This document shows positions 1 through 64,000 of a stretch of 64,000 bases of DNA, piece by piece. Below the pieces are notes generated by a model. It was given only the letters and a program-made list of their open reading frames with translations, was not told the DNA's origin and searched no databases. The position numbers and the translations under genes are program-made. How positions within the stretch are numbered: position 1 is the stretch's first letter; every line of letters starts with the position of its first letter. Location of the stretch: contig JBBDUV010000047.1 in NCBI GenBank assembly GCA_040903745.1, forward strand, positions 72,977-136,976. The letters are read 5' to 3'. Source of the DNA: Bacteroidales bacterium. Lineage in GTDB: Bacteria > Bacteroidota > Bacteroidia > Bacteroidales > GCA-2748055.

Positions 1-593
1 CCATTGCATTGGCATATTCAGAAAACACTGTTTTAACTGTTCCCGATCGGGGGACGTATCACTTCAGAGTCGACACGCTGAGTAATGAGGGGGTTACAGT
101 TCATAATTTTGGTCAGGGCTTTCCAAAGGTAGAGACCGAGACGGCCCTGATGGAGCCGCTTTTTTATATTTCTACGATGACCGAATACAACCGCATGCGC
201 AACCAGGAGAACAGGAAGCGGGCAGTGGACGATTTCTGGCTGCAGCGCGCCTCGTCGATGGAGCGCTCAAAGGAATTGATTCGTGTTTACTACAACCGTG
301 TGCTCTACTCGAACCTCTATTTCACTGAATCCAGAGAGGGGTGGAAGAGCGATCGCGGGATGATCTTTATCCTGCTTGGTCCACCCGACAGGATGCGCGA
401 CACAGGTACGGAGCAGCGGTGGTACTATATCTCACGCCGCCAGGGGAGGGTAGTAGAGTTTGTGTTTGAGCGGAAGCCAGGCGCCCATTCCAACCACGAC
501 CTGGTATGGATGAAGAGCAACGAAGCATTACAGCAGTGGTCGGCCGCGGTAAGTTCGTGGCGGTCGGGAAAGGTATATTCATTCAACAAATGA
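1..593 (+). CDS. GWxTD domain-containing protein, C-terminal part (5' end outside window)
   Basis: The frame is open to the window edge. The motif REGWKSDRGMIFILLGPPD matches the GWxTDRG signature. The stop TGA at 591-593 overlaps the next ATG (ATGA). Confidence 0.6.
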   Translation, partial: IALAYSENTVLTVPDRGTYHFRVDTLSNEGVTVHNFGQGFPKVETETALMEPLFYISTMTEYNRMRNQENRKRAVDDFWLQRASSMERSKELIRVYYNRVLYSNLYFTESREGWKSDRGMIFILLGPPDRMRDTGTEQRWYYISRRQGRVVEFVFERKPGAHSNHDLVWMKSNEALQQWSAAVSSWRSGKVYSFNK

Positions 594-1345
594 CAAAAAA
601 ACAGAAGGATCAGATCATCTTCGGGATCCATGCGGTAACGGAGGCCCTCGAGGCAGGCAGGGAGCTGGAAAAAGTTCTTATCAGGGGATCGCGCGGTACC
701 AGCGGGCTGCTGAGCGAGTTGCGCAGCAGGCTTATCGCGGAGAAGGTGCCTTTTCAGCATGTGCCGGTAGAGAAGCTCAATGCCATTACCATGAAGAACC
801 ACCAGGGGGTAATTGCCTACCTGCCGGAAATCGCCTATGGAGAGATTGAGTTTATATTACCGCAGCTTTTTGAAAGCGGCAGGACACCATTGGTTCTGGT
901 GCTTGATCAGGTTTCCGATGTGCGAAACTTTGGAGCCATTGCGCGCACGGCCGAGTGTGCCGGTGTGGATGCGATCGTGGTGCCTTACCGCGGGAGCGCA
1001 CGGATCACTGCCGAGGCGGTGAAGACCTCTGCCGGGGCGTTGCACAGCATTCCGGTATGCCGGCACCCCGATCTGCGGCAGTTGCTGGAGTATCTGAAGG
1101 AGAGCGGATTGCAGGTATTTGCTGCTACGGAGAAGGCGGAGGGGTCGCTTTACGAAGCCGATTTTACCGTGCCTGCAGCAGTATTGATGGGGGCGGAAGA
1201 TATAGGTATTTCACCGGCGTTGCTACCGTATGTTGACCATGCCATTGCGATCCCCCAGTACGGTACGATCGGATCGCTGAATGTATCGGTGGCTGCCGGA
1301 ATTATTATCTATGAGGCAGTGCGACAGCGTCTTCAGAATGCTTAA
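590..1345 (+). CDS. rlmB: SpoU/TrmH-family 23S rRNA 2'-O-methyltransferase (RlmB-like)
   Basis: I start the gene at the internal ATG at 590 (MTKKQKDQIIFGIHAVTEAL). SpoU motifs are present: VLDQVSDVRNFGAIARTAECAG, LMGAEDIGIS and IPQYGTIGSLNVSVAAGIIIYE. Confidence 0.8.
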   Translation: MTKKQKDQIIFGIHAVTEALEAGRELEKVLIRGSRGTSGLLSELRSRLIAEKVPFQHVPVEKLNAITMKNHQGVIAYLPEIAYGEIEFILPQLFESGRTPLVLVLDQVSDVRNFGAIARTAECAGVDAIVVPYRGSARITAEAVKTSAGALHSIPVCRHPDLRQLLEYLKESGLQVFAATEKAEGSLYEADFTVPAAVLMGAEDIGISPALLPYVDHAIAIPQYGTIGSLNVSVAAGIIIYEAVRQRLQNA

Positions 1346-1806
1346 TCGAGTGGGAGCTGGCGGCTGAAGCTCTCCTCCAGGGAGATGAAGGTCTCTGTGC
1401 GGGATACCCCTGCGATCGACTGCAGCTTTTCTACAAGCACATGTTTGAGGTCCTCATTGTTTCTTGTGTAGATTTTTATGAAGATGGAGTATCCGCCGGT
1501 GATGTAGTGGCACTGGGTGATCTCGGGTATTTTCTTTAATTGCTCCACCACCTCGGGGTAGAGTCCGGCGTTGTCTAGGTAGATCCCGACATAGGCGCAG
1601 GTATGAAATCCGATCTTCTTCGGATTGAGGGTAAACTCCGAGCCGGATACGATCCCCAGTTTCATCAGCCGCTGGATGCGTTGGTGAATGGCTGCACCCG
1701 AAACGTTACATTCGCGGGCCACTTCAAGGTAGGGTATCCTGGCGTTTTTTGTAATGAGCGACAGAATCTTTCTGTCGAGTTTGTCAATGTGCAATGCTTC
1801 TTCCAT
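1342..1806 (-). CDS. Lrp/AsnC family transcriptional regulator
   Basis: 154 aa. The N-terminal HTH reads LDRKILSLITKNARIPYLEVARECNVSGAAIHQRIQRL, followed by a C-terminal AsnC-type ligand domain. Confidence 0.85.
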   Translation of the reverse strand: MEEALHIDKLDRKILSLITKNARIPYLEVARECNVSGAAIHQRIQRLMKLGIVSGSEFTLNPKKIGFHTCAYVGIYLDNAGLYPEVVEQLKKIPEITQCHYITGGYSIFIKIYTRNNEDLKHVLVEKLQSIAGVSRTETFISLEESFSRQLPLD

Positions 1807-2147
1807 TGTAAAAGATTAATGTTCAATGCTACGGTTCCGGAAAAAACAGATATTGTGGATTGAGATGCTGATCAGTTGCTGTTTCAACGGAATTTTCCGT
1901 ATTCGTTTAAGATTTTAAAGAAATTTGTTCAATATACTTAGAAAGTTTAAATTTACTCAACCGAATCGTATTTGCAATAGATAGAAATATGTTATATAAT
2001 AGTGTTGATTTGCAGAGGATGGGTTTGTACAGGATATCGAAGAAAGTCTGCCGGAAAATTATCTTTTACCCTAAATGTTTTTAACCTGGCACGGAAGGAG
2101 CTGACTTTGAAGAATACCCTGAGTAAAGAAGCATGCCTCCCGGTTTT

Positions 2148-3308
2148 TCAATCTACGGTGTATTTCCTGAGTTTCTCTGAAATGACCTGGAGGCTCTCTC
2201 CGGTTTCAGATGAAATTCGCCTCAGGTCTTCGTATTCAATGTTCCTGTGGTAGACCTCACCTTTCAGTCCCGATATTTTCATATTTACCTCCCCGTAAGG
2301 AGTTTGTATTTTTATACTTTCCCGCTCCAGGATCATTCTTGATTCCTTCCGCATCCTTACTCCCAGCGAGGTGGTTTCCTTCAGCAGAATGGAGGTCAGT
2401 TTTTTCTCATCCCCGGTTTTCGACAGAACAGTAAGTTTGGTCGCCGGACGATTTTTCTTCATTTGAATAGGTGTAAAGAAAACGTCGAGTGCGCCTTCCC
2501 GGAAAAGTTTTTCCATTACCGGTTCATAGAACTGGGGATTCATATCATCGATATTGGTCTCTATTACGATAATCTCCTCCATTTCCTGGCTCCCCAAGGC
2601 TTTGCCAATGTAGACCCTGAGCACATTGGGGTGCTCGAAATCTTTTGTGCCGGCACCATATCCAATGGATTCCACCATCATGGATGGCATATCTCCAAAG
2701 CTGTCGGCAAGGGTTGTGATCACCGCAGCACCGGTGGGGGTTACCAGTTCACCCTGAGAATTGGTAGAATAGGTAGGTATGTTTCTCAGAATCTCTGCGG
2801 TTGCCGGAGCCGGTACGGGGAACTTCCCGTGGGAAAAGGTAACAAAGCCCGATCCCACATTCAGTGGAGAGCAAACAACCTTTTCGATTCCGAGCTTCTT
2901 GAATCCAAGGAGGGCACACACCACATCCACTATGGTATCAATAGCACCCACTTCGTGGAAATGGACTTTTTCAAGAGGCATATCATGGATCCTGGCTTCG
3001 GCTTCGGCAATGGAGAGAAAGACTTTTTTGGCTTTCTCCACGATATCCTCCGGTAATCCCCGGTTTTCGACAAGATTGTTGAGGTCCTTCAGGTGCCGGT
3101 GATGGTGCTGGTCCTCATATTCAACCTCGAAATAGGTTGAGGATATGTTCTGTTTCACCAGCTTCCGGTTTTTTAGGTTCACTTTTCCCAGTCCCAGTTT
3201 TGCAACTTCATTTTCAAGATATGCGAAATCAAGCCCCGCATCCAGGAGAGAGGCAATCAACATGTCGCCGGCGATGCCGGAAAAGCAATCAAAATAGGCA
3301 ATTTTCAT
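2148..3308 (-). CDS. larC: Nickel-pincer cofactor biosynthesis protein LarC (nickel insertion, DUF111)
   Basis: The N-terminus MKIAYFDCFSGIAGDMLIASLLDAG is characteristic of LarC. The length is 386 aa and the gene follows larB. Confidence 0.85.
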   Translation of the reverse strand: MKIAYFDCFSGIAGDMLIASLLDAGLDFAYLENEVAKLGLGKVNLKNRKLVKQNISSTYFEVEYEDQHHHRHLKDLNNLVENRGLPEDIVEKAKKVFLSIAEAEARIHDMPLEKVHFHEVGAIDTIVDVVCALLGFKKLGIEKVVCSPLNVGSGFVTFSHGKFPVPAPATAEILRNIPTYSTNSQGELVTPTGAAVITTLADSFGDMPSMMVESIGYGAGTKDFEHPNVLRVYIGKALGSQEMEEIIVIETNIDDMNPQFYEPVMEKLFREGALDVFFTPIQMKKNRPATKLTVLSKTGDEKKLTSILLKETTSLGVRMRKESRMILERESIKIQTPYGEVNMKISGLKGEVYHRNIEYEDLRRISSETGESLQVISEKLRKYTVD

Positions 3309-3316
3309 TCTGTCTT

Positions 3317-4066
3317 TTATTTGTTGACCATGGATGCAAAGTAACCTGCACCAAAGCCATTGTCAATATTCATTACGCAAACCCCCGGTGCACATGCATT
3401 GAGCATGGTAAGAAGGGGGCCTATTCCGTTGAAGCTTGCGCCATAACCCACCGAGGTGGGAACGGCAATCACGGGTTTATCTACCAGTCCGCCAACTACG
3501 GAAGGGAGCGCCCCGTCCATTCCTGCGACTACAATAATCACATTGGCATTATCAATATGGTGTTTATTGTTGAAGAGCCGGTGAATCCCGGCAACACCTA
3601 CATCGAAGAGGGAGCGAACATGATTGCCCATGAAGCGCGCGGTTTCAATGGCTTCCTCGGCAACAGGAATGTCGGTGGTACCGGCGGTGATCACCAGTAT
3701 ATGCTTACTTTCGTCCGCTGGAAGGACTATCTTCTCATTCTCATAGGTGATGGTCCTGCCCACCGGATGATACACTGCACCCGGAAGCCTCTCCAGCACC
3801 TGTTCATACATCTCAGTGCTGGCCCGGGTGCCGAGTACGTTGTTGTATTCCGAGAGCCTTTTAAAGATCTCTCCCACCTGTTCCGGGGTTTTGTTCTCGC
3901 AGAACACGATCTCGGGATGGCCCTTTCTTAAGGACCTGTGATGGTCCAGGTTTGCGAATCCCAGGTCTTCGAAAGGCAGGTTCTGAATTTTTTCAAGGGC
4001 ATTTTCCACCTTCACCTTACCCTCGCGAATGTCGGTCAGTAATTGTCTAAGCTTCTCTTTTTGCAT
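3317..4066 (-). CDS. larB: Nickel-pincer cofactor biosynthesis protein LarB (AIR-carboxylase-like)
   Basis: Motifs ITAGTTDIPVAEEA, DVGVAGIHRL, VVAGMDGALPSVVGGLVDKPVIAVPTSVGYGA and NIDNGFGAG are present. Confidence 0.85.
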   Translation of the reverse strand: MQKEKLRQLLTDIREGKVKVENALEKIQNLPFEDLGFANLDHHRSLRKGHPEIVFCENKTPEQVGEIFKRLSEYNNVLGTRASTEMYEQVLERLPGAVYHPVGRTITYENEKIVLPADESKHILVITAGTTDIPVAEEAIETARFMGNHVRSLFDVGVAGIHRLFNNKHHIDNANVIIVVAGMDGALPSVVGGLVDKPVIAVPTSVGYGASFNGIGPLLTMLNACAPGVCVMNIDNGFGAGYFASMVNK

Positions 4067-4892
4067 CGATGTTTGCCAATTTATTCAGTGATCCGCTTTT
4101 GAATTTTTTTATCTCAATATCCTGGAAACCAATACTGTTGAATTTTGTTACGATGACTTCATAATGATCCTTGACCAGCTGAAGGAATAGTGGATTAACC
4201 TCCAATACGGCTTTGTCATCAAAATGTCTGACTCTCAACTCTTTTACTCCAAGTCCTTTGACGAACTCCTCGGCTTCCTCCACCTGGGAAAGCTTTTCCG
4301 GGGTCACTTTCCTTCCATAGGGAATACGCGACGCCAGGCAGGGGCTGGGAGGTTTGTCCCAGACTTCCAGGCCAAGCATCTTAGCGATCACCCGGATATC
4401 ATCTTTTTTAAGGCCTGCATCTCTGAGCGGACTCACCACCTGGTGTTCGTCTGCAGCTACAAGTCCGGGACGGTGGTCACCCAGATCATCCATATTGGTC
4501 CCGTTAGCGATAAAGCGGATCCCTTCTTCGGAGGCAACCTCTTCAATATGGTCGTAAAGTTCCGTTTTACAGAAATAGCAGCGGTTTACTGGATTCAGGA
4601 TGTAGTCCTCATTCTCAGTCTCCCTGGTATTGACCACCTTCAGCCTTGCCCCGGTTTTTTTGGCGAAATCGATGGCTGAATTGATCTCACTGCGCGGTAC
4701 GGAAGGCGAATCGGATATTACGGCCAGCACATTCCTGCCCAGAACATCGCTGGCAACCGCAAGCAACAGGGCACTGTCGAGACCGCCGCTGAATGCAATG
4801 ATCAGCCTGTCATACCTGAGGAATTCTTTTTTAAGTGCGCTTAAATTTCTCTCTGCTACACTTTTTGGGTATAATGATAAGTTTTCATACAT
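4047..4892 (-). CDS. larE: ATP-dependent sacrificial sulfur transferase LarE (PP-loop ATPase)
   Basis: The PP-loop reads AFSGGLDSALLL, and the conserved Cys lies in PSPCLASRIPYG. The 3' end overlaps the larB start by 20 nt. Confidence 0.85.
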   Translation of the reverse strand: MYENLSLYPKSVAERNLSALKKEFLRYDRLIIAFSGGLDSALLLAVASDVLGRNVLAVISDSPSVPRSEINSAIDFAKKTGARLKVVNTRETENEDYILNPVNRCYFCKTELYDHIEEVASEEGIRFIANGTNMDDLGDHRPGLVAADEHQVVSPLRDAGLKKDDIRVIAKMLGLEVWDKPPSPCLASRIPYGRKVTPEKLSQVEEAEEFVKGLGVKELRVRHFDDKAVLEVNPLFLQLVKDHYEVIVTKFNSIGFQDIEIKKFKSGSLNKLANIDAKREA

Positions 4893-5021
4893 AATCAGTT
4901 TCCTTTCTTACTCTTTAACAATCCAGACTTAAAAATGATTATTCAGGTTCACTCTTTCTTTATTTCTCTCTTGGTTAAACTGCTTTTTTGAGTTAATGTT
5001 TCTGGTTTTAACGGTTTTATA

Positions 5022-5771
5022 TTATTGATAATCAAGAATTTTTTTACAAATTCCAAAATAGTATTCCATATCCAGTCCGCAGGCTCTGAGCAATTCCCCA
5101 TCGCGCACGATCTCCAGAGGCACGCCGGTCTTCAGTATTTTACCTCCGGAAAGTATGGCGATCCGGTCACAACAGGCAACCAGGGGAATAATGGATTGAG
5201 ATACAATGAAAAGGGTGGCTTCCAAAGAGTTTATGATCTTTATTAACTGTTCGATCATGGAGGGATCCAGGCTGGAGAAAGGCTCATCGAGCGCAATCAC
5301 CTCCGGGTTCATGACCAGGACCGTGGAGAGGGCCACCCGTTTCTTTTCACCCAGGGATAAATGGTGGGAAACCCGTTTTTCAAATCCTGTCAGTCTAAGT
5401 TTCGAGAGGGTTTCGTAAAGTCTTTTTTCAATCTCTTTAGCCGGGATCCCGAAATTCCTGGGTCCGAAAACAACATCTTCCTCCACAGTGGGATTGAAAA
5501 GCTGATCATCGGGATTCTGAAAAAGGAGACCGACCTGCCTGCGAATCTCCGGCAGATTTTTTTTATGAACCTTTAGGTCGCCGATCCGGACCTCACCCTC
5601 TCCCGCGAGGATGCCATTGAGGTGAAGAAGAAGCGTTGATTTCCCCGCCCCGGATGGGCCTATGATCCCGATTTTCTCTCCCGGTTTGGCAGACAGGTTG
5701 ATCCTGTCCAGAACGGTTTGTCCCTTACCGTAGGAGAATGAAAGATCCTTTATTTCAACACCAGCAGCCAT
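5022..5771 (-). CDS. cbiO: ECF/ABC transporter ATP-binding protein (CbiO-type)
   Basis: Walker A is GPSGAGKST, the ABC signature is LSLGEKKRV, and Walker B is VIALDEP. Confidence 0.8.
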   Translation of the reverse strand: MAAGVEIKDLSFSYGKGQTVLDRINLSAKPGEKIGIIGPSGAGKSTLLLHLNGILAGEGEVRIGDLKVHKKNLPEIRRQVGLLFQNPDDQLFNPTVEEDVVFGPRNFGIPAKEIEKRLYETLSKLRLTGFEKRVSHHLSLGEKKRVALSTVLVMNPEVIALDEPFSSLDPSMIEQLIKIINSLEATLFIVSQSIIPLVACCDRIAILSGGKILKTGVPLEIVRDGELLRACGLDMEYYFGICKKILDYQ

Positions 5772-6524
5772 CTAACGAAAAATATAAGGGGTAAAACGAA
5801 AAAATAGGAGAAAAAGTAAAAACAGGGCGGGTGACAGGAACTGCTGAAAACTTAATTTCCGGGAGGGAAGAGACGGCATTTCACCAGTAAATCCACGGGA
5901 AAGCATAGACTGGTGAATGATATGGGCGCGGTCCCAGCTACGGATAAAAATGATGGCCGCCTGGTTACCGTAAACCCGGAGAGGGTTTCCGCGGATCCTT
6001 CCGGGTGTTCTGCTGATCCTGGCCCTGGATGTTTTCAGAACCTCATCCAGGAATATGAAGGAGTACCGGTACAAGAGGGCGGAGATTTGAACAATCACCG
6101 CGGGCATTTTCAATCTTCTCAAGGCGTGGAGAAGGTTGTCGAAGCGCTCGGTAGAGGTTAACAATATCAGAAGTATCAGGGCAGACAGGGCTTTCATGAT
6201 GAGACTCAGGGGCAAGTTGAAGTTATAATCCCGAAGCTCCTCCATGGAAGTGTAACCGGATGACAGGGGTAAAAGCACCGCTGCGGCCAGGATAAGCGGG
6301 AGGACAAAAAGACACTTCTTTAGAATGAAGGCCAGTGGCACCCTGGACAACGGGATCACAACCAGGACAGCAGGAAGGAAAAGACCATAATCGATGAAGC
6401 GGTACCGTGGTGCTGAAATGATGATGAAAACAGCAGCAAAACAGGCAATGAGTTTCAGCCGGGGATCCATCCTGTGAACCGGGCTCTCAAGATTGCTGTA
6501 TTTGTCAATATAACCGTGCTTCAA
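5772..6524 (-). CDS. cbiQ: ECF transporter transmembrane (T) component, CbiQ-type
   Basis: A 250-aa polytopic membrane protein with MDPRLKLI near the N-terminus and an ARxxR-like motif (SRARISRTPG). It abuts cbiO with no gap. Confidence 0.7.
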   Translation of the reverse strand: MKHGYIDKYSNLESPVHRMDPRLKLIACFAAVFIIISAPRYRFIDYGLFLPAVLVVIPLSRVPLAFILKKCLFVLPLILAAAVLLPLSSGYTSMEELRDYNFNLPLSLIMKALSALILLILLTSTERFDNLLHALRRLKMPAVIVQISALLYRYSFIFLDEVLKTSRARISRTPGRIRGNPLRVYGNQAAIIFIRSWDRAHIIHQSMLSRGFTGEMPSLPSRKLSFQQFLSPALFLLFLLFFRFTPYIFR

Positions 6525-6535
6525 TGTTTTCCTGT

Positions 6536-7045
6536 TTATTGTGTTTTCTTTTTTGACATAATCGCAAAAAAGATCCCGGTCAGACCCATAATTATCGCTA
6601 AACCGAAAATAATCCTGTAAAGAGAGGGTATTCCAGCGAAGGTGAACTCCTGGATGCCCTCAGCAGTTGGGGGCTCGGCAAGGGGAGCCTCAATGGCAAT
6701 CTCTTCTTCAGGAGAGAAAAAACGTTCGCTGAGAGAGATCTCCATGCTTTTTTTATGACCCATCCCATCATCTGCAATGATCTTCCAGGTTCCCGTCTGG
6801 TCGGGGGTAAAACTGAATTTTCCATGGATGTCAGTTTTTCCTTCCTGGAAAAGTTTTTCGGAATCAGGGGAATAAATCATCATTTTCATACCGGGTATCT
6901 CATGATGACCGGAATAGGCGGCCCGGACAACCATAAACGGGGGTTTTTCTTCTGCTTTCAACTCAACACCGTGAGAAAAAACCTGCACGCTTACCAATAG
7001 CAACAGGAAGATAACCAGGAGCATTTTCAAATCAGAAGTATTCAT
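6536..7045 (-). CDS. Putative periplasmic metal-binding accessory component of the Ni/Co importer, in the CbiN/NikK position
   Basis: It has a signal peptide or N-terminal TM, a His-bearing beta-rich domain (GKTDIHGKFSFTPDQTGTWKIIADDGMGHKK, transthyretin/CarboxypepD_reg-like) and a C-terminal TM. It occupies the slot between cbiM and cbiQ. Confidence 0.4.
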   Translation of the reverse strand: MNTSDLKMLLVIFLLLLVSVQVFSHGVELKAEEKPPFMVVRAAYSGHHEIPGMKMMIYSPDSEKLFQEGKTDIHGKFSFTPDQTGTWKIIADDGMGHKKSMEISLSERFFSPEEEIAIEAPLAEPPTAEGIQEFTFAGIPSLYRIIFGLAIIMGLTGIFFAIMSKKKTQ

Positions 7046-7056
7046 TGGATTGTAGT

Positions 7057-7632
7057 TTAAGCAATTACTTCAGGTTTTACTTTGAGTAGAAATTTTACTG
7101 ATGAAAGGGTCAATACCGCTTCCATGAGTCCGGTGAGCAGGTAAACCGAGAAAAAATATGCGATTTCCGTACCGTATCCGGAAAGCATAAATTCACCTGC
7201 CATGAGGACCGCGGGGAGGGTGACTCCCAAAAATCCTGCTAACCCTGCCCGGGCCAGGACAGAAATTTTTTTTAATTCCCAGATCTTCCATGCAGCGAAC
7301 GCACCGGCCGACATATTCAATGTGTTAACACCCAGGGAAAGAAGACCCCCGTGCTGAAAAATGAGTGACTGGAAGATCAGGGCAGTAAATATCACGGGAA
7401 CGGACCTTCGTCCGAGGATAATGCCTGCTAATCCGTATAATCCGGGATGTACAGAGGTTCCGGCCAGGGGTATGTGTATGGTGGATACAGCAAACAGGGC
7501 TGCTGCAATTATTCCCATCCTGGGGATTTCCTCCTGCGAGGTATTCCTGGTGGACATATAGATCAACCCACCGCTTACTGCCAGAGCCACTACAGAAAGT
7601 TCCGTGCTTATAATACCATCTGAAATATGCAT
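7057..7632 (-). CDS. cbiM: ECF transporter substrate-capture component CbiM/NikM
   Basis: The N-terminus MHISDGIIS is the CbiM/NikM metal-ligating N-terminal motif. The protein is polytopic and 191 aa long. Confidence 0.8.
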   Translation of the reverse strand: MHISDGIISTELSVVALAVSGGLIYMSTRNTSQEEIPRMGIIAAALFAVSTIHIPLAGTSVHPGLYGLAGIILGRRSVPVIFTALIFQSLIFQHGGLLSLGVNTLNMSAGAFAAWKIWELKKISVLARAGLAGFLGVTLPAVLMAGEFMLSGYGTEIAYFFSVYLLTGLMEAVLTLSSVKFLLKVKPEVIA

Positions 7633-7756
7633 ATCAATTTATATTTTCAAATCAAATTTCTCCATTGTTGGGGCCCCCGGACTTTAAGCGTGTTACTGCT
7701 TTGGTAAATTACACAAAATCGTGTCACTAATTTGCATAAACATAACACGCATCCTG

Positions 7757-7764
7757 CAAATATA
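7757..7764 (-). promoter_or_regulatory. Candidate Bacteroidota -7 promoter box (TATATTTG) for the cbiM-larC operon
   Basis: Exact TAnnTTTG match on the minus strand, about 125 nt upstream of the cbiM ATG. Confidence 0.3.
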
Positions 7765-7911
7765 GAATTCTGTATGGAAAAGTACGTGTATCTCAAAAAA
7801 ATAAACTAAAGAAAAAAACAGGATTTAGCATTCTATTAACATTATTTATAGCCGTCTATTAAGTTGACAATACGATGGAGGGGTATAATTCAAGTTTTCT
7901 CTGATTGTGAT

Positions 7912-9207
7912 TTAATTCGAATCTTCTTCAGAAGCGAAATCGCTTTCCCGGTTCTTTGCTGACATAAGGCTTCTCCAGTCTTCGCCTGTTGGGTTTTGGA
8001 ATACCCTGAGTCCGAATTCAGGAACCACAGCCATGATATGGTCGAATATATCGGCCTGAATCGCTTCATAATTGGCCCAGGCCTGGTCTTTGCTAAAAAC
8101 ATATATTTCGATGGGGATGCCTTTTTCCGTGGGTTGGAGGTGTCTGACGAGGAATGTCATGTCTGAATGGATCATGGGGTGGTTCTTCAGGTAGAGTTCA
8201 AGGTATTTTCTGAATGTTCCGATATTTGTCAGTCTGCGGCCATTGATCCGGTTGGATGTATCTGCTCCTACTTTTTTATTGAAATCTTCTATCTCTTTCT
8301 CCTTCTGCTCCAGGTATTTCCGGAGAATCCTGATCTCCTTGTATTTTTCGATTGTTTCATTATCGACGAACCGTACACTTTGCATGTCAATATTAATTGA
8401 TCGCTTGATGCGGCGCCCACCGGACTCCTCCATCCCTCTCCAGTTATTGAATGATTCGGACACAAGGGCATAGGTAGGAATTGTTGCGATGGTCTTGTCC
8501 CAGTTCTGGACTTTTACAACATTCAGCCCAATATCGATCACATCGCCATCGGCGTTGTATTTCGGCATAGAGATCCAGTCACCCACATTTACCATTTTAT
8601 TTCCGGCAATCTGGATGCTGGCAACGAGTCCCAGAATAGTGTCCTTGAATACCAGCATCAGTACTGCCGCGAATGCACCAAGTCCGGTTAAAAGTCCTCC
8701 TACCGATTTATCGGTCAGGATAGAAATAGCTACCAGGGCAGCTACAATATAGATCAGGATCTTGACAAGCTGCACGTATCCTTTAATATTTCTTCCTCTA
8801 GAAACCGGAAGATTCATATAGATTTCATGAAGTGCACTGATGAGTGAATCGAGTACCAGAGCAATGATCAGGATAATATATAATTCAGTAATCACCTTGA
8901 TAAACCCCACCAGTCCGGGGACATCGACAAAGAATACTACCGTTGCATTGACCACCAGGGCGGGAGCGATATGGGCAATGCGGGAAAATAGTCTCTTTTT
9001 CAGAAGGATATCATCATATCTGTTTTTTGATGTTTTTATCATGTTTCCTACCAGACGGATGAGGATAAATTTGACAATCCGGTCGGCCAGGAAGGCCAAT
9101 AGGGCGATCAGCAAAAGCACAGTAAAGTTTTCCAGCAAATTTGACCACTGCTCTGACAATCCTGTATTTTCAAGAAATAGACGGTATTTAGATAAAAGAT
9201 TCTCCAT
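7912..9207 (-). CDS. Mechanosensitive ion channel family protein (MscS-like)
   Basis: Several N-terminal TM helices are followed by the MscS beta-domain motif GDWISMPKYNADGDVIDIGLNVVKVQNWDKTIATIPTYAL. Confidence 0.8.
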   Translation of the reverse strand: MENLLSKYRLFLENTGLSEQWSNLLENFTVLLLIALLAFLADRIVKFILIRLVGNMIKTSKNRYDDILLKKRLFSRIAHIAPALVVNATVVFFVDVPGLVGFIKVITELYIILIIALVLDSLISALHEIYMNLPVSRGRNIKGYVQLVKILIYIVAALVAISILTDKSVGGLLTGLGAFAAVLMLVFKDTILGLVASIQIAGNKMVNVGDWISMPKYNADGDVIDIGLNVVKVQNWDKTIATIPTYALVSESFNNWRGMEESGGRRIKRSINIDMQSVRFVDNETIEKYKEIRILRKYLEQKEKEIEDFNKKVGADTSNRINGRRLTNIGTFRKYLELYLKNHPMIHSDMTFLVRHLQPTEKGIPIEIYVFSKDQAWANYEAIQADIFDHIMAVVPEFGLRVFQNPTGEDWRSLMSAKNRESDFASEEDSN

Positions 9208-9315
9208 TATGTGGGGACTTTATTATTCAAAGATCAAATTTAAAATTAAATTCAGGTATTTTATAGGAATTTAGATAAGTTTTCTTTGTGTGGGTATAAC
9301 ATTAATGAGATTAAT

Positions 9316-9323
9316 TATATTTG
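9316..9323 (+). promoter_or_regulatory. Candidate -7 promoter box (TATATTTG) for the sigma factor gene
   Basis: Exact TAnnTTTG match 44 nt upstream of the ATG at 9367. Confidence 0.35.
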
Positions 9324-9366
9324 TCATTCGGCTGAAATGGAACCAACTGATTTACTTTAAGATTTC

Positions 9367-9945
9367 ATGAAGAAATTCTCAGATGAAGATATCATACGTG
9401 GTCTCAGGAAACGGGACAACGATGTAATACAATTCATATACACGGAGAATTTCGGGATGGTCAGCTCTATGGTTCTGAAAAACAGTGGGTCCGATGATGA
9501 TTCTGAAGATGTGTTCCAGGAAGCCCTGATCATCGTTTTCAAGCGGTTGCGGGAGGAGCCCGATTTTGAGTTGACCAGCACATTTTCCACCTTTCTTTAT
9601 TCTGTTGCCAGGCTGATCTGGCTGAAGAAGATCAGGGAGGACAAGAAAATGGAAGTTACGGAGTTGAAGAGGGAGATGGAGGAGTTTATTGAGTTCGAAG
9701 AGCCGCCCCCGGTGCAGGATAAGGATTTGAGGATGGCTGTATACCAGCGCAATCTAATTCTTATTCCGGAAGATTGTCAGAAGATACTTGTTCTTACCGG
9801 GCAGAATATCTCAGCGAAGGAGATCGCTGAGAAGTTGGGTTTCAGGAGTGATACCTATGTTAGGAAGCGAAGGCATTTTTGCAAGGAATTTCTGGCGAAC
9901 CGCATTAAGGAGGACAAAGCGTACCAGGCGTTGCTGGATGACTAA
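9367..9945 (+). CDS. Sigma-70 family (ECF-like) RNA polymerase sigma factor
   Basis: A region 2-like segment reads DVFQEALIIVFKRL...FSTFLYSVARLIWL. A region 4 HTH reads ILVLTGQNISAKEIAEKLGFRSDTYVRKRRHFC. Confidence 0.8.
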   Translation: MKKFSDEDIIRGLRKRDNDVIQFIYTENFGMVSSMVLKNSGSDDDSEDVFQEALIIVFKRLREEPDFELTSTFSTFLYSVARLIWLKKIREDKKMEVTELKREMEEFIEFEEPPPVQDKDLRMAVYQRNLILIPEDCQKILVLTGQNISAKEIAEKLGFRSDTYVRKRRHFCKEFLANRIKEDKAYQALLDD

Positions 9946-10014
9946 GCTTGAACTTTCAACACACTTATCTTTCTCCCGGTCTATCTTTCCAATTACATGT
10001 TTGCTTGCTTGCAT

Positions 10015-10054
10015 ACCTATCTACCTATCTACCTATCTACCTATCTGCCTATCT
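10015..10054. repeat. Octanucleotide microsatellite (ACCTATCT x4 plus one degenerate copy)
   Basis: Tandem 8-mers read directly between the convergent sigma and CHAT genes. Confidence 0.9.
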
Positions 10055-10064
10055 GCCTAATTAT

Positions 10065-12866
10065 CTAACTAACAATCTGTTTATTGCTCTTAAAGATTTT
10101 TCTTATCTGCTTTTTATAAGTAAATAGCAGAATGAGTAGTGTTAATCCTGTTATAATAACTGCCAGATAGAAACCTGCAGATCTGCTGTGTAGCGGACTG
10201 TTGTTACCCACTATCATGAAAGCTGACCAGAAGTAGGGGTTGGCTTTCAGTTTGTCGGAGGAGGTTATATAGTCTATTTTGGCTTCCCGGAGCGCTCTCT
10301 TTTTGTTTCTACCTTTTTTGAGGTAGTTATAGAATCCACTCATCAGTTCGGCGCTGGACTGGTCCGATACCTGCCAGAGGGTCATGACAATACTGGGGCA
10401 ACCCGCGTAGATAAAACCACGGGCCATGCTCATCATTCCCTCACCCTTTTGCATTTTACCGTATCCACTGGAGCAGGAGCTCAGCACCACCATTTCTGCG
10501 TTCAGCTTCATGTTATAGATCTCATAGGTAAAGAGGTTATGGTCCTGGGTGGTATCGCTAAAATCTCTGGCAAAAGCCAGTTTCGAGAACATCGGGTTTT
10601 CGTCATCCATGATCGTATGCATGGCAAGGTGCAGAACTTTGTAATCGGAAGCGTATTGTTTAAAGTTGCTCTCCGTAGCTTCGTAGTCCATAAACACTTC
10701 AGAGGGCATGGTTTTGGAAATGTATTCGACCTCTCTTTTTGCACCTGGCAGCGGCATCAGGAAATCGGGATTTGACTGGCGGTTCCAGACCAGTGGAACA
10801 TCGTCATCCAGAAGGTTCTCATATTCTGGCGCAAAGGCCAGCACTTTTGCATGCGGTGATTTTGTCCTGATCCTTTCACTGAAAAGCAGGGTGGAGGAAT
10901 GGGAATAACCGACTGACAAGTCATGAATAAGGTAGGGCAGATCGCGGTAATTGATATACTCTTTATCGACATCGGCTGTGATAAACGAATCGAAGGGGAG
11001 GTACATGATGGCTCCGTCGGGCACAAAAGTAATCTCGCGACTGTCGGTTACATCAAGCACGGGCTTTACAAGGACCTCATAAAACATTTGTCCGAGCGTT
11101 ACATATTCCCTGTAGGTTTCCCGAACATTTTTACTGAAATCCTGGTTTTGAAGCAGTTTATAGTATGCAAAGCAGTTTTCATGGAATTCAGGTTCAATTT
11201 TCTGTGTAAGCACCTTGATCTGTTTCTTATCGATTATAAAAGTGGTCAATATAGAATCAGACAAAACATATTCTACAATACATTCATTTTTTTTGAGTTT
11301 TTCCTGTGCCTCCTTCAGTGTAATGAAATTCGGTTTATATTTTAATTCAAAATATCGGGGGTAGTTTCTTTCTATGGAATCAATAAGAGAATTGTAATTA
11401 TCTTTTAGCTTAAAAAAAGAATTATTATAATTTCTCAACACTTCTTCGTTTGGTTTAATCTTAGACTTTTCTTCATATATTAGTTCAGTATATGCTTCTA
11501 TTTTTCTTGTTAAGTTTATTTCATTATTTTTTACTTCAGGGGGTAGCCCAGAAAAATGCATTGCTTCACCACCTTTAATTTCAGAATATAAAGAAAAGGC
11601 TTTCATGTTTTCTGCATATTGAAATGCTTTTTCTAAGTATTCATGATTAGCAGTGATATTAAATAATTTTGAGGCTACATCAACTGCTTCATGAATAATA
11701 GTAATTCTTTTTTGAGATTCTAAGTGAATACTCTCAGGATTTCTCATATGTAGCCTGAAAACTTTTAAATATTCTATACTTCTAGAGTAGTTTTCTAATG
11801 AAAGTTTTAAATCATTAATATTATTAGTTTCATTGTATAACTTTCGAGCTGCATCTGCGTACAATTTGAAGAAATCAATAATATCTCTATTATAAGCGCG
11901 TTCATTCAAAATGTTATAAGCAGCATCAGAGTTATTATTTATATCTGATAATTTATTAATAGTCGTTGATAACCAAGCAATGCAATTATTATAATTCCCT
12001 TTTAAGTAATGTATATTACCAATTAATAAATATGTTTGATATAGCTTTTCAAATGAAGTCGATTCAGTATTATTCGTAATTTCTAAATTATTTAATAAAT
12101 ATTGCAGTGCAATATCATAATTCCCCAATTTAACATTTATAGAGGCTACCCTAAAGTTGTACAACATATGCAATGGGCTATTTGGATATAAACACTTATC
12201 GTATATATCTTTAGCAGTGTTAGTCTCAATTAATGCTAATTCAAGTTTAGACATTCTACTATATGCTTCTGCTAGAAATAAGTGCTTATAGTAATCTAAT
12301 CTTGGATTATTAGCTACAAATCCTAGCTCATTTAGAAATGAAATTGCTTCTTCAATTCTATCCTGAGTAATTAAAATATTAAAAAGATTAATATATGGTT
12401 TTACAAATACATCCGTATTTAATGGCATGTGAGTACTAAAGAAGTCAAGACAATAATTATAATACAATTCTGCTTCACTAAAATCTGAAAAACTGTAGTA
12501 AACATTACCCTTATTGTTATATATATAACCTAAAAACTCTGAGTTAGGATCATGCTCTGAAAAGTAATTCTCCGCAATATTTAAGTGCTTAAGTGCTTTT
12601 TGAAAATTATTTAGATTTCTGTAAATAACACTTAAATTCACATGTGTTGAAGCTGTTTTTGAATGGAATTTACCTAGAGATGCTTCCTGTAATTCCAGTG
12701 TCTTAAGAAGATAATATTCAGCACTATCGTAATTGCCTTGTTTTAAGTAATTAAATCCGGGTTTGTTATATGAGTCAATAAGTTTCTTTGTATCAATATA
12801 CTCTTGTCCAATTATAGTATTGATAAATCCTAATCCAAGAGATAATATGTAGATTATTGTTTTCAC
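10065..12866 (-). CDS. TPR-repeat CHAT-domain (caspase-like) protease with signal peptide and C-terminal TM anchor
   Basis: The CHAT dyad context is intact (VLHLAMHT and VVLSSCSSGYG). About 600 aa of TPR-like repeats lie upstream of it. A C-terminal TM reads FYLAVIITGLTLLILLF. The likely start is GTG at 12866 (MKTIIYILSLGLGF); the ORF stays open to 12947. Confidence 0.8.
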   Translation of the reverse strand: MKTIIYILSLGLGFINTIIGQEYIDTKKLIDSYNKPGFNYLKQGNYDSAEYYLLKTLELQEASLGKFHSKTASTHVNLSVIYRNLNNFQKALKHLNIAENYFSEHDPNSEFLGYIYNNKGNVYYSFSDFSEAELYYNYCLDFFSTHMPLNTDVFVKPYINLFNILITQDRIEEAISFLNELGFVANNPRLDYYKHLFLAEAYSRMSKLELALIETNTAKDIYDKCLYPNSPLHMLYNFRVASINVKLGNYDIALQYLLNNLEITNNTESTSFEKLYQTYLLIGNIHYLKGNYNNCIAWLSTTINKLSDINNNSDAAYNILNERAYNRDIIDFFKLYADAARKLYNETNNINDLKLSLENYSRSIEYLKVFRLHMRNPESIHLESQKRITIIHEAVDVASKLFNITANHEYLEKAFQYAENMKAFSLYSEIKGGEAMHFSGLPPEVKNNEINLTRKIEAYTELIYEEKSKIKPNEEVLRNYNNSFFKLKDNYNSLIDSIERNYPRYFELKYKPNFITLKEAQEKLKKNECIVEYVLSDSILTTFIIDKKQIKVLTQKIEPEFHENCFAYYKLLQNQDFSKNVRETYREYVTLGQMFYEVLVKPVLDVTDSREITFVPDGAIMYLPFDSFITADVDKEYINYRDLPYLIHDLSVGYSHSSTLLFSERIRTKSPHAKVLAFAPEYENLLDDDVPLVWNRQSNPDFLMPLPGAKREVEYISKTMPSEVFMDYEATESNFKQYASDYKVLHLAMHTIMDDENPMFSKLAFARDFSDTTQDHNLFTYEIYNMKLNAEMVVLSSCSSGYGKMQKGEGMMSMARGFIYAGCPSIVMTLWQVSDQSSAELMSGFYNYLKKGRNKKRALREAKIDYITSSDKLKANPYFWSAFMIVGNNSPLHSRSAGFYLAVIITGLTLLILLFTYKKQIRKIFKSNKQIVS

Positions 12867-13028
12867 GATGTTTAAAAAAAGTAAAATAATTTCATGATTA
12901 CAAATAGAATGGTATTTATTTATATTTCGTAAAGTACATAAAAGCAAATAGTTAAGACTTCGATCAATTATTTTTTTATTTTTCTGTTTTTATTTGGGTA
13001 ACGTTTGGGGTGTTTTTGGAATAAAGGG

Positions 13029-13064
13029 TTGAACGATCAACAAAACATGTATGAACCCTAATTA
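13029..13064. repeat. Left arm of an inverted-repeat pair (TTGAACGATCAA ... CCCTAATTA)
   Basis: The exact reverse complements of both blocks recur at 15459-15480. Confidence 0.7.
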
Positions 13065-13075
13065 ACAAAAACGTC

Positions 13076-13213
13076 ATGAAAACATTAAAAACAACAATCG
13101 ATTCTTTTGTAACGGATGCAATTACAAGAAATGAAATGAATTATCTTTTTGGAGGAGGTGAACCAATAGATATGATTATTCCTCCTGATGATGATGATGA
13201 AGAGCCGAAATAG
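13076..13213 (+). CDS. Small GG-leader peptide precursor (45 aa), absent from the ORF track
   Basis: ATG to TAG encodes MKTLKTTIDSFVTDAITRNEMNYLFGGGEPIDMIIPPDDDDEEPK. The leader pattern (L/I)xxxEMxxxxGG resembles Bacteroidota double-glycine bacteriocin/RiPP leaders. Confidence 0.5.
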   Translation: MKTLKTTIDSFVTDAITRNEMNYLFGGGEPIDMIIPPDDDDEEPK

Positions 13214-13754
13214 TTAAACTCAACAAAGAATTTTTGCACTCCTGACATTTTTTGTCAGAGTGGGACCTTCAACAGTTGCGAAAACGTTCGAACTGTCATG
13301 TGTAGAAAAATATATAGCCGGGGAGTATGCAACGACATGCGGTACCGGAAGATATAGGACAAGCACCCTTGTGTTTCTTTCATAGAGCTTCAATGTATCA
13401 TTGCATTGAGTCGCCAAATGGAAGATATATCAAGAAGGAAAGTTAGATTCTTCCATTGAGCCGAAGTAGTTCATGCTGCTTTAAGCGACACGGATGACTT
13501 TAACAGACCAACAGGAGGTAATTATATTCTTGAGCAGGGAAAAGCGGTTGGATAGCTTTTGGCTGACTGAATGCATAAAAACTGAATGTGCTATGTCCAC
13601 CCTTCAGTGAAACATAAAGTGGCACTGAGGCCGGAACAAACCAGACAGATGACCAGTGAACCATCGGGTTTCATCGGCCCGCAGTAATTAAAATCTACTG
13701 AAAAGCTGGAGCACTCCGGATTGTTATACATGAAATATTAATTTATATACTGAT

Positions 13755-14507
13755 ATGAAACGAGACAGACATTTTATCCAGAAATACCTCGATAATGACC
13801 TTTCAGACAAGGACATGAAGAGGTTTGAAGCAGATCTCGAAGTCAGTTCTCAACTTCAAAACGACCTGGCATTATACCGGGAAATTGATGAAGCGCTAAC
13901 CGATACGGAAGTATTGGGATTCAGAGAACAGCTTACAGATTTGCGACGAGAAAAACAAAAAGGTGGAGGGACCGGAAAGGGACCGATCCGCTTTACAAAA
14001 CCATGGCATTATGCTGCAACGGCAGCAATTGCACTGTTCCTGGCCATTGGCCTGGCATCTATACTTGACAGGCCCTTGGATAACAAGGACCTGCTTAAAA
14101 AGTACTACAAACCTTATGAGGTGGCATTGATCAACAGGTCAGACAATTCAACGGTCGACCTGATCCTGAAAAATGCAGAGATCCTCTATCAGAGGGGAGA
14201 GTTTAAGCAAGCTGCCATATATTTTGAAAAGGTGCTGGAAGAGCAACCTGATCTGGCAGGAACCAACCTCTATACAGGTATATCGTATTATGAACTTGAA
14301 CGATATTACGATGCCAAAAATTCATTGAACAGGGTGATCGAACACAACGATAACCTCTACATTGAACAGGCTGAGTGGTACCTGGGACTCTGCTTCCTCG
14401 CTCTCGAAGAGAATGATCGGGCAATAAGACAATTTGCCAGGATCGCTTCAGGCAACAGTGATAAGGCAACTGATGCCAGAAAGTTGCTGAGAAAGATCCG
14501 TAGATAG
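13755..14507 (+). CDS. Single-pass membrane TPR protein with an anti-sigma-like N-terminus
   Basis: The N-terminal helix reads FIQKYLDNDLSDKDMKRFEADL. The TM reads YAATAAIALFLAIGLASIL. The C-terminus carries TPR repeats. There is no zinc-finger Cys/His. Confidence 0.5.
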   Translation: MKRDRHFIQKYLDNDLSDKDMKRFEADLEVSSQLQNDLALYREIDEALTDTEVLGFREQLTDLRREKQKGGGTGKGPIRFTKPWHYAATAAIALFLAIGLASILDRPLDNKDLLKKYYKPYEVALINRSDNSTVDLILKNAEILYQRGEFKQAAIYFEKVLEEQPDLAGTNLYTGISYYELERYYDAKNSLNRVIEHNDNLYIEQAEWYLGLCFLALEENDRAIRQFARIASGNSDKATDARKLLRKIRR

Positions 14508-14552
14508 CAGAGACAACAGTTCAGCGGAACAATACACGCTTTTTATTGTGAA

Positions 14553-15410
14553 ATGATCAGAGAGAGATTTTATTCTGGAATGGAAATGGATCCGACATAT
14601 GAGGAGTTGCTATCTGACAACAGGAAACTGAAGCAGAAGCTGGAGTGGCTGGAAGGTGTTTATCATAGTCACAGAGATGCCGGAGAACAAGTGAAGGAGA
14701 AATTCCTGTCCAATATGTCTCACGAGATCAGGACACCAATGAATTCAATTCTGGGATTTGCAAATCTCCTGAACGATAACCAGCTAACAGAGAATGAGAG
14801 GGATGAATACTTATATTATATCACACACAGTAGCCGGACGCTCTTAAAAGTATTGGATAATATGATCGATCTGACCTTACTGGAGACCAAAGGTCTTAAA
14901 ATGAGGCGGGAGGAGATCTATGCAGAGGACCTGTTTAAAGAGATCTATGAGTTTTTTAATTCAAGGGTGGCTCGAACGATGCACTATCGGATAGCATTGT
15001 TAATGACAATCCCAACACAGTATGGAAGGATCACATTGGAGGCCGATGGATACAGGTTAAAACGAATTATTGAAAACTTGATTAGCAGCGCGTTCAATCA
15101 TCAGATCAAGGGTGTGATTGAAATGAGGATGGATGTAAAAGATGAGAATAGAATCGTCTTTACCGTGATAAGTAGTAAAAATGAGTTGCTCGAAGAACGG
15201 GCAAAAATGATCTTTGAAAATAATGGTAGTACGGATGACTGGCATAACCAGCTAGACTCCACGGGCCTTTCTTATAAATTGGCACGTGATTTGGCTCATG
15301 CCATGGGAGGCTCTGTCAGTCTGAAAAAGGTGAGTGAAAAGAGAATGGGAATATCAGTCGATCTGCCAATAAAGCGTATCGGCTATATTAAAAAAAAAAG
15401 AGTCGCCTGA
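14553..15410 (+). CDS. Soluble histidine kinase-like protein with a degenerate ATP-binding domain
   Basis: The H-box SNMSHEIRTPMNSILGF is intact. There is no TM segment. G1 (DxGxG) is absent and G2 is degenerate (DSTGLSYKL). Confidence 0.7.
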   Translation: MIRERFYSGMEMDPTYEELLSDNRKLKQKLEWLEGVYHSHRDAGEQVKEKFLSNMSHEIRTPMNSILGFANLLNDNQLTENERDEYLYYITHSSRTLLKVLDNMIDLTLLETKGLKMRREEIYAEDLFKEIYEFFNSRVARTMHYRIALLMTIPTQYGRITLEADGYRLKRIIENLISSAFNHQIKGVIEMRMDVKDENRIVFTVISSKNELLEERAKMIFENNGSTDDWHNQLDSTGLSYKLARDLAHAMGGSVSLKKVSEKRMGISVDLPIKRIGYIKKKRVA

Positions 15411-15458
15411 AAACGTTACAGCACTGTTGAATTGAACGGGAATTGATGTAGCTCCCAA

Positions 15459-15480
15459 TAATTAGGGATTGATCGTTCAA
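15459..15480. repeat. Right arm of the inverted-repeat pair (TAATTAGGG a TTGATCGTTCAA)
   Basis: Reverse complement of the blocks at 13029-13064. Confidence 0.7.
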
Positions 15481-15484
15481 AACA

Positions 15485-15904
15485 TTAAAAGGGGAGGTCA
15501 TCAAATCCCGAATCATCAACAGGCGGATCTTCCGGAAAAGGAGCCTGGTTGTCTGACGTAACCGTATTCTGATCTTGTACGCCCGGTGTATTGGGGTTAA
15601 TACTTGTTGATTGTTCGTTTTCAATCTTCCAGGCATCAAGGTTAGTAAAATACGAAGTCTGACCATCTTTCTCCCACTTTCTTCCACGAAGGTTGAAACT
15701 CACCTTCGCCTGGTCGTTCACATTCAATCCGTCAAGTAAACTGCACTTGTCCTGCACAGCCTGGAATTTGATGTATTCAATAAACTCAAACCCGCTGCTG
15801 CTGGTTTCCTTCACCTCAAGGATAAACTCTCGTTTCTTAAACTTGTCAGTTACTTGCTGGGTCGGAAAGATCTCAAAGATCCTGCCTGAAATTTCAAAGC
15901 TCAT
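15485..15904 (-). CDS. DUF3127 domain-containing protein
   Basis: The N-terminus MSFEISGRIFEIFPTQQVTDKFKKREFILEV is typical of DUF3127. The C-terminal tail is acidic. Confidence 0.75.
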   Translation of the reverse strand: MSFEISGRIFEIFPTQQVTDKFKKREFILEVKETSSSGFEFIEYIKFQAVQDKCSLLDGLNVNDQAKVSFNLRGRKWEKDGQTSYFTNLDAWKIENEQSTSINPNTPGVQDQNTVTSDNQAPFPEDPPVDDSGFDDLPF

Positions 15905-16010
15905 AGTTAATTGTTGTTTTATATATCATGACAAAACTAGTAAAAACCACTGCATTTTTTGTGCAGTAAAAAACATTACAGAAGAAAAGCCAATTTATTC
16001 TGATAGAAAA

Positions 16011-16037
16011 GCCAGGAAAGCACTATACTTTCCTGGC
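16011..16037 (-). terminator. Hairpin terminator candidate downstream of the FKBP gene
   Basis: A perfect 10-bp stem (GCCAGGAAAG / CTTTCCTGGC) with a 7-nt loop and T/A-rich flanks on both sides. Confidence 0.5.
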
Positions 16038-16070
16038 TTTGATGTTTTTTGCCCGGGAACCGGGGATATC

Positions 16071-16778
16071 TTATTCTTCTGCCCCTTCGGCTACAGATAT
16101 TAGTTCAACTTCAAAGATGAGAACCGAATTTGGCGGGATTGCCGGTGATGGCGGACGCTCTCCATAAGCCAGGTTGGAGGGAACATAAAATTTGTATTTG
16201 GACCCCTCACTCATCAACTGTAAACCTTCTGTCCAACCAGGAATCACCTGGTTCAACGCGAATGTTGCAGGTTCACCACGGTCAACACTGCTATCAAAAA
16301 CAGTGCCGTTAATTAATGTACCGTGGTAATGAACCGTAACTGTCGATGACTCAGTCGGCATCTTTCCGTCGCCCTCCTCCAGTGGTTCGTACTGAAGACC
16401 CGATTCAGTGGTGAAGACACCTTCACGCAACTTGTTCTTATCCAAAAATTCAACGCCTTCCTGCGATTTGCGGTTCATAACACCCTGAATGAGCTGCATC
16501 TGCAACATCTCAACAGTCTGGCGATCGAAAGAGGATGAGTCGTGCAGTACGGTATTTATCCCGGATCCCACCAGCACCGGATTAATCTGATCAAATAGAT
16601 CAGCTGTCTGATATCCAATGGAAAGTCCGAGAAAATAACTCAGTGAATCCCAGTCATTCTGAAGATTTACCTGGGCTTCCGATCGGATTTTTTCACCCCC
16701 GATGAAGTTATTCACGAAATAACCTCCTGCAAATGCAACGATCACCAGGATCAGTGTTGTAAGTGTTTTGTTGTTCAT
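16071..16778 (-). CDS. FKBP-type peptidyl-prolyl cis-trans isomerase
   Basis: FKBP C-domain motifs are present: [37 protein letters not shown] and LIFEVELI. The N-terminus is a signal or anchor sequence. Confidence 0.85.
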
Positions 16779-16890
16779 GACAATGATTTAAAATGTTTTA
16801 ATGAAAATGCGAAGTTAAGAAAATTTGGTCGGATTTAACAAGAACAGTCGGGTTGCTATATCAAAAAGGTAAGATTAAGAACAAAAAGAC

Positions 16891-17544
16891 TTAAATAACC
16901 GGTTTAGTTGCCCGCACAATCTCCCTTTTACCTGGCGGACCAGGAAGTTTTTGCACAGTAAAACCAGCCTGCTTCATATTTCGCCTTACCTGTCCACTCG
17001 ATGAGTAAGTCGTTAGCACTGCCCCAGGCGCCGCCAACTCATTAACCCTGGTGAATATTTCAACGGTCCATAAGGCAGGCTGAACTACAGGTGCAAATGC
17101 ATCAAAATAGATCACATCAAACAAACCCAATGGCGCAGCCTCCCTGAAATCGGCACACTCCTTGTAAAGCGCAAACGATTCTGAAATCTGTACATCTGTA
17201 CCCCAGTCAGCCTCATGAATCTTTCCAAAGATCTCCATATTGTATTCCGAAAGGTTTAGCATTTCAAACTCGGTTTTTGACAACGGATATTTTTCTATGG
17301 CATGGTAATATACCTCCCGGTTACACTCCCCTGCCTGCATAAAAGTTAGTAAAACATTTAGCCCCGTTCCCATTCCATATTCCAGAACCCGCACAGGATT
17401 TTTGTCAGAATAGCCGAATGCTGCCCTGATATAGATATGCTCAGACTCCGCAACCGCTCCGTTCACAGAATGGTAATGCTCATCCAGTTCCGGAATGTAG
17501 ATCGTATGCGATCCGTCCCCAGTTTTTGTAAGCCTGCGCTCCAT
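16891..17544 (-). CDS. mnmD: tRNA (mnm5s2U34) methyltransferase MnmD (DUF752 SAM-MTase)
   Basis: Motifs TKTGDGSHTIYIPELDEHYHSVNGAVAESEHIYI and VLEYGMGTGLN are present. The length is 217 aa. Confidence 0.7.
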   Translation of the reverse strand: MERRLTKTGDGSHTIYIPELDEHYHSVNGAVAESEHIYIRAAFGYSDKNPVRVLEYGMGTGLNVLLTFMQAGECNREVYYHAIEKYPLSKTEFEMLNLSEYNMEIFGKIHEADWGTDVQISESFALYKECADFREAAPLGLFDVIYFDAFAPVVQPALWTVEIFTRVNELAAPGAVLTTYSSSGQVRRNMKQAGFTVQKLPGPPGKREIVRATKPVI

Positions 17545-17798
17545 TTTTCAAAGTTATGATATTTTCGTCATTCCGAATACTTTGCCTGAGCAAAAATTGT
17601 AAGGCCGGGAATCAGTTTAAAAAGGGGAATTTTTAGCAACTGTTGAACGCAGATTATGCAGCAGTAGCCGGTACTTTCACAGGGGAATCATGCGGAACCC
17701 CTTCGGCCGATATATTCAGTTCTTTCAATATTAAATAGGAAATAAATAACTCCATAAAAATAGTTAATAATTAAAATATTAAATATATATTTATAGTG

Positions 17799-17806
17799 TA
17801 CATTTG
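17799..17806 (+). promoter_or_regulatory. Candidate -7 promoter box (TACATTTG)
   Basis: Exact TAnnTTTG match 14 nt upstream of the integrase ATG. Confidence 0.3.
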
Positions 17807-17819
17807 TATGTAAATAAAA

Positions 17820-19061
17820 ATGAAAGTTAGATTTTACATTGAGAAGCGGCGAGGAAAGGATGGAAGATTATTGACCAGCAGAAGGCCGATATTCATGACG
17901 GTCGCTTTTCATGGTAAAAGGGTATTGATCTCCACCGGAAAAAATGTTGATCTGAAATGGTGGGATCATACGAAGCAGCAGGTGAGAGAGATGCATCCGG
18001 ATGCATCCGTTATCAATAGATGGCTCGAAACATTAGCGTATACCGCCGGCACTGTCTGGAAGTCGCTGGCAAGCCTGTCTGAGAATCCCGGGGTAGGGGA
18101 GTTTCGCGATGAATTTGAGCGGTTGAGACCCCGGTTTTCAGGAGGGTTCTTTGACATCATGTTTCTGTTCATGGAAGAGGGTTCCAGGCGTTGGAGTATA
18201 AGTACATACCAAAAAGTTCGAACCTTCTATAACCAGCTGAAAGAGTTCGAAAAGTCAGAGATGTATCCTCTTCATTTTAACACCATGAATGAATCGTTTC
18301 TTTATCGGTTTCGCGATTATCTTGAGAAAAAAAGCAGGTCGGAATCCACCATCAGAAAGATGGTAAACCTGCTCGTTTGGTACCTGAACTGGGCTACAAA
18401 AAATGGGTACAATGTGTATTACGATTACCGGGGTTTTTATAAAATGCTTGATAAAGGAAGTGCAACGGAAAAAATCCCGGCAAAGTGCGAACCTGTTTAC
18501 CTGGAATGGGATGAGCTGTTGCGGTTCCTGAAGCATTCGCCATGCACAACTGTGAAAGAACGTGTCAGGGACCTCTTTTGTTTGAGTTGTTTCACCGGAC
18601 TAAGATTCGGAGAGTTGCGGAACCTGACTAAGGAGGATGTAATGGCATCCTCTGTTATTGTGAGAAAAGGTGACAGTAAGGTGAGATATGTTCCGGTAAG
18701 CAAATATGCTGCGGTGATCCTCGAAAAATATAAGCACCGTTACTACCGTGACAATGCGGCGCTGCCACCCGTGAGCGCGATGACGGTGAACAAGTACCTG
18801 AGGGTCATGGCGAAGGAATTGAAACTTGAGCGGACGGTTGCCGTGGGTATCGGAAGCAGACGAAGGGCGATGCTTTGGGAGGTGCTAACGGCCGGAGCCG
18901 GGGTCCAGACTTTTATCATGCATGCGCTCAGACTGGAAATCCCTGCGGATGTCATAGCCTCGTTTACCGGTGTAACGAGCGATCATCGCATCAAACTCAT
19001 GAAACAGGAATTGGCAATGAAAGAGATAAAGAAATTCGATTTGATAGAACATTCTCAGTAA
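17820..19061 (+). CDS. Tyrosine-recombinase-family (phage integrase-like) protein, apparently lacking the nucleophile Tyr
   Basis: The layout is a Bacteroidota-type integrase. Box I reads TGLRFGELRNL and HxxR is present (MHALR). No Tyr occurs in the 42 residues after HALR. Confidence 0.7.
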   Translation: MKVRFYIEKRRGKDGRLLTSRRPIFMTVAFHGKRVLISTGKNVDLKWWDHTKQQVREMHPDASVINRWLETLAYTAGTVWKSLASLSENPGVGEFRDEFERLRPRFSGGFFDIMFLFMEEGSRRWSISTYQKVRTFYNQLKEFEKSEMYPLHFNTMNESFLYRFRDYLEKKSRSESTIRKMVNLLVWYLNWATKNGYNVYYDYRGFYKMLDKGSATEKIPAKCEPVYLEWDELLRFLKHSPCTTVKERVRDLFCLSCFTGLRFGELRNLTKEDVMASSVIVRKGDSKVRYVPVSKYAAVILEKYKHRYYRDNAALPPVSAMTVNKYLRVMAKELKLERTVAVGIGSRRRAMLWEVLTAGAGVQTFIMHALRLEIPADVIASFTGVTSDHRIKLMKQELAMKEIKKFDLIEHSQ

Positions 19062-19126
19062 TGCAACACCTGTCTTTTACTCCTGACTTAAGGGTTAGAA
19101 TTTGCTGCAAAACTGACAGGTGATGA

Positions 19127-19156
19127 GTCCGGATACCAGGAGGTCCGGGCTTTTTT
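19127..19156 (+). terminator. Rho-independent terminator candidate after the integrase gene
   Basis: The stem GTCCGGA...TCCGGGC is followed by TTTTTT. Confidence 0.45.
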
Positions 19157-19259
19157 ATATATGCCTGGTTCCTTTCATTATCTGTCCTGATTTCTTCCAT
19201 TCGATCAATGTTTATAAAAATTGAACCAACTTTCATTGGCATACCATTCCATTAATCTT

Positions 19260-19267
19260 TACATTTG
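19260..19267 (+). promoter_or_regulatory. Candidate -7 promoter box (TACATTTG)
   Basis: Exact TAnnTTTG match 33 nt upstream of the ATG at 19301. Confidence 0.3.
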
Positions 19268-19300
19268 TATGCGTATATTTAACAACGAAAAAATAATTTG

Positions 19301-20200
19301 ATGAAACCTACACTATTGATCCTTGCAGCCGGAATGGGAAGCCGGTATGGCGGACAAAAACAGACCGATGAATTTGGACCGCACGGAGAGACGATTACCG
19401 ATTATTCCATTTACGATGCATTAAAAGCTGGATTTGAAAAGGTGGTTTTCGTTATATCCCCACAAATGGAGGAGGAGTTCAATAGCAGCTATTTAAAGCG
19501 GTTTCCTTCCGATATGAATGTACAATATGTACTGCAGGATGTAAAGAATGTACCGGAAGGTTATACCGTTCCGCCCGATCGAAAAAAGCCCTGGGGAACT
19601 GCCCATGCTGTCCTTATGGCAAGGGACGTGATCCGCGAGCCTTTTGCTGTGATCAATGCCGACGACTTTTACGGGAGGGAATCCTATCGGATCATGTGTG
19701 ATTTCCTGACAAAGAGTGAACCGGGTGAATATTGCGTGCTTGGATATACCCTTTCAAGGACAGTCTCAGAGCATGGATCTGTGGCCAGGGGAGTCTGTGC
19801 AACCGATGATGAGGGATACCTGACAACGATTGTTGAGCGTACAAAGATCTTTAGCGAAAAGGGAAAAATATTCTATGAGGATAAAGATGGAAGTCGTCAT
19901 GATCTTGCCCCCGACGAGTTGGTTTCAATGAACCTCTTCGGATTTACACCGGATGTGTTTGACCACCTTGATCTACAATTCCGGGATTATATTGCTGACA
20001 ACATTAATAGCACAAAAGCGGAGTTTTTTATCCCCTATGTAGCCGATAACCTGATCAATAGCGGAGCGGCCTCTTTCAGGGTGTTGAGTACACCTGAGTC
20101 TTGGTTTGGAGTAACTTATCAGGAGGACCGTCCACACGTTCAGAACATGATAAACAGACTTGTAAAGAAAGGCCTGTACCCGGCACCACTTTGGCAATAA
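19301..20200 (+). CDS. Sugar-phosphate nucleotidyltransferase family protein
   Basis: The N-terminal NTP-transferase motif reads LILAAGMGSRYGG, and GTAHAV is present. The length is about 300 aa. Confidence 0.65.
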   Translation: MKPTLLILAAGMGSRYGGQKQTDEFGPHGETITDYSIYDALKAGFEKVVFVISPQMEEEFNSSYLKRFPSDMNVQYVLQDVKNVPEGYTVPPDRKKPWGTAHAVLMARDVIREPFAVINADDFYGRESYRIMCDFLTKSEPGEYCVLGYTLSRTVSEHGSVARGVCATDDEGYLTTIVERTKIFSEKGKIFYEDKDGSRHDLAPDELVSMNLFGFTPDVFDHLDLQFRDYIADNINSTKAEFFIPYVADNLINSGAASFRVLSTPESWFGVTYQEDRPHVQNMINRLVKKGLYPAPLWQ

Positions 20201-20503
20201 TTGAATGGATCGGCTTTTGAAAAATATTCAGAACATCTGCGAACCAGAGATCTGGCCCCAATGCATGTTCAACATCTATGCAGAGGAATTATTTATTTCT
20301 TTCTGAACGGGAAATTGTCGAATTACACAGCTTCCCCCGCGGAGGTTTCCTTTACGCAGGGATTAATGGAAAAATGACTAGAGTATAATATCGACCACTA
20401 ATTGTATCGTTAGTTACTAAACTATATGTTAAATAATACTGTAAGGTATGCTGGTAAATGATTCTATGCGTCTTTGCAATATCCCATTAAATGTAAATAA
20501 TAA

Positions 20504-23498
<2,995 letters not shown>

Positions 23499-23603
23499 AG
23501 CAGAATGGAAGGGGTAAAAGAACGTTGTCTTTGTGATTGATGGCTGAGAGGCTGAAGTAAAGGTAGATGAATGGTATATAGTAAATTAGTAGTATGGCAC
23601 GGA

Positions 23604-23611
23604 TAAATTTG
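23604..23611 (+). promoter_or_regulatory. Candidate -7 promoter box (TAAATTTG)
   Basis: Exact TAnnTTTG match 55 nt upstream of the ATG at 23666. Confidence 0.3.
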
Positions 23612-23665
23612 TTAGTTTCGTGTTAGGAATGATTGTTGTAGAATGAAAGAGATCCCTTTGGTTAC

Positions 23666-25708
23666 ATGTACCGAAAATTTAATATACGGTTTTTGCTGGC
23701 TGTTTTTGCCGGATCGCTTTGTCTGACCGCTGCGGGTCAGCCCATTGCCGAAAAAGGTGTTCTTGATCTGCGAAATTATAATTTTTCGGAAGAGGGAATA
23801 CTTGAAATTCAAGGTGAGTGGATTTTTTACTGGAACAGATTGATTGATCCGATTTCACATGACGATTCGACTGCTGTGTGCGTGCCTGTTCCGGCTGCAT
23901 GGGGTCAGCTCACGGATATCATCCCCGGAATAGAGCCGATAGGATTCGGGACCTATGCCCTGAAGATCCTGCTTCCCGAAAAGATTGAGACCATTGTGCT
24001 TCGTTTTAAGGAGGTTTTTTCGGCATCGGGATATTATGTGAATGGGAGGAGTGTCGGATTCAAAGGATTACCTGGAAGTAACAGGTACCAGTCAGTGTTT
24101 GGCTACACCCCATCAATGTTTGTCGTTCCTGTAAATGATACATTGCTCGACCTGCTGGTGCATGTCTCAAATTTTGAACATCGCTCGGGTGGCATGCGCG
24201 GGATTATTGAGGTGGGCACCCCGATGCAGATAATATCAGACCGTTCTGAACAGAAGCATCGGGACTATTTTCTGTTGGGGGCATTTTTCATTATGGGAAT
24301 CTATTTTATGGCTATGTTTCAGGCGCGCTCTGATATGTATAAACTCTTTTTCTCCCTGATATGCCTGGTGATGGTTTTCAGGATTTATATATTGAGCGAT
24401 ACGGATCTTCAGCCATTTCACTGGATCACCGAAATCAGCCGGCTAAGACTTGAATACTTAAGTTTTGCCCTGCTTGTACCACTGTTTGTGCTGATGGTAC
24501 GGTTTGTGTTCCCACATGATTTTTCGAAATTGTTGTTCAGGATCATCCTGGGGATTTGTGGACTGATGATTCTCATAGTGATATTATCACCAGTGCGTAT
24601 TTTTACGGCAGCATTTTCTTACTATATGTATTTTGTAATGTTTGCCGGGGCAGTGATCCTGTTTACGATTTTGATGGCATGGAAGCGGGGTCGTTATTAT
24701 GCACAAGGTTTTGCAGCCGGGATCATCATTGTTTTGGTGGGTGCGGTGAATGATATGCTCTTCGTTACTGATGTGCTTGAAACCGGATTGGTTTCACATT
24801 ATTCCATGATTGTGTTTCTGCTGATCTATGCAATTATTTTTTCTCGCAAGATAAACCGGGGTCTTCTACGCAACGAGCGATTGTCGGATGAGATATTGCA
24901 GATGAATGAGAACCTGGAGCTACTTGTCGACAAGCGGACAAATGAGCTGAGCAAAAAATCGGAACAGTTGGCTATACATAGAGAGGAATTGAGAAAGAGC
25001 AATGAGGAGTTGCAGCGGGAAGTATATATCCGTAACCGTTTTATAGCGATAATGGGTCACGATATACGCGGACCGCTTGGTTATACGAACCAGGTATTGG
25101 ATTTAATCCTTAAAGGTGCCCTGAGCAAGGAGGATGAGCGGGAGATGCTTAAGCTTACAGCAGAAAATTCCCGAACGCTGTTAAATCTCCTTGAGAATTT
25201 ATTGTACTGGGGCCGGTGTCAGACCGGTGAGTTGAAGAGCATGGCTATCCTCTTTCGCCCGGCGACAATTATGCAGGAGGCAACAGAGCTTTATCAGTTA
25301 CCCCTGTCAGATAAGGGGATTGAATTGTTTTCGGATGTGCCGGACGATCTGAAAGTATATGCAGACCAGGAGCATGTTAAACTGATCATCAGAAATCTGC
25401 TCGCCAACGCGATCAAGTATACAGGTGAGGGTGGTGAGATCAGACTGAGTGCAGCAGCTGACCACAAAGCGGGAGAAGTAGTGATTGAAGTGGCGGATAA
25501 CGGGATTGGCATGGAGGAGGATGATCAGAAAAATGTTTTTAACAGTCAGTATGTAACCTCTACGCCAGGTACCAGCAATGAGAAAGGGTCGGGCTTTGGA
25601 TTAAAACTCTGCAGGGAGCTGGTTGAGTTAAATAACGGAACCATTACCGTTGAGAGCCAGGTCGGCAAGGGCAGCCGCTTTTTAGTGCGACTTCCTCTGA
25701 CCGCATAA
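23666..25708 (+). CDS. 7TMR-DISM-type sensor histidine kinase
   Basis: A signal peptide precedes an extracellular beta-domain. Seven TM helices follow (aa ~200-400), then a coiled coil, the H-box MGHDIRGPLG, the N box LLANAIKYT, G1 DNGIGM and G2 GSGFGL. Confidence 0.8.
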   Translation: MYRKFNIRFLLAVFAGSLCLTAAGQPIAEKGVLDLRNYNFSEEGILEIQGEWIFYWNRLIDPISHDDSTAVCVPVPAAWGQLTDIIPGIEPIGFGTYALKILLPEKIETIVLRFKEVFSASGYYVNGRSVGFKGLPGSNRYQSVFGYTPSMFVVPVNDTLLDLLVHVSNFEHRSGGMRGIIEVGTPMQIISDRSEQKHRDYFLLGAFFIMGIYFMAMFQARSDMYKLFFSLICLVMVFRIYILSDTDLQPFHWITEISRLRLEYLSFALLVPLFVLMVRFVFPHDFSKLLFRIILGICGLMILIVILSPVRIFTAAFSYYMYFVMFAGAVILFTILMAWKRGRYYAQGFAAGIIIVLVGAVNDMLFVTDVLETGLVSHYSMIVFLLIYAIIFSRKINRGLLRNERLSDEILQMNENLELLVDKRTNELSKKSEQLAIHREELRKSNEELQREVYIRNRFIAIMGHDIRGPLGYTNQVLDLILKGALSKEDEREMLKLTAENSRTLLNLLENLLYWGRCQTGELKSMAILFRPATIMQEATELYQLPLSDKGIELFSDVPDDLKVYADQEHVKLIIRNLLANAIKYTGEGGEIRLSAAADHKAGEVVIEVADNGIGMEEDDQKNVFNSQYVTSTPGTSNEKGSGFGLKLCRELVELNNGTITVESQVGKGSRFLVRLPLTA

Positions 25709-25772
25709 ATGAGTAGGCATCCTTTTAGATTTTCGATGGCAACCTCTTTTTCAATTCCATTTCCTTTTCAGG

Positions 25773-26087
25773 TTATACGGACCACTCCCAACTGCCCGAT
25801 TTGCTCTGTTCGATATTACCATTTCGAATGGTAAGCTGTTTAATCTCACCAGCATCGGGGTCCAGAATATTTACAATAAGGTTGTATTCAGGGATCTGTA
25901 CCGAGTTGCTGATGATGGTTTCGATGGTATTTGTCGGATCTTCAAGGCTGATGGTGGCAGAGTACTGTGAATGGTTTTTATCCTTGAAGATGTAGTCTGA
26001 CTGGAATTCCATTCTTAGAATACTGTTTACCAGTCTCTGGTTTTCCGGCGAAAGTTTTTCCACAGTTTGAATCGTTAGTACTTTCAT
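25773..26087 (-). CDS. Hypothetical protein (104 aa)
   Basis: The ORF has an ATG start. I recognise no family. A duplicated leader element lies upstream. Confidence 0.4.
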   Translation of the reverse strand: MKVLTIQTVEKLSPENQRLVNSILRMEFQSDYIFKDKNHSQYSATISLEDPTNTIETIISNSVQIPEYNLIVNILDPDAGEIKQLTIRNGNIEQSKSGSWEWSV

Positions 26088-26108
26088 AGCTTAATATAAT
26101 TTTAATTT

Positions 26109-26163
26109 ATCTCCTTTTGTCTTTGCACCGCTGAAAAATCTTTCTTCAATGATGAGGGGTTCA
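26109..26163 (-). repeat. Leader-element copy 1 (immediately upstream of the 25773-26087 gene)
   Basis: ATCTCCTTTTGTCTTTGCACCGCTGAA...ATCTTTCTTCAATGATGAGGGGTTCA recurs at 26345-26420. Confidence 0.8.
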
Positions 26164-26268
26164 TCTGTATTAATTCTTTATTTAACTTCTTGATAAAAAA
26201 TAATTAAAATATCGTTCTAACTACAAGTGACTGGTTGCCTCGCAGAATTATTATTTTCTATGGTGCTC

Positions 26269-26308
26269 GGGCTCCTACGCTAAAGCTACGGCGACAGCGT
26301 GCGAGCCC
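26269..26308. repeat. REP-like hairpin, family B (loop CGCTAAAGCTACGG)
   Basis: The stem is GGGCTC / GAGCCC. The loop motif is shared with the hairpins at 52303-52420. Confidence 0.6.
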
Positions 26309-26344
26309 TCATCAAATAACAACATGCTACGGAAATATTTATAC

Positions 26345-26420
26345 ATCTCCTTTTGTCTTCGCGTCGCTGAACCTTTAGCTCGGCGAAGCCAAATATCTTT
26401 CTTCAATGATGAGGGGTTCA
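26345..26420 (-). repeat. Leader-element copy 2, interrupted by a REP-like hairpin
   Basis: It has the same flanks as copy 1. It also contains an extra hairpin, CTTCGC...GCGAAG, at 26357-26388. Confidence 0.8.
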
Positions 26421-26506
26421 GTTGTAAAATTTGGTATTTACATGATCATAAAATATTGGCTGTTTTATCTGTATACATCTTTACGCAGTTAGAAGAACAA
26501 TTTCTG

Positions 26507-26917
26507 TTATTTTACTGCTATTGATGCTGAATGGAGAGCTGCCTCTGCCGGACTGATTATAAGGTCCATCGGTTGCAGGGGGAAATGTAAGATCCTGCTG
26601 TGGGGCGGATCTTGAAAGATACCTTTTTTTAAAGGCTCTCTATCTGTTATTTGTTCATTTGACAGAAAGCTACCCTTTTCTTTTATTTGATCAGGATCCA
26701 ATCCGCGTGTGATCCTCATTACAGCAGTATTCGATCGCAATAAATCTTGTTTTTGCTGATCCCCTGGCAGTGCTGTAGGGCGCTCTTTATACAATACCAG
26801 ATGTCGGTGCAATCTGTTTTTTAAAGTAGGCTGCATATTTGTTTTACCAGAATGCAATATCAGTATGAAAGAGGCCGAGAACAAAATCAATAGTAGAATC
26901 GATTGATGTGATTTCAT
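26507..26917 (-). CDS. Hypothetical secreted or anchored protein (136 aa)
   Basis: The N-terminus is hydrophobic (SILLLILFSASFILIL). I recognise no family. Confidence 0.4.
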   Translation of the reverse strand: MKSHQSILLLILFSASFILILHSGKTNMQPTLKNRLHRHLVLYKERPTALPGDQQKQDLLRSNTAVMRITRGLDPDQIKEKGSFLSNEQITDREPLKKGIFQDPPHSRILHFPLQPMDLIISPAEAALHSASIAVK

Positions 26918-26930
26918 CAGAAGGAGGGTT

Positions 26931-27581
26931 TTAGTTACCCAGCAATGCTGCGTAACGGTTTAGAAATCTATCTATTGCTTCGATATGCGCTGCTTTTAAG
27001 CGTCTGTTCACTGCCGGTTGGGAGATATGCAGTTCTTCACTGATCTGCATCTGGTTTTTTCCGGTAAGGCTGTGAAACAGTGCTTCGGCCTGTTCATCTG
27101 ACCAGTCATGGATCAGGATATCCATAAAACCGCAGGCCACATGAAACTCATCGTCCATCTCCCGGTTGCCAGTTGTGATGGTTAACCGCTGGTTTCTCTT
27201 CATCGATCGTAATCCGCTGCTGGCGTAGCGGAATACCGTACCATCCGATTCGCGCAATTCGTTTTTGAATAGCTCAGCAGGTCCGATTCCGATAGAAAGG
27301 CGAAGCTCAGTCCTGATGTTCAGTTCCCTATAGGAACGGCAGCGAAAATCACTGGCTAACAGCATCATCGAGTGTAATGCTAAATGTGGCACACTGGTCA
27401 GACAGAGGAATTCATCCATCCGGATAATTTCGTATACCAACCTTTGTGGGCCCTCTATTTTTTGATTCACCGCTCTGAATGAGGCCCTAATGATTTCAGG
27501 AATCTTACCCAGATGCTCCTGTTTCATTCTCCTGCTATCTGCAATCTCACCAGCAATTACGGCGTAACTTGATTCGGGCAT
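26931..27581 (-). CDS. Putative regulator with a SatD-like N-terminal domain and a C-terminal sigma-70 region-4-like HTH
   Basis: The N-terminus reads YAVIAGEIADSRRM, which is SatD/cyclase-like. The C-terminal HTH reads LTGKNQMQISEELHISQPAVNRRLKAAH. Confidence 0.45.
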   Translation of the reverse strand: MPESSYAVIAGEIADSRRMKQEHLGKIPEIIRASFRAVNQKIEGPQRLVYEIIRMDEFLCLTSVPHLALHSMMLLASDFRCRSYRELNIRTELRLSIGIGPAELFKNELRESDGTVFRYASSGLRSMKRNQRLTITTGNREMDDEFHVACGFMDILIHDWSDEQAEALFHSLTGKNQMQISEELHISQPAVNRRLKAAHIEAIDRFLNRYAALLGN

Positions 27582-27640
27582 AATGAAGCGATTAAAAATA
27601 TAAGCTTATATCAAAAAAAATAAAAATAAAAGCCAGAAAG

Positions 27641-27648
27641 CAAATATA
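27641..27648 (-). promoter_or_regulatory. Candidate -7 promoter box (TATATTTG)
   Basis: Exact TAnnTTTG match on the minus strand, 60 nt upstream of the ATG at 27581. Confidence 0.3.
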
Positions 27649-27751
27649 TAATTATATTACCTTATAATACAAATCATAATGAAATATAACTATACTTTAG
27701 ATTTATTCTAAGTAGTGGGATCAAATATTGACGATTTGATTCAGAAACGCT

Positions 27752-27992
27752 CACAGACATGCCGCTCCTAACGGAGCTGGGGGTTTCCATTGGAACCATC
27801 TGCTACAGATATGCCGCTCCTAACGGAGCTGGGGTGCTTCGGTTGGGTCAATCTGCTACAGACATACCGCTCCTAACGAAGCTTTCATTGCTCCGGAGGA
27901 GCAAAATGTCTGTAGAACAGTCTGCCCACATGGAACCACCAGCTCCGTTAGGAGCGGCATGTCTAGCTCCTTTAGGAGCGGAATGTCTGTAG
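27752..27992. repeat. Cluster of REP-like units, family A (three forward, three reverse)
   Basis: The unit is CTACAGACATGCCGCTCCTAACGGAGC and holds an internal hairpin, GCTCC-TAAC-GGAGC. Forward copies start near 27752, 27803 and 27856. Reverse copies lie near 27890-27915, 27941-27966 and 27965-27992. Confidence 0.85.
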
Positions 27993-28004
27993 CAGGAAAA
28001 TATC

Positions 28005-28979
28005 TTATCTACCCGTTCTTCTGAACCTGAAGAACCGGGCTTTCTCTGTGTCGACGAACTTGATCCTTCCAAGGATTGCTGCGATCCCGATACCACTAAT
28101 CATTTGCCAGATTCCCCACCAGGCAGCCATGAAGGCCATGCCCCCATTGGCATTGAAAAGTTTCGGATTGAAGATCAACACAAGCGCAAGCCCCGAGTTT
28201 TGGATCCCCGTTTCGATACTTAGCGTTCTGCGGACCGGGATGGAAGTGCGGGCAAGCGTTCCCACGAGATACCCTGTAAAGAGTGTTTGTGAGTTGAGGA
28301 AGAGCACTACCACACCGATGGGAAGAACATATCCCGGGATATACTCCAGATTGGCCCAAAGTGCGCCGACAATAAAGGTCATGTAGAGAAAGATAGATGC
28401 AATCTTAACCTGTTTCAGATAACGTTTGGCGATCGCCGGAAAATAGTGGGCAAACAACATACCCAGCAGCAGCGGCAGGCCGAGGAGGATAAAAACAATC
28501 TTTGCCATTTCAAGGAAGTCGATCTGGATGGGAATATTGAAATCGCCTCCACGTTGGTAGTAGTCGACATACCGTCCGCCCCAGAAGGCAAAATTGATGG
28601 GTGTCAGGAAAGAGGCAGCCAGTGTCGCAAAAGCGGTCAGACTAACTGATAGCTCAATGTTTGCTTTGGCCAGTGCGGAGATGAAATTTGAGATGTTCCC
28701 ACCCGGACAGGCTGAAATAAGGATCATCCCCATGGCGATGGAGGGAGGGGGGTTCAGCAGGATGACCAGAAGGAAGGTGAGGGCAGGAAGCAGCAGGAAC
28801 TGCGAGACTATGCCCAGGAGGGCCGGTTTGGGACTTCTTAACAACCGTTTAAAATTATCTACCCTTATTTCAAGCGCTACACCGAACATGATGCAAGCGA
28901 GTGTAATATTCATGTAGATTAGTCCTCCCTCACTGAAATTCAGGCGGATGTCGTCGATTCCGGATAGAGCTTCGAACAT
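28005..28979 (-). CDS. Bile acid:sodium symporter (BASS/SBF) family transporter
   Basis: Polytopic membrane protein with the motifs LGIVSQFLLLPALTF, ISACPGGNISNF and LSIETGIQNSGLA. Confidence 0.8.
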   Translation of the reverse strand: MFEALSGIDDIRLNFSEGGLIYMNITLACIMFGVALEIRVDNFKRLLRSPKPALLGIVSQFLLLPALTFLLVILLNPPPSIAMGMILISACPGGNISNFISALAKANIELSVSLTAFATLAASFLTPINFAFWGGRYVDYYQRGGDFNIPIQIDFLEMAKIVFILLGLPLLLGMLFAHYFPAIAKRYLKQVKIASIFLYMTFIVGALWANLEYIPGYVLPIGVVVLFLNSQTLFTGYLVGTLARTSIPVRRTLSIETGIQNSGLALVLIFNPKLFNANGGMAFMAAWWGIWQMISGIGIAAILGRIKFVDTEKARFFRFRRTGR

Positions 28980-29119
28980 AATTTCAGGTTTTTGTGGCAG
29001 CCAAGATACTCTTTTTTTTTATTTAGTCTACCTCCGCGCACTGGGTAGCAATTATTAAGGATCGTTTAAAATTTCTATCTTAGGCCACTTGTTCAACCAG
29101 CTTTTTAAACGGATATTTT

Positions 29120-30133
29120 ATGGATCCTAATGAGAGCGCCCCCGAAAAAATACGGATTATTGTTACCGGAGCCGATGGAATGTTGGGAAACAATATTGTC
29201 CGTGAGTTGCTATCCAGGGGTTACGAGGTGAACTGTTTCATTGAGGAGGGACACGACGGGCATACGTTGAATGCATTGCCTGTGAAGATTACCCGTGGCA
29301 ATTTATGTAATGAAACTCACCTTATGCCGCTTTTCAGGGAGAATGATTATGTGATACATACGGCTGGGGTGACCGCCATGTGGCCGCCGCGTTCAGCGTT
29401 GTCGTGGAAGATCAATTATGAGGCGGTAAGGCTGCTGGTGAATCTTGCACGCGAGAACGGCATTAGGAGGTTCGTCCATATTGGCACCGCTACCTCCTTT
29501 GGTCATGGCCCCATGGAGGCCCCGGGAACGGAGGAGTCTCCCTACAACAACCACAATTTTAAGCTCGATTACCAGGACAGCAAGCAGAGGGCGCAGCAGT
29601 TCCTTTTGGAAGAGCATAGGAGAGATGGTTTTCCGGTGATTATTCTTAATCCGACTTTTATGATTGGCCGGTATGACAATGGAAACGGCTCCAACAAGTT
29701 GATTCTATATATTTACTGGGGAAAGATTCCAGGCTATAGTCCGGGTGGAAAAAACTATGTGAACGTGAAGGACGTTGCCCACGCTGCGGCAAACGCCTTG
29801 TTTATGGGCAGGGATGGAGAATGTTACATCACCGGTGGAAAAAATATGACCTACAAGGATTCGTTCAGGATGATTGCTGAGACACTTGGTGTGCCGCCCC
29901 CGCGGTTAATGATGCCACGGTTTGTTTCCATTTCCTTTGGTGCATTGCAGTCGGCTCTTGCTGCTATTACCCGCCGTGCACCGGCCGTGACCTACCAGAT
30001 GGCACGTATTGGTTGTGAGGGATGCTACTATTCCTCAGCCAAGGCGATCGGAGAGCTGATAATGCCGCAGACGCCTTTGGAGGATGGGGTAAGGGAAGCA
30101 ATCGATTGGTTCCGGAAGAAGGAGATGGTGTAG
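29120..30133 (+). CDS. NAD-dependent epimerase/dehydratase family (extended SDR) protein
   Basis: The Rossmann motif is VTGADGMLGNNIV and the catalytic motif is YQDSK. The length is 337 aa. Confidence 0.8.
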   Translation: MDPNESAPEKIRIIVTGADGMLGNNIVRELLSRGYEVNCFIEEGHDGHTLNALPVKITRGNLCNETHLMPLFRENDYVIHTAGVTAMWPPRSALSWKINYEAVRLLVNLARENGIRRFVHIGTATSFGHGPMEAPGTEESPYNNHNFKLDYQDSKQRAQQFLLEEHRRDGFPVIILNPTFMIGRYDNGNGSNKLILYIYWGKIPGYSPGGKNYVNVKDVAHAAANALFMGRDGECYITGGKNMTYKDSFRMIAETLGVPPPRLMMPRFVSISFGALQSALAAITRRAPAVTYQMARIGCEGCYYSSAKAIGELIMPQTPLEDGVREAIDWFRKKEMV

Positions 30134-30273
30134 GGTATAGAATCCCTTAGCCTCGCCAGGAGGGATATGTCTGTAATCACAATTATTTTAACTAAGGATT
30201 ATCCTTTACTTTTGACAATTTATTTTCTAATGTGTTATAGTTATCGTAAATTGTTAAAATTCCAGTGTAGAAT

Positions 30274-31005
30274 ATGACACTATATCCGATGAATGGAGCA
30301 AAAAACATTTGGAAATCTCGAAATCTTTTTTGGAGACGGGTTCTGCGTTCAATAGCTGCGGGACTGGTACTGTTTATTTTTCATGTTCCGCAAGGGTGTT
30401 TGAAGGATTTTCCAGAGACTGTTGTAGAGACTGTTGCGGAGATTTTTGCAGAAACTTTCCTGGATAGTTTCCCAACGGAGTATGTTTGGAAACCCCTCTT
30501 TGCATTTCCGATCGGTGAAAATGAATTCGGATTGAAGATACCCAGTGGATTTGATTTGCAATTGCTGGAAATCGATACTTTGACCGGTTATTCCCGATAT
30601 GTTTCCATGGAGACAATCCCTCTCGAAGGATCCATTGGTTTTGATTTTGAGCAGGTATTGGGAAAGCGTGATGAGATCAATTTTGCTGTTTTACGGCTGA
30701 ACGCATACAATGGGTTTCCGATTGAGGTGGAGATACAGGCTTATATTGAGGATGGCTCCGGGGAGGTACTCGACTCCCTGTTTTATCCGAAGATGATCAT
30801 CGATCGAGGGGATTCAGGTGGAGGCACAATAAAGCAGATGGCCCACACCCGTGAGGAGGTGTTTTTTGACCAGGAGCGACTCGACCTGTTGATTCAGGCA
30901 AAAAAAATCACCTTCAGGGGAGAACTCAGTAATGTTAGATTTTTTCCTCAATACACCTTCCGCGTTCAGATAGGGGCAGTTTTGGGGGTCATAAAAGATT
31001 TTTAA
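30274..31005 (+). CDS. Hypothetical protein (243 aa), N-terminal TM or signal
   Basis: The ORF has a hydrophobic segment (IAAGLVLFIF). I recognise no family. It lies directly upstream of the outer-membrane protein gene. Confidence 0.4.
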   Translation: MTLYPMNGAKNIWKSRNLFWRRVLRSIAAGLVLFIFHVPQGCLKDFPETVVETVAEIFAETFLDSFPTEYVWKPLFAFPIGENEFGLKIPSGFDLQLLEIDTLTGYSRYVSMETIPLEGSIGFDFEQVLGKRDEINFAVLRLNAYNGFPIEVEIQAYIEDGSGEVLDSLFYPKMIIDRGDSGGGTIKQMAHTREEVFFDQERLDLLIQAKKITFRGELSNVRFFPQYTFRVQIGAVLGVIKDF

Positions 31006-31045
31006 TCAGATTCACTCCCGTGGATCCTAAAGAAGCTAATGCGCC

Positions 31046-32617
31046 GTGTCGTTAGTCAAACCGAAAAATAGTAAAATCATTCCCCGATGGCTAAGGTTTT
31101 CCCGAAGCTTAGCAGCTCTTCGGCGCTGTGTGCGACTGCTTTCCCCTCTTCAGCCCGCGACCAAATTGCGTTCACCCTTTATAAACCGGAAATATGTTTT
31201 GCGGAACAGCGTGTGGCTGCTTTCCATGCTCCTGCTACTATCTCCCCTGGGATCGGCCCAGGCCCAGCAGAGCAATACGTTGTTCCTGATGCATTCAGTT
31301 CCGCAGTCGAGCCAGCTAAACCCTGCAGTGCAGCCCGAATGCCGAATATTTATCGGTCTGCCGGTACTCAATACTGTGTATTTCAATTATTCCAACTCCT
31401 CATTTACCTATAATGAGCTTACGGCAGGCAATGCACTTGCGCTCGATGCAGTGTTCAACAGGCTGTACCGGATGAACATGGTCTCGGTGGAGGCTGCAGC
31501 GTCCTTGTTCTCGGCCGGTTACAGGAAAGACCAAAACTATTTTAACTTTTCTGTTGCCGACCGGATGGACGTGCGCCTGACGTTTCCGCGTGATCTTGCC
31601 GGAGTGCTGCTGTACGGGAATAGAAATTACATTGGCAATGTTCTTAACATCAGCAATACAAGGGGTTTTGCTTCCTACTACCGGGAGTATAGTGCCAGCT
31701 GGTCGCGTAAATGGAGCCAATTTGCAACTGCAGGACTGCGTGCAAAATTGCTCTTTGGGAAGGTTAATTTTCATACCGGCAGATCGCGGGTTACGCTCAA
31801 TACCGATATGGAAACCTTCGACTTGTCGATGCAGGGTGAGGTTGTTCTGAACAGCTCTTTTCCTATGGTGCTGGAATTAAACGATGCCGGGCTGATCGCT
31901 GGTGCAGTGGTTGAGGAACCCGATTACCGGGCGATGCTGATGAATCCGCGGAACGTCGGTCTGGCGTTTGATGTCGGGGTGGTTTATCAATACAGTGATC
32001 ATCTTTCCTTTAGCGCGAGTCTGCTTGATGCCGGATTGATCCTCTGGAGGGATTCTGTATATAACCTTTCGGGGGAGGTTGATTTTTCATATTCGGGTGT
32101 GAGCGATGAGGCCGACTTTTCCCTGGCAGGATATTATCGTGATATTTCCGATTCGATTGTCGAACGAGTCTTCTATAATATTACAGAACAACCCTATGTA
32201 TCTCTGTTGCCGGTGCAGTTGATCCTCGGCGGTAGTTACAGGTGGCGGAAGAATGTCGATCTTGGGCTTGTCTTGCGAAACGTGCCGGCAAACAGAGGGA
32301 GCGTCAGCTCGTTAACGGCATCAGCCAATATGCGAATAGCGGAGATGTTCCGGGCCTCTGTCAGCTGGTCGCTGCTAAACAACTCCTTTATGAACCTCGG
32401 AGCCGGATTGGCCTATACCGGACTGGGAGTGCAGTTCTACGCTGTAACGGATAATATCGCCGGACTTGTTTTTCCGTTGAATACACGAACGGTGAATCTG
32501 CGCTTTGGCATGAATCTGATGCTGGGTTGTCCACAAAATTATTATCGTACCCGGCAACCAAAACGCTCCATGGTGCCTTGCCCGCGAGGGTTAACATTAA
32601 CCGGAAGAAGAAGGTGA
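31046..32617 (+). CDS. Outer-membrane beta-barrel protein (DUF5723 / PorP-SprF-like); start uncertain
   Basis: The signal peptide LLSMLLLLSPLGSAQAQQ is followed by SNTLFLMHSVPQSSQLNPA, which is PorP/SprF-like. The true start probably lies near 31200; the first ~50 codons look non-coding. Confidence 0.5.
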   Translation: MSLVKPKNSKIIPRWLRFSRSLAALRRCVRLLSPLQPATKLRSPFINRKYVLRNSVWLLSMLLLLSPLGSAQAQQSNTLFLMHSVPQSSQLNPAVQPECRIFIGLPVLNTVYFNYSNSSFTYNELTAGNALALDAVFNRLYRMNMVSVEAAASLFSAGYRKDQNYFNFSVADRMDVRLTFPRDLAGVLLYGNRNYIGNVLNISNTRGFASYYREYSASWSRKWSQFATAGLRAKLLFGKVNFHTGRSRVTLNTDMETFDLSMQGEVVLNSSFPMVLELNDAGLIAGAVVEEPDYRAMLMNPRNVGLAFDVGVVYQYSDHLSFSASLLDAGLILWRDSVYNLSGEVDFSYSGVSDEADFSLAGYYRDISDSIVERVFYNITEQPYVSLLPVQLILGGSYRWRKNVDLGLVLRNVPANRGSVSSLTASANMRIAEMFRASVSWSLLNNSFMNLGAGLAYTGLGVQFYAVTDNIAGLVFPLNTRTVNLRFGMNLMLGCPQNYYRTRQPKRSMVPCPRGLTLTGRRR

Positions 32618-32792
32618 TCCCAGCTACCTGATATGTCGCGCAGAATACTGTAAAGTAATTCTATCCTGGATTATTCAGGCTATAGAGAATATATTGGTGG
32701 AAGAATAATTTCCAGTTGAAAAACAGTTCCCTTGTATGCGGTGCTCTGAATAAAAAATGGTAATTTTCAATTCTAATTTAAAAACAATTGCA

Positions 32793-34886
32793 ATGAAACG
32801 TATTTTATTTGCTTCAGCTATTTTGGTGGCAATGCTCTTGCTGAACGCGTGCAACAGCGGTAGCGGGGAGCGTGAACAGCAGCCGGATTTTTCAGGAATG
32901 TTAACGGAGGATGAGATCGGAGGTGGGGTGATGACCCCGGAAATACTCTGGAAATTTGGCAGGGTCGGTGAGCAAAAGCTATCCCCCGATGGAAAAGTGG
33001 TCGTGTATACCGTGACACGGTATGATGCGGAGACGCATGAGCGGGTTACCGATATCTATACAGTGACCGCGGCCGGGACCGACCTGATGAAACTGACCGG
33101 TAGCGATGGATCGCATTTTAATCCGCGCTGGAAGCCCGGGTCGAACCTGATCGGGTATTTGTCAGCCGCGTCGGGTGATGTGCAGCTCTGGGAGATGGAT
33201 ATCAACGGCGCTGGGAAACGGCAGGTGTCGGAAGTGGAAGGGGGGATCGGCGGTTTTGAGTATTCGCCGGATGGCTCGAAGGTACTCTACCTGAAGGAGG
33301 TGAAGTATAGAAAGACGTCCGCTGAGAAGTACCCCGATCTGCCAAGGGCCAATATAAGAATCATCGACGAGCTGATGTACCGGCACTGGGACCACTGGGA
33401 GGATGAATATGTGTCGCATATTTTTGTGGCTGAGTTGGATGGAGGCGGACTGAAGGGGCATGTCGATATCATGGAGGGTGAGCCCTATGAGGCGCCGCTG
33501 TCGCCATCGTTCGACCAGGAGGAGATCACGTGGAACGCCGACGGAAGCAAGGTTGCCTATTCCTGTAAAAAAATGAGCCGCAATGAGTATGCGGTGAGCA
33601 CCGATGCCGATATCTATCTGTATGACCTGGCGACGGGGAGCACGAAGAACCTTACGGAGGGGAATTTGGGGTATGACAAGTATCCGGCATTTTCACCCGA
33701 TGGGAAGTATATGGCATGGCAGAGCATGGAGACGCCTGGTTTTGAGGCGGACAAGGAGCGGCTGATGCTGATGGAGCTGGCGACGGGCGAGGTGAACTAC
33801 CTGACTGAAGGCTTTAACCAGAATGCGGCGCATTTTATGTGGTCGGACGATAGCAGGAGGATCTGGTTCATCACGGGACATCATGCGACATACCAGATTG
33901 CTGTGATTGATATAGCGTCGCGTGAGATCGTGACGGTGACCGACGGGGTGCATAATTACACGTCATTCGACCTGGCTGGTGGTGTGATGACCGGGGCGAA
34001 GATGTCGATGCGGATGGCCACGGAGCTGTTCAGGGTTGACACGGAGACAGGGGAGGAGCTGCAGATTAGCTTTGTAAACAATCATATTTACGAACATATT
34101 GAGATGGCAGAGGTGCGGTCGCGCTGGGTGCCGACGACCGACGACAAAGAGATGCTGGTTTGGGAGATCCTTCCTCCGGGATTTGATGAAACGAAGGAGT
34201 ACCCTGCTGTGCTTTATTGTCAGGGCGGTCCGCAAAGCGCCGTGAGCCAGTTCTTCTCCTACCGCTGGAACTTCCAGATGATGGCTGCCGGCGGGTATGT
34301 GATCGTGGCACCGAACAGGCGGGGACTTCCGACTTTTGGTCAGGAGTGGAACGACCAGATCTCTGGTGATTACGGCGGACAGAACATGCGCGATTATCTG
34401 ACGGCGATCGATGTAATGGCAGAGGAGCCCTATGTTGACAGTGACCGGTTGGGTGCGATCGGTGCCAGCTATGGTGGTTACTCGGTCTTTTACCTGGCAG
34501 GTATTCATGAGGGACGGTTCAAGGCGTTTATTTCGCATTGCGGGATATTTAATACCGAAAGCATGTATACCGAGACCGAAGAGATGTTTTTTGTGCACCA
34601 CGATAACGGAGGTGCCTACTGGGATGTACCGAAGCCGCGGAATTATTTGTTTTCGCCGCACCTGAAGGTGGCGAATTGGGATACTCCTATATTGGTCATC
34701 ACGGGTGAGTATGATTTCCGGATCCCCTACACGCAGAGCATGCAGGCGTTCAATGCAGCGCAGTTGCTTGGCGTGCCGAGCCGGTTGCTGGTGTTTTCCG
34801 ATGAGACCCACTTCGTGCTGAAACCGCAGAACGCGATTTTGTGGCAGCGGGAATTCAGGGGCTGGCTGGATGAATATCTGAAATAA
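32793..34886 (+). CDS. S9 family serine peptidase (prolyl oligopeptidase/acylaminoacyl peptidase-like) lipoprotein
   Basis: The lipoprotein signal is MKRILFASAILVAMLLLNAC. An N-terminal beta-propeller part precedes the catalytic GASYGGY (GxSxGG), a distal D (TGEYDFR) and H (DETHF). Confidence 0.85.
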   Translation: MKRILFASAILVAMLLLNACNSGSGEREQQPDFSGMLTEDEIGGGVMTPEILWKFGRVGEQKLSPDGKVVVYTVTRYDAETHERVTDIYTVTAAGTDLMKLTGSDGSHFNPRWKPGSNLIGYLSAASGDVQLWEMDINGAGKRQVSEVEGGIGGFEYSPDGSKVLYLKEVKYRKTSAEKYPDLPRANIRIIDELMYRHWDHWEDEYVSHIFVAELDGGGLKGHVDIMEGEPYEAPLSPSFDQEEITWNADGSKVAYSCKKMSRNEYAVSTDADIYLYDLATGSTKNLTEGNLGYDKYPAFSPDGKYMAWQSMETPGFEADKERLMLMELATGEVNYLTEGFNQNAAHFMWSDDSRRIWFITGHHATYQIAVIDIASREIVTVTDGVHNYTSFDLAGGVMTGAKMSMRMATELFRVDTETGEELQISFVNNHIYEHIEMAEVRSRWVPTTDDKEMLVWEILPPGFDETKEYPAVLYCQGGPQSAVSQFFSYRWNFQMMAAGGYVIVAPNRRGLPTFGQEWNDQISGDYGGQNMRDYLTAIDVMAEEPYVDSDRLGAIGASYGGYSVFYLAGIHEGRFKAFISHCGIFNTESMYTETEEMFFVHHDNGGAYWDVPKPRNYLFSPHLKVANWDTPILVITGEYDFRIPYTQSMQAFNAAQLLGVPSRLLVFSDETHFVLKPQNAILWQREFRGWLDEYLK

Positions 34887-34888
34887 TT

Positions 34889-34956
34889 GGGGTTTCATGT
34901 CTGTAGAACATGCAGCCCACATGAAACCCCAAGCTCCGTTAGGCGACATGTCTGTA
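34889..34956. repeat. REP-like element, family A, forming a terminator-like hairpin
   Basis: A perfect 11-bp stem (GGGGTTTCATG / CATGAAACCCC) starts 3 nt after the peptidase stop. It is followed by AGCTCCGTTAGGCGACATGTCTGTA. The same composite unit occurs at 27905-27966. Confidence 0.8.
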
Positions 34957-34970
34957 ACGGGGAAAAATGA

Positions 34971-35111
34971 TCAGATAAAGTCTTTTTTGTCGAGCAAGTC
35001 CTGCAGGGTGGTTGATTCAAGGTGTTGGGTGACCTGCCTGTTGAGGGTGCCCCAGAACCCCCGGGCTTCGCATCCCACTCCGCCGCCACATGATTGAAAA
35101 AAATTCTCTAT
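34971..35111 (-). pseudogene. Rrf2-family regulator remnant (last ~46 codons only)
   Basis: The translation ...ENFFQSCGGGVGCEARGFWGTLNRQVTQHLESTTLQDLLDKKDFI aligns with the C-terminus of the intact Rrf2 protein at 41857-42270. Nothing upstream of that point resembles Rrf2. Confidence 0.6.
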
Positions 35112-35248
35112 CTTTATTCTAAATGGAGCAGTGATTGGCAACGCCTCATACACTGCCCCGTTGGCAACAAGTGTAAAAAGACAGACAACGCACAGATACG
35201 ATAACGATACAATTAATTAAAAATTTCAGCGCATTGAATAATTTTGCA

Positions 35249-35256
35249 TACTTTTG
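35249..35256 (+). promoter_or_regulatory. Candidate -7 promoter box (TACTTTTG) for the GntR gene
   Basis: Exact TAnnTTTG match 21 nt upstream of the ATG at 35277. Confidence 0.35.
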
Positions 35257-35264
35257 TATCGTAT

Positions 35265-35276
35265 ATCGTATACGAT
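35265..35276. promoter_or_regulatory. Perfect 12-bp palindrome ATCGTATACGAT (GntR-type operator candidate)
   Basis: The palindrome has a GT-N2-AC core. It lies between the -7 box and the start codon. Related CGATA half-sites lie at about 35188-35205. Confidence 0.35.
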
Positions 35277-35903
35277 ATGAAGTTTAAAAAAGAAAATTAC
35301 AGAGACCAAATTCGAGAAATCATTATTGATTTAATTTTAAAAGAGCAATTGGCATTTGGAGAAAAACTTTCATTGGCAGAGTATGCCAGAACTCTTGGCA
35401 CAAGTGTGACGCCTATCCGTGAAGCTTTTATACAATTAGAAATAGCCGGAGTCCTTGAATCAATACCCAATGTTGGATTTTGTGTGAAATCCATTTCCCA
35501 CACAGAAGCTGAAGAAATTTATACTTTAATTGGTATGATAGAAGAAAATGCTCTTTCTTCTAATTATTCAACTAAAACTATACGTAATTTAATGAAAATT
35601 GATGAAAAGATTAAAAATAGCAATTCGGTGCAAGAAAAACTATTTGCTGACAATGAGTTTCATAAATTACTTATTGATACAAAAAAGTATCACCATTCTG
35701 TTTCATTACTTAAGAATTTAAAGTCTTTGGTATTTTTATACGAACTTAAGTTCATGAAAAACAGAGATTCCAACATTAAAAGGGACGAAGATCATTACAA
35801 CATAGTAGAATTTATTCAAAAAGGGGAATCAATTACTGAACTAATAAAACTGCATTGGAAAAATAGTTATCAGTTTGTAATAAATCAAACTAAAATAAAA
35901 TGA
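35277..35903 (+). CDS. GntR family transcriptional regulator (FadR/FCD-like)
   Basis: The winged-helix motif reads GEKLSLAEYARTLGTSVTPIREAFIQLEIAGVLESIPNVGFCV. The C-terminal domain is helical. Confidence 0.75.
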   Translation: MKFKKENYRDQIREIIIDLILKEQLAFGEKLSLAEYARTLGTSVTPIREAFIQLEIAGVLESIPNVGFCVKSISHTEAEEIYTLIGMIEENALSSNYSTKTIRNLMKIDEKIKNSNSVQEKLFADNEFHKLLIDTKKYHHSVSLLKNLKSLVFLYELKFMKNRDSNIKRDEDHYNIVEFIQKGESITELIKLHWKNSYQFVINQTKIK

Positions 35904-35910
35904 GAAAATT

Positions 35911-38900
35911 ATGTTTATGAAAAAATCAGGCATAATATCCCGGTTGTCAGAACTTATTAATAGAATATCAAGTTCATTTATAGATCTGACAATAAACAAA
36001 AAACTGATTTATGGATTTGGTTTTGTTATTGTGTTAGGATTAATAACCTCAACTGTTCACTGGTTCATGCTCGATTTGCAATCAAAGAGTTATTCGTTAT
36101 CCAAAAATGCCGGAAAAATAACAGCTGACTTAAGGTTGCTAAGACAAGATGAAAAAAACTTCATGTTACGCGATGATCCAAAATATGCAAAACTGGTTAA
36201 ATCTGCATTGAATCAATTGCATAAAGTAGCCGAACAGCTTGATAATAAGGCATATAACGTGGGGGGGGGGGTATCTATTACAACCATTTTAGAAGACCTG
36301 AAAGCTTATGAAAAGAATTTTGACGATTACCTGACACTAAACAATAGAAAGCGGGCTGCCCTTGAGGAAATGATTAAACAAGGGCGGGATGTAGAGGAAT
36401 TATCTGACCAAATACGAGCCGACCAAAAGAAAGAATTACAGCAACTCGAAAAAGTTGCCATGTCGGCTGTTGATCAGATGCGCGACAAACGTGTGAAAGC
36501 CGATGATGCCAACCGCATGATAAAGTTGATGGACGAGGCCAGGCAGGAGGAGAAAAACTTTCTTTTACGCAAGAATGAAAATGATGCCAATTTGACCTTG
36601 ATGCTGGTCAATGATCTTATTGCACAGGCAAAAATAACCCACAATCGTTTTGATGATCCCCAGAACCAGGCCATGGCTAAAGCAATCATTTCTGCATCTG
36701 AAAAATATATAGCAGAATTCAAAGATGTCATTGAGTTGGAGGGTAACCAGCGGGAAGGCAGCATACTGATGAACCAAAAGATACAATTGGCCTTAGATGA
36801 AATGGTTAGACAAGGGCGGGATGTAGAGGAGTTATCCGATCAGATACGGGCGGATCAGAAAAAGGAATTGCTGCTACTTGAAGAAAGCTCAAGACCGGAT
36901 ATTACTGAGATGCGCGACAAACGTGTGAAAGCCGATGATGCCAACCGCATGATAAAGCTGATGGACGAGGCCAGGTCGCAGGAAAAAAACTTTCTTTTAC
37001 GCAATGATGAAGATGATGCCGATTTGACCTTGAAACTGGTCAGTGATCTTATTGAACAGGCTAAAACAACCCGCAATCGTTTTGGAGATCGTCAGAACCA
37101 AGCCATGGCTGATGCGATAATCACTGCAGCACAGCAATATAAAGACCAGTTTGTAAATGTCATTAAACTGGTAAAAGAACAGCAGCGGATCAGCATACAA
37201 ATGGACTCTAGAAAACAAGCTGCCCTTGAGGAAATGATTAAACAAGGGCGGGATGTAGAGGAATTATCTGACCAAATACGAGCCGACCAAAAGAAAGAAT
37301 TACAGCAACTCGAAAAAGTTGCCATGTCGGCTGTTGATCAGATGCGCGACAAACGTGTGAAAGCCGATGATGCCAACCGCATGATAAAGTTGATGGACGA
37401 GGCCAGGCAGGAGGAGAAAAACTTTCTTTTACGCAAGAATGAAAATGATGCCAATTTGACCTTGATGCTGGTCAATGATCTTATTGCACAGGCAAAAATA
37501 ACCCACAATCGTTTTGATGATCCCCAGAACCAGGCCATGGCTAAAGCAATCATTTCTGCATCTGAAAAATATATAGCAGAATTCAAAGATGTCATTGAGT
37601 TGGAGGGTAACCAGCGGGAAGGCAGCATACTGATGAACCAAAAGATACAATTGGCCTTAGATGAAATGGTTAGACAAGGGCGGGATGTAGAGGAGTTATC
37701 CGATCAGATACGGGCGGATCAGAAAAAGGAATTGCTGCTACTTGAAGAAAGCTCAAGACCGGATATTACTGAGATGCGCGACAAACGTGTGAAAGCCGAT
37801 GATGCCAACCGCATGATAAAGCTGATGGACGAGGCCAGGTCGCAGGAAAAAAACTTTCTTTTAAGACAAAATACCGAAGATGCTGAATTGACACTCGAGT
37901 TAGTCGACAGTCTTATTGCTCAAGCTTATATCACCAAAAAACGTTTTAACGACCTCCAGAACCAAACCATGGCTCAAACAATCGTTGCTGCATCTGAAAA
38001 ATATACAGAGGAATTCAGGAATGTGATTGAAATTGTTAACAAACAACATTCTGCTGCAGAATTAATGATTGCAAAAGCCCGCGAAGTAGAGAAAACAGCC
38101 CAAAAAGTAGAGAAAATACAGGACATGGCGATGAACACAAGTGTTATTACTGCTCGTTTGGTAAGTGCATTTGCCGAAATTTTTAAAATAATAATTTTAA
38201 TATTACTGGCTTGGGTTTTAATGCGTGTTATATCTGATCCTGTTCTTAAGTTAAGCAATATCATGAGCAACCTTTCTAAGGACGATACTAATGTAAACAT
38301 ACCTGAACAGGAGCGGGGCGATGAAATAGGTGTGATGGGCAAAGCAATTCAGATTTTAAAAGAACGGGTAATCGAACGCAACCGCTTCCAGAAAGAGATA
38401 ATTATGGCCAGGGATGAGGCTGAACGCACAAATCTGGAGCTTAAGACAGTCAATGAGGAACTGGAAGCTTTCGCGTACTCGGTCTCTCACGACCTTCGGG
38501 CCCCGCTGAGGGCAATCAACGGTTTCACGAGAATCATATTGAAAAAATATGAAGATACCATGGATGAAGAGGGAAAACGCCAGGCCAATGTAATCATGGA
38601 AAACGCCTTAAAAATGAGCCAGCTAATAGATGACCTCCTAGGCTTTTCACGCCTGGGTCGTAAATCCATGAATTTTTCTCGAATTGATATGAAAAAAATG
38701 GCAAATGACATTATTTCAGAATTGAAAAAAGAAAATAAAGGAAGAAACATATCTTTTACCGTGGCGGATTTGCCAACTATAAACGCTGATTCTCAGTTGT
38801 TGCATCAGGTATGGTTAAACCTTGTTTCAAATGCATTCAAATTTACTTCTCACCTCAAAAAAGCAGAGATATCAATTGGTTATCAGGAAAATAAAAAGAA

Positions 38901-39120
38901 ACCTACCTTTTTTATCAAGGATAATGGTGCAGGTTTTGATATGCAATATGCCGACAAATTATTCGGTGTGTTTCAACGGCTTCACAGCGATAAAGAGTTT
39001 CAAGGTACAGGTGTGGGTTTGGCTTTGGTGCAGCGCATTGTTCACCGTCATGGAGGCAAAGTCTGGGCAGAAGGAGAAGTAGGCAAGGGTGCAACTTTTT
39101 ATTTTTCGATGCCAAAATAA
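35911..39120 (+). CDS. Sensor histidine kinase with a ~690-aa periplasmic region made of five helical repeats (TM - 5 modules - TM - HAMP - HisKA - HATPase)
   Basis: TM1 is LIYGFGFVIVLGLITSTVHWFML. Five E-K-N-F-(L/M)-L-R motifs occur at a 144-aa period. TM2 lies near aa 748-774. A HAMP-like linker follows. The H-box is SVSHDLRAPLRAINGF, and the other motifs are NAFKFT, DNGAGFD and GTGVGLAL. Confidence 0.85.
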   Translation: MFMKKSGIISRLSELINRISSSFIDLTINKKLIYGFGFVIVLGLITSTVHWFMLDLQSKSYSLSKNAGKITADLRLLRQDEKNFMLRDDPKYAKLVKSALNQLHKVAEQLDNKAYNVGGGVSITTILEDLKAYEKNFDDYLTLNNRKRAALEEMIKQGRDVEELSDQIRADQKKELQQLEKVAMSAVDQMRDKRVKADDANRMIKLMDEARQEEKNFLLRKNENDANLTLMLVNDLIAQAKITHNRFDDPQNQAMAKAIISASEKYIAEFKDVIELEGNQREGSILMNQKIQLALDEMVRQGRDVEELSDQIRADQKKELLLLEESSRPDITEMRDKRVKADDANRMIKLMDEARSQEKNFLLRNDEDDADLTLKLVSDLIEQAKTTRNRFGDRQNQAMADAIITAAQQYKDQFVNVIKLVKEQQRISIQMDSRKQAALEEMIKQGRDVEELSDQIRADQKKELQQLEKVAMSAVDQMRDKRVKADDANRMIKLMDEARQEEKNFLLRKNENDANLTLMLVNDLIAQAKITHNRFDDPQNQAMAKAIISASEKYIAEFKDVIELEGNQREGSILMNQKIQLALDEMVRQGRDVEELSDQIRADQKKELLLLEESSRPDITEMRDKRVKADDANRMIKLMDEARSQEKNFLLRQNTEDAELTLELVDSLIAQAYITKKRFNDLQNQTMAQTIVAASEKYTEEFRNVIEIVNKQHSAAELMIAKAREVEKTAQKVEKIQDMAMNTSVITARLVSAFAEIFKIIILILLAWVLMRVISDPVLKLSNIMSNLSKDDTNVNIPEQERGDEIGVMGKAIQILKERVIERNRFQKEIIMARDEAERTNLELKTVNEELEAFAYSVSHDLRAPLRAINGFTRIILKKYEDTMDEEGKRQANVIMENALKMSQLIDDLLGFSRLGRKSMNFSRIDMKKMANDIISELKKENKGRNISFTVADLPTINADSQLLHQVWLNLVSNAFKFTSHLKKAEISIGYQENKKKPTFFIKDNGAGFDMQYADKLFGVFQRLHSDKEFQGTGVGLALVQRIVHRHGGKVWAEGEVGKGATFYFSMPK
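36261..36271 (+). repeat. G11 homopolymer inside the sensor kinase CDS (codons ~118-122, VGGGV)
   Basis: Read directly as aacgt-G11-tatc. The tract is in frame as given. Confidence 0.95.
36355..36999 (+). repeat. 645-bp direct repeat, copy 1 (within the kinase CDS)
   Basis: Base-for-base identical by eye to 37219-37863. The offset is 864 bp, or 288 codons. Confidence 0.9.
37219..37863 (+). repeat. 645-bp direct repeat, copy 2 (within the kinase CDS)
   Basis: Identical to 36355-36999. Antisense ORFs in the supplied track also repeat exactly at +864. Confidence 0.9.
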
Positions 39121-39154
39121 TAAATATGAATATAAAACTTTAAAGAAAAATTAA

Positions 39155-39592
39155 ATGAGCTACAATCTCCTTATAATTGAAGATAACCCAAATGATGCTG
39201 AATTAATAACCATTGCATTAGGGGAAGCAAAACTGGGCAAAAAAGCGTTTATATGCGAAAATGGTGCAGAGGCGCTGGATTTTATTTTTAGCAAAGGAAA
39301 ATATGCCGGGGCAATTAATCAAATTAACCTGAAGGCCATTTTTCTTGACCTTAAAATGCCGAAGGTTAATGGTCTGGAAGTATTAAAGCAGGTTAAATCA
39401 AACAAAACCACAAAGAGAATACCAGTTATCGTTGTCACATCTTCGAGTCAGTATTCAGACATCTCTACGGCTTACGACCTTGGTGTTAACAGTTATATCG
39501 TGAAGCCTGTTGATTTTGATGAATTTCAACGGAAAATTACTGTAGTAGCATCATATTGGTTGAATGAAAATATTGAACCGATGAATCAATAA
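39155..39592 (+). CDS. Stand-alone response regulator receiver protein (CheY/Rcp1-like)
   Basis: Motifs IIEDNPNDAEL, the phospho-acceptor context IFLDLKMPKVNG, VVTSS and SYIVKP are present. There is no output domain. Confidence 0.85.
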   Translation: MSYNLLIIEDNPNDAELITIALGEAKLGKKAFICENGAEALDFIFSKGKYAGAINQINLKAIFLDLKMPKVNGLEVLKQVKSNKTTKRIPVIVVTSSSQYSDISTAYDLGVNSYIVKPVDFDEFQRKITVVASYWLNENIEPMNQ

Positions 39593-39623
39593 TCAATATT
39601 TCATCAAACAAAATAACAAGGTT

Positions 39624-41555
39624 ATGGAAGAAACATTACGCGTATTAATTCTTGAAGACAATCCGGCAGATGCAGAACTTGCAAACGAAGAATTGAAGGA
39701 AACGCTGAATAAATACACGGTAAAGGTAGTTGACACGAAAAATGATTTTATTCTGGCTATGGATAATTATAAACCTGACCTTATTATTTCCGACTACCAG
39801 TTGCCTGGTTTTAACGCTTTGTCTGCTTTAAAGATTGCCCGGGAAAAATCACCATTTATTCCTTTTATTATTTATACCGGTGCTATTAAGGAAGAAGCAG
39901 CTGTTGAATGTATGAAGTCTGGTGCGGATGATTATGTTATGAAGGAAAACATGATCCGGCTTCGAACGGCAACCCTGCATGCACTGGAAAATAAAAAAAG
40001 CGAAAAGGAAAAGTATCAGAGCCTGCAATCACTTAAGAAAAGCGAAGAAAAATACCGTTTATTGATAGATAGCTCAATCGATGCCATTTACTTGTTATAT
40101 AACCGGAAATTTGAATTCATTAATAAGGCGTTTGAAAAACTATTTGGTTATACGTATGAAGAAGTGAACCAACCCGGATTCGATTTTACAGAATTGGTAG
40201 CACCGAAAAGCAGGCCTGTGATAGAAGAAAGAGCTAAAAAAATTGCCCGGGGCGAAAAGCCCGGGTCGAAATATGAATTTACAGCGGTTTCAAAAACCGG
40301 CAGGGAAATAGAAGTTGAAGTTAATGAAAGTTATATTGAGTATAATCAAGGAATTGCGACACAAGGCATAGTTCGCAATATAACCGAGCGCAAACAATAT
40401 GAAGAAGAACTGATAAAGGCAAAAGAAAAAGCGGAAGAGTCTGATAAGCTGAAAACCGCCTTTTTGCAGAATATGAGCCATGAAATACGGACACCCATGA
40501 ACGGGATACTTGGCTTTACTTCATTGCTTTTAGAGCCTGATTTAACCAGTGAGAAAAGGTTTAATTTTATCGAAATAATACAAAAATGCGGAGAACGGAT
40601 GTTGAATACCATAAATGACATTATTGAAGTTTCGAAGATAGAGGCCGGATTGGTAAGCATGAATTTGGCCCCAGTCAATGTGAATGCACGCCTTTATGAG
40701 ATAAAAGATTTTTTTACTCCTGAAGCTGAACAAAAAGGGTTACAACTGACCCTTGAAAATATATTGCCCAATGACCATCCTGATATAAGAACCGATAAAA
40801 ATAAACTAGATTCCATTTTGGCAAACCTTGTTAAGAATGCCATTAAATTTACTGACAGTGGAACAGTTAAATTAGGATGTAACTTTCAGGAGCCATTGTT
40901 GGAATTTTACGTAAAAGATACCGGTATTGGAATTCCGGCACATCGCCGTGAGGCTGTCTTTAACCGGTTTGAACAGGCTGATATTGCCGACACAAGGGCA
41001 TTTCAGGGTTCCGGTTTAGGATTGGCCATAGCAAAATCTTATATCGAAAAACTGGGAGGAAAAATATGGCTTGAATCGGAAGAAGGCAAAGGTTCAACAT
41101 TTTATTTTTCGTTGCCTGCTAAAAGCGATATGGAAGAAAAATTAATTTCTGATAAAAAAATATCCGTTCACAACGAAAATGAAAAATCCAAAGTTAAGGG
41201 TTTGAAAATTCTAATCGCCGAAGACGATGAGACATCACGAAAATATCTTTCCCTTTTGGTTAATGATTTTGGCACGGAGATTTTAGAAGCAGAAACAGGT
41301 AATAGAACCATTGAATTATGCCGACAGAATAAAGACATCGATTTAATACTTATGGATATCCGAATGCCCGGTTTGGATGGCTACGAAGCAACCCGCCGGA
41401 TAAGGGAATTTAACAAAGAGATAGTAATTATCGCACAAACCGCTATTGCACTTTCCGGCGCCAGGGAAAAGGCAATAGAGGCAGGTTGTAATGATCATAT
41501 TTCGAAACCAATTAACAAAAACGAATTACTCACAATTATTGAACAGTACGTTTGA
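39624..41555 (+). CDS. Hybrid sensor histidine kinase/response regulator (REC-PAS-HisKA-HATPase-REC)
   Basis: The N-terminal REC reads LEDNPADAEL...ISDYQLPG. A PAS-like region follows. The H-box is MSHEIRTPMNGILGF, and the other motifs are NAIKFT, DTGIGI and GSGLGLAI. The C-terminal REC reads ILMDIRMPGLDG. Confidence 0.85.
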   Translation: MEETLRVLILEDNPADAELANEELKETLNKYTVKVVDTKNDFILAMDNYKPDLIISDYQLPGFNALSALKIAREKSPFIPFIIYTGAIKEEAAVECMKSGADDYVMKENMIRLRTATLHALENKKSEKEKYQSLQSLKKSEEKYRLLIDSSIDAIYLLYNRKFEFINKAFEKLFGYTYEEVNQPGFDFTELVAPKSRPVIEERAKKIARGEKPGSKYEFTAVSKTGREIEVEVNESYIEYNQGIATQGIVRNITERKQYEEELIKAKEKAEESDKLKTAFLQNMSHEIRTPMNGILGFTSLLLEPDLTSEKRFNFIEIIQKCGERMLNTINDIIEVSKIEAGLVSMNLAPVNVNARLYEIKDFFTPEAEQKGLQLTLENILPNDHPDIRTDKNKLDSILANLVKNAIKFTDSGTVKLGCNFQEPLLEFYVKDTGIGIPAHRREAVFNRFEQADIADTRAFQGSGLGLAIAKSYIEKLGGKIWLESEEGKGSTFYFSLPAKSDMEEKLISDKKISVHNENEKSKVKGLKILIAEDDETSRKYLSLLVNDFGTEILEAETGNRTIELCRQNKDIDLILMDIRMPGLDGYEATRRIREFNKEIVIIAQTAIALSGAREKAIEAGCNDHISKPINKNELLTIIEQYV

Positions 41556-41720
41556 AAAAACTTATTTATATTGCCATCACACAGGCGTAAGCACATCCCG
41601 TAAACCGCTCAAAGCCCCGTTAAAATCAAAGTTTACGGGAAGAGCTTCCGCCTCTCCAGCCCAAGTAACCGCCTTTCAGGTCGGTTTTTAGGATTCCCCA
41701 CGCTCAAAAAAAAACAAAAT

Positions 41721-41747
41721 AAACCTGCCCGTCCGGCAGGCGGGTTT
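41721..41747. terminator. GC-rich hairpin between convergent genes (terminator candidate)
   Basis: AAACCTGCCCGTCCGGCAGGCGGGTTT, with stem CCTGCC / GGCAGG or the alternative CCCG / CGGG, is flanked by A-rich and T-rich runs. Confidence 0.4.
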
Positions 41748-41856
41748 GTGCTTTGTGGATAGGTAGGAGCAGATTGACAATGACAAGAAAATATAAGCTA
41801 AATAAATGATAAACAAACGGATATGAATGAACACCAGTTGCCAACGGGAATAATGA

Positions 41857-42270
41857 TTAGATCAGCTCATTTTTATCGAGAAAATCCTGCAGGGTGGTTG
41901 ATTCAAAAAGTTCAGTTACCTGTTTGTTGAGGATACCCCAGAACCCCCTGGCTTCGCACCCATTTTCGCGGTCGCATTTAAAATTCTCATTCATGCAGTC
42001 GATCACACAGATGCCCGGTTCGAATGCGCTGTGGATGTCGAGCACGGTTATATCTTCTGCTGGTCTTGTTAGGACATAGCCGCTTTTTTTGCCTTTTACA
42101 TTGGTGATGAGTCCGGCCACCTTCAGTGCGTGAATGATATGGTCGAGGTATTTATTGGAAAGCTCCTGAGATTTGGCTATATCTTTTTGGAACACCCCAT
42201 TATCAGGTGAATGCTTTGCGATCTCGATCATGGACCTAAGGCCATAGCGTGTACGTGTACTAAATTTCAA
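41857..42270 (-). CDS. Rrf2 family transcriptional regulator (Fe-S cluster type)
   Basis: The N-terminus reads MKFSTRTRYGLRSMIEIA and the HTH reads QKDIAKSQELSNKYLDHIIHALKVAGLI. A Cys cluster lies in the C-terminal third (CVIDC...C...C). Confidence 0.85.
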   Translation of the reverse strand: MKFSTRTRYGLRSMIEIAKHSPDNGVFQKDIAKSQELSNKYLDHIIHALKVAGLITNVKGKKSGYVLTRPAEDITVLDIHSAFEPGICVIDCMNENFKCDRENGCEARGFWGILNKQVTELFESTTLQDFLDKNELI

Positions 42271-42887
42271 AGCTGCGTCAGATTGATATCCGGTTCAACA
42301 GGTAAACTAAATTCAAAGTTAATCATTAGTTCGTCATGTACTTTAATCAGGCCAAAGGTTTTTTCCGGGGGTGACAAATTAAAATCAGTCAGCTTAAGTG
42401 TTTTGCTTCCGCTGACAGATATCCTGCTGTCCATACAACTTGAAACCTCGCAAGGGACCTGGTAATAGCGAGTGACGCCGCTTACGACGACGCCGATCTT
42501 CAATGAATAGACAGAATAGCCATTGAACAGGGTTGTAAATTCCGATTCATTCATAAAGATCTGAATGTAGGGGTATTTCTTTACGTTGATGAGCTGGAGG
42601 AAGTCCCTGTATACAAATTTGTTGGTTGCTTTGAAGTTCCTGACTGGAACCAGAATCATAAAGCCATGTTCTTCCGGAACGGGGATCCATCGTGAGTCGC
42701 CGATCCCGCAGACCAGGTCGCCCGGAACCTCCTGGTGAAGTGCGAAATCATTAATGTTGGTCTCACCGGTAATATGGATGTAATTGTTGCAACTGCTGTG
42801 GTTTGAAGAAAGTGTGGATTGACCAAGAGTCAATCCACACTTAAAGATAAACATCAATAGAATTACATGATGGATTGCACCGTGCAT
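42267..42887 (-). CDS. YceI-like domain protein (secreted); start set at the internal ATG
   Basis: The signal-like N-terminus is MHGAIHHVILLMFIFKCGLTLG. The C-terminal motif KLTDFNLSPP is paralogous to KMKDFNISPP of the YceI protein at 44651-45268. There is a 4-nt overlap with the Rrf2 start. Confidence 0.55.
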   Translation of the reverse strand: MHGAIHHVILLMFIFKCGLTLGQSTLSSNHSSCNNYIHITGETNINDFALHQEVPGDLVCGIGDSRWIPVPEEHGFMILVPVRNFKATNKFVYRDFLQLINVKKYPYIQIFMNESEFTTLFNGYSVYSLKIGVVVSGVTRYYQVPCEVSSCMDSRISVSGSKTLKLTDFNLSPPEKTFGLIKVHDELMINFEFSLPVEPDINLTQL

Positions 42888-42917
42888 CAAATATTCTTCT
42901 GCAACGCCACCGGTCGT

Positions 42918-43010
42918 ACCTTCGATATCCCGAGCAGTTGCATTTCCCGGACCGCTCCTGGCTGCACTTCCTCTTACACCTTCGATCCCCCGGACGGTTG
43001 CATTTCCTGG
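42918..43010. repeat. Two ~33-bp direct repeats, 60 bp apart
   Basis: ACCTTCGATATCCCGAGCAGTTGCATTTCCCGG (42918-42950) and ACCTTCGATCCCCCGGACGGTTGCATTTCCTGG (42978-43010). Confidence 0.8.
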
Positions 43011-43142
43011 AGGGCCTTCAGTTGTAAATGCTCCCGCCGCAGCATCGATTCTGTGATCTTTCGCGCACCCAGAGGGAAAGGGAGGGTCCTTTTTACTGAT
43101 ATATTGTGCAATATCGGGCATTGGTTTTTCTCAGCAATGGGA

Positions 43143-44378
43143 TTAAAAGCTGATGGCGGCTTCGAACATCACACCGTTGAATTCAGCATTCTCCCCATAG
43201 GAGGCAATGAAGTTCTTATAATCCTGGGTCACATAGTCGAGTTTAACCAGGATATTTTCGGTGAGGTTCCATCCTCCCCCGGCTTCGATCCTGCTCACCG
43301 ACATATCGTTGCTGTTGGCAACCGTATTGTATTTCGCACCGGCATAGAATTGTTCTGTCTTTCCGAAGCGGTACAGCCCCTGTACGCCAATCTGGTTGAA
43401 GTTAAACTCCGATCCGTTGAACGGGCTCGTTCCGGCGTTTGTTTCATACGTACCGAAGAATTCAAAACCTTTGAATTTCGTGAAGAGGTTGAACATAAAT
43501 GCGTTTAGCTCATCAGAGAATCCAGGTCCCCATCTTCCTGTTGTATGTCCACTTGCAGGATTGACATCAGCGGAACCATCAGCGGTCTGCCGCTGCATAA
43601 CAAGGTAGAACCGTGATCCTGTTCGGTCGCCGTTATATAGTGATCCGAAGTGGTTGTTGCTGCTGTGGTATCCTGAAACGGTGGCGCGGATCCTGAGATC
43701 ATCATTCAGATGGGTGTCGTATCCGGCTTTCCAGTAGGCTGCCAGTTCCTCGTGGGCGTTGTAGGGGGTGTAATTCCCGGAGAAGGCGCTATAGCCCGCC
43801 AGCGCGGGCTTCAGCGTTCCTGTGGTAATGGCGGCTAAAACGATGATACCGTTGTGGCGGAAGAGCGCTTCGAAGGCTGGGGCGGTGGTGAAGGCATCCA
43901 TGATGTAGTTGCCTGTGAAAGGATTGTTGATCACCCTGCCGTTATCGGAACGGAAGAAGTGGGCATCTCCGTAGTTCAGTTCCATGACCCCGGCTTTCAG
44001 GGTGAGGTAGTCCATGATGTTATCGACAGCTGCGGAGTTAAGGAACGGCAGTTCATCCATCTGGAGGTATCCACCTTTTACCCAAGCTTCTACGTGGTGA
44101 CGCGATGATAGGTAGGTGGTGAGGTTCACTTTGATGCCCTGCGCGAGTTCAGCGTTGATCGCGAAATTAGCGGTGGGAAGGTTGAGTCCCGTTCCCAGAA
44201 GTATCAGCATGGAATCGGCCGAGTGACTAAGTGACTGGTACTGCATGGCGAAGTCGGCACCGAGGGTGACTTTCACCTTTTCGAAATCCTCGTTGTTCAG
44301 AGGTTCCGGTTCGAACGTTTGAGCATAGGAAGTGGCCCCGATGAGCAGGGCGGCAAGAGTTATCATTGCTTTTTTCAT
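43143..44378 (-). CDS. Outer-membrane beta-barrel (porin-like) protein
   Basis: The signal peptide is MKKAMITLAALLIGATSYAQ. The sequence has an alternating beta-strand pattern and ends in a C-terminal Phe (EAAISF). Confidence 0.6.
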   Translation of the reverse strand: MKKAMITLAALLIGATSYAQTFEPEPLNNEDFEKVKVTLGADFAMQYQSLSHSADSMLILLGTGLNLPTANFAINAELAQGIKVNLTTYLSSRHHVEAWVKGGYLQMDELPFLNSAAVDNIMDYLTLKAGVMELNYGDAHFFRSDNGRVINNPFTGNYIMDAFTTAPAFEALFRHNGIIVLAAITTGTLKPALAGYSAFSGNYTPYNAHEELAAYWKAGYDTHLNDDLRIRATVSGYHSSNNHFGSLYNGDRTGSRFYLVMQRQTADGSADVNPASGHTTGRWGPGFSDELNAFMFNLFTKFKGFEFFGTYETNAGTSPFNGSEFNFNQIGVQGLYRFGKTEQFYAGAKYNTVANSNDMSVSRIEAGGGWNLTENILVKLDYVTQDYKNFIASYGENAEFNGVMFEAAISF

Positions 44379-44650
44379 GGTTTGATTTGTTTAAATGAAT
44401 ATATTATGAATAAAAAGGATTTTTAGAGATGACCTGAGGTTTGCGCATGTCGGCTCAATTTGCAATATTCCAAAGTAATTTTTTGGGTTGTCCAGAGATT
44501 CGCGCATACAGGTTCTGTTTTCAAAAAGCCGGATCAGTTTTTTAGAAACGTCATGAGGTTCATTCATGTCTGGCAATTTTTTAACATCCCTGAACAGTTT
44601 TTTGATTATCCCGAGGTTTGCACATTTTGCTTGGTTATCAATAATCCAGA

Positions 44651-45268
44651 TCAGTTTCGGGAAGACTGTCCCACTTCTGCATAGACTGATTCAGGCTGAA
44701 AGTTGACATTGAAGTGCACGGTTACCTCTTCTCCTGTTTTCATGGTGCCCATCATGGCAGTTGGAGGGGAGATATTGAAATCTTTCATATTGATCTTCTC
44801 TTTTCCGGTTACCGAGATGGTAAAGTCTTTTTGAATCACACCGGAGAAAGGAATGGTTACAGGTAACGTTTTTCCGGCGATGGACAGGGTGCCGTGGGCA
44901 GTGCCTGACAGGTTTTTCGCTGTAGCTGACAGATCATTTACAGATTGCAGAGTAAAGGCGATTTTGTTATGCTTATCTGACTTCAGGGCATTGTAGGTCT
45001 TTTTATCCATCAGGGAGTTCTTACTTTTCAGTCCTTCAGAAAGAACTGAAAAGTTAACATTCAGGATCTCATCAATTTTCTGATCCTGCAGATTCACCTT
45101 CATGCTGGCATCCATCTCTGTTGCAGTCATCTCCCAGTCGTGCACAGAAGATGTTCCTTCAATGGTGATGCTGCTGGTTTTCGGGTCCAGTTTGAATGTT
45201 GTCTGTGCCAGGAGTGCCTGGCTGAACAGGAAGATGGACAGGGTTAGGATTAGATATCTTGTTTTCAT
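44651..45268 (-). CDS. YceI family protein
   Basis: A signal peptide precedes the YceI pattern FKLDPKTSSITIEGTSSVHDW...GTLSIAGKTLPVTIPF...DFNISPP. Confidence 0.8.
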   Translation of the reverse strand: MKTRYLILTLSIFLFSQALLAQTTFKLDPKTSSITIEGTSSVHDWEMTATEMDASMKVNLQDQKIDEILNVNFSVLSEGLKSKNSLMDKKTYNALKSDKHNKIAFTLQSVNDLSATAKNLSGTAHGTLSIAGKTLPVTIPFSGVIQKDFTISVTGKEKINMKDFNISPPTAMMGTMKTGEEVTVHFNVNFQPESVYAEVGQSSRN

Positions 45269-45594
45269 GGCTATCGTGTTTTATTTAACAATTTTTTATT
45301 TGAAATCCTGGTTATTCGGTTGGATTAAATAATTTCACACATCTAAAAAATATAAATCCTATAGAATAACTAGTACAAATGTATCAATAGTGATGTTATT
45401 TTACAAACAGTAATATGATATCGAATGATGTATTATAATAATTTGGTGACGAATGATGTGTAAATATGAGTGTAAAGGTCATTAAATGAGGTTTATATAA
45501 TAAAAAATTGTTTATATAGAAACATTTTAAATTACAAAACATTCATGCTTCAGTGATTTTTTTAATTAAGAAGAGGGGTTAATGAACGACTTGT

Positions 45595-45610
45595 TACAGA
45601 CATGTCTGTA
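45595..45610. repeat. Perfect 16-bp palindrome TACAGACATGTCTGTA (REP family A core)
   Basis: Read directly. It shares the ACAGACATG core of the 27.8-kb and 34.9-kb elements. Confidence 0.8.
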
Positions 45611-45702
45611 TCAGAAATGGGACCACATAGATTATTAAGCCCCATCATTGCTTTTTTCCGAAGACCGGGGCCATTCATAATTAATCCAGATTTTTACCGG
45701 AG

Positions 45703-46824
45703 CTATTCGGGGCGAAAGCAGAAGAACCCGGGATTGATGCCGGTAGTAAAGGTATCGACTGGGGTGCCGTCGGGACGGTAGCGGTAGACACGACCCCGGC
45801 TCACCTGGTCGATCGCATCGGCGATATATACCTCGCCGGAGTACGGATCAATACCCAGTCCGTAGAAACCCCCGGAAAGACCGGTCGTAGCTGGTCCTTC
45901 AATAAACAGGTCCGGAGGATCATCGGACAGTACCATCAGTCTGTAGGCATGTCTGTTTAAAAAGTAAAGCGTATCGCCGGTCCCGTTGATCTTCAGTTCC
46001 GAAGGGTGGTCGTTCAGCGGAAAGCGGATCGTCTTTTCGATCTTCCGTGTCCCGGGATCGATCTGCACCAGTGCAGGTTTCTCATTGCCTGCGGGGTTCC
46101 CCTCGAAACCACCGTCACACAACACCCAGAGCCGTTCAAACCGGTCGAGCACCATCGAATTGGGTTGAAGCGGCACTTCGATGGAATCGGTCACCTCGTC
46201 CGTCTCTGTGTCGATCACCAAAATCTTGTTATCGTAGCTCCAGCAGTTGGTAAACACCTCGTTGCCGAACTGCACCATCTGCTCGGTGGAATGCTGATTG
46301 AACCGGGATGTGGGATTGCTTACATCGATGTACCCGGTGATCGCGTATGTCTGCGGGTTCACGATGGTGATCGCCCGGGCGTAGAGGTCGGTGACATAGG
46401 CCTTTTCCGGATCGACAAAGAGAATCTGGCGCGGCGAGGAGAGCCCGGTGATCTTTCCTTCGTACCCGAAGGTGTGGATGTTGATTACATAGATCTTACC
46501 AGAGTTGTTCACCACGATATACCCGAGGCTGTCTCGGATTACCATCGATTGCGCTACATCGCCCAGTGGCACGCCGTTGGTGCGGTAAAAAACATCGTTC
46601 AACAGTTTCATCGAGTCGATCATGTAGTAGGAGAGCGAGGCATTGTCGTACATGAAATTTCCCTCGTTCACAATGAAGAGTCCAGACTGCCGGTTGATGT
46701 GCCCGTTAAGCAGCGTGTCGTACCTCACCTGCAGGTCGTTCATCCCGTACCACGCCTCATCGTCCATGCAGCCGTTGCACAGCAGCAGAAGGGGAGAGAG
46801 CCATATGAGATGTTTCAGGGTCAT
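45703..46824 (-). CDS. Surface lipoprotein with a beta-propeller fold (BtuG-like / YncE-like cell-surface protein)
   Basis: The lipoprotein Cys is followed by an acidic export signal ([12 protein letters not shown]). Repeated blade-like segments are present. The gene lies immediately downstream of the TonB-dependent receptor. Confidence 0.55.
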
Positions 46825-46826
46825 GA

Positions 46827-49424
46827 TTAATATTCAAATTTCAGGTGTAGCATGTATGAGCGGCCCGGCATGAAGTGTTGCAGCTCGTTTCTGTAAGTCT
46901 CGTTGAACAGGTTGTCGACCTCCAGTTCCAGGTTGATTTTTTGAGGTGAGCGCCCGGCACCATTTTTACCGGTCCCCACTTCAAACCTCTTACCGATCCG
47001 CATGTTGTTCATGAAATAAGGGTAGAGACTATAAAGCCGTTCGTTTCCTGAAGTGCCGTTCAGCCGCTCGACCCCATTCAGACCTGGCAGTTCTTGCGAA
47101 TCATCTGCCGGTCCGCCGCTATTACCGCTCATCAACTGTCTCGTTCCCATGGCATTGTATTGCCACTGCAGATACCACCCCCTGTTGGTCACCGAAACAA
47201 ATGCATTTCCCGAAACCTTTGGTATAAACGGCAACTGCACTCCCCGGGAATTATTGTCTGGGGAGCTGGCTCCATCCGCCGTTCCCCCGTCTGCCGTTTC
47301 CCCGGCCGATCCTGCTCCCCCACCTGTTATCGTTCCGCTATAATCCCGTGTATTTGTGAGCGCAAAGTTCCCGTGCAGCTGCAGCATTGTTCGCCGCACC
47401 GTCACCTTCACCGCAAGCTGGTATTCTAGTCCGTAGGACCGCACCTCGGCCAGGTTTACCGGTTCCCAGTACCCTTTGAATCCCGGCAGCCAGAGGATCC
47501 AATCGTTGATCCGCGAATAGTACCCTGTAAGCGATGTATTGACGGTCTGCCCCCCTGCCGCTTTTTCCCAGCGCACCGAGGATTCACCCGTGTAGCCCTC
47601 CTCGGGAAGCAGATCGGGGTTTCCACCGGGCTGCCAGTATAGGTCGTTGAGGGTGGGGTGGTGGTAGTTCCGGGCGAAATTCGCCTGCAGCACCAGGTCA
47701 TGCTTTTCCAAAGGACGAAAATTCAGTCCGAATGTATAGATTAGGGGTGACCGGTAATCAGATACGAAATCCTTCCGCATTTGGAGCGAGAGCATCAGCA
47801 GCTCCGTCGCACTGAGGTAGAGTCCGCCGAACAGCGATCCCTCGAGACGGACAGTATCGTAACCGGTATGGGTGGACGAGTCGTACGTGGCGATGCTGTA
47901 CCTGTTGAGCGCGGTTCGCGCATTGGCAGATAAGCGGTCCGAAAAGTTGCGGCTGAGCTCGCCGCTGTTGAGCCAGCTGAACATCCGGCTCTCGGAATCG
48001 ACGTTTATCTGCCGGTGCAGTCCGGGCACCTCTGTCTCCATGGTGTAGCCGAGCCGCTGGTAGTCGACCCCGCTTCGCAGCTGCAACTTCGACTGCTCCC
48101 CGTAATAGCTGTACTCCGTGACATTCCTGATTGTTTGGTCGGCTTGCAGGTTGTCGCGTTGCAATCCACCGGTCTGGTATTCGCTGCTCAGTACCGTGGG
48201 AACGGAACGGTTGGCTGTCTGCAGCCAGGTGCGGTTGGAGATCACGGAGTTGCCGGGGGGAGGATGGGCCGTGGATTTTGTATCGGGGGAGGTCCCGGTG
48301 GCTCCATATCCGGTGGTGGAGGAGGCTAAGGGAATCTGCTGAACGGTGCTTCCTGTCCCGGTGGTGGAGGAGGTGGTGGCTAAAGGGGGTTGCTGAACGG
48401 TGGCTCCATATCCGGTGGTGGAGGAGGCTGGAGAGCTGTGCTTCCCGGTGGGGGGGTGGTCATTGGGATCGGCGGGAGATGAGGTACTGCGAACGTCGGT
48501 GGGGTGATCGGTATAGGTTATACGGCCTGAAGGGTCATCCTTATCCTCGGCGTTACTGCGAACAGAAGATGATCTGCGGCTACCGGACCGTTTGGAGGGT
48601 CGAAAGTAGAACTCCTGACTGATCCCCGATTTGCTATAGGCGGCGTTGCGGTTCTGTTGGGTGGGATGGCAGAGCTCACCGGTGGCGCTATCCTTATCGA
48701 TGATGTTTTTGTTGACGAACGGGTAGTTGTTCTCCGAGCCGGAGGAGTAGAGGCGGGTGGTTGACTGAAACCTCTGGTTGCCGAGGTTGAACCGGGCCAT
48801 GCCACCGGCTGTAATAAAGCTCCCGTACTCGGTGTGGATCTGTCCGCCGGCCCTGTTCGACCAGTCGGGCAGGTTCCTGATTTCAATGTGGCCGCCGAGA
48901 CCGCCGCTCCGCGACTCAACCGATGCTGCGCCGTGGTGGATGTTCAGCTCATCGATGAGAAAGACCGGCACGAGGGAGAAGTCGACCATCCCGAGCATCG
49001 GGGAGTTGATGCTGAGTCCGTTCCAACTCACCTGCGTGTGGGATGGGGCGGTGCCACGGAACGATGCAGTGGCGAGCGCACCCCTGCCGTAGTCGCGGAT
49101 GTATATGTTGGTATTCTCAGCAAGCAGCGTCGAGAGGTCGCTGTGTACCTGGTGCTGCAGGATGAGGGTGTCGATCGTAACCCGCTTCATGCCGGCCTCC
49201 TCTTTCAGGGGCATGGTGGAACGGGTGACCGCCACTTCGCTGATGCTGAAGATTGAATCGGTTATGCCCTGTCCGGTTGCCGGGGGGGTGATATTGGCCG
49301 TCAGGATGATGAGGCAGAGGGCAGGCAGGATCGGGTGACGGACCTCCATCCTGACTGCCCTCTGCCTCATGGAGATGGACTTCATCCAGCGGATAAGGGG
49401 CTGTATATCGGGCCGTCTCTTCAA
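46827..49424 (-). CDS. TonB-dependent receptor, BtuB-like, with large low-complexity loop inserts (start uncertain)
   Basis: Plug motifs are [34 protein letters not shown] beta-barrel follows, and the C-terminus is aromatic (LKFEY). The likely true start is an internal Met (MRQRAV or MEVRHPIL). Confidence 0.85.
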
Positions 49425-49507
49425 CTTACTGTTTTATCAGATTCTATTTGTTCAACCTATCTTCTGTTCGGAAAATATGCAACGTTCCACAAACATGGAA
49501 CGCTTTC

Positions 49508-51949
49508 CTACTGCTTAATGAATTTCTTCTTGATCAAACCCACTTTCGTGTCTGCTTCGAGAATGTAGATGCCATTGGGCAGTGTGCTGATATCCAGCCG
49601 TTGGAAACCGGAATTGTTTCCTGCTTTCAGGATCCTTCGGCCGGATATATCGTATACCGCCATTGTGAATACCTCCACATCCTTGAGTGTGATAAAGCTG
49701 CTTGCCGGGTTGGGGTAGAGGGTGATCGCGCTTGCAGCACCGGCGCCAGAATCAAAGTTACCGGCCATGCGGTTCTCTGTCGACACCGCGAGGTCGACCG
49801 TGGTGGTAACGGACGCATAGACTGCACTGTTGGATACCATCGCAGCGGTGAGGGTGAGCTCGCCGGAGGAGCCTTCGAGGTGGAGGAGTCCGGTTTCATC
49901 CACGTATGCACCGGGCTGAGTGGCACTCCAGTTCACCGGCTCGTTTTGCAGCAACCTGCCCTTCCTGAAGGCGAATGCCTCCATCTGGTAAGCCGTGGTT
50001 GTAAGCACGGGTGGAATCTCCCTGATCACCACAAGCTCATGGTTGCCTTTGAGGGTTGGATCGGGCTCCACGACCGCGGCCCCTGTGATCTCTGTGGAGA
50101 TCTGACCGAGCCATCCGGCACCATCCATCACACCGGTATGAACCTTTACGAAATGGATCATATCGAGCTCCACGTGGTTGCCATCGGCATCCACGGCCCA
50201 GCTGATATCGAACGCATCCCCACCGGCATTTTCCACCTCCGGTGTGTAGGGGTTGTCAGGCCGGTTATATGGGGCTTTGCCGCGTGACTGGTTGTCGGTA
50301 TAGCCGAATGCACGGCGGAGGGAGTAGACGGTTGTTTCGAAAGCGGTATCAATGGTCGACCGGATCATACTGCCACTGAGTGTGTATTGCTCCTGGTCGA
50401 TCGAGGGAAACGAATCGGGCAGGGGGTAGTATGGCTGCGTGAAATAGCTGTTTGCCTGGATGAGACCTTCGTTCCCCTGTGAATCGGACCATGGGACATC
50501 GGCGGCGACATCGCTGTAGGGATTGCTATAGGTGACGCTGTAGTTGTGGTCAGCGGTACTGAAGTGGTAGTCGGATCCGGCGAGCTCGTACCAGGTGTCG
50601 TCGGGCAGGTCGTTGCCGTTTTCGTCATTCATTACAGAGACAATACCGGGTTCTGACCAGTTGGGCATCGGGTTGCCAAAGATGGTGAAATCGGCGCCAT
50701 AGGGGTTGTCGGGGTGGTTCCTGACCGGCTGTTCGAAGCGGAAAACGATATATCCGCCGAAAGCGCCGAGGGAGACGCTGCCGTTGACACCGTTGATGAG
50801 CGATTGTGGGGAGGAGGGGGTGCCCCACGGTGCAGCGTTCATGTACTGTGACGGTGCGGGGAGGTATTCGAGGACCTCGGTGATGAAAGGACCAGTGGGA
50901 GGTTCGGGAACACTATAGAGGTTGTCCATGCAGAAGTAGGCGGGGGTGTTCATCCCCCAATCGCCGTTGTCGGTGGAGGAGAGTTCGAAGGAGAGTTTGT
51001 TGACCTTCCCGAGTGGGGTGAGGTCGATCCATTGCCATGTTTCGATGATATAGTCATTGGCCGGGTTTTCGAAGCGGTAGTCGGCGAGATAAAAATCGAC
51101 CGTTGCCTTTGTACTGTCGCTTCTGGTACCGGTGACCGTAAGTTTGAACCAGTCGGGATCGGAGCCCTCGTCGCCGCCGAACTTTTTGGTGTAGTCGTCG
51201 CCCTCCTTCATGGAGAGGGCAGCATAGGTGCTGTTTGTGACAAAGAACCCCTGAAAGAGGTGGTCGGTACCAAATGGGGTGGTAATCTGTGATAGCGGAC
51301 TGGTATAGGTTACTCCAAAGTTCTTTCCCACTGTGGAGTCTAGTCGCACGGGGGAGAAGGCACTGTATGGATTGGTCCATCCCGGTGTGGTGTTGTCGGT
51401 GGTGTTTGAGTAGGACCAACTATACCATGCCTGCCAGTCGGGGTTGTAACTGTTAAAGAAGTTGACTGTTCCGCTGGTGAAGCCGCCGCTGCTGTCGGAG
51501 CCGTTCCAGAAACTTTCCGGATCGAGTGGGAGATCGTCGAAAGTGGCCACATCGTAGTCGCCTTTGATGACTGGCCGCACACCGATGATAAAAGTGTCGG
51601 CGGTGGCCTGACCGTTATATTCTGCTGTGATGATCACGTTGGATTGTCCGGGAGCGAGGTAGTCGATGGTCAGGGTCTGGTTATCGACAATCACGATAGC
51701 CACGGCTGGTTTGGAGGTGTGTGAGACGGCGTATGTGAGTGCTGCTTCCGGGGTGTCGGGATCGTAGAAGTGGTTTGAGAGGTCGAGCACTGTGTTAGGC
51801 GATTCTTCGGAAGCCTCGTAGTTTTGCAGGGGTTCAGTTACCTCCGGCGGTTGATCGACTAAACTGTTTTGTGTGCTTTTGATTTCCTGGGCAGTTAACC
51901 CGCCTGCCAGGAGTGATGATATCATCACGGTGGTGTACATTTTTTTCAT
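49508..51949 (-). CDS. Multi-domain secreted protein: Ig-like + DUF4465 (BtuH-like) + T9SS C-terminal sorting domain
   Basis: The start is set at MKKMYTTVMISSLLAGGLTAQ. The DUF4465-like segment reads FWNGSDSSGGFTSGTVNFFNSYNPDWQAWYSWSYSNTTD. The C-terminal domain reads ITLYPNPASSFITL...NGIYILEA. Confidence 0.6.
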   Translation of the reverse strand: MKKMYTTVMISSLLAGGLTAQEIKSTQNSLVDQPPEVTEPLQNYEASEESPNTVLDLSNHFYDPDTPEAALTYAVSHTSKPAVAIVIVDNQTLTIDYLAPGQSNVIITAEYNGQATADTFIIGVRPVIKGDYDVATFDDLPLDPESFWNGSDSSGGFTSGTVNFFNSYNPDWQAWYSWSYSNTTDNTTPGWTNPYSAFSPVRLDSTVGKNFGVTYTSPLSQITTPFGTDHLFQGFFVTNSTYAALSMKEGDDYTKKFGGDEGSDPDWFKLTVTGTRSDSTKATVDFYLADYRFENPANDYIIETWQWIDLTPLGKVNKLSFELSSTDNGDWGMNTPAYFCMDNLYSVPEPPTGPFITEVLEYLPAPSQYMNAAPWGTPSSPQSLINGVNGSVSLGAFGGYIVFRFEQPVRNHPDNPYGADFTIFGNPMPNWSEPGIVSVMNDENGNDLPDDTWYELAGSDYHFSTADHNYSVTYSNPYSDVAADVPWSDSQGNEGLIQANSYFTQPYYPLPDSFPSIDQEQYTLSGSMIRSTIDTAFETTVYSLRRAFGYTDNQSRGKAPYNRPDNPYTPEVENAGGDAFDISWAVDADGNHVELDMIHFVKVHTGVMDGAGWLGQISTEITGAAVVEPDPTLKGNHELVVIREIPPVLTTTAYQMEAFAFRKGRLLQNEPVNWSATQPGAYVDETGLLHLEGSSGELTLTAAMVSNSAVYASVTTTVDLAVSTENRMAGNFDSGAGAASAITLYPNPASSFITLKDVEVFTMAVYDISGRRILKAGNNSGFQRLDISTLPNGIYILEADTKVGLIKKKFIKQ

Positions 51950-52249
51950 TGGATATTTTTTAATACACGGAACGTAATCAGAACTGCAGGCACCGTGCAA
52001 ACACCCCCAGCTCTGCTTTGTCCGCTGCTGCGTTGCTGAGTTGCGATCCACCGGTAATAACCTGGTTACGGCTAAGGATCTACTACCGCAATGCGATGGC
52101 GGACAATCCCCATGCATTTTCGTAACAGCGGAAGAGCTGCTAAGAAAAGGTGCAGGCGAACAAAACTGATTTTGTGGATTGCGGGGAAGATGTGTGTCAG
52201 AAGTTGCAATAACGATCGACATCCTGTTCTCCGCAGGTTACAAAATCGT

Positions 52250-52555
52250 TCACTGGCAGGTCTTCTGACTTATTCCTGTTTTCTGAGCCCTTCCCGTCAC
52301 CGCCCTCCGTAGCTTAAGCGAAGGAGGGTCTAATTTTCACCGCAGCTAAGCTGTGGCGAAAAGTCCGCCGAAGCTAAAGCTATGACGGAACAGTGCCCGC
52401 CTTCGCTAAAGCTACGGCGGACGGTGACAGTGGGATCATCTCAGAACCCAATTAGAAATCACAGCAGCGGGAACTGTTGCCGAATTTTCGTGGACAGCGA
52501 AACGTTGCTTTCAACGCAGGTGCGGTTCACGAATCACGGCATTCCCTCTTAGTCC
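52250..52555 (-). promoter_or_regulatory. Cobalamin riboswitch candidate (minus strand)
   Basis: On the minus strand, AAGAGGGAAU lies at 52550-52541 and GUUCCCGCUGCUGUGA at about 52474-52459. CACUG lies at about 52395-52391 and GGUGACGGGAAGGG at about 52301-52288. The B12 box AGUCAGAAGACCUGCC lies at 52270-52255. Confidence 0.6.
52303..52420. repeat. Four consecutive REP-like hairpins, family B (loops AGCT[A/T]AAGC)
   Basis: Hairpins at 52303-52328 (CCCTCC/GGAGGG), 52338-52358, 52364-52389 and 52397-52420 (CCGCC/GGCGG). Confidence 0.8.
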
Positions 52556-52609
52556 TTTTTCCTATGCAGGTTTTTATGATGCATGGGAAAATGGAAACCA
52601 ATGATGAAC

Positions 52610-52617
52610 CAAAGGTA
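52610..52617 (-). promoter_or_regulatory. Candidate -7 promoter box (TACCTTTG) upstream of the riboswitch
   Basis: Exact TAnnTTTG match on the minus strand, about 55 nt upstream of the first conserved riboswitch block. Confidence 0.35.
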
Positions 52618-52634
52618 AAAAAATATTTTGGAAT

Positions 52635-52686
52635 ACGGATGGATATTACGGATGGATATTACGGATGGATATTACGGATGGATATT
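52635..52686. repeat. 13-bp tandem repeat, ACGGATGGATATT x4 (perfect)
   Basis: Read directly. It lies 18 nt upstream of the candidate -7 box of the riboswitch operon. Confidence 0.95.
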
Positions 52687-52731
52687 TATAAATTGAAATG
52701 CATTTATGGGGCGCTTGTAAACTACTGTAAC

Positions 52732-53022
52732 CTATGGTTTAATCGCGTTATAACGTATTCCCTCCCTGGGTTGAGCCATCCAATCGGCCACGGTTTCCCT
52801 CCATTCGAGGTAGTGGGGTGTATGCTTGTGGGCGGCTGCATATTCCTCAGACTCATAAGCCTCGTAGAGGGTAAATTCTGAAGGGTCATCGGCCTTTTGG
52901 AGCACGTCGAACCGCAGGTTGCCGTTCTCCTTAATGGATTCCTCATGGTTTTTAACAGTAGTGCGGATGAATTCTTCGATCTGTTCCGGTTTTACTTTTA
53001 CATGGACAATGGTTGCAATCAT
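52732..53022 (-). CDS. Antibiotic biosynthesis monooxygenase (ABM) family protein / putative quinol monooxygenase
   Basis: 96 aa with the pattern IVHVKVKPEQIEEF...NLRFDVLQ...FTLYEAYESEEYAAAHKHTPHY, typical of an ABM ferredoxin-like fold. Confidence 0.8.
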   Translation of the reverse strand: MIATIVHVKVKPEQIEEFIRTTVKNHEESIKENGNLRFDVLQKADDPSEFTLYEAYESEEYAAAHKHTPHYLEWRETVADWMAQPREGIRYNAIKP

Positions 53023-53216
53023 GATATTGAAATTTTTTTGGTTTCAGCTATCCAAAGATAATTGATAATTGTCGGCTTTGCCAATAGCGTATCAGCTTTT
53101 TTCGAGGGATTGGGGGGATACCCAGGTTTACGGCGGTATTTGTTGAATGGATGTTCTGCCGTCGATTTTATAAACAAATCTTCGTTTTATTTGCTATATT
53201 ATAAAAGGAGCAGACG

Positions 53217-53528
53217 ATGAGAACAAGCATAATAAAATCAGTCCTTATTTTGATTGGGACATTTCTCTTTCAATTGCAGAACCTGATAGCACAGGTACCT
53301 ACCAACATTCCGGGTGGCAAACCAGAACCGGTGCCGTTTACACCAGTGAATATCCTGGTATTTATTATAATCCCGCTGGGACTGCTCGTTTTTTATATCT
53401 GGTGGCTCCGGCAGAACCGAAAGAAAGCTGAAGAAGAGATAGCAAAAGCGAATGAGAAAGCTGAAGAAGAGAAAGCGAAAGCGAATGAGAAAGCTGAAGA
53501 AGAGAAAGCGAAAGAGAAAGAGAAATAG
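53217..53528 (+). CDS. Small membrane protein with a charged repeat tail
   Basis: It has a signal peptide, the TM ILVFIIIPLGLLVFYIWW and the tail KAEEEIAKANE-KAEEEKAKANE-KAEEEKAKEKEK. The tail is encoded by 33-bp tandem repeats at 53423-53520. Confidence 0.5.
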   Translation: MRTSIIKSVLILIGTFLFQLQNLIAQVPTNIPGGKPEPVPFTPVNILVFIIIPLGLLVFYIWWLRQNRKKAEEEIAKANEKAEEEKAKANEKAEEEKAKEKEK

Positions 53529-53537
53529 TACCGGTTT

Positions 53538-54488
53538 CTACTCACTATCCCTGCTCATATGAAAAAGTGCATCGCCGCGATTGACGATGGAGGTGGTATT
53601 GGCGCAAATGATATGTCCGGGGTAGGGGGCAAGCACCCGTTTCTGGTATTCCCCATAGGGGTCCTTAATTGTGCCCAGGAGGGTCCTCTTTTCAACAAAC
53701 CTTCCATTCACATCTTCCGGGAAGAAGAGCCCGGATGACGGTGCGCGGAGCCATTTTGTTTTGCGGATCACCGTGGGTGGTGTGCTTATCTCCGGATCGC
53801 CACCAAGCATGTTTAGGTGCCGCATCACATTAACTGCCCCTGCGGTTCCGTAGTTAATAACATCGGCATCCAGACTTTTGGTTTTACCCCCTTCAAAGAG
53901 CAGTGCCTTTTTACCCATTTTTGTCAGCATCTCCCTGATCGATTTGGGGATACCGGGCGAGTGTATCACAAACGGGGCCCCGAAAGCCATTGCCAGCTCT
54001 TGCATACCCGGCTTGTCGAGGTTGCAGCGTATCTGGGTGATGTTGTGCCGGTCGGAACTGCCGGTATGAAAATCGATGGCATAGTCGATGATCGGTGCGA
54101 TCTCTGTCCGGAAGTGGTAGGCAAACTGACTGGCCAGTGATCCGTCGGCCGAGCCCGGAAAAACACGGTTCAGATCCTTGCCGTCGGGCAGCTCCCTGGT
54201 CTGGTTCAGGAATCCGAATACATTAAACACAGGGATGCTGATGGTCGTTCCCTGCGCCGGCCTGTTCTTCTCACTGCTAATCAGCTCCCTGACAATCGCC
54301 ACGCCGTTCGTCTCATCCCCGTGGATACCGGCGATCAGTAATAATACCGGACCATCTTCCTCCGCCCGCTCGATATTGATCGGAATCTGGATCCTGTTGC
54401 GGGTAAGAAGGCGGGCCACCTCCAGTTCAATCCGCACGCTCTCACCGGGCTGGATCTCCCTGCCGAGTATGCTTAGTGTCCTAGACAT
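53538..54488 (-). CDS. Succinylglutamate desuccinylase/aspartoacylase (M14-like) family protein
   Basis: The motif [14 protein letters not shown] (HxxE zinc site) is present. The length is 316 aa. The gene overlaps the rimK 3' end by 8 nt. Confidence 0.75.
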
Positions 54489-55353
54489 TGCGTTCTATGT
54501 AACTGATAATCTCCCTGGCGATATCCTTTCCTGTGGCCCCTTCGATCCCTTCGAGTCCGGGCGAGGAGTTTACCTCAATTACCAGGGGACCGCTTTTCGC
54601 CTGCAGCATGTCGACGCCGGCGATACCAAGACCGAGCACACGGGCAGCCTTCAGTGCCGTGTTCCGCTCCTCCTCATTAAGTTCGATGAGCGAAGCTGTT
54701 CCGCCGCGGTGGAGGTTCGACCTGAACTCTCCTTTTTTACTCTGGCGCTTCATGGCACCAACTACGTTTCCCTCCACGACGAAGGCACGGATGTCGGCAC
54801 CACCCGCCTCCGCAATGAACTCCTGGGCGATCACCCGGGCCTTCAGTCCGTTAAAAGCTTCAATAATGGATTTGGCGGCGTTGGGTGTTTCGGCAAGGAC
54901 CACCCCGAGACCCTGTGTGCCTTCGAGGAGTTTGATGACCAGGGGAGCGCCGCCGACCGATTGTACGACCTGCTCCACATCCTTTGAGTAATTGGTAAAA
55001 ACCGTTTTTGGAAGACCGACGCCGGCGCGGGCGAGGATCTGCATGCTTCGAAGTTTGTCGCGCGAACGGATCAGTGCCTGTGATTCGACGGCTGTGAAGA
55101 CCTTCATCATCTCGAACTGCCGTACCACGGCGGTACCGTAGAAGGTTACCGATGCCCCGATGCGGGGGATCACAGCATCGACATGTTCGAGGTACTGACC
55201 GTTGTAGTAAATCCTGGGCCGCTTCTTTTCAATCTCGATGTTGCATTTCAGGTGGTCGACCACCAACGCTTCATGCCCCTTATGTTTTGCTGCCTCCACC
55301 AATCTGCGCGTGGAGTACAGTTCAGCATTGCGGGATAGTATAACAATTTTCAC
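54481..55353 (-). CDS. rimK: RimK-family alpha-L-glutamate ligase (ATP-grasp)
   Basis: Motifs [37 protein letters not shown] and [26 protein letters not shown] are present. Confidence 0.85.
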
Positions 55354-55648
55354 GAAATAAAATCTTTAACTGTTTGTAAATAAATAAAATATAGTTGGAA
55401 TTTGCAAATCCGGGCCACCAGCTGCTTATGTTCGGTTTTTAGTAACTGATGAAGGGTAACCGAAAATGAATTTCCGGTGCTAAAATAGGTTGAATAGTTC
55501 AGAATATTAACCATTGCGATAAAAAATGTTCGAACAGTAAGGAATGTGGTGTATTTAATTGATATTTAGATATATATTATTTATAATACAGGTATTTATA
55601 CAGTAGCCATTATCAGACTCACTTGTAAACCTGTCCCGCAATTCGGGA

Positions 55649-56104
55649 TCATTCTCCTTTGTTCTTTTTTTTCTGTTTGAAGGAGAGGTTAATTTTTGTT
55701 GTGTCGACAATGAAGTGGCGGTTGAGCAGCTTTCTGCCGAGGAGGACCGGGTATTTCATTTCGCCGCGCTCGCTGAGGGTGAAATGGGCGGGAATTTTTT
55801 CGCCGAAAAGGAGGATGGGGGTTTCGATGACGTATCTTTTCTCGGAGACACCAAAGGAGTTTTTTACCCGTTTCTGCTTGTATTTGGAATAGACGAACTC
55901 CTTGTTGTTGTATTCGGGGTGCGATTTGTCGAGCAGCTTGAAATGGATCCTCCGGTCGTCGCCACTGCCCTGTTCCCCGATCTGTTCACAATGGATGGAC
56001 GAAGTGTAGGCCCCGGTGTCGATCTTTACATCAATATTACTTAGATCGAGTTCCGGGAAATCGGCTTTATCGCGCCGACCAATGATCTTTTTTTCTGGTT
56101 TCAT
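55649..56104 (-). CDS. RimK-associated retropepsin-like protein (putative ATP-dependent zinc protease family, PF05618-like)
   Basis: Motifs KIDTGAYTSSIH, RVKNSFGVSEKRYVIET and YPVLLGRKLL are present. The start is set at the internal ATG (MKPEKKIIGRR). Confidence 0.7.
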   Translation of the reverse strand: MKPEKKIIGRRDKADFPELDLSNIDVKIDTGAYTSSIHCEQIGEQGSGDDRRIHFKLLDKSHPEYNNKEFVYSKYKQKRVKNSFGVSEKRYVIETPILLFGEKIPAHFTLSERGEMKYPVLLGRKLLNRHFIVDTTKINLSFKQKKKNKGE

Positions 56105-56225
56105 CAGCTGCAAAGATAATGTAATGCACCGAGCCATAACAACATTATTGACACACAGGCATAAAAATATTTCATCTTTGGCATGAGGTTTTTTTAATAC
56201 AATGTCATTACGAGCTCTCTCATAT

Positions 56226-57389
56226 CTATAGAGAGGGCAAATAGTTTAATAAAAAAGTATCCAATGAACAGACCCTTACGTTTTCATTGATCTGGAAGTC
56301 GTCTGAAGATGGTGTGATAATATAATTTATAGGTGATTTCAGGTCGTTGAAGGCCTGATAATTACCTTTTGTAATTTGTGGCGAATTAGAATATTTTGTT
56401 TCTGCAGTGGCCAAAACGGTTATTCCCCTGGTAAATACCATGTCAACTTCAGTTCCCTGGTGGGTACGATAGAAATAGAGGTCAACCCCGTCCGGTTTGA
56501 TTGCCGAAACCTGGTTCAACACGAATGTTTCCCATGAGCTTCCAATTGCAGGATTGCCGGAAAGGGCAGCAAAATCTGGTACTCCCAGTAAATGGTGCAA
56601 AATACCGGTATCGGTTAGATATACTTTTGGTGTTTTGACCAATCGTTTTGAAATATTCCAGTGAAATGGCTGCAGGCTTTTTAGCAGAAACGCATCTTCG
56701 AGGAAATCTATATAGCGTTTTACTGTTGGGGTCGTCACTCCCAACGAGTTCCCTATTGCTGTTGCATTAAGTAATTGTCCGTTCAGGTGGGCCATCATGG
56801 TCCATAAACTACGTATTACATTTGGAGAGGCATTTAATCCCAGCTGCAACAGATCACGATTAAGATAGGTGCTGATAAAATTACTCATCCACCTGTGAGA
56901 AAGATTAAGCTGTTCAGTGAGCAACATATTTGGGAATCCACCTTTAATCCACAAATCGTTTTGCGAAAATCTTTCGTGTATTTCAGTCATATCGAACGGA
57001 TGTAACTGGTGATAAGCAATGCGACCCGCCAGTGATTCTGAGGAGTCGCGGATCAATTCCGGTGAAGCTGAGCCTAATAATAAAAATCTGGCTGGTTCAC
57101 GCTGTTGGTCAACCAATCCCCTGATAAGTGGGTAAAGTTCTTTTTTGTTTTGCACTTCATCGATTACAACGAGATGGTCGGCATGTTGAGAAAGAAACAG
57201 TTCGGCATTTTTTAGCTTGAATAGATCAGATTGCATCTCCAAATCAAGATAGATTGTAGGTTTTACCGCTTGAGACATTAATTGTTTGGCCAGTGTGGTC
57301 TTTCCTACCTGTCTTGGTCCAATAATCGAAACCACCGGAAAATGGTTTAACGAGTCATTCAGATCGGATAATATTCTTCTGTCGATCAT
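56226..57389 (-). CDS. AAA+ ATPase with C-terminal DUF4143
   Basis: Walker A is GPRQVGKTT and Walker B is LVVIDEVQ. The 387-aa layout is typical of the AAA_14 + DUF4143 family. The gene is more AT-rich than its flanks. Confidence 0.8.
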   Translation of the reverse strand: MIDRRILSDLNDSLNHFPVVSIIGPRQVGKTTLAKQLMSQAVKPTIYLDLEMQSDLFKLKNAELFLSQHADHLVVIDEVQNKKELYPLIRGLVDQQREPARFLLLGSASPELIRDSSESLAGRIAYHQLHPFDMTEIHERFSQNDLWIKGGFPNMLLTEQLNLSHRWMSNFISTYLNRDLLQLGLNASPNVIRSLWTMMAHLNGQLLNATAIGNSLGVTTPTVKRYIDFLEDAFLLKSLQPFHWNISKRLVKTPKVYLTDTGILHHLLGVPDFAALSGNPAIGSSWETFVLNQVSAIKPDGVDLYFYRTHQGTEVDMVFTRGITVLATAETKYSNSPQITKGNYQAFNDLKSPINYIITPSSDDFQINENVRVCSLDTFLLNYLPSL

Positions 57390-57576
57390 ATCAATACAGC
57401 TTCAATGAAAAGCATCTATTTTAAATATTCATGGTAAATATATGAAAAAAACCATGAAATAATAAAAAATGATTTTAATATTTCATGGTAAATAGATAGT
57501 TCAATCTCGGTTTGTCGCATCTGTTCCTGACAAAATTTTATATGTACAGGAATATTAAATACGATCAAGATACCGG

Positions 57577-58860
57577 CTATAGTTTATCGGCATTGGTCAT
57601 CAGATAGGCTTCCGCTTCGACGCTCCATAGTCCTTTGTGGTTGTTGCAGATCTCGTTCAGTTTGGCATATACCGGGTTGGTTTTGCCCAGCTCGCCGAAC
57701 TCTGAGAACGGAGTGAGCGGCATCTCAATGTGGTTGTAGATCAGCTTCTTTCCACCAGGAATTTCCGGAAGCCTTAGCGTAGTATCGATCACGGCATTGA
57801 TCCCCCCGATATGGGTTACCAGTCCGGCCGGATCGAGTCCCTCGTTAAAATACTCCAATGCTTCCTGCATGTCATCGTTGTTCCCTCCCGAAGTGCCAAC
57901 GATATGGGTGAACTGGTAGTGCACCCTGTAGAAATTCATTTTGGCCGAAAACTCCGGATCCGCCGGTCCTGCGAAAAAGTTCAGGCAACCGTCCTGTCCC
58001 AGGATATTATCCGCCTGTTCGATCAGCGCCGGTACCGGTGCAAATACAAACACATCGTCGTACCCCTTGTCACCAGTAAGCTTCATCAGCTCCGCCTCCG
58101 GATCTTCGCAATCTTTCGTGTTCATATACACCAGCTGAATATTGTTTTTTGCAGCCTGATCAATGGTATAAAGCTTTGCAGCACGGTCGAGCCGCTCCTG
58201 GTCGATATCCGTCACCACCAGCAGTCCGGGTTGCCGGTCTTTTCGGTTGATCGCGAAATTGATGGCCGCGAGTCCCATGGGACCGACACCGGCCAGGATC
58301 GCCATGTTACCGCCCTGCACGATCTCCATCTTGTGGATATAGGATCCCTGTTTGGTATGGTAGTTGGCATGCATGGCACCGATGACACATGAGAGCGGTT
58401 CGGCGAGTGAGGCGGGGTAGTATCCTTCGCCATTGTAGGGCAGCAGGCAGTCCTGCTCCATTACTTCGGATGGGATGATTACATAGGTGGCATCGCCTCC
58501 GATGAATTTATAGGAGTATCCCGGGGCGCTCAGTATTCCGACCGGCCCGTCCTCGTAGTTCAGCGCTGGCTGAATAGAGAATTTATCGCCCGGCTTGAAT
58601 TGTCCCGTCCATTTGGCACCCACCTCCACCAGCTCGCCGGCGAATTCATGACCGATCATGATCGGCTCTTCGGCCACATTGTCGGGAATACGCTTGTGGG
58701 CCGGTCCCTGTGTGGCGGCTTTGTAGGATGACATGCAGATGGAGTCGCACACCACCTTTGCCAGGATCTCATTCTCTTTGATTTGCGGAAGTTCAAACTC
58801 TTCGAGTCGGAGGTCTTCAGCTCCATATAAACGTACTGCTTTTGTAATCACATTTTTCAA
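57577..58860 (-). CDS. Zinc-binding medium-chain dehydrogenase/reductase (sorbose-1-phosphate reductase-like)
   Basis: The motifs are the GroES-like N-domain CDSICMSSYK...GHEFAGELVEVG and the Rossmann motif LAGVGPMGLAA. The length is 427 aa. Confidence 0.75.
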   Translation of the reverse strand: MKNVITKAVRLYGAEDLRLEEFELPQIKENEILAKVVCDSICMSSYKAATQGPAHKRIPDNVAEEPIMIGHEFAGELVEVGAKWTGQFKPGDKFSIQPALNYEDGPVGILSAPGYSYKFIGGDATYVIIPSEVMEQDCLLPYNGEGYYPASLAEPLSCVIGAMHANYHTKQGSYIHKMEIVQGGNMAILAGVGPMGLAAINFAINRKDRQPGLLVVTDIDQERLDRAAKLYTIDQAAKNNIQLVYMNTKDCEDPEAELMKLTGDKGYDDVFVFAPVPALIEQADNILGQDGCLNFFAGPADPEFSAKMNFYRVHYQFTHIVGTSGGNNDDMQEALEYFNEGLDPAGLVTHIGGINAVIDTTLRLPEIPGGKKLIYNHIEMPLTPFSEFGELGKTNPVYAKLNEICNNHKGLWSVEAEAYLMTNADKL

Positions 58861-58956
58861 TTTCTGGTGCGCTTATTTAATCTTCATCAGCTGCGTTACG
58901 CTTGATTTCAAAACAGTCATTTACCTTTAGTAAACTCCTGTTTTTCAGTCTAAACC

Positions 58957-60331
58957 CTACACCCCAAATTTAGCCCGTCGCATCTTCTCTTCTCTACTAA
59001 CATTATTGGTCACCGTATGGTTCTCCAGCGGGAGAATCTTTTCATGGATCGCGTCGATGATCCATGACGACTGCGGGAAGAAGTAGTCCTCCAACTCGTA
59101 GGCGGGGGTGATCCAGTTCCTCGATCCGACCACCACCGGCGGTGCATCGAGGTCGTCGAACGCCAGTTCGGCGATGTTCTGTGCGATATCCTTCAGGTAG
59201 GAGCCCCTTTCCGAGGCGTCGCTTACCAGCAGAATCCGGCCGCTCTTTTTTAGCGATCTGCTGTACGCGTGGGTTCTCCTCCATCGGGTGGTTCACCTCC
59301 GGTTCGCGGTCATCCATGCGGTCGACCGACTCATTGGAGAACATCATCTCACCGATCAGTTCGGGGTATTTGATCATGTCCATCCGAGGGGAGATGTTGT
59401 CGTCGATGGACAGCTTCATCGTGCTGGTTACGAGCGATTTGATCTCCGCCTGTATCTTTTGCAGCTTGTTTTCCGTGGCGATGCCGTTTTTCGTGAGCTC
59501 TGCACCGAAGCTGATGATCGAGTCCTGGTTCTGCCACGCCTCAACCTCCTCTTTCGAGCGGTAGGAGGAGGCGTCGGAGGGTGAGTGACCACTGAACCGG
59601 TATGTGAGCACATCGAGCAGTACCGGACCCTTTTTCTCTTTCAGGATCTCCATTTTGCGCCGGTAAGCGTCGATCACCGCGAGCGGGTTGTATCCGTCGA
59701 CCCGTTCCGCGTGCATGTTTTCCCTGTTCACACCGGCAGCGACGCGGGCAGCGATATCGTAACCCATCGTTTCGCCGGCTGTCTGTCCGCCCATGCCGTA
59801 CATATTGTTCATGATGTTGAAGATCTCGGCGAGGGTGCCGTAGAGGAGGAATTTGATGGCCAGCGATTTTGTATTGCCTTTGTGGCCCTTTTCGACGATC
59901 GACAGGATGCGGCCGTCGAAGAATGTTTTCATGGTGTGCATCAGCGCTTTATCATCCATCGAGTGTATGGCTGAAAGCCCTTTGGCGAGGATCTCGCCAT
60001 GCGAGCGGTGGGAGCCGAAGATGTAGTCCTGCTCGTTGAGGAGGTATGCCATTCCGACGGCGGCGGCTTTCTGACCGATGGAGAGGTGTGCGGGGCCGGG
60101 ATGGTTGTAGGACAGACCGTTGTACTCGCCGGTGGTTTTGATGAGATTGAACATCGTCTCGAATTCGCGGATCACCGCCATATCGTGGTAGATGCGCACG
60201 AAGTCGGTCTTGTTGAAGTTTTTCGACTCCTCCTTGATTGATTTTTTGTATTGGTTGACGGGGATCGGCGGGATCTTCAGCATGGAGGCTTTTCTGAGAT
60301 CTTTCGGGTTGATAAACTGTGCTTTAGGCAT
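58957..60331 (-). pseudogene. 2-oxoacid dehydrogenase E1 alpha/beta fusion gene, internally deleted and frameshifted
   Basis: The alpha part (GPAHLSIGQKAAAVG, YIFGSHRSHG, NNMYGMGGQT, YRFSGHS) lacks GGSMH and the GDG half of the TPP motif. At the T6/A6 run at 59246-59251 homology moves to another frame. That frame encodes only the E1-beta C-terminus: KKSGRILLVSDASERGSYLKDIAQNIAELAFDDLDAPPVVVGS... Confidence 0.6.
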
Positions 60332-60357
60332 AATTGGAATATTTAATTTTGTTTGTT

Positions 60358-61914
60358 TTAAAGGAGTTCCATATTGAAATTCTCGATCTCATATTTTATA
60401 TCGGCCAGGAACTTTGTTGCCGGTCCGCCATCGAGTGCCCTGTGGTCGTACGTGAGTGACAGTCCGATGAACGGCACAAATCCGAATGTCCCATCGTCGA
60501 GCGGTGCCGGGCGGTGGATGATCGTGTTGACCCCGAGGATGGCCGCTTGCGGCACGTTGATGATCGGGGTGAACATCTCCACACCGTAGTTTCCGAGGTT
60601 AGAGATGGTGAACGAAGCCGCGGTGCTTGCAAGCAGGTCGGGATCGACATTCCCGTTGCGGCAGCTGTCGGCCAGCGCTTTCAGCTGTGATGAGAGACCG
60701 GTCAGCGACAGGTCGCTCGCGTTGCGCAGCGCCGGCACCATCAGTCCCCGTTCCGTATCGACCGCCAGTCCGAGGTGCACGTTCCTGAATTTTCGCACTG
60801 TGTCGCCCAGGAAATGAGCATTGGCATCGGGATTTTTCTCCAGCGCCCTGATGGTGGCAAAGCTGATCATATCGTTGAGGGTGATATTGTGTGTGTACCC
60901 CTCTTTCTGCATGGCTTTCACCTTGTTGCGCAGCTGCAGGATTTTTCTTGCATCGGCGCTCAGGTGGTGGGTAAGCTGCGCGGTATTCTGCAGCGAGCTG
61001 TACATCGCTTTTGCGATGAGTTTGCGCATGTTGGACAGTTTGGCATCTTCGAAGGCGTTGCCGTAAGCAGAGCTTCCTGCCGCTTTCATTGCGTCGTAGT
61101 TCACCGGTTCCGCTTGTGCGGCTGCCTCACGGCTGATCGCGGTATCGGCCGGTGCGGCGGTTGTGGGGGAGGCTGCTGCTGTTGCGTCTGCTCCTGCTCC
61201 TGTAGTTCCGGAGGATCCTGCAGTTGCCGGTTGCGCAGTTCCAGATTCGATGGCCTGTTCGATATCGCGAACGATGATTCGACCGTGCGGACCCGTACCT
61301 GCGATGGAATCGTAGGATACTGATTTCGCTTCGGCCAGTTTCTTCGCCCTTGGGGAGATGATGATTCGTCCGTCGCGGGTTGTGGCTGCGGCTCCTGTTC
61401 CCGCTGGGCCGGCATTTGCCGAAGCTTCAGTGGCTGCTCCTGTTGTCTGCGTTGAAGCAGCTGTTCCGGCAGTCGCTGCATTGGTTGTAGTTTCCGATGC
61501 TGCACCCTGACCGGTCTCTGCTGCCGCGGGCGGCTGTTGCGGGGAGGTGGGTGTAGCGGCCTGTGGCGCAGTGTTGGCTGCGGTGCCATCGGGCGTTCCT
61601 CCGGATACCTTAGAAGACTTTGCAGACGATTCGCTTGTGGTTGCTCCTTCGGGAAGGAACGCGGATGTGTCGTCGCCCTCGTTGCCGATGACGGCCACGT
61701 TGGTGAGCACGGGGACCTCATCGCCCGTTGCGTAAAACACATCGAGGAGGATGCCGTCGGCTTGCGCCTCCTCTTCGAACGATGCCTTGTCGGTTTCGTA
61801 GGCGAACAAAAGATCGCCTTTGGAAACCTGGTCGCCTTTGGATTTGTACCATTCTGTGATGATACAGCTTTCAACTGATTGCCCCTGTTTCGGCATAAGT
61901 ACCGGTTCTGCCAT
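60358..61914 (-). CDS. Dihydrolipoamide acyltransferase (E2) of a 2-oxoacid dehydrogenase complex
   Basis: The lipoyl domain reads LFAYETDKASFEEEA. Long Ala/Thr/Pro linkers follow. The E3-binding domain reads ISPRAKKLAEAKSVSYDSIAGTGPHGRIIVRDIE. The catalytic motif is DHRALDGG. Confidence 0.85.
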   Translation of the reverse strand: MAEPVLMPKQGQSVESCIITEWYKSKGDQVSKGDLLFAYETDKASFEEEAQADGILLDVFYATGDEVPVLTNVAVIGNEGDDTSAFLPEGATTSESSAKSSKVSGGTPDGTAANTAPQAATPTSPQQPPAAAETGQGAASETTTNAATAGTAASTQTTGAATEASANAGPAGTGAAATTRDGRIIISPRAKKLAEAKSVSYDSIAGTGPHGRIIVRDIEQAIESGTAQPATAGSSGTTGAGADATAAASPTTAAPADTAISREAAAQAEPVNYDAMKAAGSSAYGNAFEDAKLSNMRKLIAKAMYSSLQNTAQLTHHLSADARKILQLRNKVKAMQKEGYTHNITLNDMISFATIRALEKNPDANAHFLGDTVRKFRNVHLGLAVDTERGLMVPALRNASDLSLTGLSSQLKALADSCRNGNVDPDLLASTAASFTISNLGNYGVEMFTPIINVPQAAILGVNTIIHRPAPLDDGTFGFVPFIGLSLTYDHRALDGGPATKFLADIKYEIENFNMELL

Positions 61915-62255
61915 GGTATGTTTATTTTTTATGCTTAATTGTTAACATATAAATACAAGTTGATGAAAAGATAAACAAATAGTCATTAAAAACAAAGAAA
62001 AATGATAATATGTATATACAAGTATAACAATTGTTTAATACAACATTCTTGTTTTTCAGATATTTGGTTTAACTTTGGAGCGAATGGAGAGGTGAACGGT
62101 TGGCTGAAAGAATTTTTTTAGGGAGTTGGTGCTTCCAGGATTTGGGACGGGTGCTATAAGAAATGGATGGTTGGCTGATATGATACATTGGTGATGGGAT
62201 TTTTTGGGAGTTGAATGTAACAGGATTTAAAAAAACGAGTTAGAAGCTGGTTGAT

Positions 62256-62963
62256 ATGAACAGGATACCACAATACAGGTTGGTGTATGAGACGTTGCGC
62301 AAGCACATCGGGGATGGTGTGTACGGCGAGGGTGACCTGTTGCCGTCGGAGAATGAGTTGTGTGTGTTGCATGGGGTGACGCGGCCAACGGTGCGGAAGG
62401 CGCTGGACAGGTTGCTGAATGAGGGGTATATTAAGAAGCAGCAGGGGAAGGGGAGCATTGTTCGCGGCAGGCCGAAGGGGGTGGGGATCTTGTCGATTAC
62501 CGGAACGACGTCGGCGATCGGGGAGGAGAAGCTGCAGACGCGGATCATTGTGAAACCGGAGTTGCGGCGGTTTGAGCAGGCGTTTAACTATGAGTTGTCG
62601 GAGCTGGAGCGGGAGTCGGGCTGCATCTATTTTGAGCGGTTGCGGCTGGTGAACGGGAAGCCGGTGTTTTATGATATTACGATTTTACCGAACATTAATC
62701 TGCCCAGGTTTTTGTCGCGCAATATGGAGAACCATTCGCTGTTTGATGTGTTGCGGAAGCAGTATCAGCTGGAGGTGACGGGCGGGGAGCAGCAGATGCT
62801 GGCGAAGTTGCCCGATAAGAACTTGCAGAAGCATTTTGGCGTTGGACCGCGCCATCCGATCATCCAGCTGAACCGCAAGCTGGAGACCAACCGCATGAAC
62901 TACTTCTTTTACAGTCAGGTTTCCTGCAATACCGATGAGTATGTGTTGGAGGGGGAGATATAA
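62256..62963 (+). CDS. GntR family transcriptional regulator (HutC subfamily, UTRA domain)
   Basis: The winged-helix motif reads GDLLPSENELCVLHGVTRPTVRKALDRLLNEGYIKKQQGKGSIV. The effector domain is UTRA-like. Confidence 0.85.
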   Translation: MNRIPQYRLVYETLRKHIGDGVYGEGDLLPSENELCVLHGVTRPTVRKALDRLLNEGYIKKQQGKGSIVRGRPKGVGILSITGTTSAIGEEKLQTRIIVKPELRRFEQAFNYELSELERESGCIYFERLRLVNGKPVFYDITILPNINLPRFLSRNMENHSLFDVLRKQYQLEVTGGEQQMLAKLPDKNLQKHFGVGPRHPIIQLNRKLETNRMNYFFYSQVSCNTDEYVLEGEI

Positions 62964-63364
62964 GGAGGGGCGGATCCGGAGTAACCGGCAACTCGACCTC
63001 TTTCCATTGATGCTCAGTTTCTTATCGTCGACAGACTGTCTTTATTTACCGACAGACATTTATTTACCATCGAGAAGGAGTCGTTTTATAATGATAACGG
63101 TTGAGACTTTGTAAAGAGCAGTATGTTTGGATTTGTGTATCATATATAGCTAAAACACTTTGGATATGTGTATGGTAATCTCAATATTTACTTTGGATTT
63201 GTGCAACAACAGTTGTTTGTTATTTTAGATATCCAATCCAAAGATCGACGATTTTGAAGACTGTCTTGAGTACTATGCTGTATTAGATGCGGGTAGTAAC
63301 ATTATCATAACAGCAGTCAGGGGCGATTCCCGGTTTTTTGAACTTTTCTCCCGTCAGGGTGTAT

Positions 63365-63392
63365 ATACATACATACATACATACATACATAC
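63365..63392. repeat. (ATAC)7 tetranucleotide microsatellite
   Basis: Read directly, 53 nt upstream of the ATG at 63445. Confidence 0.95.
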
Positions 63393-63444
63393 AGACAGCA
63401 AACTGCATATTCTGACTGTGACATGCATTAATAATTGTTGTCTT

Positions 63445-64000
63445 ATGAATCGATTCAATATACAAACAACTTTACCAGTTGTTTTTTTTGTCCTGTTTTC
63501 TGTTTTGAATTTCACAGGGTGCAGGCAGGATAGCAAGAATGCTGTTAGCAAAAAAACGGAACATGGTGTCGCCATGGATTCAATCCAGGCATGTTGCGCA
63601 GCTCTCCCCGACAGGCCCTATCTGAGCGGGATTCCGGATAAAACCGGTACCGGTGTCAGCCGCGGGCATGCAACGCCGGAGGGCATGGTCTACATCCCCG
63701 GCGGTATATTTGTCATGGGGGGTGATTCTGTCTGGGGACAAACCGACGAATTTCCGCTGCATAAAGTGCAGGTCTCGCCGTTCTATATGGACCGACACGA
63801 GGTAACCAATGCACAGTTCGGTGAATTTGTGGAAGCGACAGGGTATGTTACTACTGCTGAACGCAAGCCAGACTGGGAGGAGATCAGGAAACAACTTCCA
63901 CCCGGAACACCGCGACCCGATGAGGAGTTTCTTACTGCCGCCTCCCTCGTCTTTGTGCCACCCGATCACCCCGTTCCGTTCAATAATGTCGCTGCCTGGT
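63445..64000 (+). CDS. Formylglycine-generating enzyme (SUMF1/FGE-sulfatase domain) family lipoprotein, 3' end outside window
   Basis: It is missing from the ORF track because it has no stop inside the window. The N-terminus is MNRFNIQTTLPVVFFVLFSVLNFTGC, and the motif MVYIPGGIFVMGGDS...FPLHKVQVSPFYMDRHEVTNAQFGEFVEATGY is present. Confidence 0.75.
   Translation, partial: MNRFNIQTTLPVVFFVLFSVLNFTGCRQDSKNAVSKKTEHGVAMDSIQACCAALPDRPYLSGIPDKTGTGVSRGHATPEGMVYIPGGIFVMGGDSVWGQTDEFPLHKVQVSPFYMDRHEVTNAQFGEFVEATGYVTTAERKPDWEEIRKQLPPGTPRPDEEFLTAASLVFVPPDHPVPFNNVAAW

What the first reader, a model, noticed from the sequence alone, without database searches (positions are those of the whole stretch)
9316..15480. 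Sigma factor / TPR-CHAT protease / GG-leader peptide / anti-sigma-like TPR protein / degenerate kinase module
Five neighbouring genes form a coherent but uncharacterised set:
- An ECF-like sigma factor.
- A convergent envelope-anchored TPR-CHAT caspase-like protease of about 934 aa, with an intact His/Cys dyad.
- A 45-aa double-glycine leader peptide gene that is missing from the ORF track.
- A single-pass TPR protein whose cytoplasmic N-terminus looks like an anti-sigma helix but lacks zinc ligands.
- A soluble histidine kinase-like protein that has lost its ATP-lid motifs.

TPR-CHAT proteases are known as effector proteases of type III-E CRISPR systems and occur in other conflict systems, but no cas genes are present here. 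By predicted topology, the protease and the TPR domain of the anti-sigma-like protein share the periplasm. That suggests protease-gated sigma signalling and/or peptide processing.
Basis: partly seen in the sequence, partly recalled or inferred. Interest (0 to 1): 0.7.

Follow-up and report, generated by a model that had tools for sequence, protein, structure and literature searches.

The report
Peptide-linked CHAT protease, anti-sigma-like cassette
A small group of uncultured Bacteroidales keeps a fixed gene set (an exported caspase-like protease, a tiny secreted-type peptide, an anti-sigma-like membrane protein, a dead-kinase protein and usually a nearby sigma factor) that looks like a new split form of protease-controlled gene switching, but its function is untested.

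Summary
All five genes exist as described. They are an ECF-type sigma (9367-9945), an exported, membrane-anchored TPR-CHAT protease with an invariant His/Cys dyad (10065-12866), a real 45-aa double-glycine-leader peptide (13076-13213), a single-pass anti-sigma-like TPR protein without zinc ligands (13755-14507), and a soluble HisKA protein with a degenerate ATP site (14553-15410).

In about 90 related loci the core CHAT <-> peptide -> anti-sigma-like -> pseudokinase is never broken. The sigma gene abuts CHAT in 12 of about 27 informative loci. In the others it is separated by 1.4 to more than 10 kb of variable genes.

All of this lies in one Bacteroidales lineage, where flanking housekeeping genes are equally syntenic, so neighbourhood evidence is weak.

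New here:
- An invariant ECF-like motif (GGGTAACGTTT-N11-GGAAT) lies only upstream of the peptide.
- A structured leader sits between the peptide and the anti-sigma-like gene, with strong covariation in one subclade.

The closest known systems are Myxococcus DdvA/DdvS (a fused anti-sigma-TPR-CHAT) and Craspase Csx29/Csx30/CASP-sigma.

Best reading (confidence 0.4): a split, periplasmic, peptide-linked version of CHAT-gated sigma control. It is a new variant of a known kind, with moderate interest.

The parts
9316..9323 (+). TATATTTG, a Bacteroidetes housekeeping-type -7 promoter box (TAnnTTTG) 44 nt upstream of the sigma start
   Evidence: Pattern scan. The block TTATATTTGT is conserved upstream of sigma in 12 related loci. 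No ECF-like motif is present there.
9367..9945 (+). ECF-type sigma-70 family factor, 192 aa, with no adjacent co-transcribed anti-sigma gene
   Evidence: TIGR02937 scores 51.2 bits (cut-off 42.9) and Sigma70_r2 hits at E 1.2e-5. PDB SigE hits at E 4e-5. Orthologues are 60-97% identical.
10065..12866 (-). TPR-CHAT caspase-like cysteine protease, 933 aa from GTG 12866 (longest ORF reaches 12947). Layout: signal peptide, KLC-like TPRs, CHAT domain with H750/C798, C-terminal membrane anchor.
   Evidence: CHAT E 2e-56 and TPR_12 E 1.5e-20. The TPR region resembles kinesin light chain at E 9e-17 with a profile. The dyad is invariant. Hydrophobic segments lie at 1-19 and 895-919 with a +4 tail. Start codon.
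12996..13025 (+). Conserved cis element GGGTAACGTTT (12996-13006), an 11-nt variable spacer, then GGAATAAA (13018-13025). It is a candidate ECF-type -35/-10 promoter of the peptide gene.
   Evidence: Near-invariant in 68 distinct upstream sequences. It occurs once per locus and only upstream of the peptide. In the metagenome scan, 49 of the first 80 hits are cassette loci and the rest are at chance level.
13054..13063 (+). Conserved AACCC(C)TAATT block in the peptide 5' leader, 13-22 nt before the ATG
   Evidence: Alignment of 68 upstream sequences.
13076..13213 (+). 45-aa double-glycine-leader peptide. Leader: MKTLKTTIDSFVTDAITRNEMNYLFGG. Core: GEPIDMIIPPDDDDEEPK, net charge -7.
   Evidence: Homologues in all loci. 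Coding signature. 254 clusters. Relatives match the leader part of TIGR04149, one above the cut-off. Core charge.
13214..13754 (+). 541-nt structured spacer between the peptide and the anti-sigma-like gene. It probably belongs to the same transcript or is the 5' leader of the downstream operon.
   Evidence: Minimum free energy -153 kcal/mol, z -3.96, with 0 of 100 shuffles folding as well. No Rfam match. The equivalent region in one subclade is an RNA with strong covariation. The model does not find the window copy significantly (E 0.38).
13318..13348 (+). Hairpin CCGG-GGAGTATGCAACGACATGCGGTA-CCGG, the one piece of the spacer shared with relatives
   Evidence: The same CCGG..GCATRC..GYATGC..CCGG hairpin is seen in L002, L003, L064 and L085. 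It corresponds to helices 2 and 3 of model R1.
13755..14507 (+). Single-pass membrane protein, 250 aa. Layout: cytoplasmic anti-sigma-like helical N-domain without zinc ligands, transmembrane segment 85-108, invariant juxtamembrane KPYxxxxxNRS motif, periplasmic TPR domain.
   Evidence: TPR hits. Anti-sigma NCBIfam families recur in 13/13 and 12/13 N-domains, best E 4e-5. zf-HC2 hits at E 0.003-0.03. AlphaFold gives helices 2-12, 18-30, 32-50 and 54-69. Invariant columns. Topology.
14553..15410 (+). Soluble HisKA + degenerate HATPase_c protein, 285 aa. The phospho-acceptor His is kept. G1 is absent in the whole family and the N-box Asn is lost in the window.
   Evidence: The best solved matches include the non-canonical kinase RetS. 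Always 20-70 nt downstream of the anti-sigma-like gene.

Best explanation
This is a lineage-specific envelope signalling cassette, a split and peptide-linked version of CHAT-protease-gated sigma control.

**Shown**
- The core is four genes that are never separated: an exported, inner-membrane-anchored TPR-CHAT protease with an intact catalytic dyad; a divergently transcribed 38-62-aa peptide with a double-glycine export-type leader and a short, fast-evolving, mostly acidic and proline-containing core; and, downstream on the peptide strand, a single-pass protein with an anti-sigma-like cytoplasmic domain and a periplasmic TPR domain, followed by a soluble DHp-His protein that cannot bind ATP normally.
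- The peptide gene alone carries an invariant ECF-like promoter motif.

**Inferred**
- The anti-sigma-like protein holds an ECF sigma, most likely the orphan sigma at 9367-9945, which is the ancestral convergent neighbour of the protease gene.
- The peptide is exported by a peptidase-containing ABC transporter encoded elsewhere. Its mature form meets the TPR domains in the periplasm.
- Peptide binding changes the activity of the CHAT protease towards the conserved juxtamembrane region of the anti-sigma-like protein (a site-1 cut). Intramembrane proteolysis follows and the sigma is released.
- The sigma then drives the peptide promoter, and by read-through of the structured leader also the anti-sigma-like and pseudokinase genes. 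This gives positive and negative feedback.
- The pseudokinase acts as a phosphotransfer or partner-binding accessory on the cytoplasmic side.
For: - The core order is constant in every locus, down to 38% identity of the anti-sigma-like protein.
- Sigma and CHAT are convergent neighbours in the two most distant subclades, so that arrangement is ancestral.
- The His/Cys dyad is invariant.
- Predicted topology places TPR-CHAT and the TPR of the anti-sigma-like protein outside the cytoplasm.
- N-domain matches to anti-sigma families are weak but recur in all members, and the predicted fold is a helical bundle.
- The motif KPYxxxxxNRS just outside the membrane is invariant.
- The peptide is a real gene with a double-glycine leader related to TIGR04149.
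- The ECF-like motif is near-invariant and found only upstream of the peptide.
- G-U pairs and covariation show that the spacer is transcribed on the peptide/anti-sigma strand in relatives.
- Precedents exist. DdvA is an anti-sigma fused to a periplasmic TPR-CHAT and is proposed to cut itself as a site-1 protease (PMC11506125). Csx29 cleaves the sigma inhibitor Csx30 (PMC10028731).
Against: - Sigma is separated from the core by 1.4 to more than 10 kb in about 15 of 27 loci, and it stays with another gene block.
- The sigma promoter is housekeeping-type.
- No anti-sigma match reaches a curated threshold.
- No export transporter, site-2 protease or response regulator lies in the neighbourhood.
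- No second copy of the promoter motif was found.
- The CHAT domain has no sequence-level match to DdvA or Csx29.
- The whole region, including unrelated housekeeping genes, is syntenic in this lineage, so conserved order is weak evidence.
Confidence: 0.4

Rival explanations
1. The four-gene core is a functional unit, but the nearby sigma is not its partner. Output would go through another sigma, or through the DHp-His protein acting on a two-component pathway, either as a RetS-like inhibitor of another kinase or as a ChpT/Spo0B-like phosphotransferase.
For: - Sigma linkage decays, and sigma stays with the MscS/M64 block.
- The sigma family has more clusters (349) than the anti-sigma-like family (134).
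- The sigma promoter is housekeeping-type.
- The HK-like protein is always co-oriented 20-70 nt after the anti-sigma-like gene. It keeps the H-box, and its solved matches include RetS.
- Three other histidine kinases lie in the window.
Against: - No other sigma or response regulator is conserved near the core.
- The sigma/CHAT convergent pair is kept in both deepest subclades.
- The peptide promoter looks ECF-like rather than like a two-component operator.
Confidence: 0.2
2. The locus is a peptide natural-product or bacteriocin-type locus. The peptide is the product, and the CHAT protease and TPR proteins serve in maturation, immunity or regulation.
For: - The leader matches the TIGR04149 RiPP-precursor leader in relatives, and JGI names some members 'natural product precursor'.
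- The core region is hypervariable between subclades.
Against: - No radical-SAM or other modifying enzyme, and no C39 transporter, lies next to it in any locus.
- The cores are short, acidic, and lack Cys, Ser and Thr patterns.
- The cassette is inherited vertically at one chromosomal site.
- Clan CD proteases are not known to cut at Gly-Gly (general knowledge).
Confidence: 0.12
3. There is no module. The genes are neighbours only because this chromosomal segment is stable in the lineage.
For: - DUF3127, FKBP, the MnmC-like methyltransferase and a recombinase are equally syntenic.
- The family is confined to one lineage.
Against: - Insertions occur repeatedly on the CHAT side towards sigma but never inside the four-gene core.
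- The peptide and CHAT genes share one short divergent control region.
- Gaps between the anti-sigma-like and HK-like genes are short.
- The domain logic is coherent (two exported TPR proteins, a protease and an export-type peptide).
Confidence: 0.1
4. The small ORF is a cis-acting regulatory leader peptide. Ribosome pausing at the conserved Pro-Pro near its end would set the fold of the structured spacer and so control the downstream anti-sigma-like and HK-like genes.
For: - PP lies close to the stop codon in most members.
- The spacer is structured and transcribed on the same strand.
- No housekeeping -7 box lies in front of the anti-sigma-like gene.
Against: - The best-conserved part is the N-terminal double-glycine leader, not the C-terminus.
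- The distance from PP to the stop codon varies (1 to 18 residues), and PP is missing in some members.
- The spacer RNA is not conserved across subclades.
Confidence: 0.08
5. The locus is an anti-phage or conflict system in which the CHAT protease is a suicide or effector protease.
For: CHAT proteases act in type III-E and III-B CRISPR-associated defence and in DdvA-controlled defence islands.
Against: - No PADLOC family matches any of the six proteins.
- No cas, CBASS or other defence genes are nearby.
- The locus sits at a fixed chromosomal position, is inherited vertically and is not in a variable island.
- The protease is exported rather than cytoplasmic.
Confidence: 0.04

Closest known systems
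[quoted passage not shown]
   Same: - An anti-sigma-type cytoplasmic domain, one membrane pass, and periplasmic TPR plus a CHAT protease with a His/Cys dyad.
- An ECF sigma gene nearby.
- The proposed logic is that CHAT acts as the site-1 protease that starts regulated intramembrane proteolysis.
   Different: - Here the parts sit on two proteins: an anti-sigma-like protein with a short TPR, and a separate TPR-CHAT with its own membrane anchor.
- There is no zinc-binding CHCC motif.
- There is no detectable sequence similarity to DdvA.
- A double-glycine peptide and a pseudokinase are added.
- No defence island is nearby.
- The phylum is Bacteroidota, whereas the authors found DdvA-like proteins only in Myxococcota and one Comamonas.
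Type III-E Craspase: Csx29 (TPR-CHAT), Csx30, Csx31 and CASP-sigma (PMC10028731)
   Same: A TPR-CHAT protease encoded beside an ECF-like sigma and a sigma inhibitor. Cleavage of the inhibitor relieves the sigma.
   Different: - Craspase is cytoplasmic and is activated by RNA through Cas7-11.
- No cas genes are present here.
- The protease here is exported.
- The inhibitor candidate here is a membrane protein unrelated to Csx30.
Classical regulated intramembrane proteolysis of anti-sigma factors (RseA/DegS/RseP, RsiW/PrsW/RasP)
   Same: A single-pass anti-sigma with a periplasmic domain. A periplasmic site-1 protease that senses a peptide-like cue (DegS is activated by C-terminal peptides of porins).
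   Different: - The site-1 candidate here is a clan CD cysteine protease, not a serine protease or metalloprotease.
- The sigma and anti-sigma genes are not co-transcribed.
- No site-2 protease is known for this organism.
Double-glycine-leader peptide pheromones and RiPP precursors (ComC/BlpC type; Bacteroidetes TIGR04149 family)
   Same: The leader has the conserved hydrophobic positions and GG cleavage motif. The cores are short and variable. The peptide gene has its own dedicated promoter.
   Different: - No adjacent C39 ABC transporter, membrane histidine kinase or radical-SAM maturase.
- The window peptide itself does not reach the TIGR04149 model.
- Peptide signalling of this kind has not, to my knowledge, been described in Bacteroidota (no description was found).
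Non-phosphorylating HK-like proteins (RetS, ChpT, Spo0B)
   Same: A DHp helix with the conserved His plus a CA-like domain that lacks the ATP-binding motifs. The protein is soluble or acts by binding partners.
   Different: - No receiver domain or partner kinase has been identified.
- The constant pairing with an anti-sigma-like gene is not a feature of those proteins.

Membership tests
ECF (group 4) sigma-70 factors | [quoted passage not shown] | tested here: met
   TIGR02937 scores 51.2 bits (cut-off 42.9) over residues 24-179, and Sigma70_r2 is above its cut-off. SigE structures are the best PDB matches.
ECF (group 4) sigma-70 factors | The usual (not universal) co-transcription with a cognate anti-sigma, and auto-regulation from an ECF-type promoter (PMC7826278) | tested here: not met
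   No anti-sigma gene is adjacent. The next gene is the convergent CHAT gene. The upstream region carries a housekeeping TAnnTTTG box and no ECF-like motif.
CHAT (caspase-like, clan CD) peptidases | CHAT domain with a catalytic His and Cys | tested here: met
   PF12770 hits at E 2e-56 over residues 619-915 of the long ORF. H750 (LAMHT) and C798 (LSSCSSG) are invariant in 14 orthologues.
DdvA-type anti-sigma (fused ZASD, TM, TPR-CHAT) | One polypeptide that carries the anti-sigma domain, the transmembrane helix and a periplasmic TPR-CHAT | tested here: not met
   Two separate genes on opposite strands, and separate in all related loci.
DdvA-type anti-sigma (fused ZASD, TM, TPR-CHAT) | Zinc-binding CHCC anti-sigma domain | tested here: not met
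   Residues 1-84 of the N-domain contain no Cys and a single His.
DdvA-type anti-sigma (fused ZASD, TM, TPR-CHAT) | Extracytoplasmic location of the TPR-CHAT | tested here: met
   This is a prediction only. It rests on an N-terminal signal-peptide-like segment ending in ..IIG-QE and a C-terminal helix with a +4 cytoplasmic tail.
Type III-E Craspase (Csx29) | Association with Cas7-11/gRAMP, Csx30 and Csx31 | tested here: not met
   No cas-related or PADLOC family in the six proteins. The neighbours are MscS, DUF3127, FKBP, a methyltransferase and a recombinase.
Class I anti-sigma factors (anti-sigma domain) | N-terminal helical anti-sigma domain that binds sigma-2 and sigma-4 | tested here: inconclusive
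   - Sub-threshold matches recur: NF052375 in 13/13 and NF010501 in 12/13 N-domains, best E 4e-5.
- zf-HC2 hits at E 0.003-0.03 over residues 8-26.
- Four predicted helices at pLDDT 55-78.
- No PDB anti-sigma match.
Class I anti-sigma factors (anti-sigma domain) | Single transmembrane helix with the N-terminus inside | tested here: met
   One hydrophobic segment at 85-108, with +3 charge before it.
Double-glycine leader peptides (substrates of C39 peptidase ABC transporters; TIGR04149) | Leader ending in GG, with conserved hydrophobic residues at -4, -7 and -12 and an acidic residue at -8 | tested here: met
   The window has ...I(-12)TRNE(-8)M(-7)NYL(-4)FGG. The pattern is kept in 18 aligned members.
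Double-glycine leader peptides (substrates of C39 peptidase ABC transporters; TIGR04149) | Match to the TIGR04149 model above its cut-off | tested here: not met
   The window peptide gives no hit at E up to 10. Seven relatives hit the leader part at 12.7-26.1 bits, and only one exceeds the 25-bit cut-off.
Double-glycine leader peptides (substrates of C39 peptidase ABC transporters; TIGR04149) | Neighbouring C39-domain transporter or radical-SAM maturase | tested here: not met
   None among the large ORFs of the window or in any related locus. The rest of the genome could not be searched.
Sensor histidine kinases (HisKA + HATPase_c) | Phospho-acceptor His in the H-box | tested here: met
   SHEIRTPMN is conserved in all 13 orthologues.
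Sensor histidine kinases (HisKA + HATPase_c) | ATP-binding N, G1 and G2 boxes | tested here: not met
   - Aligned to solved kinases, NLVGNA becomes NLISSA and QDTGIG becomes ISSKNE.
- G1 is missing in all orthologues.
- The N-box Asn is kept in some relatives but lost in the window and in L001.

The most novel reading that the evidence does not exclude
The cassette is a peptide-pheromone (quorum-sensing-like) circuit of Bacteroidales. An exported double-glycine peptide would be read in the periplasm by TPR domains. The signal would be transduced by a caspase-like CHAT protease that cuts a split anti-sigma factor. The freed ECF sigma would then auto-induce the peptide gene from the invariant GGGTAAC...GGAAT promoter. 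A structured leader RNA and a pseudokinase would tune the feedback.
Probability: 0.15. Interest if true: 0.85.

Novelty: new variant of a known kind. Interest (0 to 1): 0.55.

Why it matters
If the model holds, control of a sigma factor by a CHAT protease would extend beyond CRISPR-linked and Myxococcus defence regulation. It would then include a chromosomal, vertically inherited envelope signalling device in Bacteroidota.

It would also give a natural 'split' form of DdvA. In that form, the proposed site-1 role of the CHAT domain could be tested with two separable proteins.

The cassette would further tie a double-glycine peptide to sigma-factor signalling. That would be a candidate for peptide-based cell-to-cell communication in a phylum where I know of no such system.

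Two further results are useful for annotation in any case. The covarying leader RNA in relatives is absent from Rfam.

Tried and rejected
1. **Known RNA family in the spacer.** Rfam gave nothing in the window or in six related loci.
2. **The covarying RNA of relatives is present in the window.** Model R1 finds 59 copies elsewhere. In the window it gives only 5.2 bits, E 0.38. Only one hairpin is shared.
3. **Invertible promoter flipped by the conserved recombinase.** The 20-nt inverted repeat 12854-12873 / 13069-13088 arises because both divergent genes start with MKT(I/L). It is absent in ten related loci.
4. **More regulon members through the promoter motif.** There is one copy per locus. 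In the metagenome scan, the 31 non-cassette hits among the first 80 match the number expected by chance, have mixed GC content and show no recurrent gene.
5. **Sequence homology of the CHAT part to DdvA, Csx29 or separase.** Single-sequence and profile searches of PDB return only TPR proteins.
6. **Known defence system.** No PADLOC match.
8. **Export transporter in the window.** The large ORFs are glycosidase, kinases, peptidase S9, a TonB-dependent receptor and others.
9. **Prior description of this cassette.** The literature searches found none.

Full report
**What is in the window**

Six-frame ORFs and profile searches confirm all five genes.
- The sigma (9367-9945, +) passes the ECF superfamily model TIGR02937 (51.2 bits, cut-off 42.9) and Pfam Sigma70_r2. 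Its nearest solved relatives are ECF SigE chains.
- The convergent gene on the minus strand has a CHAT domain (E 2e-56) after kinesin-light-chain-like TPRs.
  - Orthologue alignments and the DNA show that translation starts at GTG 12866, giving 933 aa, not at the upstream TTG of the longest ORF.
  - The protein begins with a signal-peptide-like segment. It ends with a hydrophobic helix followed by a +4 tail.
  - H750 and C798 are invariant.
- The 250-aa protein at 13755-14507 has one N-in membrane pass (85-108), C-terminal TPRs and a Cys-free N-domain.
- The 285-aa protein at 14553-15410 has no hydrophobic segment and an intact H-box. Aligned to solved kinases, the N-box Asn and the G1 DxGxG motif are replaced. 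G1 is missing in every orthologue.

**The 45-aa ORF is a gene**

- A homologous ORF lies between the CHAT gene and the anti-sigma-like gene in every related locus that covers the spot.
- Differences among ten leaders concentrate at third codon positions (321, against 84 at position 2), and 210 codon differences are synonymous.
- A profile search finds 254 protein clusters of 38-62 aa. Most sources leave them unnamed or call them 'hypothetical protein', and JGI calls a few 'natural product precursor'.
- The leader has the double-glycine pattern (hydrophobic at -4, -7 and -12, Glu at -8).
- Relatives match the leader part of TIGR04149, one of them above the cut-off. The window peptide itself does not.
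- After GG the core is short and changes between subclades: (D/E)P(I/V)xD(L/M)(I/L)xPP in most, and unrelated acidic or proline-rich sequences in the most distant ones.
- The window core has a net charge of -7.

**Comparative genomics**

A scan of species-representative genomes with the CHAT protein gave 20 Bacteroidales or Bacteroidota MAG loci. Look-ups from distant anti-sigma-like, sigma and peptide homologues added 13 more. A promoter-motif scan of metagenomes added about 49 more.

The order CHAT <-> peptide -> anti-sigma-like -> HK-like is unbroken everywhere, down to 38% identity of the anti-sigma-like protein.

The sigma gene behaves differently.
- It abuts the 3' end of the CHAT gene in the window subclade and in the most distant subclade (12 loci), so the five-gene layout is ancestral.
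- In the middle subclade, 1.4-3.2 kb of cargo is inserted in 6 loci. The cargo includes Fur, peroxiredoxin, nitrilase, sulfatases and a FecI/FecR/TonB-receptor trio.
- In about 9 loci the sigma is not seen within 5-8 kb.
- Seen from the sigma side, it always follows the MscS and M64-peptidase genes, and two loci show no CHAT gene within 10 kb.

One caveat applies to all of this. The right-hand neighbours (DUF3127, FKBP, an MnmC-like methyltransferase and a tyrosine recombinase) are just as syntenic. The family is also confined to this one lineage, with 134 clusters of the anti-sigma-like protein. Conserved order alone therefore proves little. The informative point is that insertions recur next to the core but never inside it.

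1. A motif GGGTAACGTTT, an 11-nt variable spacer and GGAAT(A/T)AA lie about 50 nt upstream of the peptide start (window 12996-13025). The motif is almost invariant in 68 distinct sequences and occurs once per locus.
   - Its shape resembles ECF promoters: a G(G/T)AAC-type -35 followed by T's, then a second block 16 nt later. This resemblance is my own assessment, not a test.
   - The sigma gene instead has the Bacteroidetes housekeeping -7 box TAnnTTTG (9316-9323).
2. The spacer between the peptide and the anti-sigma-like gene is structured.
   - In the window it is 541 nt and folds 4 sd better than shuffles.
   - In one subclade the 280-nt spacer is a multi-hairpin RNA. A covariance model of its 3' half finds 59 copies.
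   - Of 34 modelled pairs, 19 show changes on both sides, and 93.9% of cells pair, against 21-54% when partners are slid.
   - G-U pairs fix the strand as that of the peptide and the anti-sigma-like gene.
   - Rfam has no match.
   - The model does not detect the window copy. Only one hairpin (13318-13348) is shared.

**Is the TPR protein an anti-sigma?**

- No curated threshold is reached.
- Across 13 N-domains the only recurrent hits are anti-sigma families (13/13 and 12/13, best E 4e-5).
- Pfam zf-HC2 aligns to residues 8-26 at E 0.003-0.03.
- AlphaFold predicts four N-terminal helices at modest confidence.
- A profile search of PDB finds no anti-sigma.
- I treat the assignment as likely but unproven.
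- The most conserved extracytoplasmic feature is KPYxxxxxNRS just outside the membrane. This is a natural candidate for a recognition or cleavage site, by inference only.

**Comparison with what is known**

- DdvA of Myxococcus is an anti-sigma whose periplasmic domain is a TPR-CHAT. Its authors propose that CHAT is the site-1 protease that triggers RseP-dependent release of the ECF sigma DdvS. They found such proteins only in Myxococcota and one Comamonas.
- In type III-E systems, Csx29 cleaves Csx30, which inhibits an ECF-like sigma.
- A type III-B CHAT/caspase cascade also targets a sigma factor.

The present cassette differs in several ways.
- It is split into two membrane proteins.
- It lacks zinc ligands.
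- It is chromosomal and vertically inherited, with no defence genes.
- It carries two extra constant parts, the double-glycine peptide and the pseudokinase.
- It fails the membership tests for DdvA-type and Craspase systems, but it could work like them.

**Most likely mechanism**

Shown: the gene content, the predicted topology, the intact dyad, the export-type leader, the dedicated conserved promoter motif and the transcribed structured spacer.

Inferred:
- The peptide is exported by a transporter encoded elsewhere.
- It meets the TPR domains in the periplasm.
- The CHAT protease then cuts the anti-sigma-like protein.
- An ECF sigma, probably the neighbour, is released and drives the peptide promoter, with read-through into the anti-sigma-like and pseudokinase genes.

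I put this at 0.4. The rivals, with their weights, are:
- A sigma-independent core that signals through the DHp-His protein (0.2).
- A natural-product locus (0.12).
- Pure synteny (0.1).
- A cis-acting leader peptide (0.08).
- A defence system (0.04).

**Verdict**

This is a new variant of a known kind. It is interesting mainly because it may link a secreted peptide to CHAT-gated sigma control in Bacteroidota. It is limited by the narrow, uncultured lineage and by the lack of any direct test.

Noticed in passing
L007:6898-7182 (-) and the equivalent spacer in 58 other related loci (e.g. L094:1092-1205, L043:1771-1883): A structured RNA of about 250 nt lies between the peptide and the anti-sigma-like gene in one subclade, and it is not in Rfam. 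For the modelled 114-nt half, 19 of 34 pairs change on both sides and 93.9% of cells pair. G-U pairs show it is transcribed on the gene strand.
   Followed up: yes
window 13214-13754: The window's own 541-nt spacer folds unusually stably (z -3.96), but it differs in sequence and length from its relatives (204-740 nt). Only the hairpin at 13318-13348 is shared.
   Followed up: partly
window 17820-19061: A tyrosine recombinase (Arm-DNA-bind_5, Phage_int_SAM_5 and Phage_integrase domains) sits at the same chromosomal position in nearly all related loci, at 42-87% identity. It looks like a fixed, possibly domesticated recombinase rather than part of a mobile element.
   Followed up: partly
window 12854-12873 and 13069-13088: A 20-nt inverted repeat (85% complementary) brackets the divergent control region. 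It arises because the CHAT and peptide genes both begin AAAC(A/G)TC(G/A)TGAAAACA (MKT...). It is not conserved in ten related loci, so it is not an invertible switch.
   Followed up: yes
window 10014-10059: A tandem repeat TACCTATC x 5.8 lies in the 119-nt gap between the converging stop codons of the sigma and CHAT genes.
   Followed up: no
window 13186-13200: A perfect trinucleotide run (TGA x 5, read as GAT codons) encodes the poly-Asp tail of the peptide. Close relatives have acidic tails of different lengths, which suggests slippage-prone variation.
   Followed up: no
window 9208-9366, compared with L023:4526-5797 and L027:8635-9948: Most relatives have an M64-family peptidase gene directly upstream of the sigma, on the same strand. 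The window and its closest relatives lack it, so MscS abuts the sigma.
   Followed up: no
L009:7066-10847, L014:10913-15092, L019:10847-15026: An unrelated FecI-type sigma, FecR-type anti-sigma and TonB-dependent receptor trio is inserted downstream of the CHAT gene in some relatives. This shows that the site is an insertion hot spot.
   Followed up: no
window 23666-25708, 35911-39120, 39624-41555: Three canonical histidine kinases lie in the window: a 7TMR-DISM type, a HAMP type, and a PAS hybrid with receiver domains. They could be partners of the pseudokinase.
   Followed up: no

Follow-up and report, generated by a model that had tools for sequence, protein, structure and literature searches.

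Bacteriocins, RiPP precursors and the pheromones of Gram-positive bacteria are the known kinds of peptide with a double-glycine leader, and they include the class II bacteriocins and streptococcal pheromones such as ComC and BlpC. Their leaders are about 15–30 aa long, end in GG and carry a hydrophobic residue at −12, S or T at −11, E at −8, L or M at −7 and I, L or V at −4. To our knowledge, no peptide-based cell–cell signalling pathway is known in Bacteroidota. Pairing between the 5' and 3' UTRs of one mRNA is known from icaR of Staphylococcus aureus and hbs of Bacillus subtilis.

The bacteroidetocins of Bacteroidetes are double-glycine leader peptides (PMC6671954). In Myxococcus xanthus, the periplasmic TPR-CHAT part of DdvA has been proposed as a signal-activated site-1 protease for an ECF sigma factor; the activating signal is unknown, and docking of a protein or peptide on the TPR-CHAT part has been suggested (PMC11506125). 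In the type III-E Craspase, cleavage of the sigma inhibitor Csx30 by Csx29 frees an ECF-type sigma factor (PMC10028731). Export of the lantibiotic microbisporicin is thought, according to a published summary, to release the sigma factor MibX from the anti-sigma factor MibW (PMC4203916).

We analysed a 64,000-nt stretch of DNA, referred to as the window, and followed up one 45-codon gene within it. We tentatively propose, as a plausible reading that stops short of probable, that this gene encodes a short, unmodified, linear, exported peptide tied to a module of CHAT protease, anti-sigma-like protein and ECF sigma factor. In the literature that we searched, we found no double-glycine family with a tiny, Cys-free, motif-bearing core that is linked to a sigma/anti-sigma pair and to a caspase-like protease of the envelope.

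The 45-codon gene, its predicted leader and its predicted core

The ORF occupies 13076..13213 on the plus strand, starts with ATG and translates as MKTLKTTIDSFVTDAITRNEMNYLFGGGEPIDMIIPPDDDDEEPK, identical letter for letter in coordinates and translation to the first-pass annotation, which had proposed it as an unannotated coding gene. Homologue searches with the peptide returned 5 close and then 64 wider matches of 35–67 aa each, and its relatives form at least 65 clusters in the same size range, all unnamed and all from metagenome assemblies of uncultured Bacteroidales. Pfam and NCBIfam scans of the peptide itself gave no match, and a contig look-up for one relative of tandem-repeat type, P0009, returned none. 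All indels among the relatives' genes are multiples of three, so that the frame is kept, and the start codon and the opening MKT are conserved.

The dN/dS of the peptide gene was 0.18–0.43 for divergent pairs, that is, for the window against loci with saturated synonymous sites. The closest pairs were uninformative, with a ratio of 2.0 against L001 (13 changes in all) and 0.63 against L002. Against L003, changes across GGGEPIDMIIPP fall at third codon positions only. This substitution pattern indicates that the gene is under purifying selection. Lack of conservation, or a substitution pattern typical of non-coding DNA, had been named beforehand as grounds for abandoning the gene; we found at least 65 relatives and a dN/dS well below 1. 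Homologues, frame conservation and dN/dS together bear out the earlier proposal, and the 45-codon ORF is almost certainly a genuine gene, overlooked by annotation whatever its function.

RNA coverage had also been suggested as a check. RNA contigs of relatives that are 85–93% alike, assembled from two salt-lake metatranscriptomes, span 13036–13194 at a word depth of 120–180 and extend over the genes downstream; these contigs are unstranded, come from relatives in other samples and could include DNA. The coverage is that of the relatives' ORF; the window's own organism was in none of the RNA runs searched.

Codons 1–27 (13076..13156, plus strand) encode the predicted double-glycine leader MKTLKTTIDSFVTDAITRNEMNYLFGG, whose segment ITRNEMNYLFGG matches the double-glycine consensus at −12, −11, −8, −7 and −4. 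In the profile of 65 relatives, F−17, M/I/L−12, L/I/V−4, G−2 and G−1 are present in all 65, M−7 in 64/65, T/S−11 in 59/65 and E−8 in 55/65. Scanned against all six reading frames of the window (128,000 residues), the pattern [LIVM][ST]xxE[LM]xx[LIV]xGG matches only once, at the 45-aa ORF; its occurrence there is, on this count, more than chance. The canonical leader pattern claimed in the first-pass annotation therefore stands for the 27 N-terminal residues, with the E and M moved to −8 and −7 from the −9 and −8 given there. A third glycine is found in 46/65 relatives, in contrast to the first two, which are invariant, so the predicted cut falls after G26-G27 and leaves a core of 18 aa; the earlier core of 17 aa is corrected accordingly. 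Length variation among the relatives begins directly past the GG, as expected for a leader/core junction.

Searches with leader HMMs gave a weak but consistent signal. The GG-Bacteroidales leader model TIGR04149 produced sub-threshold matches in 14 of 21 relatives at E ≤ 10 (best E 0.0005), aligning leader residues 1–28 to profile positions 2–29, and seven of the ten relatives shown singly score 12.5–17.4 bits (E 0.003–0.11). None of the 21 scanned relatives reaches the curated cut-off of 25 bits, and the window peptide had no match at E ≤ 10. That the leader is processed and exported by a C39-type transporter appears somewhat more probable than not.

The predicted core, GEPIDMIIPPDDDDEEPK, is encoded by codons 28–45 (13157..13213 with the stop codon, plus strand) and consists of a linker, the motif DMIIPP and an acidic tail. 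Its layout recurs in the relatives as a variable linker, a conserved D-φ-φ-φ-P-P and a variable tail. The pattern fits 62/65 relatives, with 4–12 residues between GG and the Asp and an acidic or basic tail of 1–17 residues; the Asp is kept in more than 90% of relatives and the PP is invariant or nearly so. As first noted, the core of the window peptide has no Cys, and Cys is found in only two of the 65 relatives. A Cys-containing core beside a radical-SAM/SPASM maturase, which marks rSAM-RiPP precursors of the TIGR04149 type (GG_sam_targ_CFB), is not what we found. Beyond the resemblance of the leader pointed out in the first-pass annotation, we saw no sign of a bacteriocin or a modified RiPP: the core lacks Cys and has a short conserved motif rather than a toxin-like domain, and no maturase was found among the window ORFs scanned or in 13 related loci.

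The surrounding module, its promoter-like motif and its predicted RNA elements

The peptide gene lies divergently beside a gene for a 933-aa TPR-CHAT caspase-like protease (10065..12866, minus strand; Pfam CHAT, 2e-56, and TPR_12). The protease probably starts at the GTG at 12866, where a signal peptide begins; this GTG is 209 nt from the peptide ATG, in agreement with the roughly 210 nt estimated earlier. Besides this N-terminal signal peptide the protein has a C-terminal TM anchor with a basic tail, so the TPR and CHAT parts should face the periplasm. Its His/Cys dyad is intact, with HLAMHT and LSSCSSG invariant in eight orthologues. The best Foldseek matches were DdvA (8rot), the Craspase TPR-CHAT (7y8t_B, 8d9h_E) and separase, all with low TM-scores and from a model of pLDDT 64. 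A PDB sequence search returned only TPR proteins, such as kinesin light chain; DdvA and Craspase came to light only through the comparison of folds.

Convergent with the protease gene is a gene for a 192-aa ECF-type sigma factor (9367..9945, plus strand; TIGR02937, 51.2 bits against a cut-off of 42.9), which carries its own invariant housekeeping-type −7 box, TATATTTG. L017 is the one locus extending to this region in which the sigma gene is not a neighbour.

Downstream of the peptide gene, a 250-aa single-pass membrane protein is encoded at 13755..14507 on the plus strand. It has a cytoplasmic helical N-terminus, highly conserved across 10 orthologues, a TM segment at residues 85–105 and a periplasmic TPR domain (Pfam TPR repeats). 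Residues 10–115 match the anti-sigma model NF052375 weakly (E 0.0036, 17 bits against a cut-off of 100), and its AF2 model (pLDDT 57) was too poor for a fold search. We call the protein anti-sigma-like on the basis of its topology and the 17-bit match. The next gene (14553..15410, plus strand) encodes a 285-aa soluble HisKA/HATPase-like protein (Pfam HisKA and HATPase_c) with no sensor and no TM segment; by reading of the sequence, its H-box is intact (SHEIRTPMNSILGF), its ATP-binding boxes are eroded and the DxGxG box was not seen.

This arrangement is constant. The divergent TPR-CHAT gene is present in 13 of 13 loci whose contig extends to either side, which makes the neighbour pointed out in the first-pass annotation a standing partner, and the anti-sigma-like and sensor-less kinase-like genes lie downstream wherever the contig reaches. 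The same neighbour set is common to the 13 loci, in which peptide identity falls as low as about 40%. All loci also have DUF3127, FKBP and methyltransferase genes in common as part of a wider synteny, so the constant neighbourhood largely represents one vertical lineage rather than many independent associations. We think it somewhat more probable than not that the peptide is functionally tied to the CHAT/anti-sigma module. PADLOC gave nothing meaningful for the five module proteins. L001 has a broken CHAT gene, which we rejected as a sign of decay: frameshifts in several genes of that contig (TPR protein, methyltransferase, integrase) suggest an error-prone assembly.

A bipartite promoter-like motif, GGGTAACGTTT-N11-GGAATAAA, lies at 12996..13025 on the plus strand. 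Both blocks are unchanged in 12 loci, including the most distant (L015 and L017), while the 11-nt spacer between them varies. The motif has one copy in the whole window and departs from TAnnTTTG, the housekeeping box of Bacteroidota, a box present at the sigma gene itself. Its probable reader is an alternative (ECF-type) sigma factor, putatively the one encoded nearby. With no copy found upstream of the sigma gene or elsewhere in the window, there is no indication that the sigma gene regulates itself.

A stem-loop is predicted in the 5' region of the peptide mRNA (13025..13059, plus strand; AGGGUU ... AACCCU, with GAACGAUCAAC in the loop). A hairpin is predicted at the same place in 12 of 12 loci, and its stems differ with pairing kept (GGGUU/AACCC, GGGGU/ACCCC, GGGAU/AUCCC, AGAUAU/GUAUCU and UAACAU/AUGUUA). 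Between the peptide and anti-sigma-like genes lies an ORF-free, GC-richer and highly structured spacer (13214..13754, plus strand), which in the window has no ORF above 65 aa and among the loci is 220–743 nt long. A 194-aa minus-strand ORF in the spacer of L003 was discarded as spurious, as it is not kept in the close relative L007. The spacer contains, 20 nt past the peptide stop, a strong predicted hairpin, GCACUCCUGACA-UUUUU-UGUCAGAGUGGGAC (13234..13265, plus strand), which has no U-tail and was not called in a terminator scan; L003 and L007 have hairpins of other sequence at the equivalent place. Its role is probably in stabilising or processing the RNA, or else it terminates transcription leakily. 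Two further hairpins, at 13272–13296 and 13319–13348, are conserved, with compensatory changes in 6 of 19 pairs. No promoter or terminator consensus was found in the spacer, and an Rfam search of 11000–16000 at E ≤ 1 gave no match. The RNA contig of one relative skips 13363–13724 and continues into the next gene.

At the far end of the operon, a 3' element, UAAUUAGGG-A-UUGAUCGUUCAA (15459..15480, plus strand), is complementary to the peptide 5' UTR at 13056–13064 (partner 15459–15467) and 13029–13040 (partner 15469–15480). The complementarity is kept in every locus that reaches the element; different sequences are found in L013, in L015, where four tandem copies stand, and in L017. We judged the pairing by duplex energies and exact-match tests, having abandoned column-wise pair counting after the MAFFT alignment placed the CCCTAATTA block one column off in three loci. 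Duplex energies were −29 to −40 kcal/mol in 8 of 9 loci, against averages of −14 to −18 for shuffled partners; the L013 duplex, at −20.6 kcal/mol, is within the range of its shuffles. The covariation suggests that the operon 3' end can pair with the peptide 5' UTR, including the hairpin loop, and this is worth attention independently of what the peptide does.

The inverted repeats could also have marked an invertible segment. This was rejected, as DNA contigs from four metagenome runs were all in one orientation and lacked strand-switch joints; since rare variants are lost in contigs, the one-orientation result is weak against inversion. Contig breaks at 13010–13040 and 13992–14023 look like k-mers common to co-occurring strains.

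A proposed circuit and its alternatives

We propose that the peptide gene would be the first cistron of an operon that continues through the structured spacer to the anti-sigma-like TM-TPR protein and the kinase-like protein, all under an invariant ECF-type promoter dedicated to it. The 27-residue leader would be recognised, and removed after G26-G27, by a peptidase-C39 ABC exporter whose gene lies elsewhere, releasing about 18 residues (GEPIDMIIPPDDDDEEPK) whose conserved portion is D-φ-φ-φ-P-P. Outside the cytoplasm, the peptide would meet two periplasm-facing TPR proteins, the TPR-CHAT protease and the anti-sigma-like protein, and as ligand or substrate it could feed back on the neighbouring ECF sigma factor and hence on its own promoter. 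We infer export, the cleavage site, the sigma factor at the promoter, TPR binding and the effect on the anti-sigma-like protein.

The peptide may be a self-made signal for the sigma/anti-sigma/CHAT switch. That it controls the sigma factor through the protease is a possibility we hold with considerable doubt. The fullest version of the proposal is a self-made, exported ligand of a split DdvA-type switch: it would bind the TPR array of the CHAT (or anti-sigma-like) protein, caspase-like cleavage of the anti-sigma would free the ECF sigma factor to act on the peptide's own promoter, and pairing of the operon 3' end with the peptide 5' UTR would add an RNA layer. Taken whole, this version is unlikely.

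It is likewise unlikely, though deserving of some weight, that the product is a cytoplasmic micro-protein that is never exported. Its amphipathic N-terminal helix and DxxxPP would bind a cytoplasmic partner, with the GG as a hinge; such a partner could be the sigma factor, the anti-sigma-like protein through its cytoplasmic N-terminus, or the kinase-like protein that lacks a sensor. Of the three co-transcribed partners, two have conserved parts in the cytoplasm. The surroundings agree with this. Pfam scans of 19 window ORFs (the immediate neighbours and ten larger ORFs) found no Peptidase_C39/ABC exporter, no HlyD-type partner and no radical-SAM protein, so that the first-pass statement to this effect holds for those ORFs, and the flanks of the 13 loci contain no C39 exporter, HlyD-type partner, maturase or immunity gene. 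The sub-threshold level of all the matches to GG-leader HMMs points the same way. Against it stand the full leader pattern (−12, −11, −8, −7, −4, −2 and −1) kept in 65 sequences, the length variation that starts exactly past the GG, and the periplasmic exposure of peptide-binding TPR arrays by the two neighbours that stand out most.

If the peptide is exported, it might instead be an antimicrobial or otherwise bioactive product, resembling a class II bacteriocin or being a RiPP whose maturation enzymes have their genes elsewhere. Regulation or immunity on the producer side would then be the task of the sigma/anti-sigma/CHAT genes, and microbisporicin offers a precedent for ECF sigma/anti-sigma control of a secreted peptide (PMC4203916). 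The leader type is that of bacteriocins and TIGR04149 RiPP precursors, and three relatives also touch the lichenicidin-A2 lantibiotic leader model (best E 4e-5). Against this, the core is 11–27 residues long among the relatives, acidic or neutral and Pro-rich, lacks Cys and Ser/Thr clusters and has no amphipathic or hydrophobic killing domain; one short motif is kept family-wide where toxins usually diversify, and neither maturase, immunity gene nor exporter accompanies the gene in the 13 loci. We regard an antimicrobial role as quite improbable.

Slightly lower still we place a regulatory upstream ORF, in which the ribosome would pause at I-P-P, which is invariant and has D, P, G, R or K after it, and would so control the spacer structure or the 5'-3' pairing, and thereby the downstream genes, the peptide having no function of its own. 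The gene is well placed for this as the first cistron, ahead of a 220–743-nt structured spacer with no promoter or terminator consensus; its PP is nearly or fully invariant, and pairing with the operon 3' end is possible for the 5' UTR as far as the AUG. But conservation is highest in residues 1–27, which match an export leader that ribosome pausing would not require; between 1 and 17 codons separate PP from the stop, and the spacer sequence beside the stop is not conserved between subgroups. Together these argue against a fixed ribosome–RNA geometry.

We give equally little credence to the peptide as a substrate or pseudo-substrate of the CHAT protease, which would mature it or be occupied by it, with the near-invariant Asp as recognition or cleavage residue. 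An Asp in over 90% of relatives, followed by a hydrophobic stretch and PP, would suit such a role, as would a dyad intact in all eight orthologues and genes that are always divergent neighbours. The P1 preference of the CHAT proteases characterised so far is, however, not for Asp, and Csx29 cuts Csx30 in a loop between residues 427 and 429 (PMC10028731); this reading also still requires export of the peptide. Finally, a chance ORF in non-coding DNA, a reading prompted by its absence from the earlier ORF track and from Pfam and NCBIfam, is already refuted by the conservation pattern (at least 65 clusters, a kept frame, dN/dS well below 1 and third-position-only changes), with a dedicated conserved promoter and the RNA contigs of relatives adding to the case.

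Comparison with known systems

Our preferred reading, of an exported peptide tied to the module, places a genetically encoded candidate ligand or substrate beside a putative split DdvA/DdvS-like switch and offers a directly testable handle on it. Were the peptide a signal, it would represent peptide-based cell–cell signalling in Bacteroidota; were it the self-made ligand of the split switch, it would represent peptide autoinduction (quorum- or kin-sensing) in this phylum, read out by proteolysis.

The peptide resembles double-glycine peptides (ComC/BlpC, the bacteroidetocins and TIGR04149 members) in its short precursor, canonical 27-aa leader, invariant GG and variable region past the GG. Unlike them, it falls below the TIGR04149 cut-off, has no Cys-rich or toxin-like core and has no exporter, maturase or immunity gene in its neighbourhood. 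Its core carries a family-wide D-φ-φ-φ-P-P, and its partners are a TPR-CHAT protein, an anti-sigma-like protein and an ECF sigma factor rather than a ComDE-type two-component receptor.

The 5'-3' complementarity resembles that of icaR and hbs: it joins the transcript's 3' end to a 5' UTR region that extends to the start codon, and it could control translation or stability. It differs in that the pairing would span about 2.4 kb and three cistrons and would involve the loop of a 5' hairpin, with covariation as its sole support.

As a putative switch, the module has one characterised relative, DdvA/DdvS of M. xanthus (PMC11506125; PDB 8rot), in which a periplasmic TPR-CHAT module governs an ECF sigma factor from the envelope, as it might here; DdvA is the best Foldseek match of the protease here. 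DdvA, however, holds anti-sigma domain, TM helix and TPR-CHAT in one polypeptide and has an incomplete active site, whereas here the TPR-CHAT protein is separate, with signal peptide, C-terminal anchor and intact dyad, and the anti-sigma-like protein has a small TPR domain of its own. No defence island is attached to this module (PADLOC, five module proteins), and DdvA has no associated peptide gene. The type III-E Craspase (Csx29 TPR-CHAT, Csx30, CASP-sigma; PMC10028731) shares the TPR-CHAT, which is a structural neighbour of the CHAT protein here; it is cytoplasmic, RNA-guided and activated by Cas7-11, in contrast to a protease that faces the periplasm at a locus with no CRISPR genes. Microbisporicin (MibX/MibW; PMC4203916) provides the likeness on the side of the peptide: it is made ribosomally, and its export is thought to set an ECF sigma factor free by inactivating a membrane anti-sigma factor in a feed-forward loop. 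It is an actinobacterial, heavily modified lantibiotic with a full biosynthetic cluster and involves no CHAT protease, whereas the peptide proposed here would be short, linear and unmodified and would act beside one.

The peptide gene and its leader

The double-glycine peptide ORF proposed in the first-pass annotation was recovered at 13076–13213 on the plus strand, with an ATG start and the product MKTLKTTIDSFVTDAITRNEMNYLFGGGEPIDMIIPPDDDDEEPK. It lies 209 nt from the likely GTG start of the TPR-CHAT gene on the opposite strand, matching the earlier estimate of about 210 nt. In a six-frame translation of the whole window, the double-glycine consensus [LIVM][ST]xxE[LM]xx[LIV]xGG matched once, at this ORF. 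A word-based search identified five homologues, and a profile run against 1.8 billion representatives matched 15 at E ≤ 0.001, of which 13 were peptides. Profile and word searches yielded 64 clusters of 35–67 aa from Bacteroidales MAGs and metagenomes, all unnamed or 'hypothetical'. Across 14 loci the MKT start was conserved, indels were multiples of three throughout, and the stop codon was reached within 38–54 codons. Nei-Gojobori dN/dS was 0.18–0.43 against loci with near-saturated synonymous sites; the closest pair, the window and the related locus L001, differed by 13 changes in total and was uninformative for dN/dS. Against the related locus L003, the stretch GGGEPIDMIIPP varied at third positions only. 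The ORF is conserved in related genomes and on this comparative evidence is a gene. In L001 (ENA contig_4333), a close relative, the CHAT, TPR protein, methyltransferase and integrase genes each fall into more than one frame, a pattern of long-read assemblies prone to indels; the peptide ORF is unbroken.

We aligned 65 peptide sequences by anchoring on GG. Phe at −17, Met/Ile/Leu at −12, Leu/Ile/Val at −4 and Gly at −2 and −1 occurred in all 65, followed in frequency by Met at −7 and Phe/Tyr at −5 (64/65 each), Asn at −6 (61/65), Thr/Ser at −11 (59/65), Ala at −13 (58/65), Arg/Lys at −3 (57/65), Glu at −8 (55/65) and Gly at +1 (46/65). This pattern fits the canonical double-glycine leader consensus and puts the predicted cut after G26-G27, and not after the third Gly as first suggested. 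Beyond the GG, a linker of 4–12 residues, with frequent G, D, P, E and N, leads to a conserved D-φ-φ-φ-P-P motif (pattern fitted by 62/65). The motif is DMIIPP in the window peptide and most commonly DLIIPP, and is followed by a tail of 1–17 residues, acidic (as in the window peptide) or basic. Cys was found in the mature part of 2/65 sequences.

An NCBIfam search of the window's own peptide gave no match. TIGR04149 matched 14 of 21 relatives at E ≤ 10, the lowest E being 0.0005; the lichenicidin-A2 leader model matched three of the 21. In the ten relatives shown individually, TIGR04149 scored 12–17 bits (cut-off, 25 bits), and the alignments placed leader residues 1–28 on profile positions 2–29. 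Since these scores are consistent yet below the cut-off, the leader is, by its sequence, of GG type with a distant likeness to the Bacteroidales GG family, and falls outside formal TIGR04149 membership; the earlier likeness to Bacteroidota leaders stands in its position pattern and weak alignments, and no family cut-off was reached. P0009, a 311-aa protein from the representative library, is built from five tandem leader-like units (NLKKGIQKLAAFGLNGKEAEFVKGGGLP...) with a short variable segment after each, which suggests a multi-copy precursor akin to this family in its leader.

A shared neighbourhood and its proteins

Gene order was common to the 13 loci with usable flanks, in which peptide identity fell to about 40%. 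The TPR-CHAT gene (930–975 aa; in the window 10065–12866, minus strand) diverges from the peptide gene, which is followed 3' by an ORF-free spacer of 220–743 nt and then by genes for a TPR protein of ~250 aa and a HisKA/HATPase protein of ~285 aa. Upstream, the 192-aa sigma gene (9367–9945, plus strand, convergent with CHAT) and an MscS gene were present in all loci reaching there except L017. DUF3127, FKBP and methyltransferase genes were likewise common to all loci, which argues for one vertically inherited neighbourhood; the co-occurrence of peptide and module therefore carries limited weight.

The sigma protein scored 51 bits against TIGR02937 (cut-off 43), placing it in the ECF superfamily. 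The CHAT protein (Pfam CHAT, 2e-56) begins with a signal peptide and ends in a TM helix and basic tail in its sequence-read topology, so TPR and CHAT are predicted to face the periplasm. Its HLAMHT and LSSCSSG motifs were invariant in eight orthologues. The best Foldseek matches of a moderate AF2 model (pLDDT 64) were, at low TM-scores, DdvA (8rot, 8rw5), Craspase TPR-CHAT (7y8t_B, 8d9h_E, 7xsq_B) and separase, and the N-terminal part resembled the peptide-binding TPR arrays of LGN/Pins and kinesin light chain, also at low TM-scores. Within this gene, GC content rises from 26–29% in the TPR-encoding 5' 1.5 kb through 33% in the next 300 nt to 46–49% in the CHAT-encoding 3' 900 nt. The step recurs in 7/8 orthologues (L017 lacks it), which marks it as an old, maintained feature rather than the trace of a recent transfer.

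In the 250-aa protein (13755–14507, plus strand) a helical, conserved N-terminus precedes a TM segment at 85–105 and a periplasmic TPR domain; its anti-sigma match reached 17 bits only. The kinase-like protein (14553–15410, plus strand) is soluble, with an intact H-box and eroded ATP-binding boxes. Its H-box is canonical, the G1 box unrecognisable and the G2 box vestigial; it has no sensor or TM domain, and no response regulator adjoins its gene. It may be a phosphatase, phosphotransfer protein or scaffold. As the first-pass annotation had noted for C39 exporters and radical-SAM maturases, we found no C39/ABC exporter, HlyD or radical-SAM genes in the window ORFs tested, nor in the related loci. 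The module is followed, a few genes further on, by an integrase-like gene (17820–19061, plus strand; Phage_int_SAM_5 and a weak Phage_integrase match), with no obvious mobile element around it; the gene is syntenic in most loci (L001, L002, L012–L014 and L016) and absent from L003 and L017.

Promoter, RNA structure and transcription

Two blocks upstream of the peptide ATG, GGGTAACGTTT (12996–13006) and GGAATAAA (13018–13025), were invariant in 12 loci, and the 11 nt separating them were variable. This two-block motif occurs once in the window and is unlike the invariant housekeeping TAnnTTTG box of the sigma gene (TATATTTG). An upstream block that contains AAC and stands at a fixed spacing is typical of ECF promoters; the peptide promoter looks like one and is probably read by an ECF-type sigma. 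Directly downstream, a stem-loop (13025–13059) with compensatory stem changes was predicted in every locus. Because no housekeeping box was found upstream of the 250-aa gene, no intrinsic terminator was called after the peptide ORF, and an RNA contig of a relative extends from the conserved spacer part into the 250-aa gene, the peptide gene, spacer, 250-aa gene and kinase-like gene probably form one transcription unit.

Right behind the peptide stop, a strong hairpin without a U-tail (13234–13265) may raise the amount of peptide message. The spacer (13214–13754) is GC-richer than its flanks, densely structured and ORF-free, with no Rfam match. Hairpins at 13272–13296 and 13319–13348, together with a tail resembling GAUGACAUACA, are shared between subgroups and show compensatory changes, and the middle (about 13363–13724) is absent in relatives. 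The spacer could represent a cis-regulatory RNA, or a processed one, not described so far.

Two 5' UTR blocks, 13029–13040 (the hairpin loop) and 13056–13064, are the exact complement of 15459–15480, between the stop of the kinase-like gene and the convergent DUF3127 stop. This complementarity was kept, with differing sequences, in every locus reaching the region (L001–L003, L007, L008, L012–L017), for example between TGAACAATCA and TGATTGTTCA in L013, TGAGAACAGT and four tandem copies of ACTGTTCTCA in L015, and ACAAAACAAC and GTTGTTTTGT in L017. Exact runs of 10–12 nt were matched by 0–10 of 500 shuffles and by 0–1 of 67–450 other windows of the same locus. Predicted duplexes reach the peptide AUG, with energies of −29 to −40 kcal/mol in 8/9 loci (L013, −20.6), against averages of −14 to −18 for shuffled partners. 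It is possible that the blocks bound an invertible 2.4-kb segment; no inverted form was found in DNA contigs, which is weak evidence. In L014, L016 and L017 the plus-strand duplex was 6–10 kcal/mol better than the minus-strand one through G·U pairs, which speaks for pairing within the plus-strand RNA rather than for an inverted repeat in the DNA. We prefer a reading in which 5'–3' pairing would mask the peptide initiation region, or a 3'-derived RNA would act there.

The window's own organism was in none of the RNA runs searched. Relatives 85–93% alike occurred in contigs of two salt-lake metatranscriptomes, spanning 13036–13194 at a word depth of 120–180 and covering the downstream genes too. 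Since these contigs are unstranded, come from relatives and may include DNA, they support transcription of the peptide gene indirectly. Assembly-graph contigs from the DNA runs X1 and X2 end at two 31–32-nt nodes (13010–13040, which is invariant promoter/5' UTR sequence, and 13992–14023), each with a depth close to the sum of its flanking contigs; several related module-carrying strains probably share these sediment samples.

A possible envelope signalling role

The best-supported reading, at somewhat below even chances, takes the product as an exported GG-leader peptide acting with the CHAT/anti-sigma-like/ECF module. A C39 ABC transporter, encoded elsewhere, would process the precursor and export it, releasing a linear peptide of ~18 aa that would act in the envelope with the TPR-CHAT protease and anti-sigma-like protein; the ECF sigma would drive the peptide promoter. 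A ligand-gated protease step within this scheme is unlikely. Rival readings make the product a substrate of the CHAT protease, a bacteriocin or RiPP, or a cytoplasmic micro-protein, or treat the ORF as a regulatory uORF on which ribosomes pause at PP.

Double-glycine leader peptides as a kind are already known. In the literature searched we found no description of this peptide family, its motif-bearing Cys-free core, the constant pairing with an envelope TPR-CHAT/anti-sigma-like/ECF set or the RNA features. Each step of the exported-peptide scheme is made plausible by precedent: the periplasmic TPR-CHAT part of DdvA is a proposed signal-activated site-1 protease whose signal is still unknown (PMC11506125), Csx29 cuts an inhibitor and so frees an ECF-type sigma (PMC10028731), and microbisporicin export is thought to free the sigma MibX from MibW (PMC4203916).

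What the first reader, a model, noticed from the sequence alone, without database searches (positions are those of the whole stretch)
35911..39120. Sensor kinase whose ~690-aa periplasmic region is a tandem array of five helical E-K-N-F-L-L-R modules
Between TM1 (aa ~31-53) and TM2 (aa ~748-774) the protein repeats a helical unit of about 144 aa. Each unit is centred on a motif such as DEARQEEKNFLLRKNENDA, and the first, divergent copy reads LRQDEKNFMLRDDPKY. This resembles the signature helix of CHASE3/HBM-type four-helix-bundle sensors.

Ordinary sensors have one such bundle, or two in HBM. Five in series would give a very long rod-like periplasmic domain. I know of no characterised kinase with this architecture.
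Basis: partly seen in the sequence, partly recalled or inferred. Interest (0 to 1): 0.7.

Follow-up and report, generated by a model that had tools for sequence, protein, structure and literature searches.

The report
Multi-module HBM-type sensor kinase, module count doubtful
The gene encodes a sensor kinase whose outer part is a rod of stacked helical bundles related to a known two-bundle sensor domain (HBM), but the count of five is doubtful and four is my best estimate, because a second assembly of the same strain orders the repeats differently.

Summary
The ORF (35911-39120, 1069 aa) and five E-K-N-F-[LM]-L-R motifs at aa 81/214/358/502/646 are real in the window. The repeat is the unit of the HBM (helical bimodular, McpS-type) sensor domain, not CHASE3. 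Homologues carry PF16591, a homologue profile hits McpS (2YFA), and the AF2 model's best PDB matches are McpS.

The architecture is not unique. Among 250 relatives I count 2 units (120), 3 (65), 4 (61), 5 (two besides this one) and 7 (one). AF2 models give a simple folding rule: each unit adds one four-helix-bundle level, and the chain must turn once at the apex.

The count of five is doubtful. Units 2 and 4 are 100% identical in DNA (645-nt exact repeat). A second assembly of the same strain (22 kb of identical flanks) has a different array with a 77-nt segment missing here. The window's order is what one de Bruijn loop traversal would give. The fifth unit cannot be placed by AF2. A four-unit U1-A-B-C fits the folding rule, helix-length matching and the closest kinase homologues.

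Verdict: a new variant of a known kind, with four modules my best estimate (about 0.55, inferred, no reads examined). A G11 tract in the gene, where three short-read contigs end, is a side lead.

The parts
35911..39120 (+). Sensor histidine kinase ORF, 1069 aa as assembled
36001..36069 (+). TM1 (aa ~31-53)
   Evidence: hydropathy. AF2 helix aa 30-87
36070..36354 (+). Unit 1 (U1, aa 54-148). It lacks the leading helix and has motif EKNFMLR at aa 81 and a short (18-aa) mid-L segment
36261..36271 (+). G11 homopolymer in codons 117-121 (NVGGGV), in the loop between helices b1 and L1. A change of one G gives a stop at aa 127 or 134
   Evidence: Three short-read contigs of the same strain end inside it
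36355..36786 (+). Unit A (aa 149-292). Fused-type junction 'LQQLEKVAMSAVDQM', motif at aa 214
36787..37218 (+). Unit B (aa 293-436). Turn-type junction 'LLLLEESSRPDITEM', motif at aa 358
37219..37650 (+). Unit A' (aa 437-580), 100% identical in DNA to unit A. Suspected extra loop copy
37651..38151 (+). Last unit (aa 581-747). First half is identical to B up to 37863, and second half is C2, the true last-unit tail with a short mid-L segment. The C1 half seen in L001 is missing
36355..36999 (+). Copy 1 of the exact 645-nt direct repeat
37219..37863 (+). Copy 2 of the exact 645-nt direct repeat
38152..38232 (+). TM2 (aa ~748-774)
38215..38370 (+). HAMP (aa 769-820)
38464..38658 (+). HisKA (aa 852-916, H-box SHDLRAPL)
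38788..39114 (+). HATPase_c (aa 960-1068)
35277..35903 (+). GntR-family regulator directly upstream
39155..39592 (+). Stand-alone receiver protein (145 aa)
39624..41555 (+). REC-PAS-HisKA-HATPase-REC hybrid kinase (643 aa). This pairing is conserved next to homologues P0002 and P0005

Best explanation
The gene encodes a transmembrane sensor histidine kinase. Its periplasmic domain is a multi-module extension of the HBM (helical bimodular, McpS-type) fold.

The sequence unit (133-144 aa) has three helices:
- 'a', ~34 aa, ending in R-x-x-E-K-N-F-x-L-R;
- 'b', ~25 aa;
- 'L', ~70-80 aa.

Each unit adds one four-helix-bundle level to a single rod. Units on the way up have L fused to the next 'a' helix. 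The chain turns once at the apex and the remaining units run back down to TM2. With an even unit number the turn is at the central L-to-a junction. With an odd number it is a hairpin in the middle of the central L helix.

In every module the conserved motif sits where McpS binds its carboxylate ligands. I infer that each level keeps a small-ligand pocket and that occupancy is passed down the long helices to TM2, HAMP and the kinase core. The kinase probably feeds the adjacent receiver and REC-PAS-kinase-REC hybrid in a conserved cassette.

The real gene most likely has four units (U1-A-B-C, about 925 aa, rod about 20 nm). The fifth unit in the window is most likely an extra pass through an A-B loop of the assembly graph.

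Shown: family membership at the level of homology, the range of unit numbers, the folding rule at AF2 and sequence-statistics level, and the disagreement between assemblies.

Inferred: four as the true number, ligand binding in each module, and the phosphorelay partners.
For: Family.
- 278 homologues of the periplasmic part were found, and nearly all of the 120 listed carry PF16591 HBM.
- Pfam HBM is above threshold in P0018 (72 bits), P0039 (56) and P0024 (48).
- A profile of two-unit homologues hits McpS 2YFA at E=3e-5, aligning the motif to both McpS Arg helices.
- Foldseek's top four hits for the AF2 model are McpS LBD chains (prob 1.0), then TorS and McpZ sensors.

Folding rule.
- AF2 of the window protein has pLDDT >95 for aa ~128-578. 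Helix lengths close units 1-4 into four levels.
- AF2 of the three-unit P0002 has pLDDT >90 for aa 50-430, with a hairpin at 264-268 (EQPRD) in the middle of the central L. I predicted this hairpin before running the model.
- In 56 four-unit proteins the central junction is longer (18.4 vs 15.9 aa) and richer in Pro/Gly (73% vs 23-30%; Pro 16% vs 0%).
- In 63 three-unit proteins the central mid-L carries Pro in 21% vs 0%.

Four rather than five.
- The exact repeat and the assembly disagreement are set out in the observation check.
- With k<=62 the graph of U1-A-B-C has repeat nodes X (62 nt) and Y (74 nt). Losing the C1 edge and passing once round the loop gives exactly the window order. Clipping the U1 stub left by the poly-G break gives exactly contig L001, which starts at the first base of Y (reasoning in note 5).
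- Junction pattern: the window is fused, turn, fused, turn, which cannot return to the membrane. U1-A-B-C is fused, turn, fused, as in the four-unit kinases P0003-P0015.
- Mid-L lengths are U1 18, A 29, B 29 and C 18 aa, so the antiparallel partners match only in U1-A-B-C.
- The fifth unit has pLDDT <50 although 45-50 of 53 alignment rows cover it.

Cassette.
- The same kinase, REC and REC-PAS-kinase order occurs next to P0002 and P0005.
Against: - Both assemblies contain the B2-to-A1 junction, which would not exist in a four-unit gene. If the final k or read threading exceeded 62 nt, that junction is real and the array has at least two A units.
- I do not know how the window was assembled. 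It runs through the G11 tract where three short-read assemblies stop, so it could come from long reads, and then five would be real.
- Natural five- and seven-unit arrays exist. In P0121 and P0136 they alternate two unit types, so growth by two-unit blocks, the same event as an A-B duplication, does happen in this family.
- The folding rule rests on AF2 monomer models and Pro/Gly statistics, not on experiment. I had no coordinates and read the topology from helix lengths.
- Pfam HBM does not reach threshold on this protein itself (9.4 vs 29.8 bits).
- No ligand is known for any member with this motif. Near-invariance of the motif across modules and phyla could reflect a structural rather than a binding role.
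Confidence: 0.55

Rival explanations
1. The window is right. The strain carries five units because of a very recent tandem duplication of A-B followed by recombination between the 74-nt Y repeats. The other assembly is a different variant or is itself misassembled. The array would then be an actively varying locus.
For: - The ORF is intact.
- The B2-to-A1 junction is present in both assemblies.
- The window spans the G11 tract that breaks three short-read assemblies, which hints at better or longer reads.
- The family grows by two-unit blocks (P0121, P0136).
- Natural five-unit proteins exist (P0125, P0136).
Against: - The junction pattern fused-turn-fused-turn cannot bring the chain back to the membrane. 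Natural five-unit proteins instead show Gly/Pro in the middle of the L helix of unit 3.
- AF2 cannot place unit 5.
- Segment C1 exists in the same strain's other assembly, and sequence cannot be invented by misassembly.
- There is zero divergence over 645 nt.
- The 1069-aa product is not on record in any indexed assembly.
Confidence: 0.2
2. The true array has six units (U1-A-B-A-B-C). The window lost one unit by collapse between the two Y copies, and contig L001 is the correct 3' part.
For: - L001 reads [B2]-A-B-C and is one unit (432 nt) longer than the window from the same anchor.
- This needs no false junction in either assembly except B1-Y-C2 in the window.
Against: - The pattern fused, turn, fused, turn, fused ends four levels away from the membrane.
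- An exact 926-nt tandem duplication is normally collapsed, not kept, by short-read assemblers.
- The closest kinases have three or four units.
Confidence: 0.17
3. The repeats are CHASE3, 4HB_MCP or coiled-coil spacers with no relation to HBM, for example a structural stalk only.
For: - Weak sub-threshold CHASE3 and 4HB_MCP_1 hits in one two-unit homologue (P0039).
- Foldseek also lists SMC and dynein coiled coils.
Against: - No CHASE3 or 4HB_MCP hit on this protein at E<=1.
- HBM is the consistent family in homologues.
- McpS is the top hit by both profile and fold.
- Coiled-coil hits have TM-scores of 0.1 or less on the target.
Confidence: 0.03

Closest known systems
HBM domain (Pfam PF16591); McpS ligand-binding region of Pseudomonas putida, PDB 2YFA/2YFB
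   Same: - Same sequence unit and same signature helix.
- Same helix order (a, b, L) and stacked four-helix bundles, each made of one a-b hairpin plus two passing long helices.
- The motif aligns to the two McpS Arg helices.
- Found in MCPs and histidine kinases between two TM helices.
   Different: - HBM is defined as two modules (254-position model). Here there are four (or five) modules, and relatives have 3-7.
- The motif K-A-D-D-A-N-R...R-x-x-E-K-N-F-x-L-R is far more conserved than in McpS.
- Pfam's model does not reach threshold on this protein.
- The ligand is unknown.
McpZ periplasmic domain of Sinorhizobium meliloti, PDB 8F7N (Salar et al. 2023, Proteins 91:1394), three concatenated four-helix bundles
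   Same: - An all-helical sensor with more than two stacked four-helix-bundle modules.
- It appears among the Foldseek hits (E=3e-3, prob 1.0).
- It is cited as the first trimodular LBD structure.
   Different: - No sequence-profile hit from this family.
- From memory of the abstract, which I could not read here, that fold arose within Rhizobiaceae.
- It has three modules only and is an MCP, not a kinase.
TorS periplasmic sensor domain (PDB 3I9W, 3I9Y, 3O1H)
   Same: It is a histidine-kinase sensor made of two stacked four-helix bundles. Fold hits have TM 0.48-0.59 on the target.
   Different: - It has two modules.
- It senses through the binding protein TorT.
- No sequence relation was detected.
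CHASE3 (PF05227) and 4HB_MCP_1 (PF12729)
   Same: Helical extracytoplasmic sensor modules with a related N-terminal helix. One homologue shows weak sub-threshold hits.
   Different: Neither is detected in this protein, and both are single modules.

Membership tests
HBM (PF16591) | Match to the Pfam HBM model above the gathering score (29.8 bits) | tested here: not met
   This protein scores 9.4 bits, E=0.84. Homologues do pass: P0018 72.2, P0039 55.7 and P0024 47.8 bits. Most of the 120 listed relatives carry precomputed PF16591.
HBM (PF16591) | Detectable homology to the founding member McpS-LBR | tested here: met
   A profile of 14 two-unit homologues hits 2YFA at E=3.2e-5, with both units aligned to both McpS halves.
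HBM (PF16591) | Fold of stacked four-helix bundles built from long and short helices | tested here: met
   AF2 helix pattern. Foldseek top hits are 2YFB and 2YFA with prob 1.0 and TM about 0.5 on the target. This is a model only, and I had no coordinates.
HBM (PF16591) | Exactly two modules (bimodular) | tested here: not met
   Five unit hits as assembled, four most likely.
HBM (PF16591) | Small-molecule binding in the modules | not testable with these tools
   Only positional equivalence of the motif to the McpS Arg helices is shown. That those Arg residues bind ligand is from my memory of the McpS structure paper.
CHASE3 (PF05227) | Match to the Pfam CHASE3 model | tested here: not met
   No hit at E<=1 on this protein. 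P0039 scores 22.3 bits, below the cutoff of 28.
McpZ-type helical trimodular domain | Sequence or fold relation to 8F7N | tested here: inconclusive
   Foldseek gives E=3.2e-3, prob 1.0, TM 0.32 and rmsd 53 Å. No profile hit.
Classical transmembrane sensor histidine kinase | TM1-sensor-TM2-HAMP-HisKA (H-box)-HATPase_c | tested here: met
   HAMP 29.6, HisKA 42.3 and HATPase_c 82.4 bits, all above cutoff. Two hydrophobic segments. H-box SHDLRAPL is visible in the sequence.
Slipped-strand phase-variable (contingency) gene | Homopolymer in the coding region whose length varies in the population and switches the frame | tested here: inconclusive
   G11 is the only G/C run of 8 or more in 64 kb, and a change of one G truncates the protein. 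Contig ends carry 11, 12 and 14 G, but that may be an Illumina poly-G artefact. No reads were examined.

The most novel reading that the evidence does not exclude
HBM units form a length-adjustable periplasmic rod. Two to seven stacked ligand-pocket modules would be roughly 10-35 nm by helix length, grown in two-unit steps. In this Bacteroidales strain the array would be actively varying (five units in one assembly, a different array in another with identical flanks) and would be switched on and off by a G11 slipped-strand tract. That would make it a contingency locus for a sensor kinase whose reach across the periplasm changes.
Probability: 0.12. Interest if true: 0.75.

Novelty: new variant of a known kind. 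Interest (0 to 1): 0.42.

Why it matters
Extracytoplasmic sensor domains are catalogued as one- or two-module folds, with a single three-module structure (McpZ) treated as an exception.

This survey shows that the HBM unit is used as a stackable building block. In the 1.84-billion-protein representative library, 252 proteins match the unit profile at E<=1e-30, and the fetched relatives carry 2 to 7 modules. A simple, testable rule says where the chain turns.

Helix length suggests a four-module rod of about 20 nm. From general knowledge of Gram-negative envelope dimensions, not tested here, that would span most of a periplasm. This raises the question of whether these receptors integrate several ligands or sense something far from the inner membrane.

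For annotation, Pfam's two-module model under-detects such proteins, scoring below threshold here.

For genome scanning, this case shows that exact intragenic repeats in metagenome-assembled genomes can inflate repeat counts.

Tried and rejected
- Pfam on the protein itself gave only a 9-bit HBM hit and no CHASE3 or 4HB_MCP.
- Single-sequence phmmer against PDB found nothing relevant. A homologue profile was needed.
- Exact-pattern scans found nothing, so no independent contig spans the array. I scanned for the U1 motif region and for the all-unit 35-mer in genome contigs, and for the 35-mer in metagenome contigs.
- Look-up of the 1069-aa product found nothing.
- The TTG-start version of the GntR gene found nothing. 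The ATG version worked.
- Logan contigs (k=31) break at the G tract and at the end of Y, so they cannot settle the copy number.
- The McpZ paper is not held, so its content is from memory.
- A search for 'PcpI' (PDB 9SNN, best profile hit) gave no usable paper.
- I considered hairpin-type folding for units A and B, because their mid-L segments are 11 aa longer, like the hairpin unit of P0002. I rejected it because every such arrangement puts more than four helices in one level.
- I considered the alternative Eulerian path U1-C1/B2-A-B1/C2. I rejected it because its junction pattern (fused, fused, turn) does not close.
Full report
**1. What is in the window**

The ORF listing gives one ORF, 35911..39120 on the + strand, of 1069 aa. 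Hydropathy shows only two hydrophobic segments, at aa ~31-56 and ~744-781. Pfam places HAMP (769-820), HisKA (852-916) and HATPase_c (960-1068) after the second one, all above threshold.

Between the two TM helices the motif E-K-N-F-[LM]-L-R occurs at aa 81, 214, 358, 502 and 646. Tandem Repeats Finder reports a 432-nt period at 36360-38017. A unit HMM gives five full-length hits.

**2. The array is not five independent copies**

At offset 864 nt there is an exact direct repeat of 645 nt (36355-36999 = 37219-37863). I call the units U1, A, B, A' and B*.
- A and A' are 100% identical in DNA.
- B* equals B up to 37863 and then continues with a distinct tail (C2).
- All other unit pairs are 70-78% identical in DNA.
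- This is the only long repeat in the 64-kb window apart from one 132-nt pair.

**3. A second assembly of the same strain disagrees**

The best database hit, P0001, is a partial protein at the very start of contig JBBDIF010000100.1 of a Bacteroidales MAG (GCA_040880565.1).
- Its DNA (L001) is identical to the window from 37790 to 49120 with no mismatch.
- Its array reads [second half of B]-A-B-C.
- The first half of C (L001 ~1220-1296, 'QKNELQQLEKAATSAIDEMNDKRMK') is absent from the window.
- L001 positions 1-938 equal window 36926-37863 exactly, one unit out of register with the colinear alignment.

The upstream side was recovered through the GntR protein. Contig ...104.1 of the same MAG and two Logan contigs (SRR27977663, SRR27977661) are 100% identical to the window up to 36271. 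All three end inside a G11 run at 36261-36271, with 14, 12 and 11 G at their ends.

So the same strain, with 22 kb of identical flanks, has been assembled with different arrays. The window's 1069-aa product is not on record in any indexed assembly.

**4. How the two assemblies could both arise from a four-unit gene (inference)**

Exact shared segments are X (62 nt, the start of A and of C) and Y (74 nt, shared by B and C). For k<=62, the graph of U1-A-B-C has these edges:
- U1 to X;
- X to [A..B1] to Y;
- Y to B2 to X;
- X to C1 to Y;
- Y to C2.

If the short C1 edge is lost, the only way to include B2 is one pass round the loop. That gives U1-A-B-A-B1/C2, which is exactly the window.

If the stub of U1 left by the poly-G break is clipped as a tip, A1 can only be entered from B2. 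Backward extension then stops at Y. That gives exactly L001, which begins at the first base of Y.

A six-unit gene gives the same graph, so the assemblies alone cannot decide. A Logan contig starting 30 nt before the end of Y fits the branching at Y but adds nothing on copy number.

**5. What the unit is**

The periplasmic part finds 278 relatives, and most of the 120 listed carry PF16591 (HBM).
- Pfam HBM is above threshold in P0018, P0039, P0024, P0019 and P0031 but not in this protein.
- CHASE3 is not detected here.
- A profile of two-unit relatives hits PDB 9SNN/9SMY and McpS 2YFA (E=3e-5). It aligns 'aRrqEKNFil' to McpS 'LRIARLQYMI' and 'VRIDVRGYI'. From my memory of the McpS structure paper, these helices carry the ligand-binding arginines of the two modules.
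- The best PDB matches of the AF2 model are the four McpS LBD chains. TorS sensor domains and the three-module McpZ domain 8F7N follow.

**6. Variation in unit number**

I searched 1.84 billion representatives with the unit profile. It finds 1918 proteins at E<=1e-3 and 252 at E<=1e-30.

On the 250 proteins fetched, my HMM counts are as follows:

| Units | Proteins |
|---|---|
| 2 | 120 |
| 3 | 65 |
| 4 | 61 |
| 5 | 3: this protein, P0125 (an MCP) and P0136 (a hybrid kinase) |
| 7 | 1: P0121 |

The sample is biased towards long arrays because they score higher.

P0121 and P0136 alternate two unit types, so arrays grow in two-unit blocks. The closest full-length kinases have three units (P0002, 52% identity) or four units (P0003-P0015).

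**7. Folding rule**

AF2 of aa 29-790 has pLDDT >95 for aa ~128-578. Its helices are 30-87, 90-115, 120-220, 223-246, 250-325, a loop at EESSRPD, 331-364, 367-390, 394-508, 511-534 and 538-615.

I read each unit as a (34 aa, ending in the motif), b (~25 aa) and L (~75 aa). On that reading, units 1-4 give four levels with exactly four helices in each. U1 and A go up, the turn is at the A-to-B junction, and B and A' go down.

Each extended unit moves the chain two levels. An even number therefore needs one turn at the central junction. An odd number needs a hairpin in the middle of the central L. I wrote this prediction down before modelling the three-unit P0002. That model (pLDDT >90 for aa 50-430) shows helices 235-263 and 269-348 separated by a loop at EQPRD, in the middle of the central L.

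Sequence statistics agree:
- In 56 four-unit proteins the central junction averages 18.4 aa with Pro/Gly in 73% (Pro 16%). The other junctions average 15.9 aa with Pro/Gly in 23-30% and no Pro.
- In 63 three-unit proteins the central mid-L has Pro in 21% against 0% for unit 1.
- The two natural five-unit proteins have Gly/Pro in the mid-L of unit 3.

**8. Applying the rule to this gene**

The junctions are fused (U1 to A), turn (A to B, 'EESSRPD'), fused (B to A') and turn (A' to B*).
- The window order gives up, up, down, down, up, which ends away from the membrane.
- The six-unit version ends four levels away from the membrane.
- U1-A-B-C gives up, up, down, down, the pattern of the four-unit kinases.

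The mid-L segments are 18 aa in U1 and in the C tail but 29 aa in A and B. The antiparallel long helices therefore match in length only in U1-A-B-C, with U1 paired to C below and A paired to B above.

AF2 gives pLDDT <50 to the fifth unit although 45-50 of 53 alignment rows cover it.

I therefore rate four units at about 0.55, five at 0.2 and six at 0.17.

The main counter-arguments are these:
- The B2-to-A1 junction is present in both assemblies.
- The way the window was assembled is unknown.
- Two-unit duplications are the natural growth mode of the family.

**9. Mechanism (inferred)**

The rod would be about 20 nm long, built of stacked four-helix bundles. Each bundle has the nearly invariant K-A-D-D-A-N-R...R-x-x-E-K-N-F-x-L-R helix at the position of the McpS pockets.

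Ligand occupancy in one or more levels would shift the long helices that lead into TM2 and HAMP, and so set kinase activity.

The gene sits in a cassette of GntR regulator, kinase, 145-aa receiver and REC-PAS-HisKA-HATPase-REC hybrid. The same kinase-receiver-hybrid order is found next to P0002 and, without the small receiver, next to P0005. This suggests a branched phosphorelay.

No ligand can be named from these data.

**10. Novelty**

The held literature describes HBM as bimodular and cites McpZ as the first trimodular LBD. Searches for three or more helical modules returned nothing on arrays of four or more.

The finding is therefore a new variant of a known kind at the family level. The specific claim of five modules in this gene is probably an assembly effect.

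Noticed in passing
window 36261-36271: G11 run inside the kinase gene (codons 117-121, in a predicted loop). It is the only G/C homopolymer of 8 or more in the 64-kb window. G10 or G12 would truncate the protein at aa 127 or 134. Three short-read contigs of the same strain (one MAG contig, two Logan contigs) all end inside it, with 14, 12 and 11 G. It is either a slipped-strand phase-variation tract or an Illumina poly-G failure.
   Followed up: partly
window 34960-35091 and 41846-41977: A 132-nt direct repeat (79-83% identity) brackets the GntR-kinase-receiver-hybrid-kinase block. The downstream copy is the 3' end of the Rrf2-family gene (41857-42270, minus strand) and the upstream copy looks like a remnant of it. 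The block has lower GC (38-42%) than its neighbours (~50%), and the closest cassette is in an Ignavibacteria-type contig (P0002). This suggests the cassette was inserted or exchanged.
   Followed up: partly
P0121 (1360 aa, representative library): This protein has seven HBM-type units between two TM helices, a periplasmic part of about 900 aa. Units alternate between one type that keeps E-K-x-F and another where the motif is replaced by 'DAK(S/A)L(Q/R)(M/V)AL'. P0136 (five units) shows the same alternation, and I noticed similar motif-less middle units in three-unit relatives such as P0058 and P0076 without checking them systematically. Arrays seem to grow 3 to 5 to 7 in two-unit blocks.
   Followed up: partly
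window 38437-39117 (aa 843-1069) and 39624-41552: The kinase core matches the C-terminal part of the NCBIfam LvrA model (E=9.5e-84, 282 bits, far below the 1200-bit cutoff). The neighbouring hybrid kinase matches the LvrB model N-terminus (E=3.5e-43). The pair may be related to the Leptospira LvrA/LvrB type of paired hybrid kinases.
   Followed up: no
window 1-64000: GC content per 2 kb swings from 33% (12-14 kb) to 57% (48-50 kb), which is unusually patchy for one bacterial contig.
   Followed up: no
PDB 9SNN/9SOU/9SOY and 9SMY: The best solved-structure hits of the two-unit profile are 'ancestral PcpI' (273 aa) and a 158-aa 'HAMP domain-containing protein', ahead of McpS. I found no usable paper on them in the held library.
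   Followed up: partly

What the first reader, a model, noticed from the sequence alone, without database searches (positions are those of the whole stretch)
36261..36271. In-frame G11 homopolymer early in the sensor kinase gene: candidate phase-variation switch
Eleven consecutive G residues encode VGGGV at about codon 118 of 1069. Loss of one G gives ...GGG TAT CTA TTA CAA CCA TTT TAG, a stop after 7 codons. Gain of one G gives a TGA stop about 13 codons downstream.

Tracts of this length are classic slipped-strand contingency switches. An 11-nt G run also stands out in this AT-rich gene. An ON/OFF switch in a sensor kinase would make the whole relay stochastic.
Basis: partly seen in the sequence, partly recalled or inferred. 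Interest (0 to 1): 0.65.

Follow-up and report, generated by a model that had tools for sequence, protein, structure and literature searches.

The report
Slippery poly-G run in sensor kinase
A run of at least eleven G's really sits early in a sensor-kinase gene of an uncultured sediment bacterium. Four assemblies of the same strain disagree on its length, so it is a credible but unproven on/off slippage switch of an already known kind.

Summary
G11 lies at 36261-36271, encodes V-G-G-G-V at codons 117-121 of a 1069-aa kinase, and is the only G/C run longer than 7 in the window.

- **Frame:** lengths 8, 11 and 14 keep the frame. Every other length stops at residues 126-134, before all signalling domains.
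- **Origin:** the tract is specific to this lineage. The nearest homologue reads N-S-E-N-K-K at that site.
- **Position in the protein:** the model places it in the turn between two long helices of the first periplasmic module, where extra glycines should be tolerated.
- **Other assemblies:** three other short-read assemblies of the same strain, with 100% identical flanks, all break inside the tract. They end in G11, G12 and G14. No public contig bridges it, and depth halves just after it.

This pattern fits real length heterogeneity. It fits the known failure of Illumina reads at long G runs equally well. Only contigs were available, not raw reads, so I could not separate the two.

Verdict: a real, almost certainly hypermutable tract and a plausible contingency switch. 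It works like bvgS of Bordetella or flgS/flgR of Campylobacter. If true it is a new member of a known kind, of modest interest.

The parts
36261..36271 (+). G11 homopolymer. It covers the last base of codon 117, codons 118-120 (GGG GGG GGG) and the first base of codon 121.
   Evidence: The same tract ends contigs with 11, 12 and 14 G's in other assemblies of the same strain.
35911..39120 (+). Sensor histidine kinase of 1069 aa. Layout: TM1, then a helical periplasmic region of about 690 aa built from repeated E-K-N-F-L-L-R modules, then TM2, HAMP, HisKA and HATPase_c. NCBI's start for the sister assembly corresponds to 35917.
36290..36292 (+). TAG stop reached when the tract has 3n+1 G's (G10, G13). 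The product is 126-127 aa.
36309..36311 (+). TGA stop reached when the tract has 3n G's (G9, G12, G15). The product is 132-134 aa.
36360..38017 (+). Tandem array of 432-nt modules (3.8 copies) encoding the sensor. It includes a perfect 645-bp duplicate (36355-36999 = 37219-37863). The order of modules differs in the sister assembly.
35277..35903 (+). GntR/FCD-family regulator, ending 8 nt upstream of the kinase.
39155..39592 (+). Stand-alone receiver protein, 34 nt downstream of the kinase.
39624..41555 (+). Hybrid kinase: REC, PAS, HisKA, HATPase_c, REC. It is the last gene of the cassette.

Best explanation
The tract is a genuine, evolutionarily young poly-G run of at least 11 G's. It lies in the turn between two long helices of the first periplasmic module of a repeat-sensor histidine kinase. 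The kinase belongs to an AT-rich four-gene signalling cassette, probably acquired horizontally, in an uncultured sediment Bacteroidales.

Shown here:
- G8, G11 and G14 give a full-length kinase with 2, 3 or 4 glycines in that turn.
- Any other length stops translation at residues 126-134, leaving only TM1 and half a sensor module.

Inferred:
- During replication the run misaligns (slipped-strand mispairing) at a rate far above the base-substitution rate.
- The population should therefore always hold a minority of OFF cells that can revert. That is de facto phase variation of the first kinase of the relay.
- Downstream REC and hybrid-kinase genes may also be reduced by polarity.

Whether selection maintains the tract as a bet-hedging switch, or whether it is a tolerated accident in a loose loop, is not decided.
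For: 1. The tract is real. At least 11 G's follow AACGT in four assemblies from at least two samples, at 21x and 10x depth.
2. Both flanks belong to one gene in one frame. Homologues align across the site with only a one-residue length difference.
3. The frame arithmetic holds.
4. The tract is lineage-specific. The Stygiobacter homologue reads AAT AGT GAA AAT AAA AAG at that site and has no G/C run of 6 or more in 12.3 kb.
5. The tract is a nucleotide-level feature. GGG is 16-20% of glycine codons, and 0.004 such runs are expected per window.
6. The AlphaFold2 model (mean pLDDT 82) places residues 115-119 in the only non-helical gap between helix 90-114 and helix 120-220. Confidence dips there to 61, so the position should tolerate glycine insertions.
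7. Assemblies of the same strain (0 mismatches in 3355 + 7027 nt of flanks) differ only at this tract and in the internal repeats. The tract is G11 plus TATC in the window, and contigs end in G11 (X2), G12 (X1) and G14 (NCBI MAG).
8. X1 and X2 contigs run through both G7 tracts but stop exactly at the tract.
9. Measured precedent: lengthening a C. jejuni tract from G8 to G11 raised mutability ten-fold (PMC3401435).
10. Sensor kinases switched by homopolymers are known: bvgS C6/C7 (PMC1891110) and flgS/flgR (PMC3930126).
Against: - No read-level count of tract lengths could be made. All holders are Logan contigs.
- Contig breaks, half depth downstream (11.1 against 21.6) and extra G's at contig ends are all expected from Illumina error. 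Per-base indel error rises about 1000-fold between homopolymer lengths 2 and 15 (PMC3334598).
- The next X1 contig starts at 36274, not inside the G run. Miscalls of the two bases after the run explain this better than pure length variants do.
- No other G/C tract of 8 or more exists in this window. Notes on two other windows of this genome mention none of 9 or more. So there is no sign of a genome-wide set of such switches.
- The organism is free-living, whereas contingency loci are classically host-associated.
Confidence: 0.5

Rival explanations
1. The tract is fixed in practice. G11 (or G14) is what essentially all cells carry, and the kinase is constitutively in frame. The tri-glycine is a neutral, recently expanded loop. 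All length disagreement between assemblies is technical: Illumina indels and post-homopolymer miscalls tangle the k-mer graph.
For: - Illumina homopolymer indel rates rise steeply with length (PMC3334598).
- Depth halves downstream, as expected if reads of one strand fail after the run.
- The X1 contig restarts at 36274, which implies a variant of base 36273 rather than a pure insertion or deletion.
- The loop position should tolerate glycines.
- No other long G/C tracts were seen.
Against: A G11 run cannot be replicated faithfully in any bacterium tested (PMC3401435, PMC1891110), so some true heterogeneity must exist. Three of three other assemblies fail at this exact base, while both G7 runs are crossed cleanly.
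Confidence: 0.33
2. The gene is decaying. The majority allele in nature is out of frame (for example G12, as at the X1 contig end), and the window's in-frame G11 is a minority path or a miscount. The kinase would then be a pseudogene in a recently acquired, dispensable cassette.
For: - The Logan X1 contig continues into a 12th G and not into T.
- The cassette has no output-domain regulator, unlike the Stygiobacter cassette, which is followed by a LytTR regulator.
- The cassette is AT-rich and sits beside a remnant of an Rrf2 regulator gene.
Against: - The rest of the 3.2-kb ORF is intact with no other lesion.
- The downstream genes are intact.
- G14 in the NCBI MAG would also be in frame.
- A contig-end base is weak evidence.
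Confidence: 0.1
3. The run is not real. It is a poly-G artefact, from dark cycles of two-colour chemistry or an error cluster that keeps the original length, written over ordinary sequence or used to join two contig ends wrongly.
For: Poly-G is a known artefact, and contigs ending in G runs are typical of it.
Against: - The same run of 11 or more G's follows the same 20-mer in four assemblies from at least two samples, at up to 21x depth.
- Both flanks are adjacent parts of one gene, in frame and collinear with homologues.
- No alternative sequence for this site turned up in any run.
Confidence: 0.04

Closest known systems
Bordetella pertussis bvgS poly-C tract (C6 ON / C7 OFF)
   Same: A G/C homopolymer lies inside the coding region of a membrane sensor kinase. 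A one-base gain truncates the kinase and silences the whole regulon, and the change is reversible (PMC1891110).
   Different: - Here the tract is much longer (11 against 6).
- It lies in the periplasmic sensor near the N-terminus.
- The organism is an uncultured free-living sediment Bacteroidales.
- No switching or phenotype has been observed.
Campylobacter jejuni flgS / flgR phase variation and the C. jejuni poly-G phasome
   Same: Two-component genes are turned off and on by slippage in homopolymers. Poly-G tracts of 8-11 have measured high switching rates, and G11 is about ten times more mutable than G8 (PMC3930126, PMC3401435).
   Different: - C. jejuni carries about 29 such tracts per genome (PMC4965091 abstract). 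Only one was seen here in 64 kb.
- From my own knowledge, C. jejuni also lacks MutS/MutL mismatch repair. Repair status is unknown here.
- The flgR tracts are A/T runs.
Helical bimodular (HBM) sensor domains, e.g. the McpS ligand-binding domain (PDB 2YFA/2YFB)
   Same: An all-helical periplasmic sensor lies between two TM helices and is followed by HAMP. Relatives carry precomputed PF16591 hits. The best fold matches of the model are the McpS chains.
   Different: - The match is weak: Pfam HBM E = 0.21, below the cut-off, and Foldseek E about 0.01 with TM 0.3-0.4.
- This protein strings four to five modules of about 144 aa into a sensor of about 690 aa, not one bimodule.

Membership tests
SSR-driven phase-variable (contingency) locus | A simple sequence repeat at or above the length at which slippage is frequent (G/C of 7-9 or more), placed in a coding region or promoter | tested here: met
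   G11 lies within codons 117-121 of the kinase.
SSR-driven phase-variable (contingency) locus | A gain or loss of one repeat unit switches the product between full-length and truncated | tested here: met
   G8, G11 and G14 give 1068-1070 aa. All other lengths from 9 to 15 stop at residues 126-134.
SSR-driven phase-variable (contingency) locus | Tract length is polymorphic within a clonal population or between near-identical strains | tested here: inconclusive
   Assemblies of one strain show G11 bridged, or contigs ending in G11, G12 and G14. These are contig ends with no raw reads behind them, so technical error is not excluded (PMC3334598).
SSR-driven phase-variable (contingency) locus | Reversible, high-frequency switching with a phenotype | not testable with these tools
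   The organism is uncultured. This needs a reporter assay or single-cell/amplicon data.
SSR-driven phase-variable (contingency) locus | The tract is conserved as a tract (variable in length, constant in place) among related strains or species | tested here: not met
   The only relatives found, at 55% identity or less, have no tract at the site. No intermediate relatives exist in the collections searched, so this test is weak.
Transmembrane HAMP-HisKA-HATPase sensor histidine kinase | HAMP, HisKA (H-box) and HATPase_c domains follow a second TM helix | tested here: met
   Pfam gives HAMP at 769-820, HisKA at 852-916 and HATPase_c at 960-1068, all above their cut-offs.
HBM (PF16591) sensor domain | A significant match to the HBM profile or fold | tested here: inconclusive
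   Pfam HBM scores E = 0.21, 11.4 bits against a cut-off of 29.8. The McpS ligand-binding domain is the top Foldseek hit but only at E about 0.01 and TM 0.32-0.38. Relatives carry PF16591.

The most novel reading that the evidence does not exclude
The poly-G run is a selected stochastic switch on the entry kinase of a horizontally acquired phosphorelay in a free-living anaerobic sediment Bacteroidales. The population would hedge between cells that can and cannot sense the unknown periplasmic signal. The in-frame states G8, G11 and G14 would additionally tune the sensor by changing the length of a helix-helix turn. This would extend homopolymer phase variation of signal transduction beyond host-adapted pathogens, and would add an in-frame 'dial' to the ON/OFF switch.
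Probability: 0.2. Interest if true: 0.55.

Novelty: new member of a known kind. Interest (0 to 1): 0.3.

Why it matters
If the switching is real, an environmental, non-pathogenic bacterium randomises the input of a whole multi-step phosphorelay by DNA slippage. Homopolymer switches in sensor kinases are so far documented mainly in host-adapted pathogens such as Bordetella and Campylobacter.

There is also a practical lesson. Long G runs are places where short-read metagenome assemblies break or miscount, so the frame of such genes in metagenome-assembled genomes should not be trusted without read-level counts.

As it stands, the finding is a reasonable candidate and not a discovery.

Tried and rejected

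**Searches that found nothing useful**
- Read-level heterogeneity: three run searches returned only Logan contigs, never raw reads. A fifth run from the same study (X5) does not hold the organism.
- Tract length in relatives:
  - An exact-flank pattern with a variable gap found nothing in the JGI metagenomes.
  - Protein-guided scans of genome contigs and metagenome contigs found only relatives at 22-31% identity.
  - Exact look-ups of P0001, of the GntR regulator from its TTG start, and of the peptidase found nothing.
- Rfam had no match in 34000-43000, so a structured-RNA explanation is out.
- The sigma-70 and terminator scans of the cassette found no more sites than shuffled sequence does.

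**Ideas rejected**
- G-quadruplex: a single G run cannot form an intramolecular quadruplex (own knowledge).
- A minus-strand gene using the run as C11: no ORF overlaps the tract.
- A wrong join of two contigs through poly-G: homologues are collinear across the site.

Full report
**1. Observation**

The window reads ...GCATATAACGT-GGGGGGGGGGG-TATCTATTAC..., with the eleven G's at 36261-36271. The ORF 35911..39120 on the + strand has 1069 codons. Codon 117 is GTG, codons 118-120 are GGG and codon 121 is GTA, so the peptide is V-G-G-G-V.

I rebuilt the gene with 8 to 15 G's:

| Tract length | Product |
|---|---|
| G8, G11, G14 | 1068, 1069, 1070 aa (full length) |
| G10, G13 | ends ...YLLQPF* at the TAG at 36290-36292 |
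| G9, G12, G15 | ends ...IYYNHFRRPESL* at the TGA at 36309-36311 |

The two stop codons were checked.

The run is the only G or C run longer than 7 in the 64 kb. From the window's own run-length decay (about 0.2-fold per added base), 0.004 runs of 11 or more are expected per window. That is roughly 0.25 per genome if the genome is 4 Mb, a size I assumed. GGG makes up 16-20% of glycine codons here, so the run is a DNA-level feature and not a by-product of a tri-glycine motif.

**2. The gene and its surroundings**

- **Kinase domains.** Pfam finds HAMP (769-820), HisKA (852-916) and HATPase_c (960-1068).
- **Sensor.** Between TM1 (about residues 31-53) and TM2 lies an all-helical region of about 690 aa. 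It is built from 432-nt tandem modules, each centred on a K-A-D-D-A-N-R-M-I-K-L-M-x-E-A-R-x-x-E-K-N-F-L-L-R motif.
- **Sensor family.** Relatives carry precomputed HBM (PF16591) hits. This protein itself scores below threshold. The best fold matches of my model are the McpS HBM ligand-binding domains, but weakly.
- **Neighbours.** The kinase follows a GntR/FCD regulator by 8 nt. A stand-alone receiver and a REC-PAS-HisKA-HATPase-REC hybrid kinase follow it.
- **Conservation of the cassette.** The kinase, REC and hybrid-kinase trio is conserved in a Stygiobacter (Ignavibacteria) contig. There the kinase is 55% identical, and a LytTR response regulator follows the trio.
- **Likely horizontal origin.**
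  - The cassette has 38% G+C against 47% for the rest of the window.
  - On its left lies a C-terminal remnant of a gene for an Rrf2-family regulator, at 34974-35108 on the minus strand. The remnant is 64% identical to the intact Rrf2 gene on the cassette's right.
  - Both points suggest acquisition by horizontal transfer.

**3. Where the tract sits in the protein**

- **Homologue alignment.** An alignment of the N-terminal region with three homologues places the GGG opposite polar residues: S-E-N-K, D-E-K-S and Q-E-N-K. The homologues are one residue shorter there.
- **Other homologues.** By eye, further homologues have L-S/P-x-x-x motifs at this site, which is typical of a turn.
- **Structure model.** An AlphaFold2 model of residues 1-290 (12-sequence alignment, mean pLDDT 82) has helices 28-87, 90-114 and 120-220. 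The only break between the last two is residues 115-119, and confidence dips there to 61.

The glycines therefore lie in a helix-helix turn. One more or one fewer glycine (G8, G14) should be tolerated. That last step is inference.

**4. Is the tract real?**

Yes.

- **The sister MAG.**
  - A second NCBI MAG of the same strain (GCA_040880565.1) has a 72-kb contig that is 100% identical to window 32917-36271 and then simply ends in a run of 14 G's.
  - Another of its contigs starts inside the repeat array and is identical to the window over the 7027 nt downstream of the repeats.
- **Logan contigs.**
  - In run X1 (SRR27977663) a 9.9-kb contig ends in G12.
  - In run X2 a 3.8-kb contig ends in G11.
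- **Conclusion.** At least 11 G's follow the same flank in four assemblies from at least two samples, at 21x and 10x depth. Both flanks are contiguous parts of one gene. A chance error cluster or a false poly-G join is therefore very unlikely.

**5. Is its length variable?**

In favour of real variability:
- The four assemblies disagree only here and in the internal repeats.
- No public contig bridges 36271 to 36274.
- In X1 the next contig (36274-36384) has half the depth of the previous one, 11.1 against 21.6.
- X1 and X2 contigs cross both G7 tracts of the window cleanly, yet both stop exactly at the tract.

Against reading this as biology:
- Logan contigs break about eight times per 20 kb in any case.
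- Illumina per-base indel error rises about 1000-fold between homopolymer lengths 2 and 15 (PMC3334598).
- Half depth downstream is what one expects if reads of one strand lose register after the run.
- The X1 contig restarts at 36274 and not inside the G run. That implies a variant of base 36273, which fits post-homopolymer miscalls better than pure length alleles.

Only contigs were served for every holder run, never raw reads.

**6. Relatives**

Apart from the same strain, the closest homologue is 55% identical. It reads AAT AGT GAA AAT AAA AAG at the site and has no G/C run of 6 or more anywhere in 12.3 kb. Exact-flank and protein-guided scans of the JGI metagenomes and of the species-representative genomes found nothing closer. 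The tract is thus young and specific to this lineage. Its conservation 'as a tract' among related strains cannot be judged.

**7. Mechanism I commit to**

A G11 run is a replication-slippage hot spot in every system where this has been measured. Lengthening a Campylobacter jejuni tract from G8 to G11 raised mutability ten-fold and shifted the mutation pattern towards deletions (PMC3401435).

The population must therefore contain OFF cells whose product is truncated at residues 126-134, lacking every signalling domain. These cells can revert. The OFF state removes the first kinase of the relay, and it may lower expression of the two downstream genes by polarity (inferred).

My estimates:

| Reading | Probability |
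|---|---|
| Real tract with biologically meaningful ON/OFF heterogeneity | about 0.5 |
| of which a selected bet-hedging device | about 0.2 |
| Effectively fixed tract plus technical noise | 0.33 |
| Gene decay with an out-of-frame majority | 0.1 |
| Artefact | 0.04 |

**8. Comparison with what is known**

Functionally this is the bvgS case: C6 ON and C7 OFF in a sensor kinase (PMC1891110). It also matches the C. jejuni flgS/flgR case (PMC3930126).

Membership in the class 'contingency locus' is met for tract length and for frame logic. It is inconclusive for polymorphism, and untestable here for reversibility and phenotype.

If true, this is a new member of a known kind. The unusual points are the free-living sediment host, the position in a periplasmic sensor loop, and the possible in-frame G8/G11/G14 states.

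**9. Limits**

- The window holds several perfect intergenic short tandem repeats. This slightly raises the prior that the genome tolerates or uses simple repeats.
- Neither this window nor the notes on two other windows of the genome show another G/C tract of 9 or more.
- Earlier notes of this scan on similar poly-G or poly-C cases in metagenome genomes reached similarly undecided verdicts. I used them only as a caution.

Noticed in passing
window 36355-37863 and L001 1-1300: The sensor's repeat array contains a perfect 645-bp duplicate (36355-36999 = 37219-37863). The sister assembly of the same strain orders the modules differently and holds about 77 nt (L001 1220-1296) that are absent from the window. 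The number and order of sensor modules is therefore unresolved, or truly polymorphic. All versions stay in frame.
   Followed up: partly
window 34974-35108 (-) and 41857-42270 (-): A remnant encoding the last ~45 residues of an Rrf2-family regulator lies left of the cassette. It is 64% identical to the C-terminus of the intact Rrf2 gene on the right (tblastn E = 3e-17). The cassette between them has 38% G+C against 47% elsewhere. This looks like an inserted island.
   Followed up: partly
L007 5001-11928: The kinase, stand-alone REC and hybrid-kinase trio is conserved in a Stygiobacter (Ignavibacteria) contig. There a LytTR response regulator and a further REC-kinase follow it. The window's cassette has no output-domain regulator and has a GntR gene in front.
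   Followed up: no
window 15390-15399: An A10 run lies within the last few codons of ORF 14553-15410 (+). It is the longest A/T homopolymer in the window, and a length change would alter only the C-terminal tail.
   Followed up: no
window 52634-52686, 10014-10059, 63365-63397: Three short tandem repeats, perfect or nearly so, appear to lie outside the long ORFs: (TACGGATGGATAT)x4.1, (TACCTATC)x5.8 and (ATAC)x8.2. They are possible length-variable sites.
   Followed up: no
window 34896-34932: In X1 and X2, extra contigs with unrelated flanks overlap this hairpin-like element. One carries an extra A after 34912, at higher summed depth (53 and 35). The element is therefore a dispersed repeat with many copies in the community or genome.
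   Followed up: no
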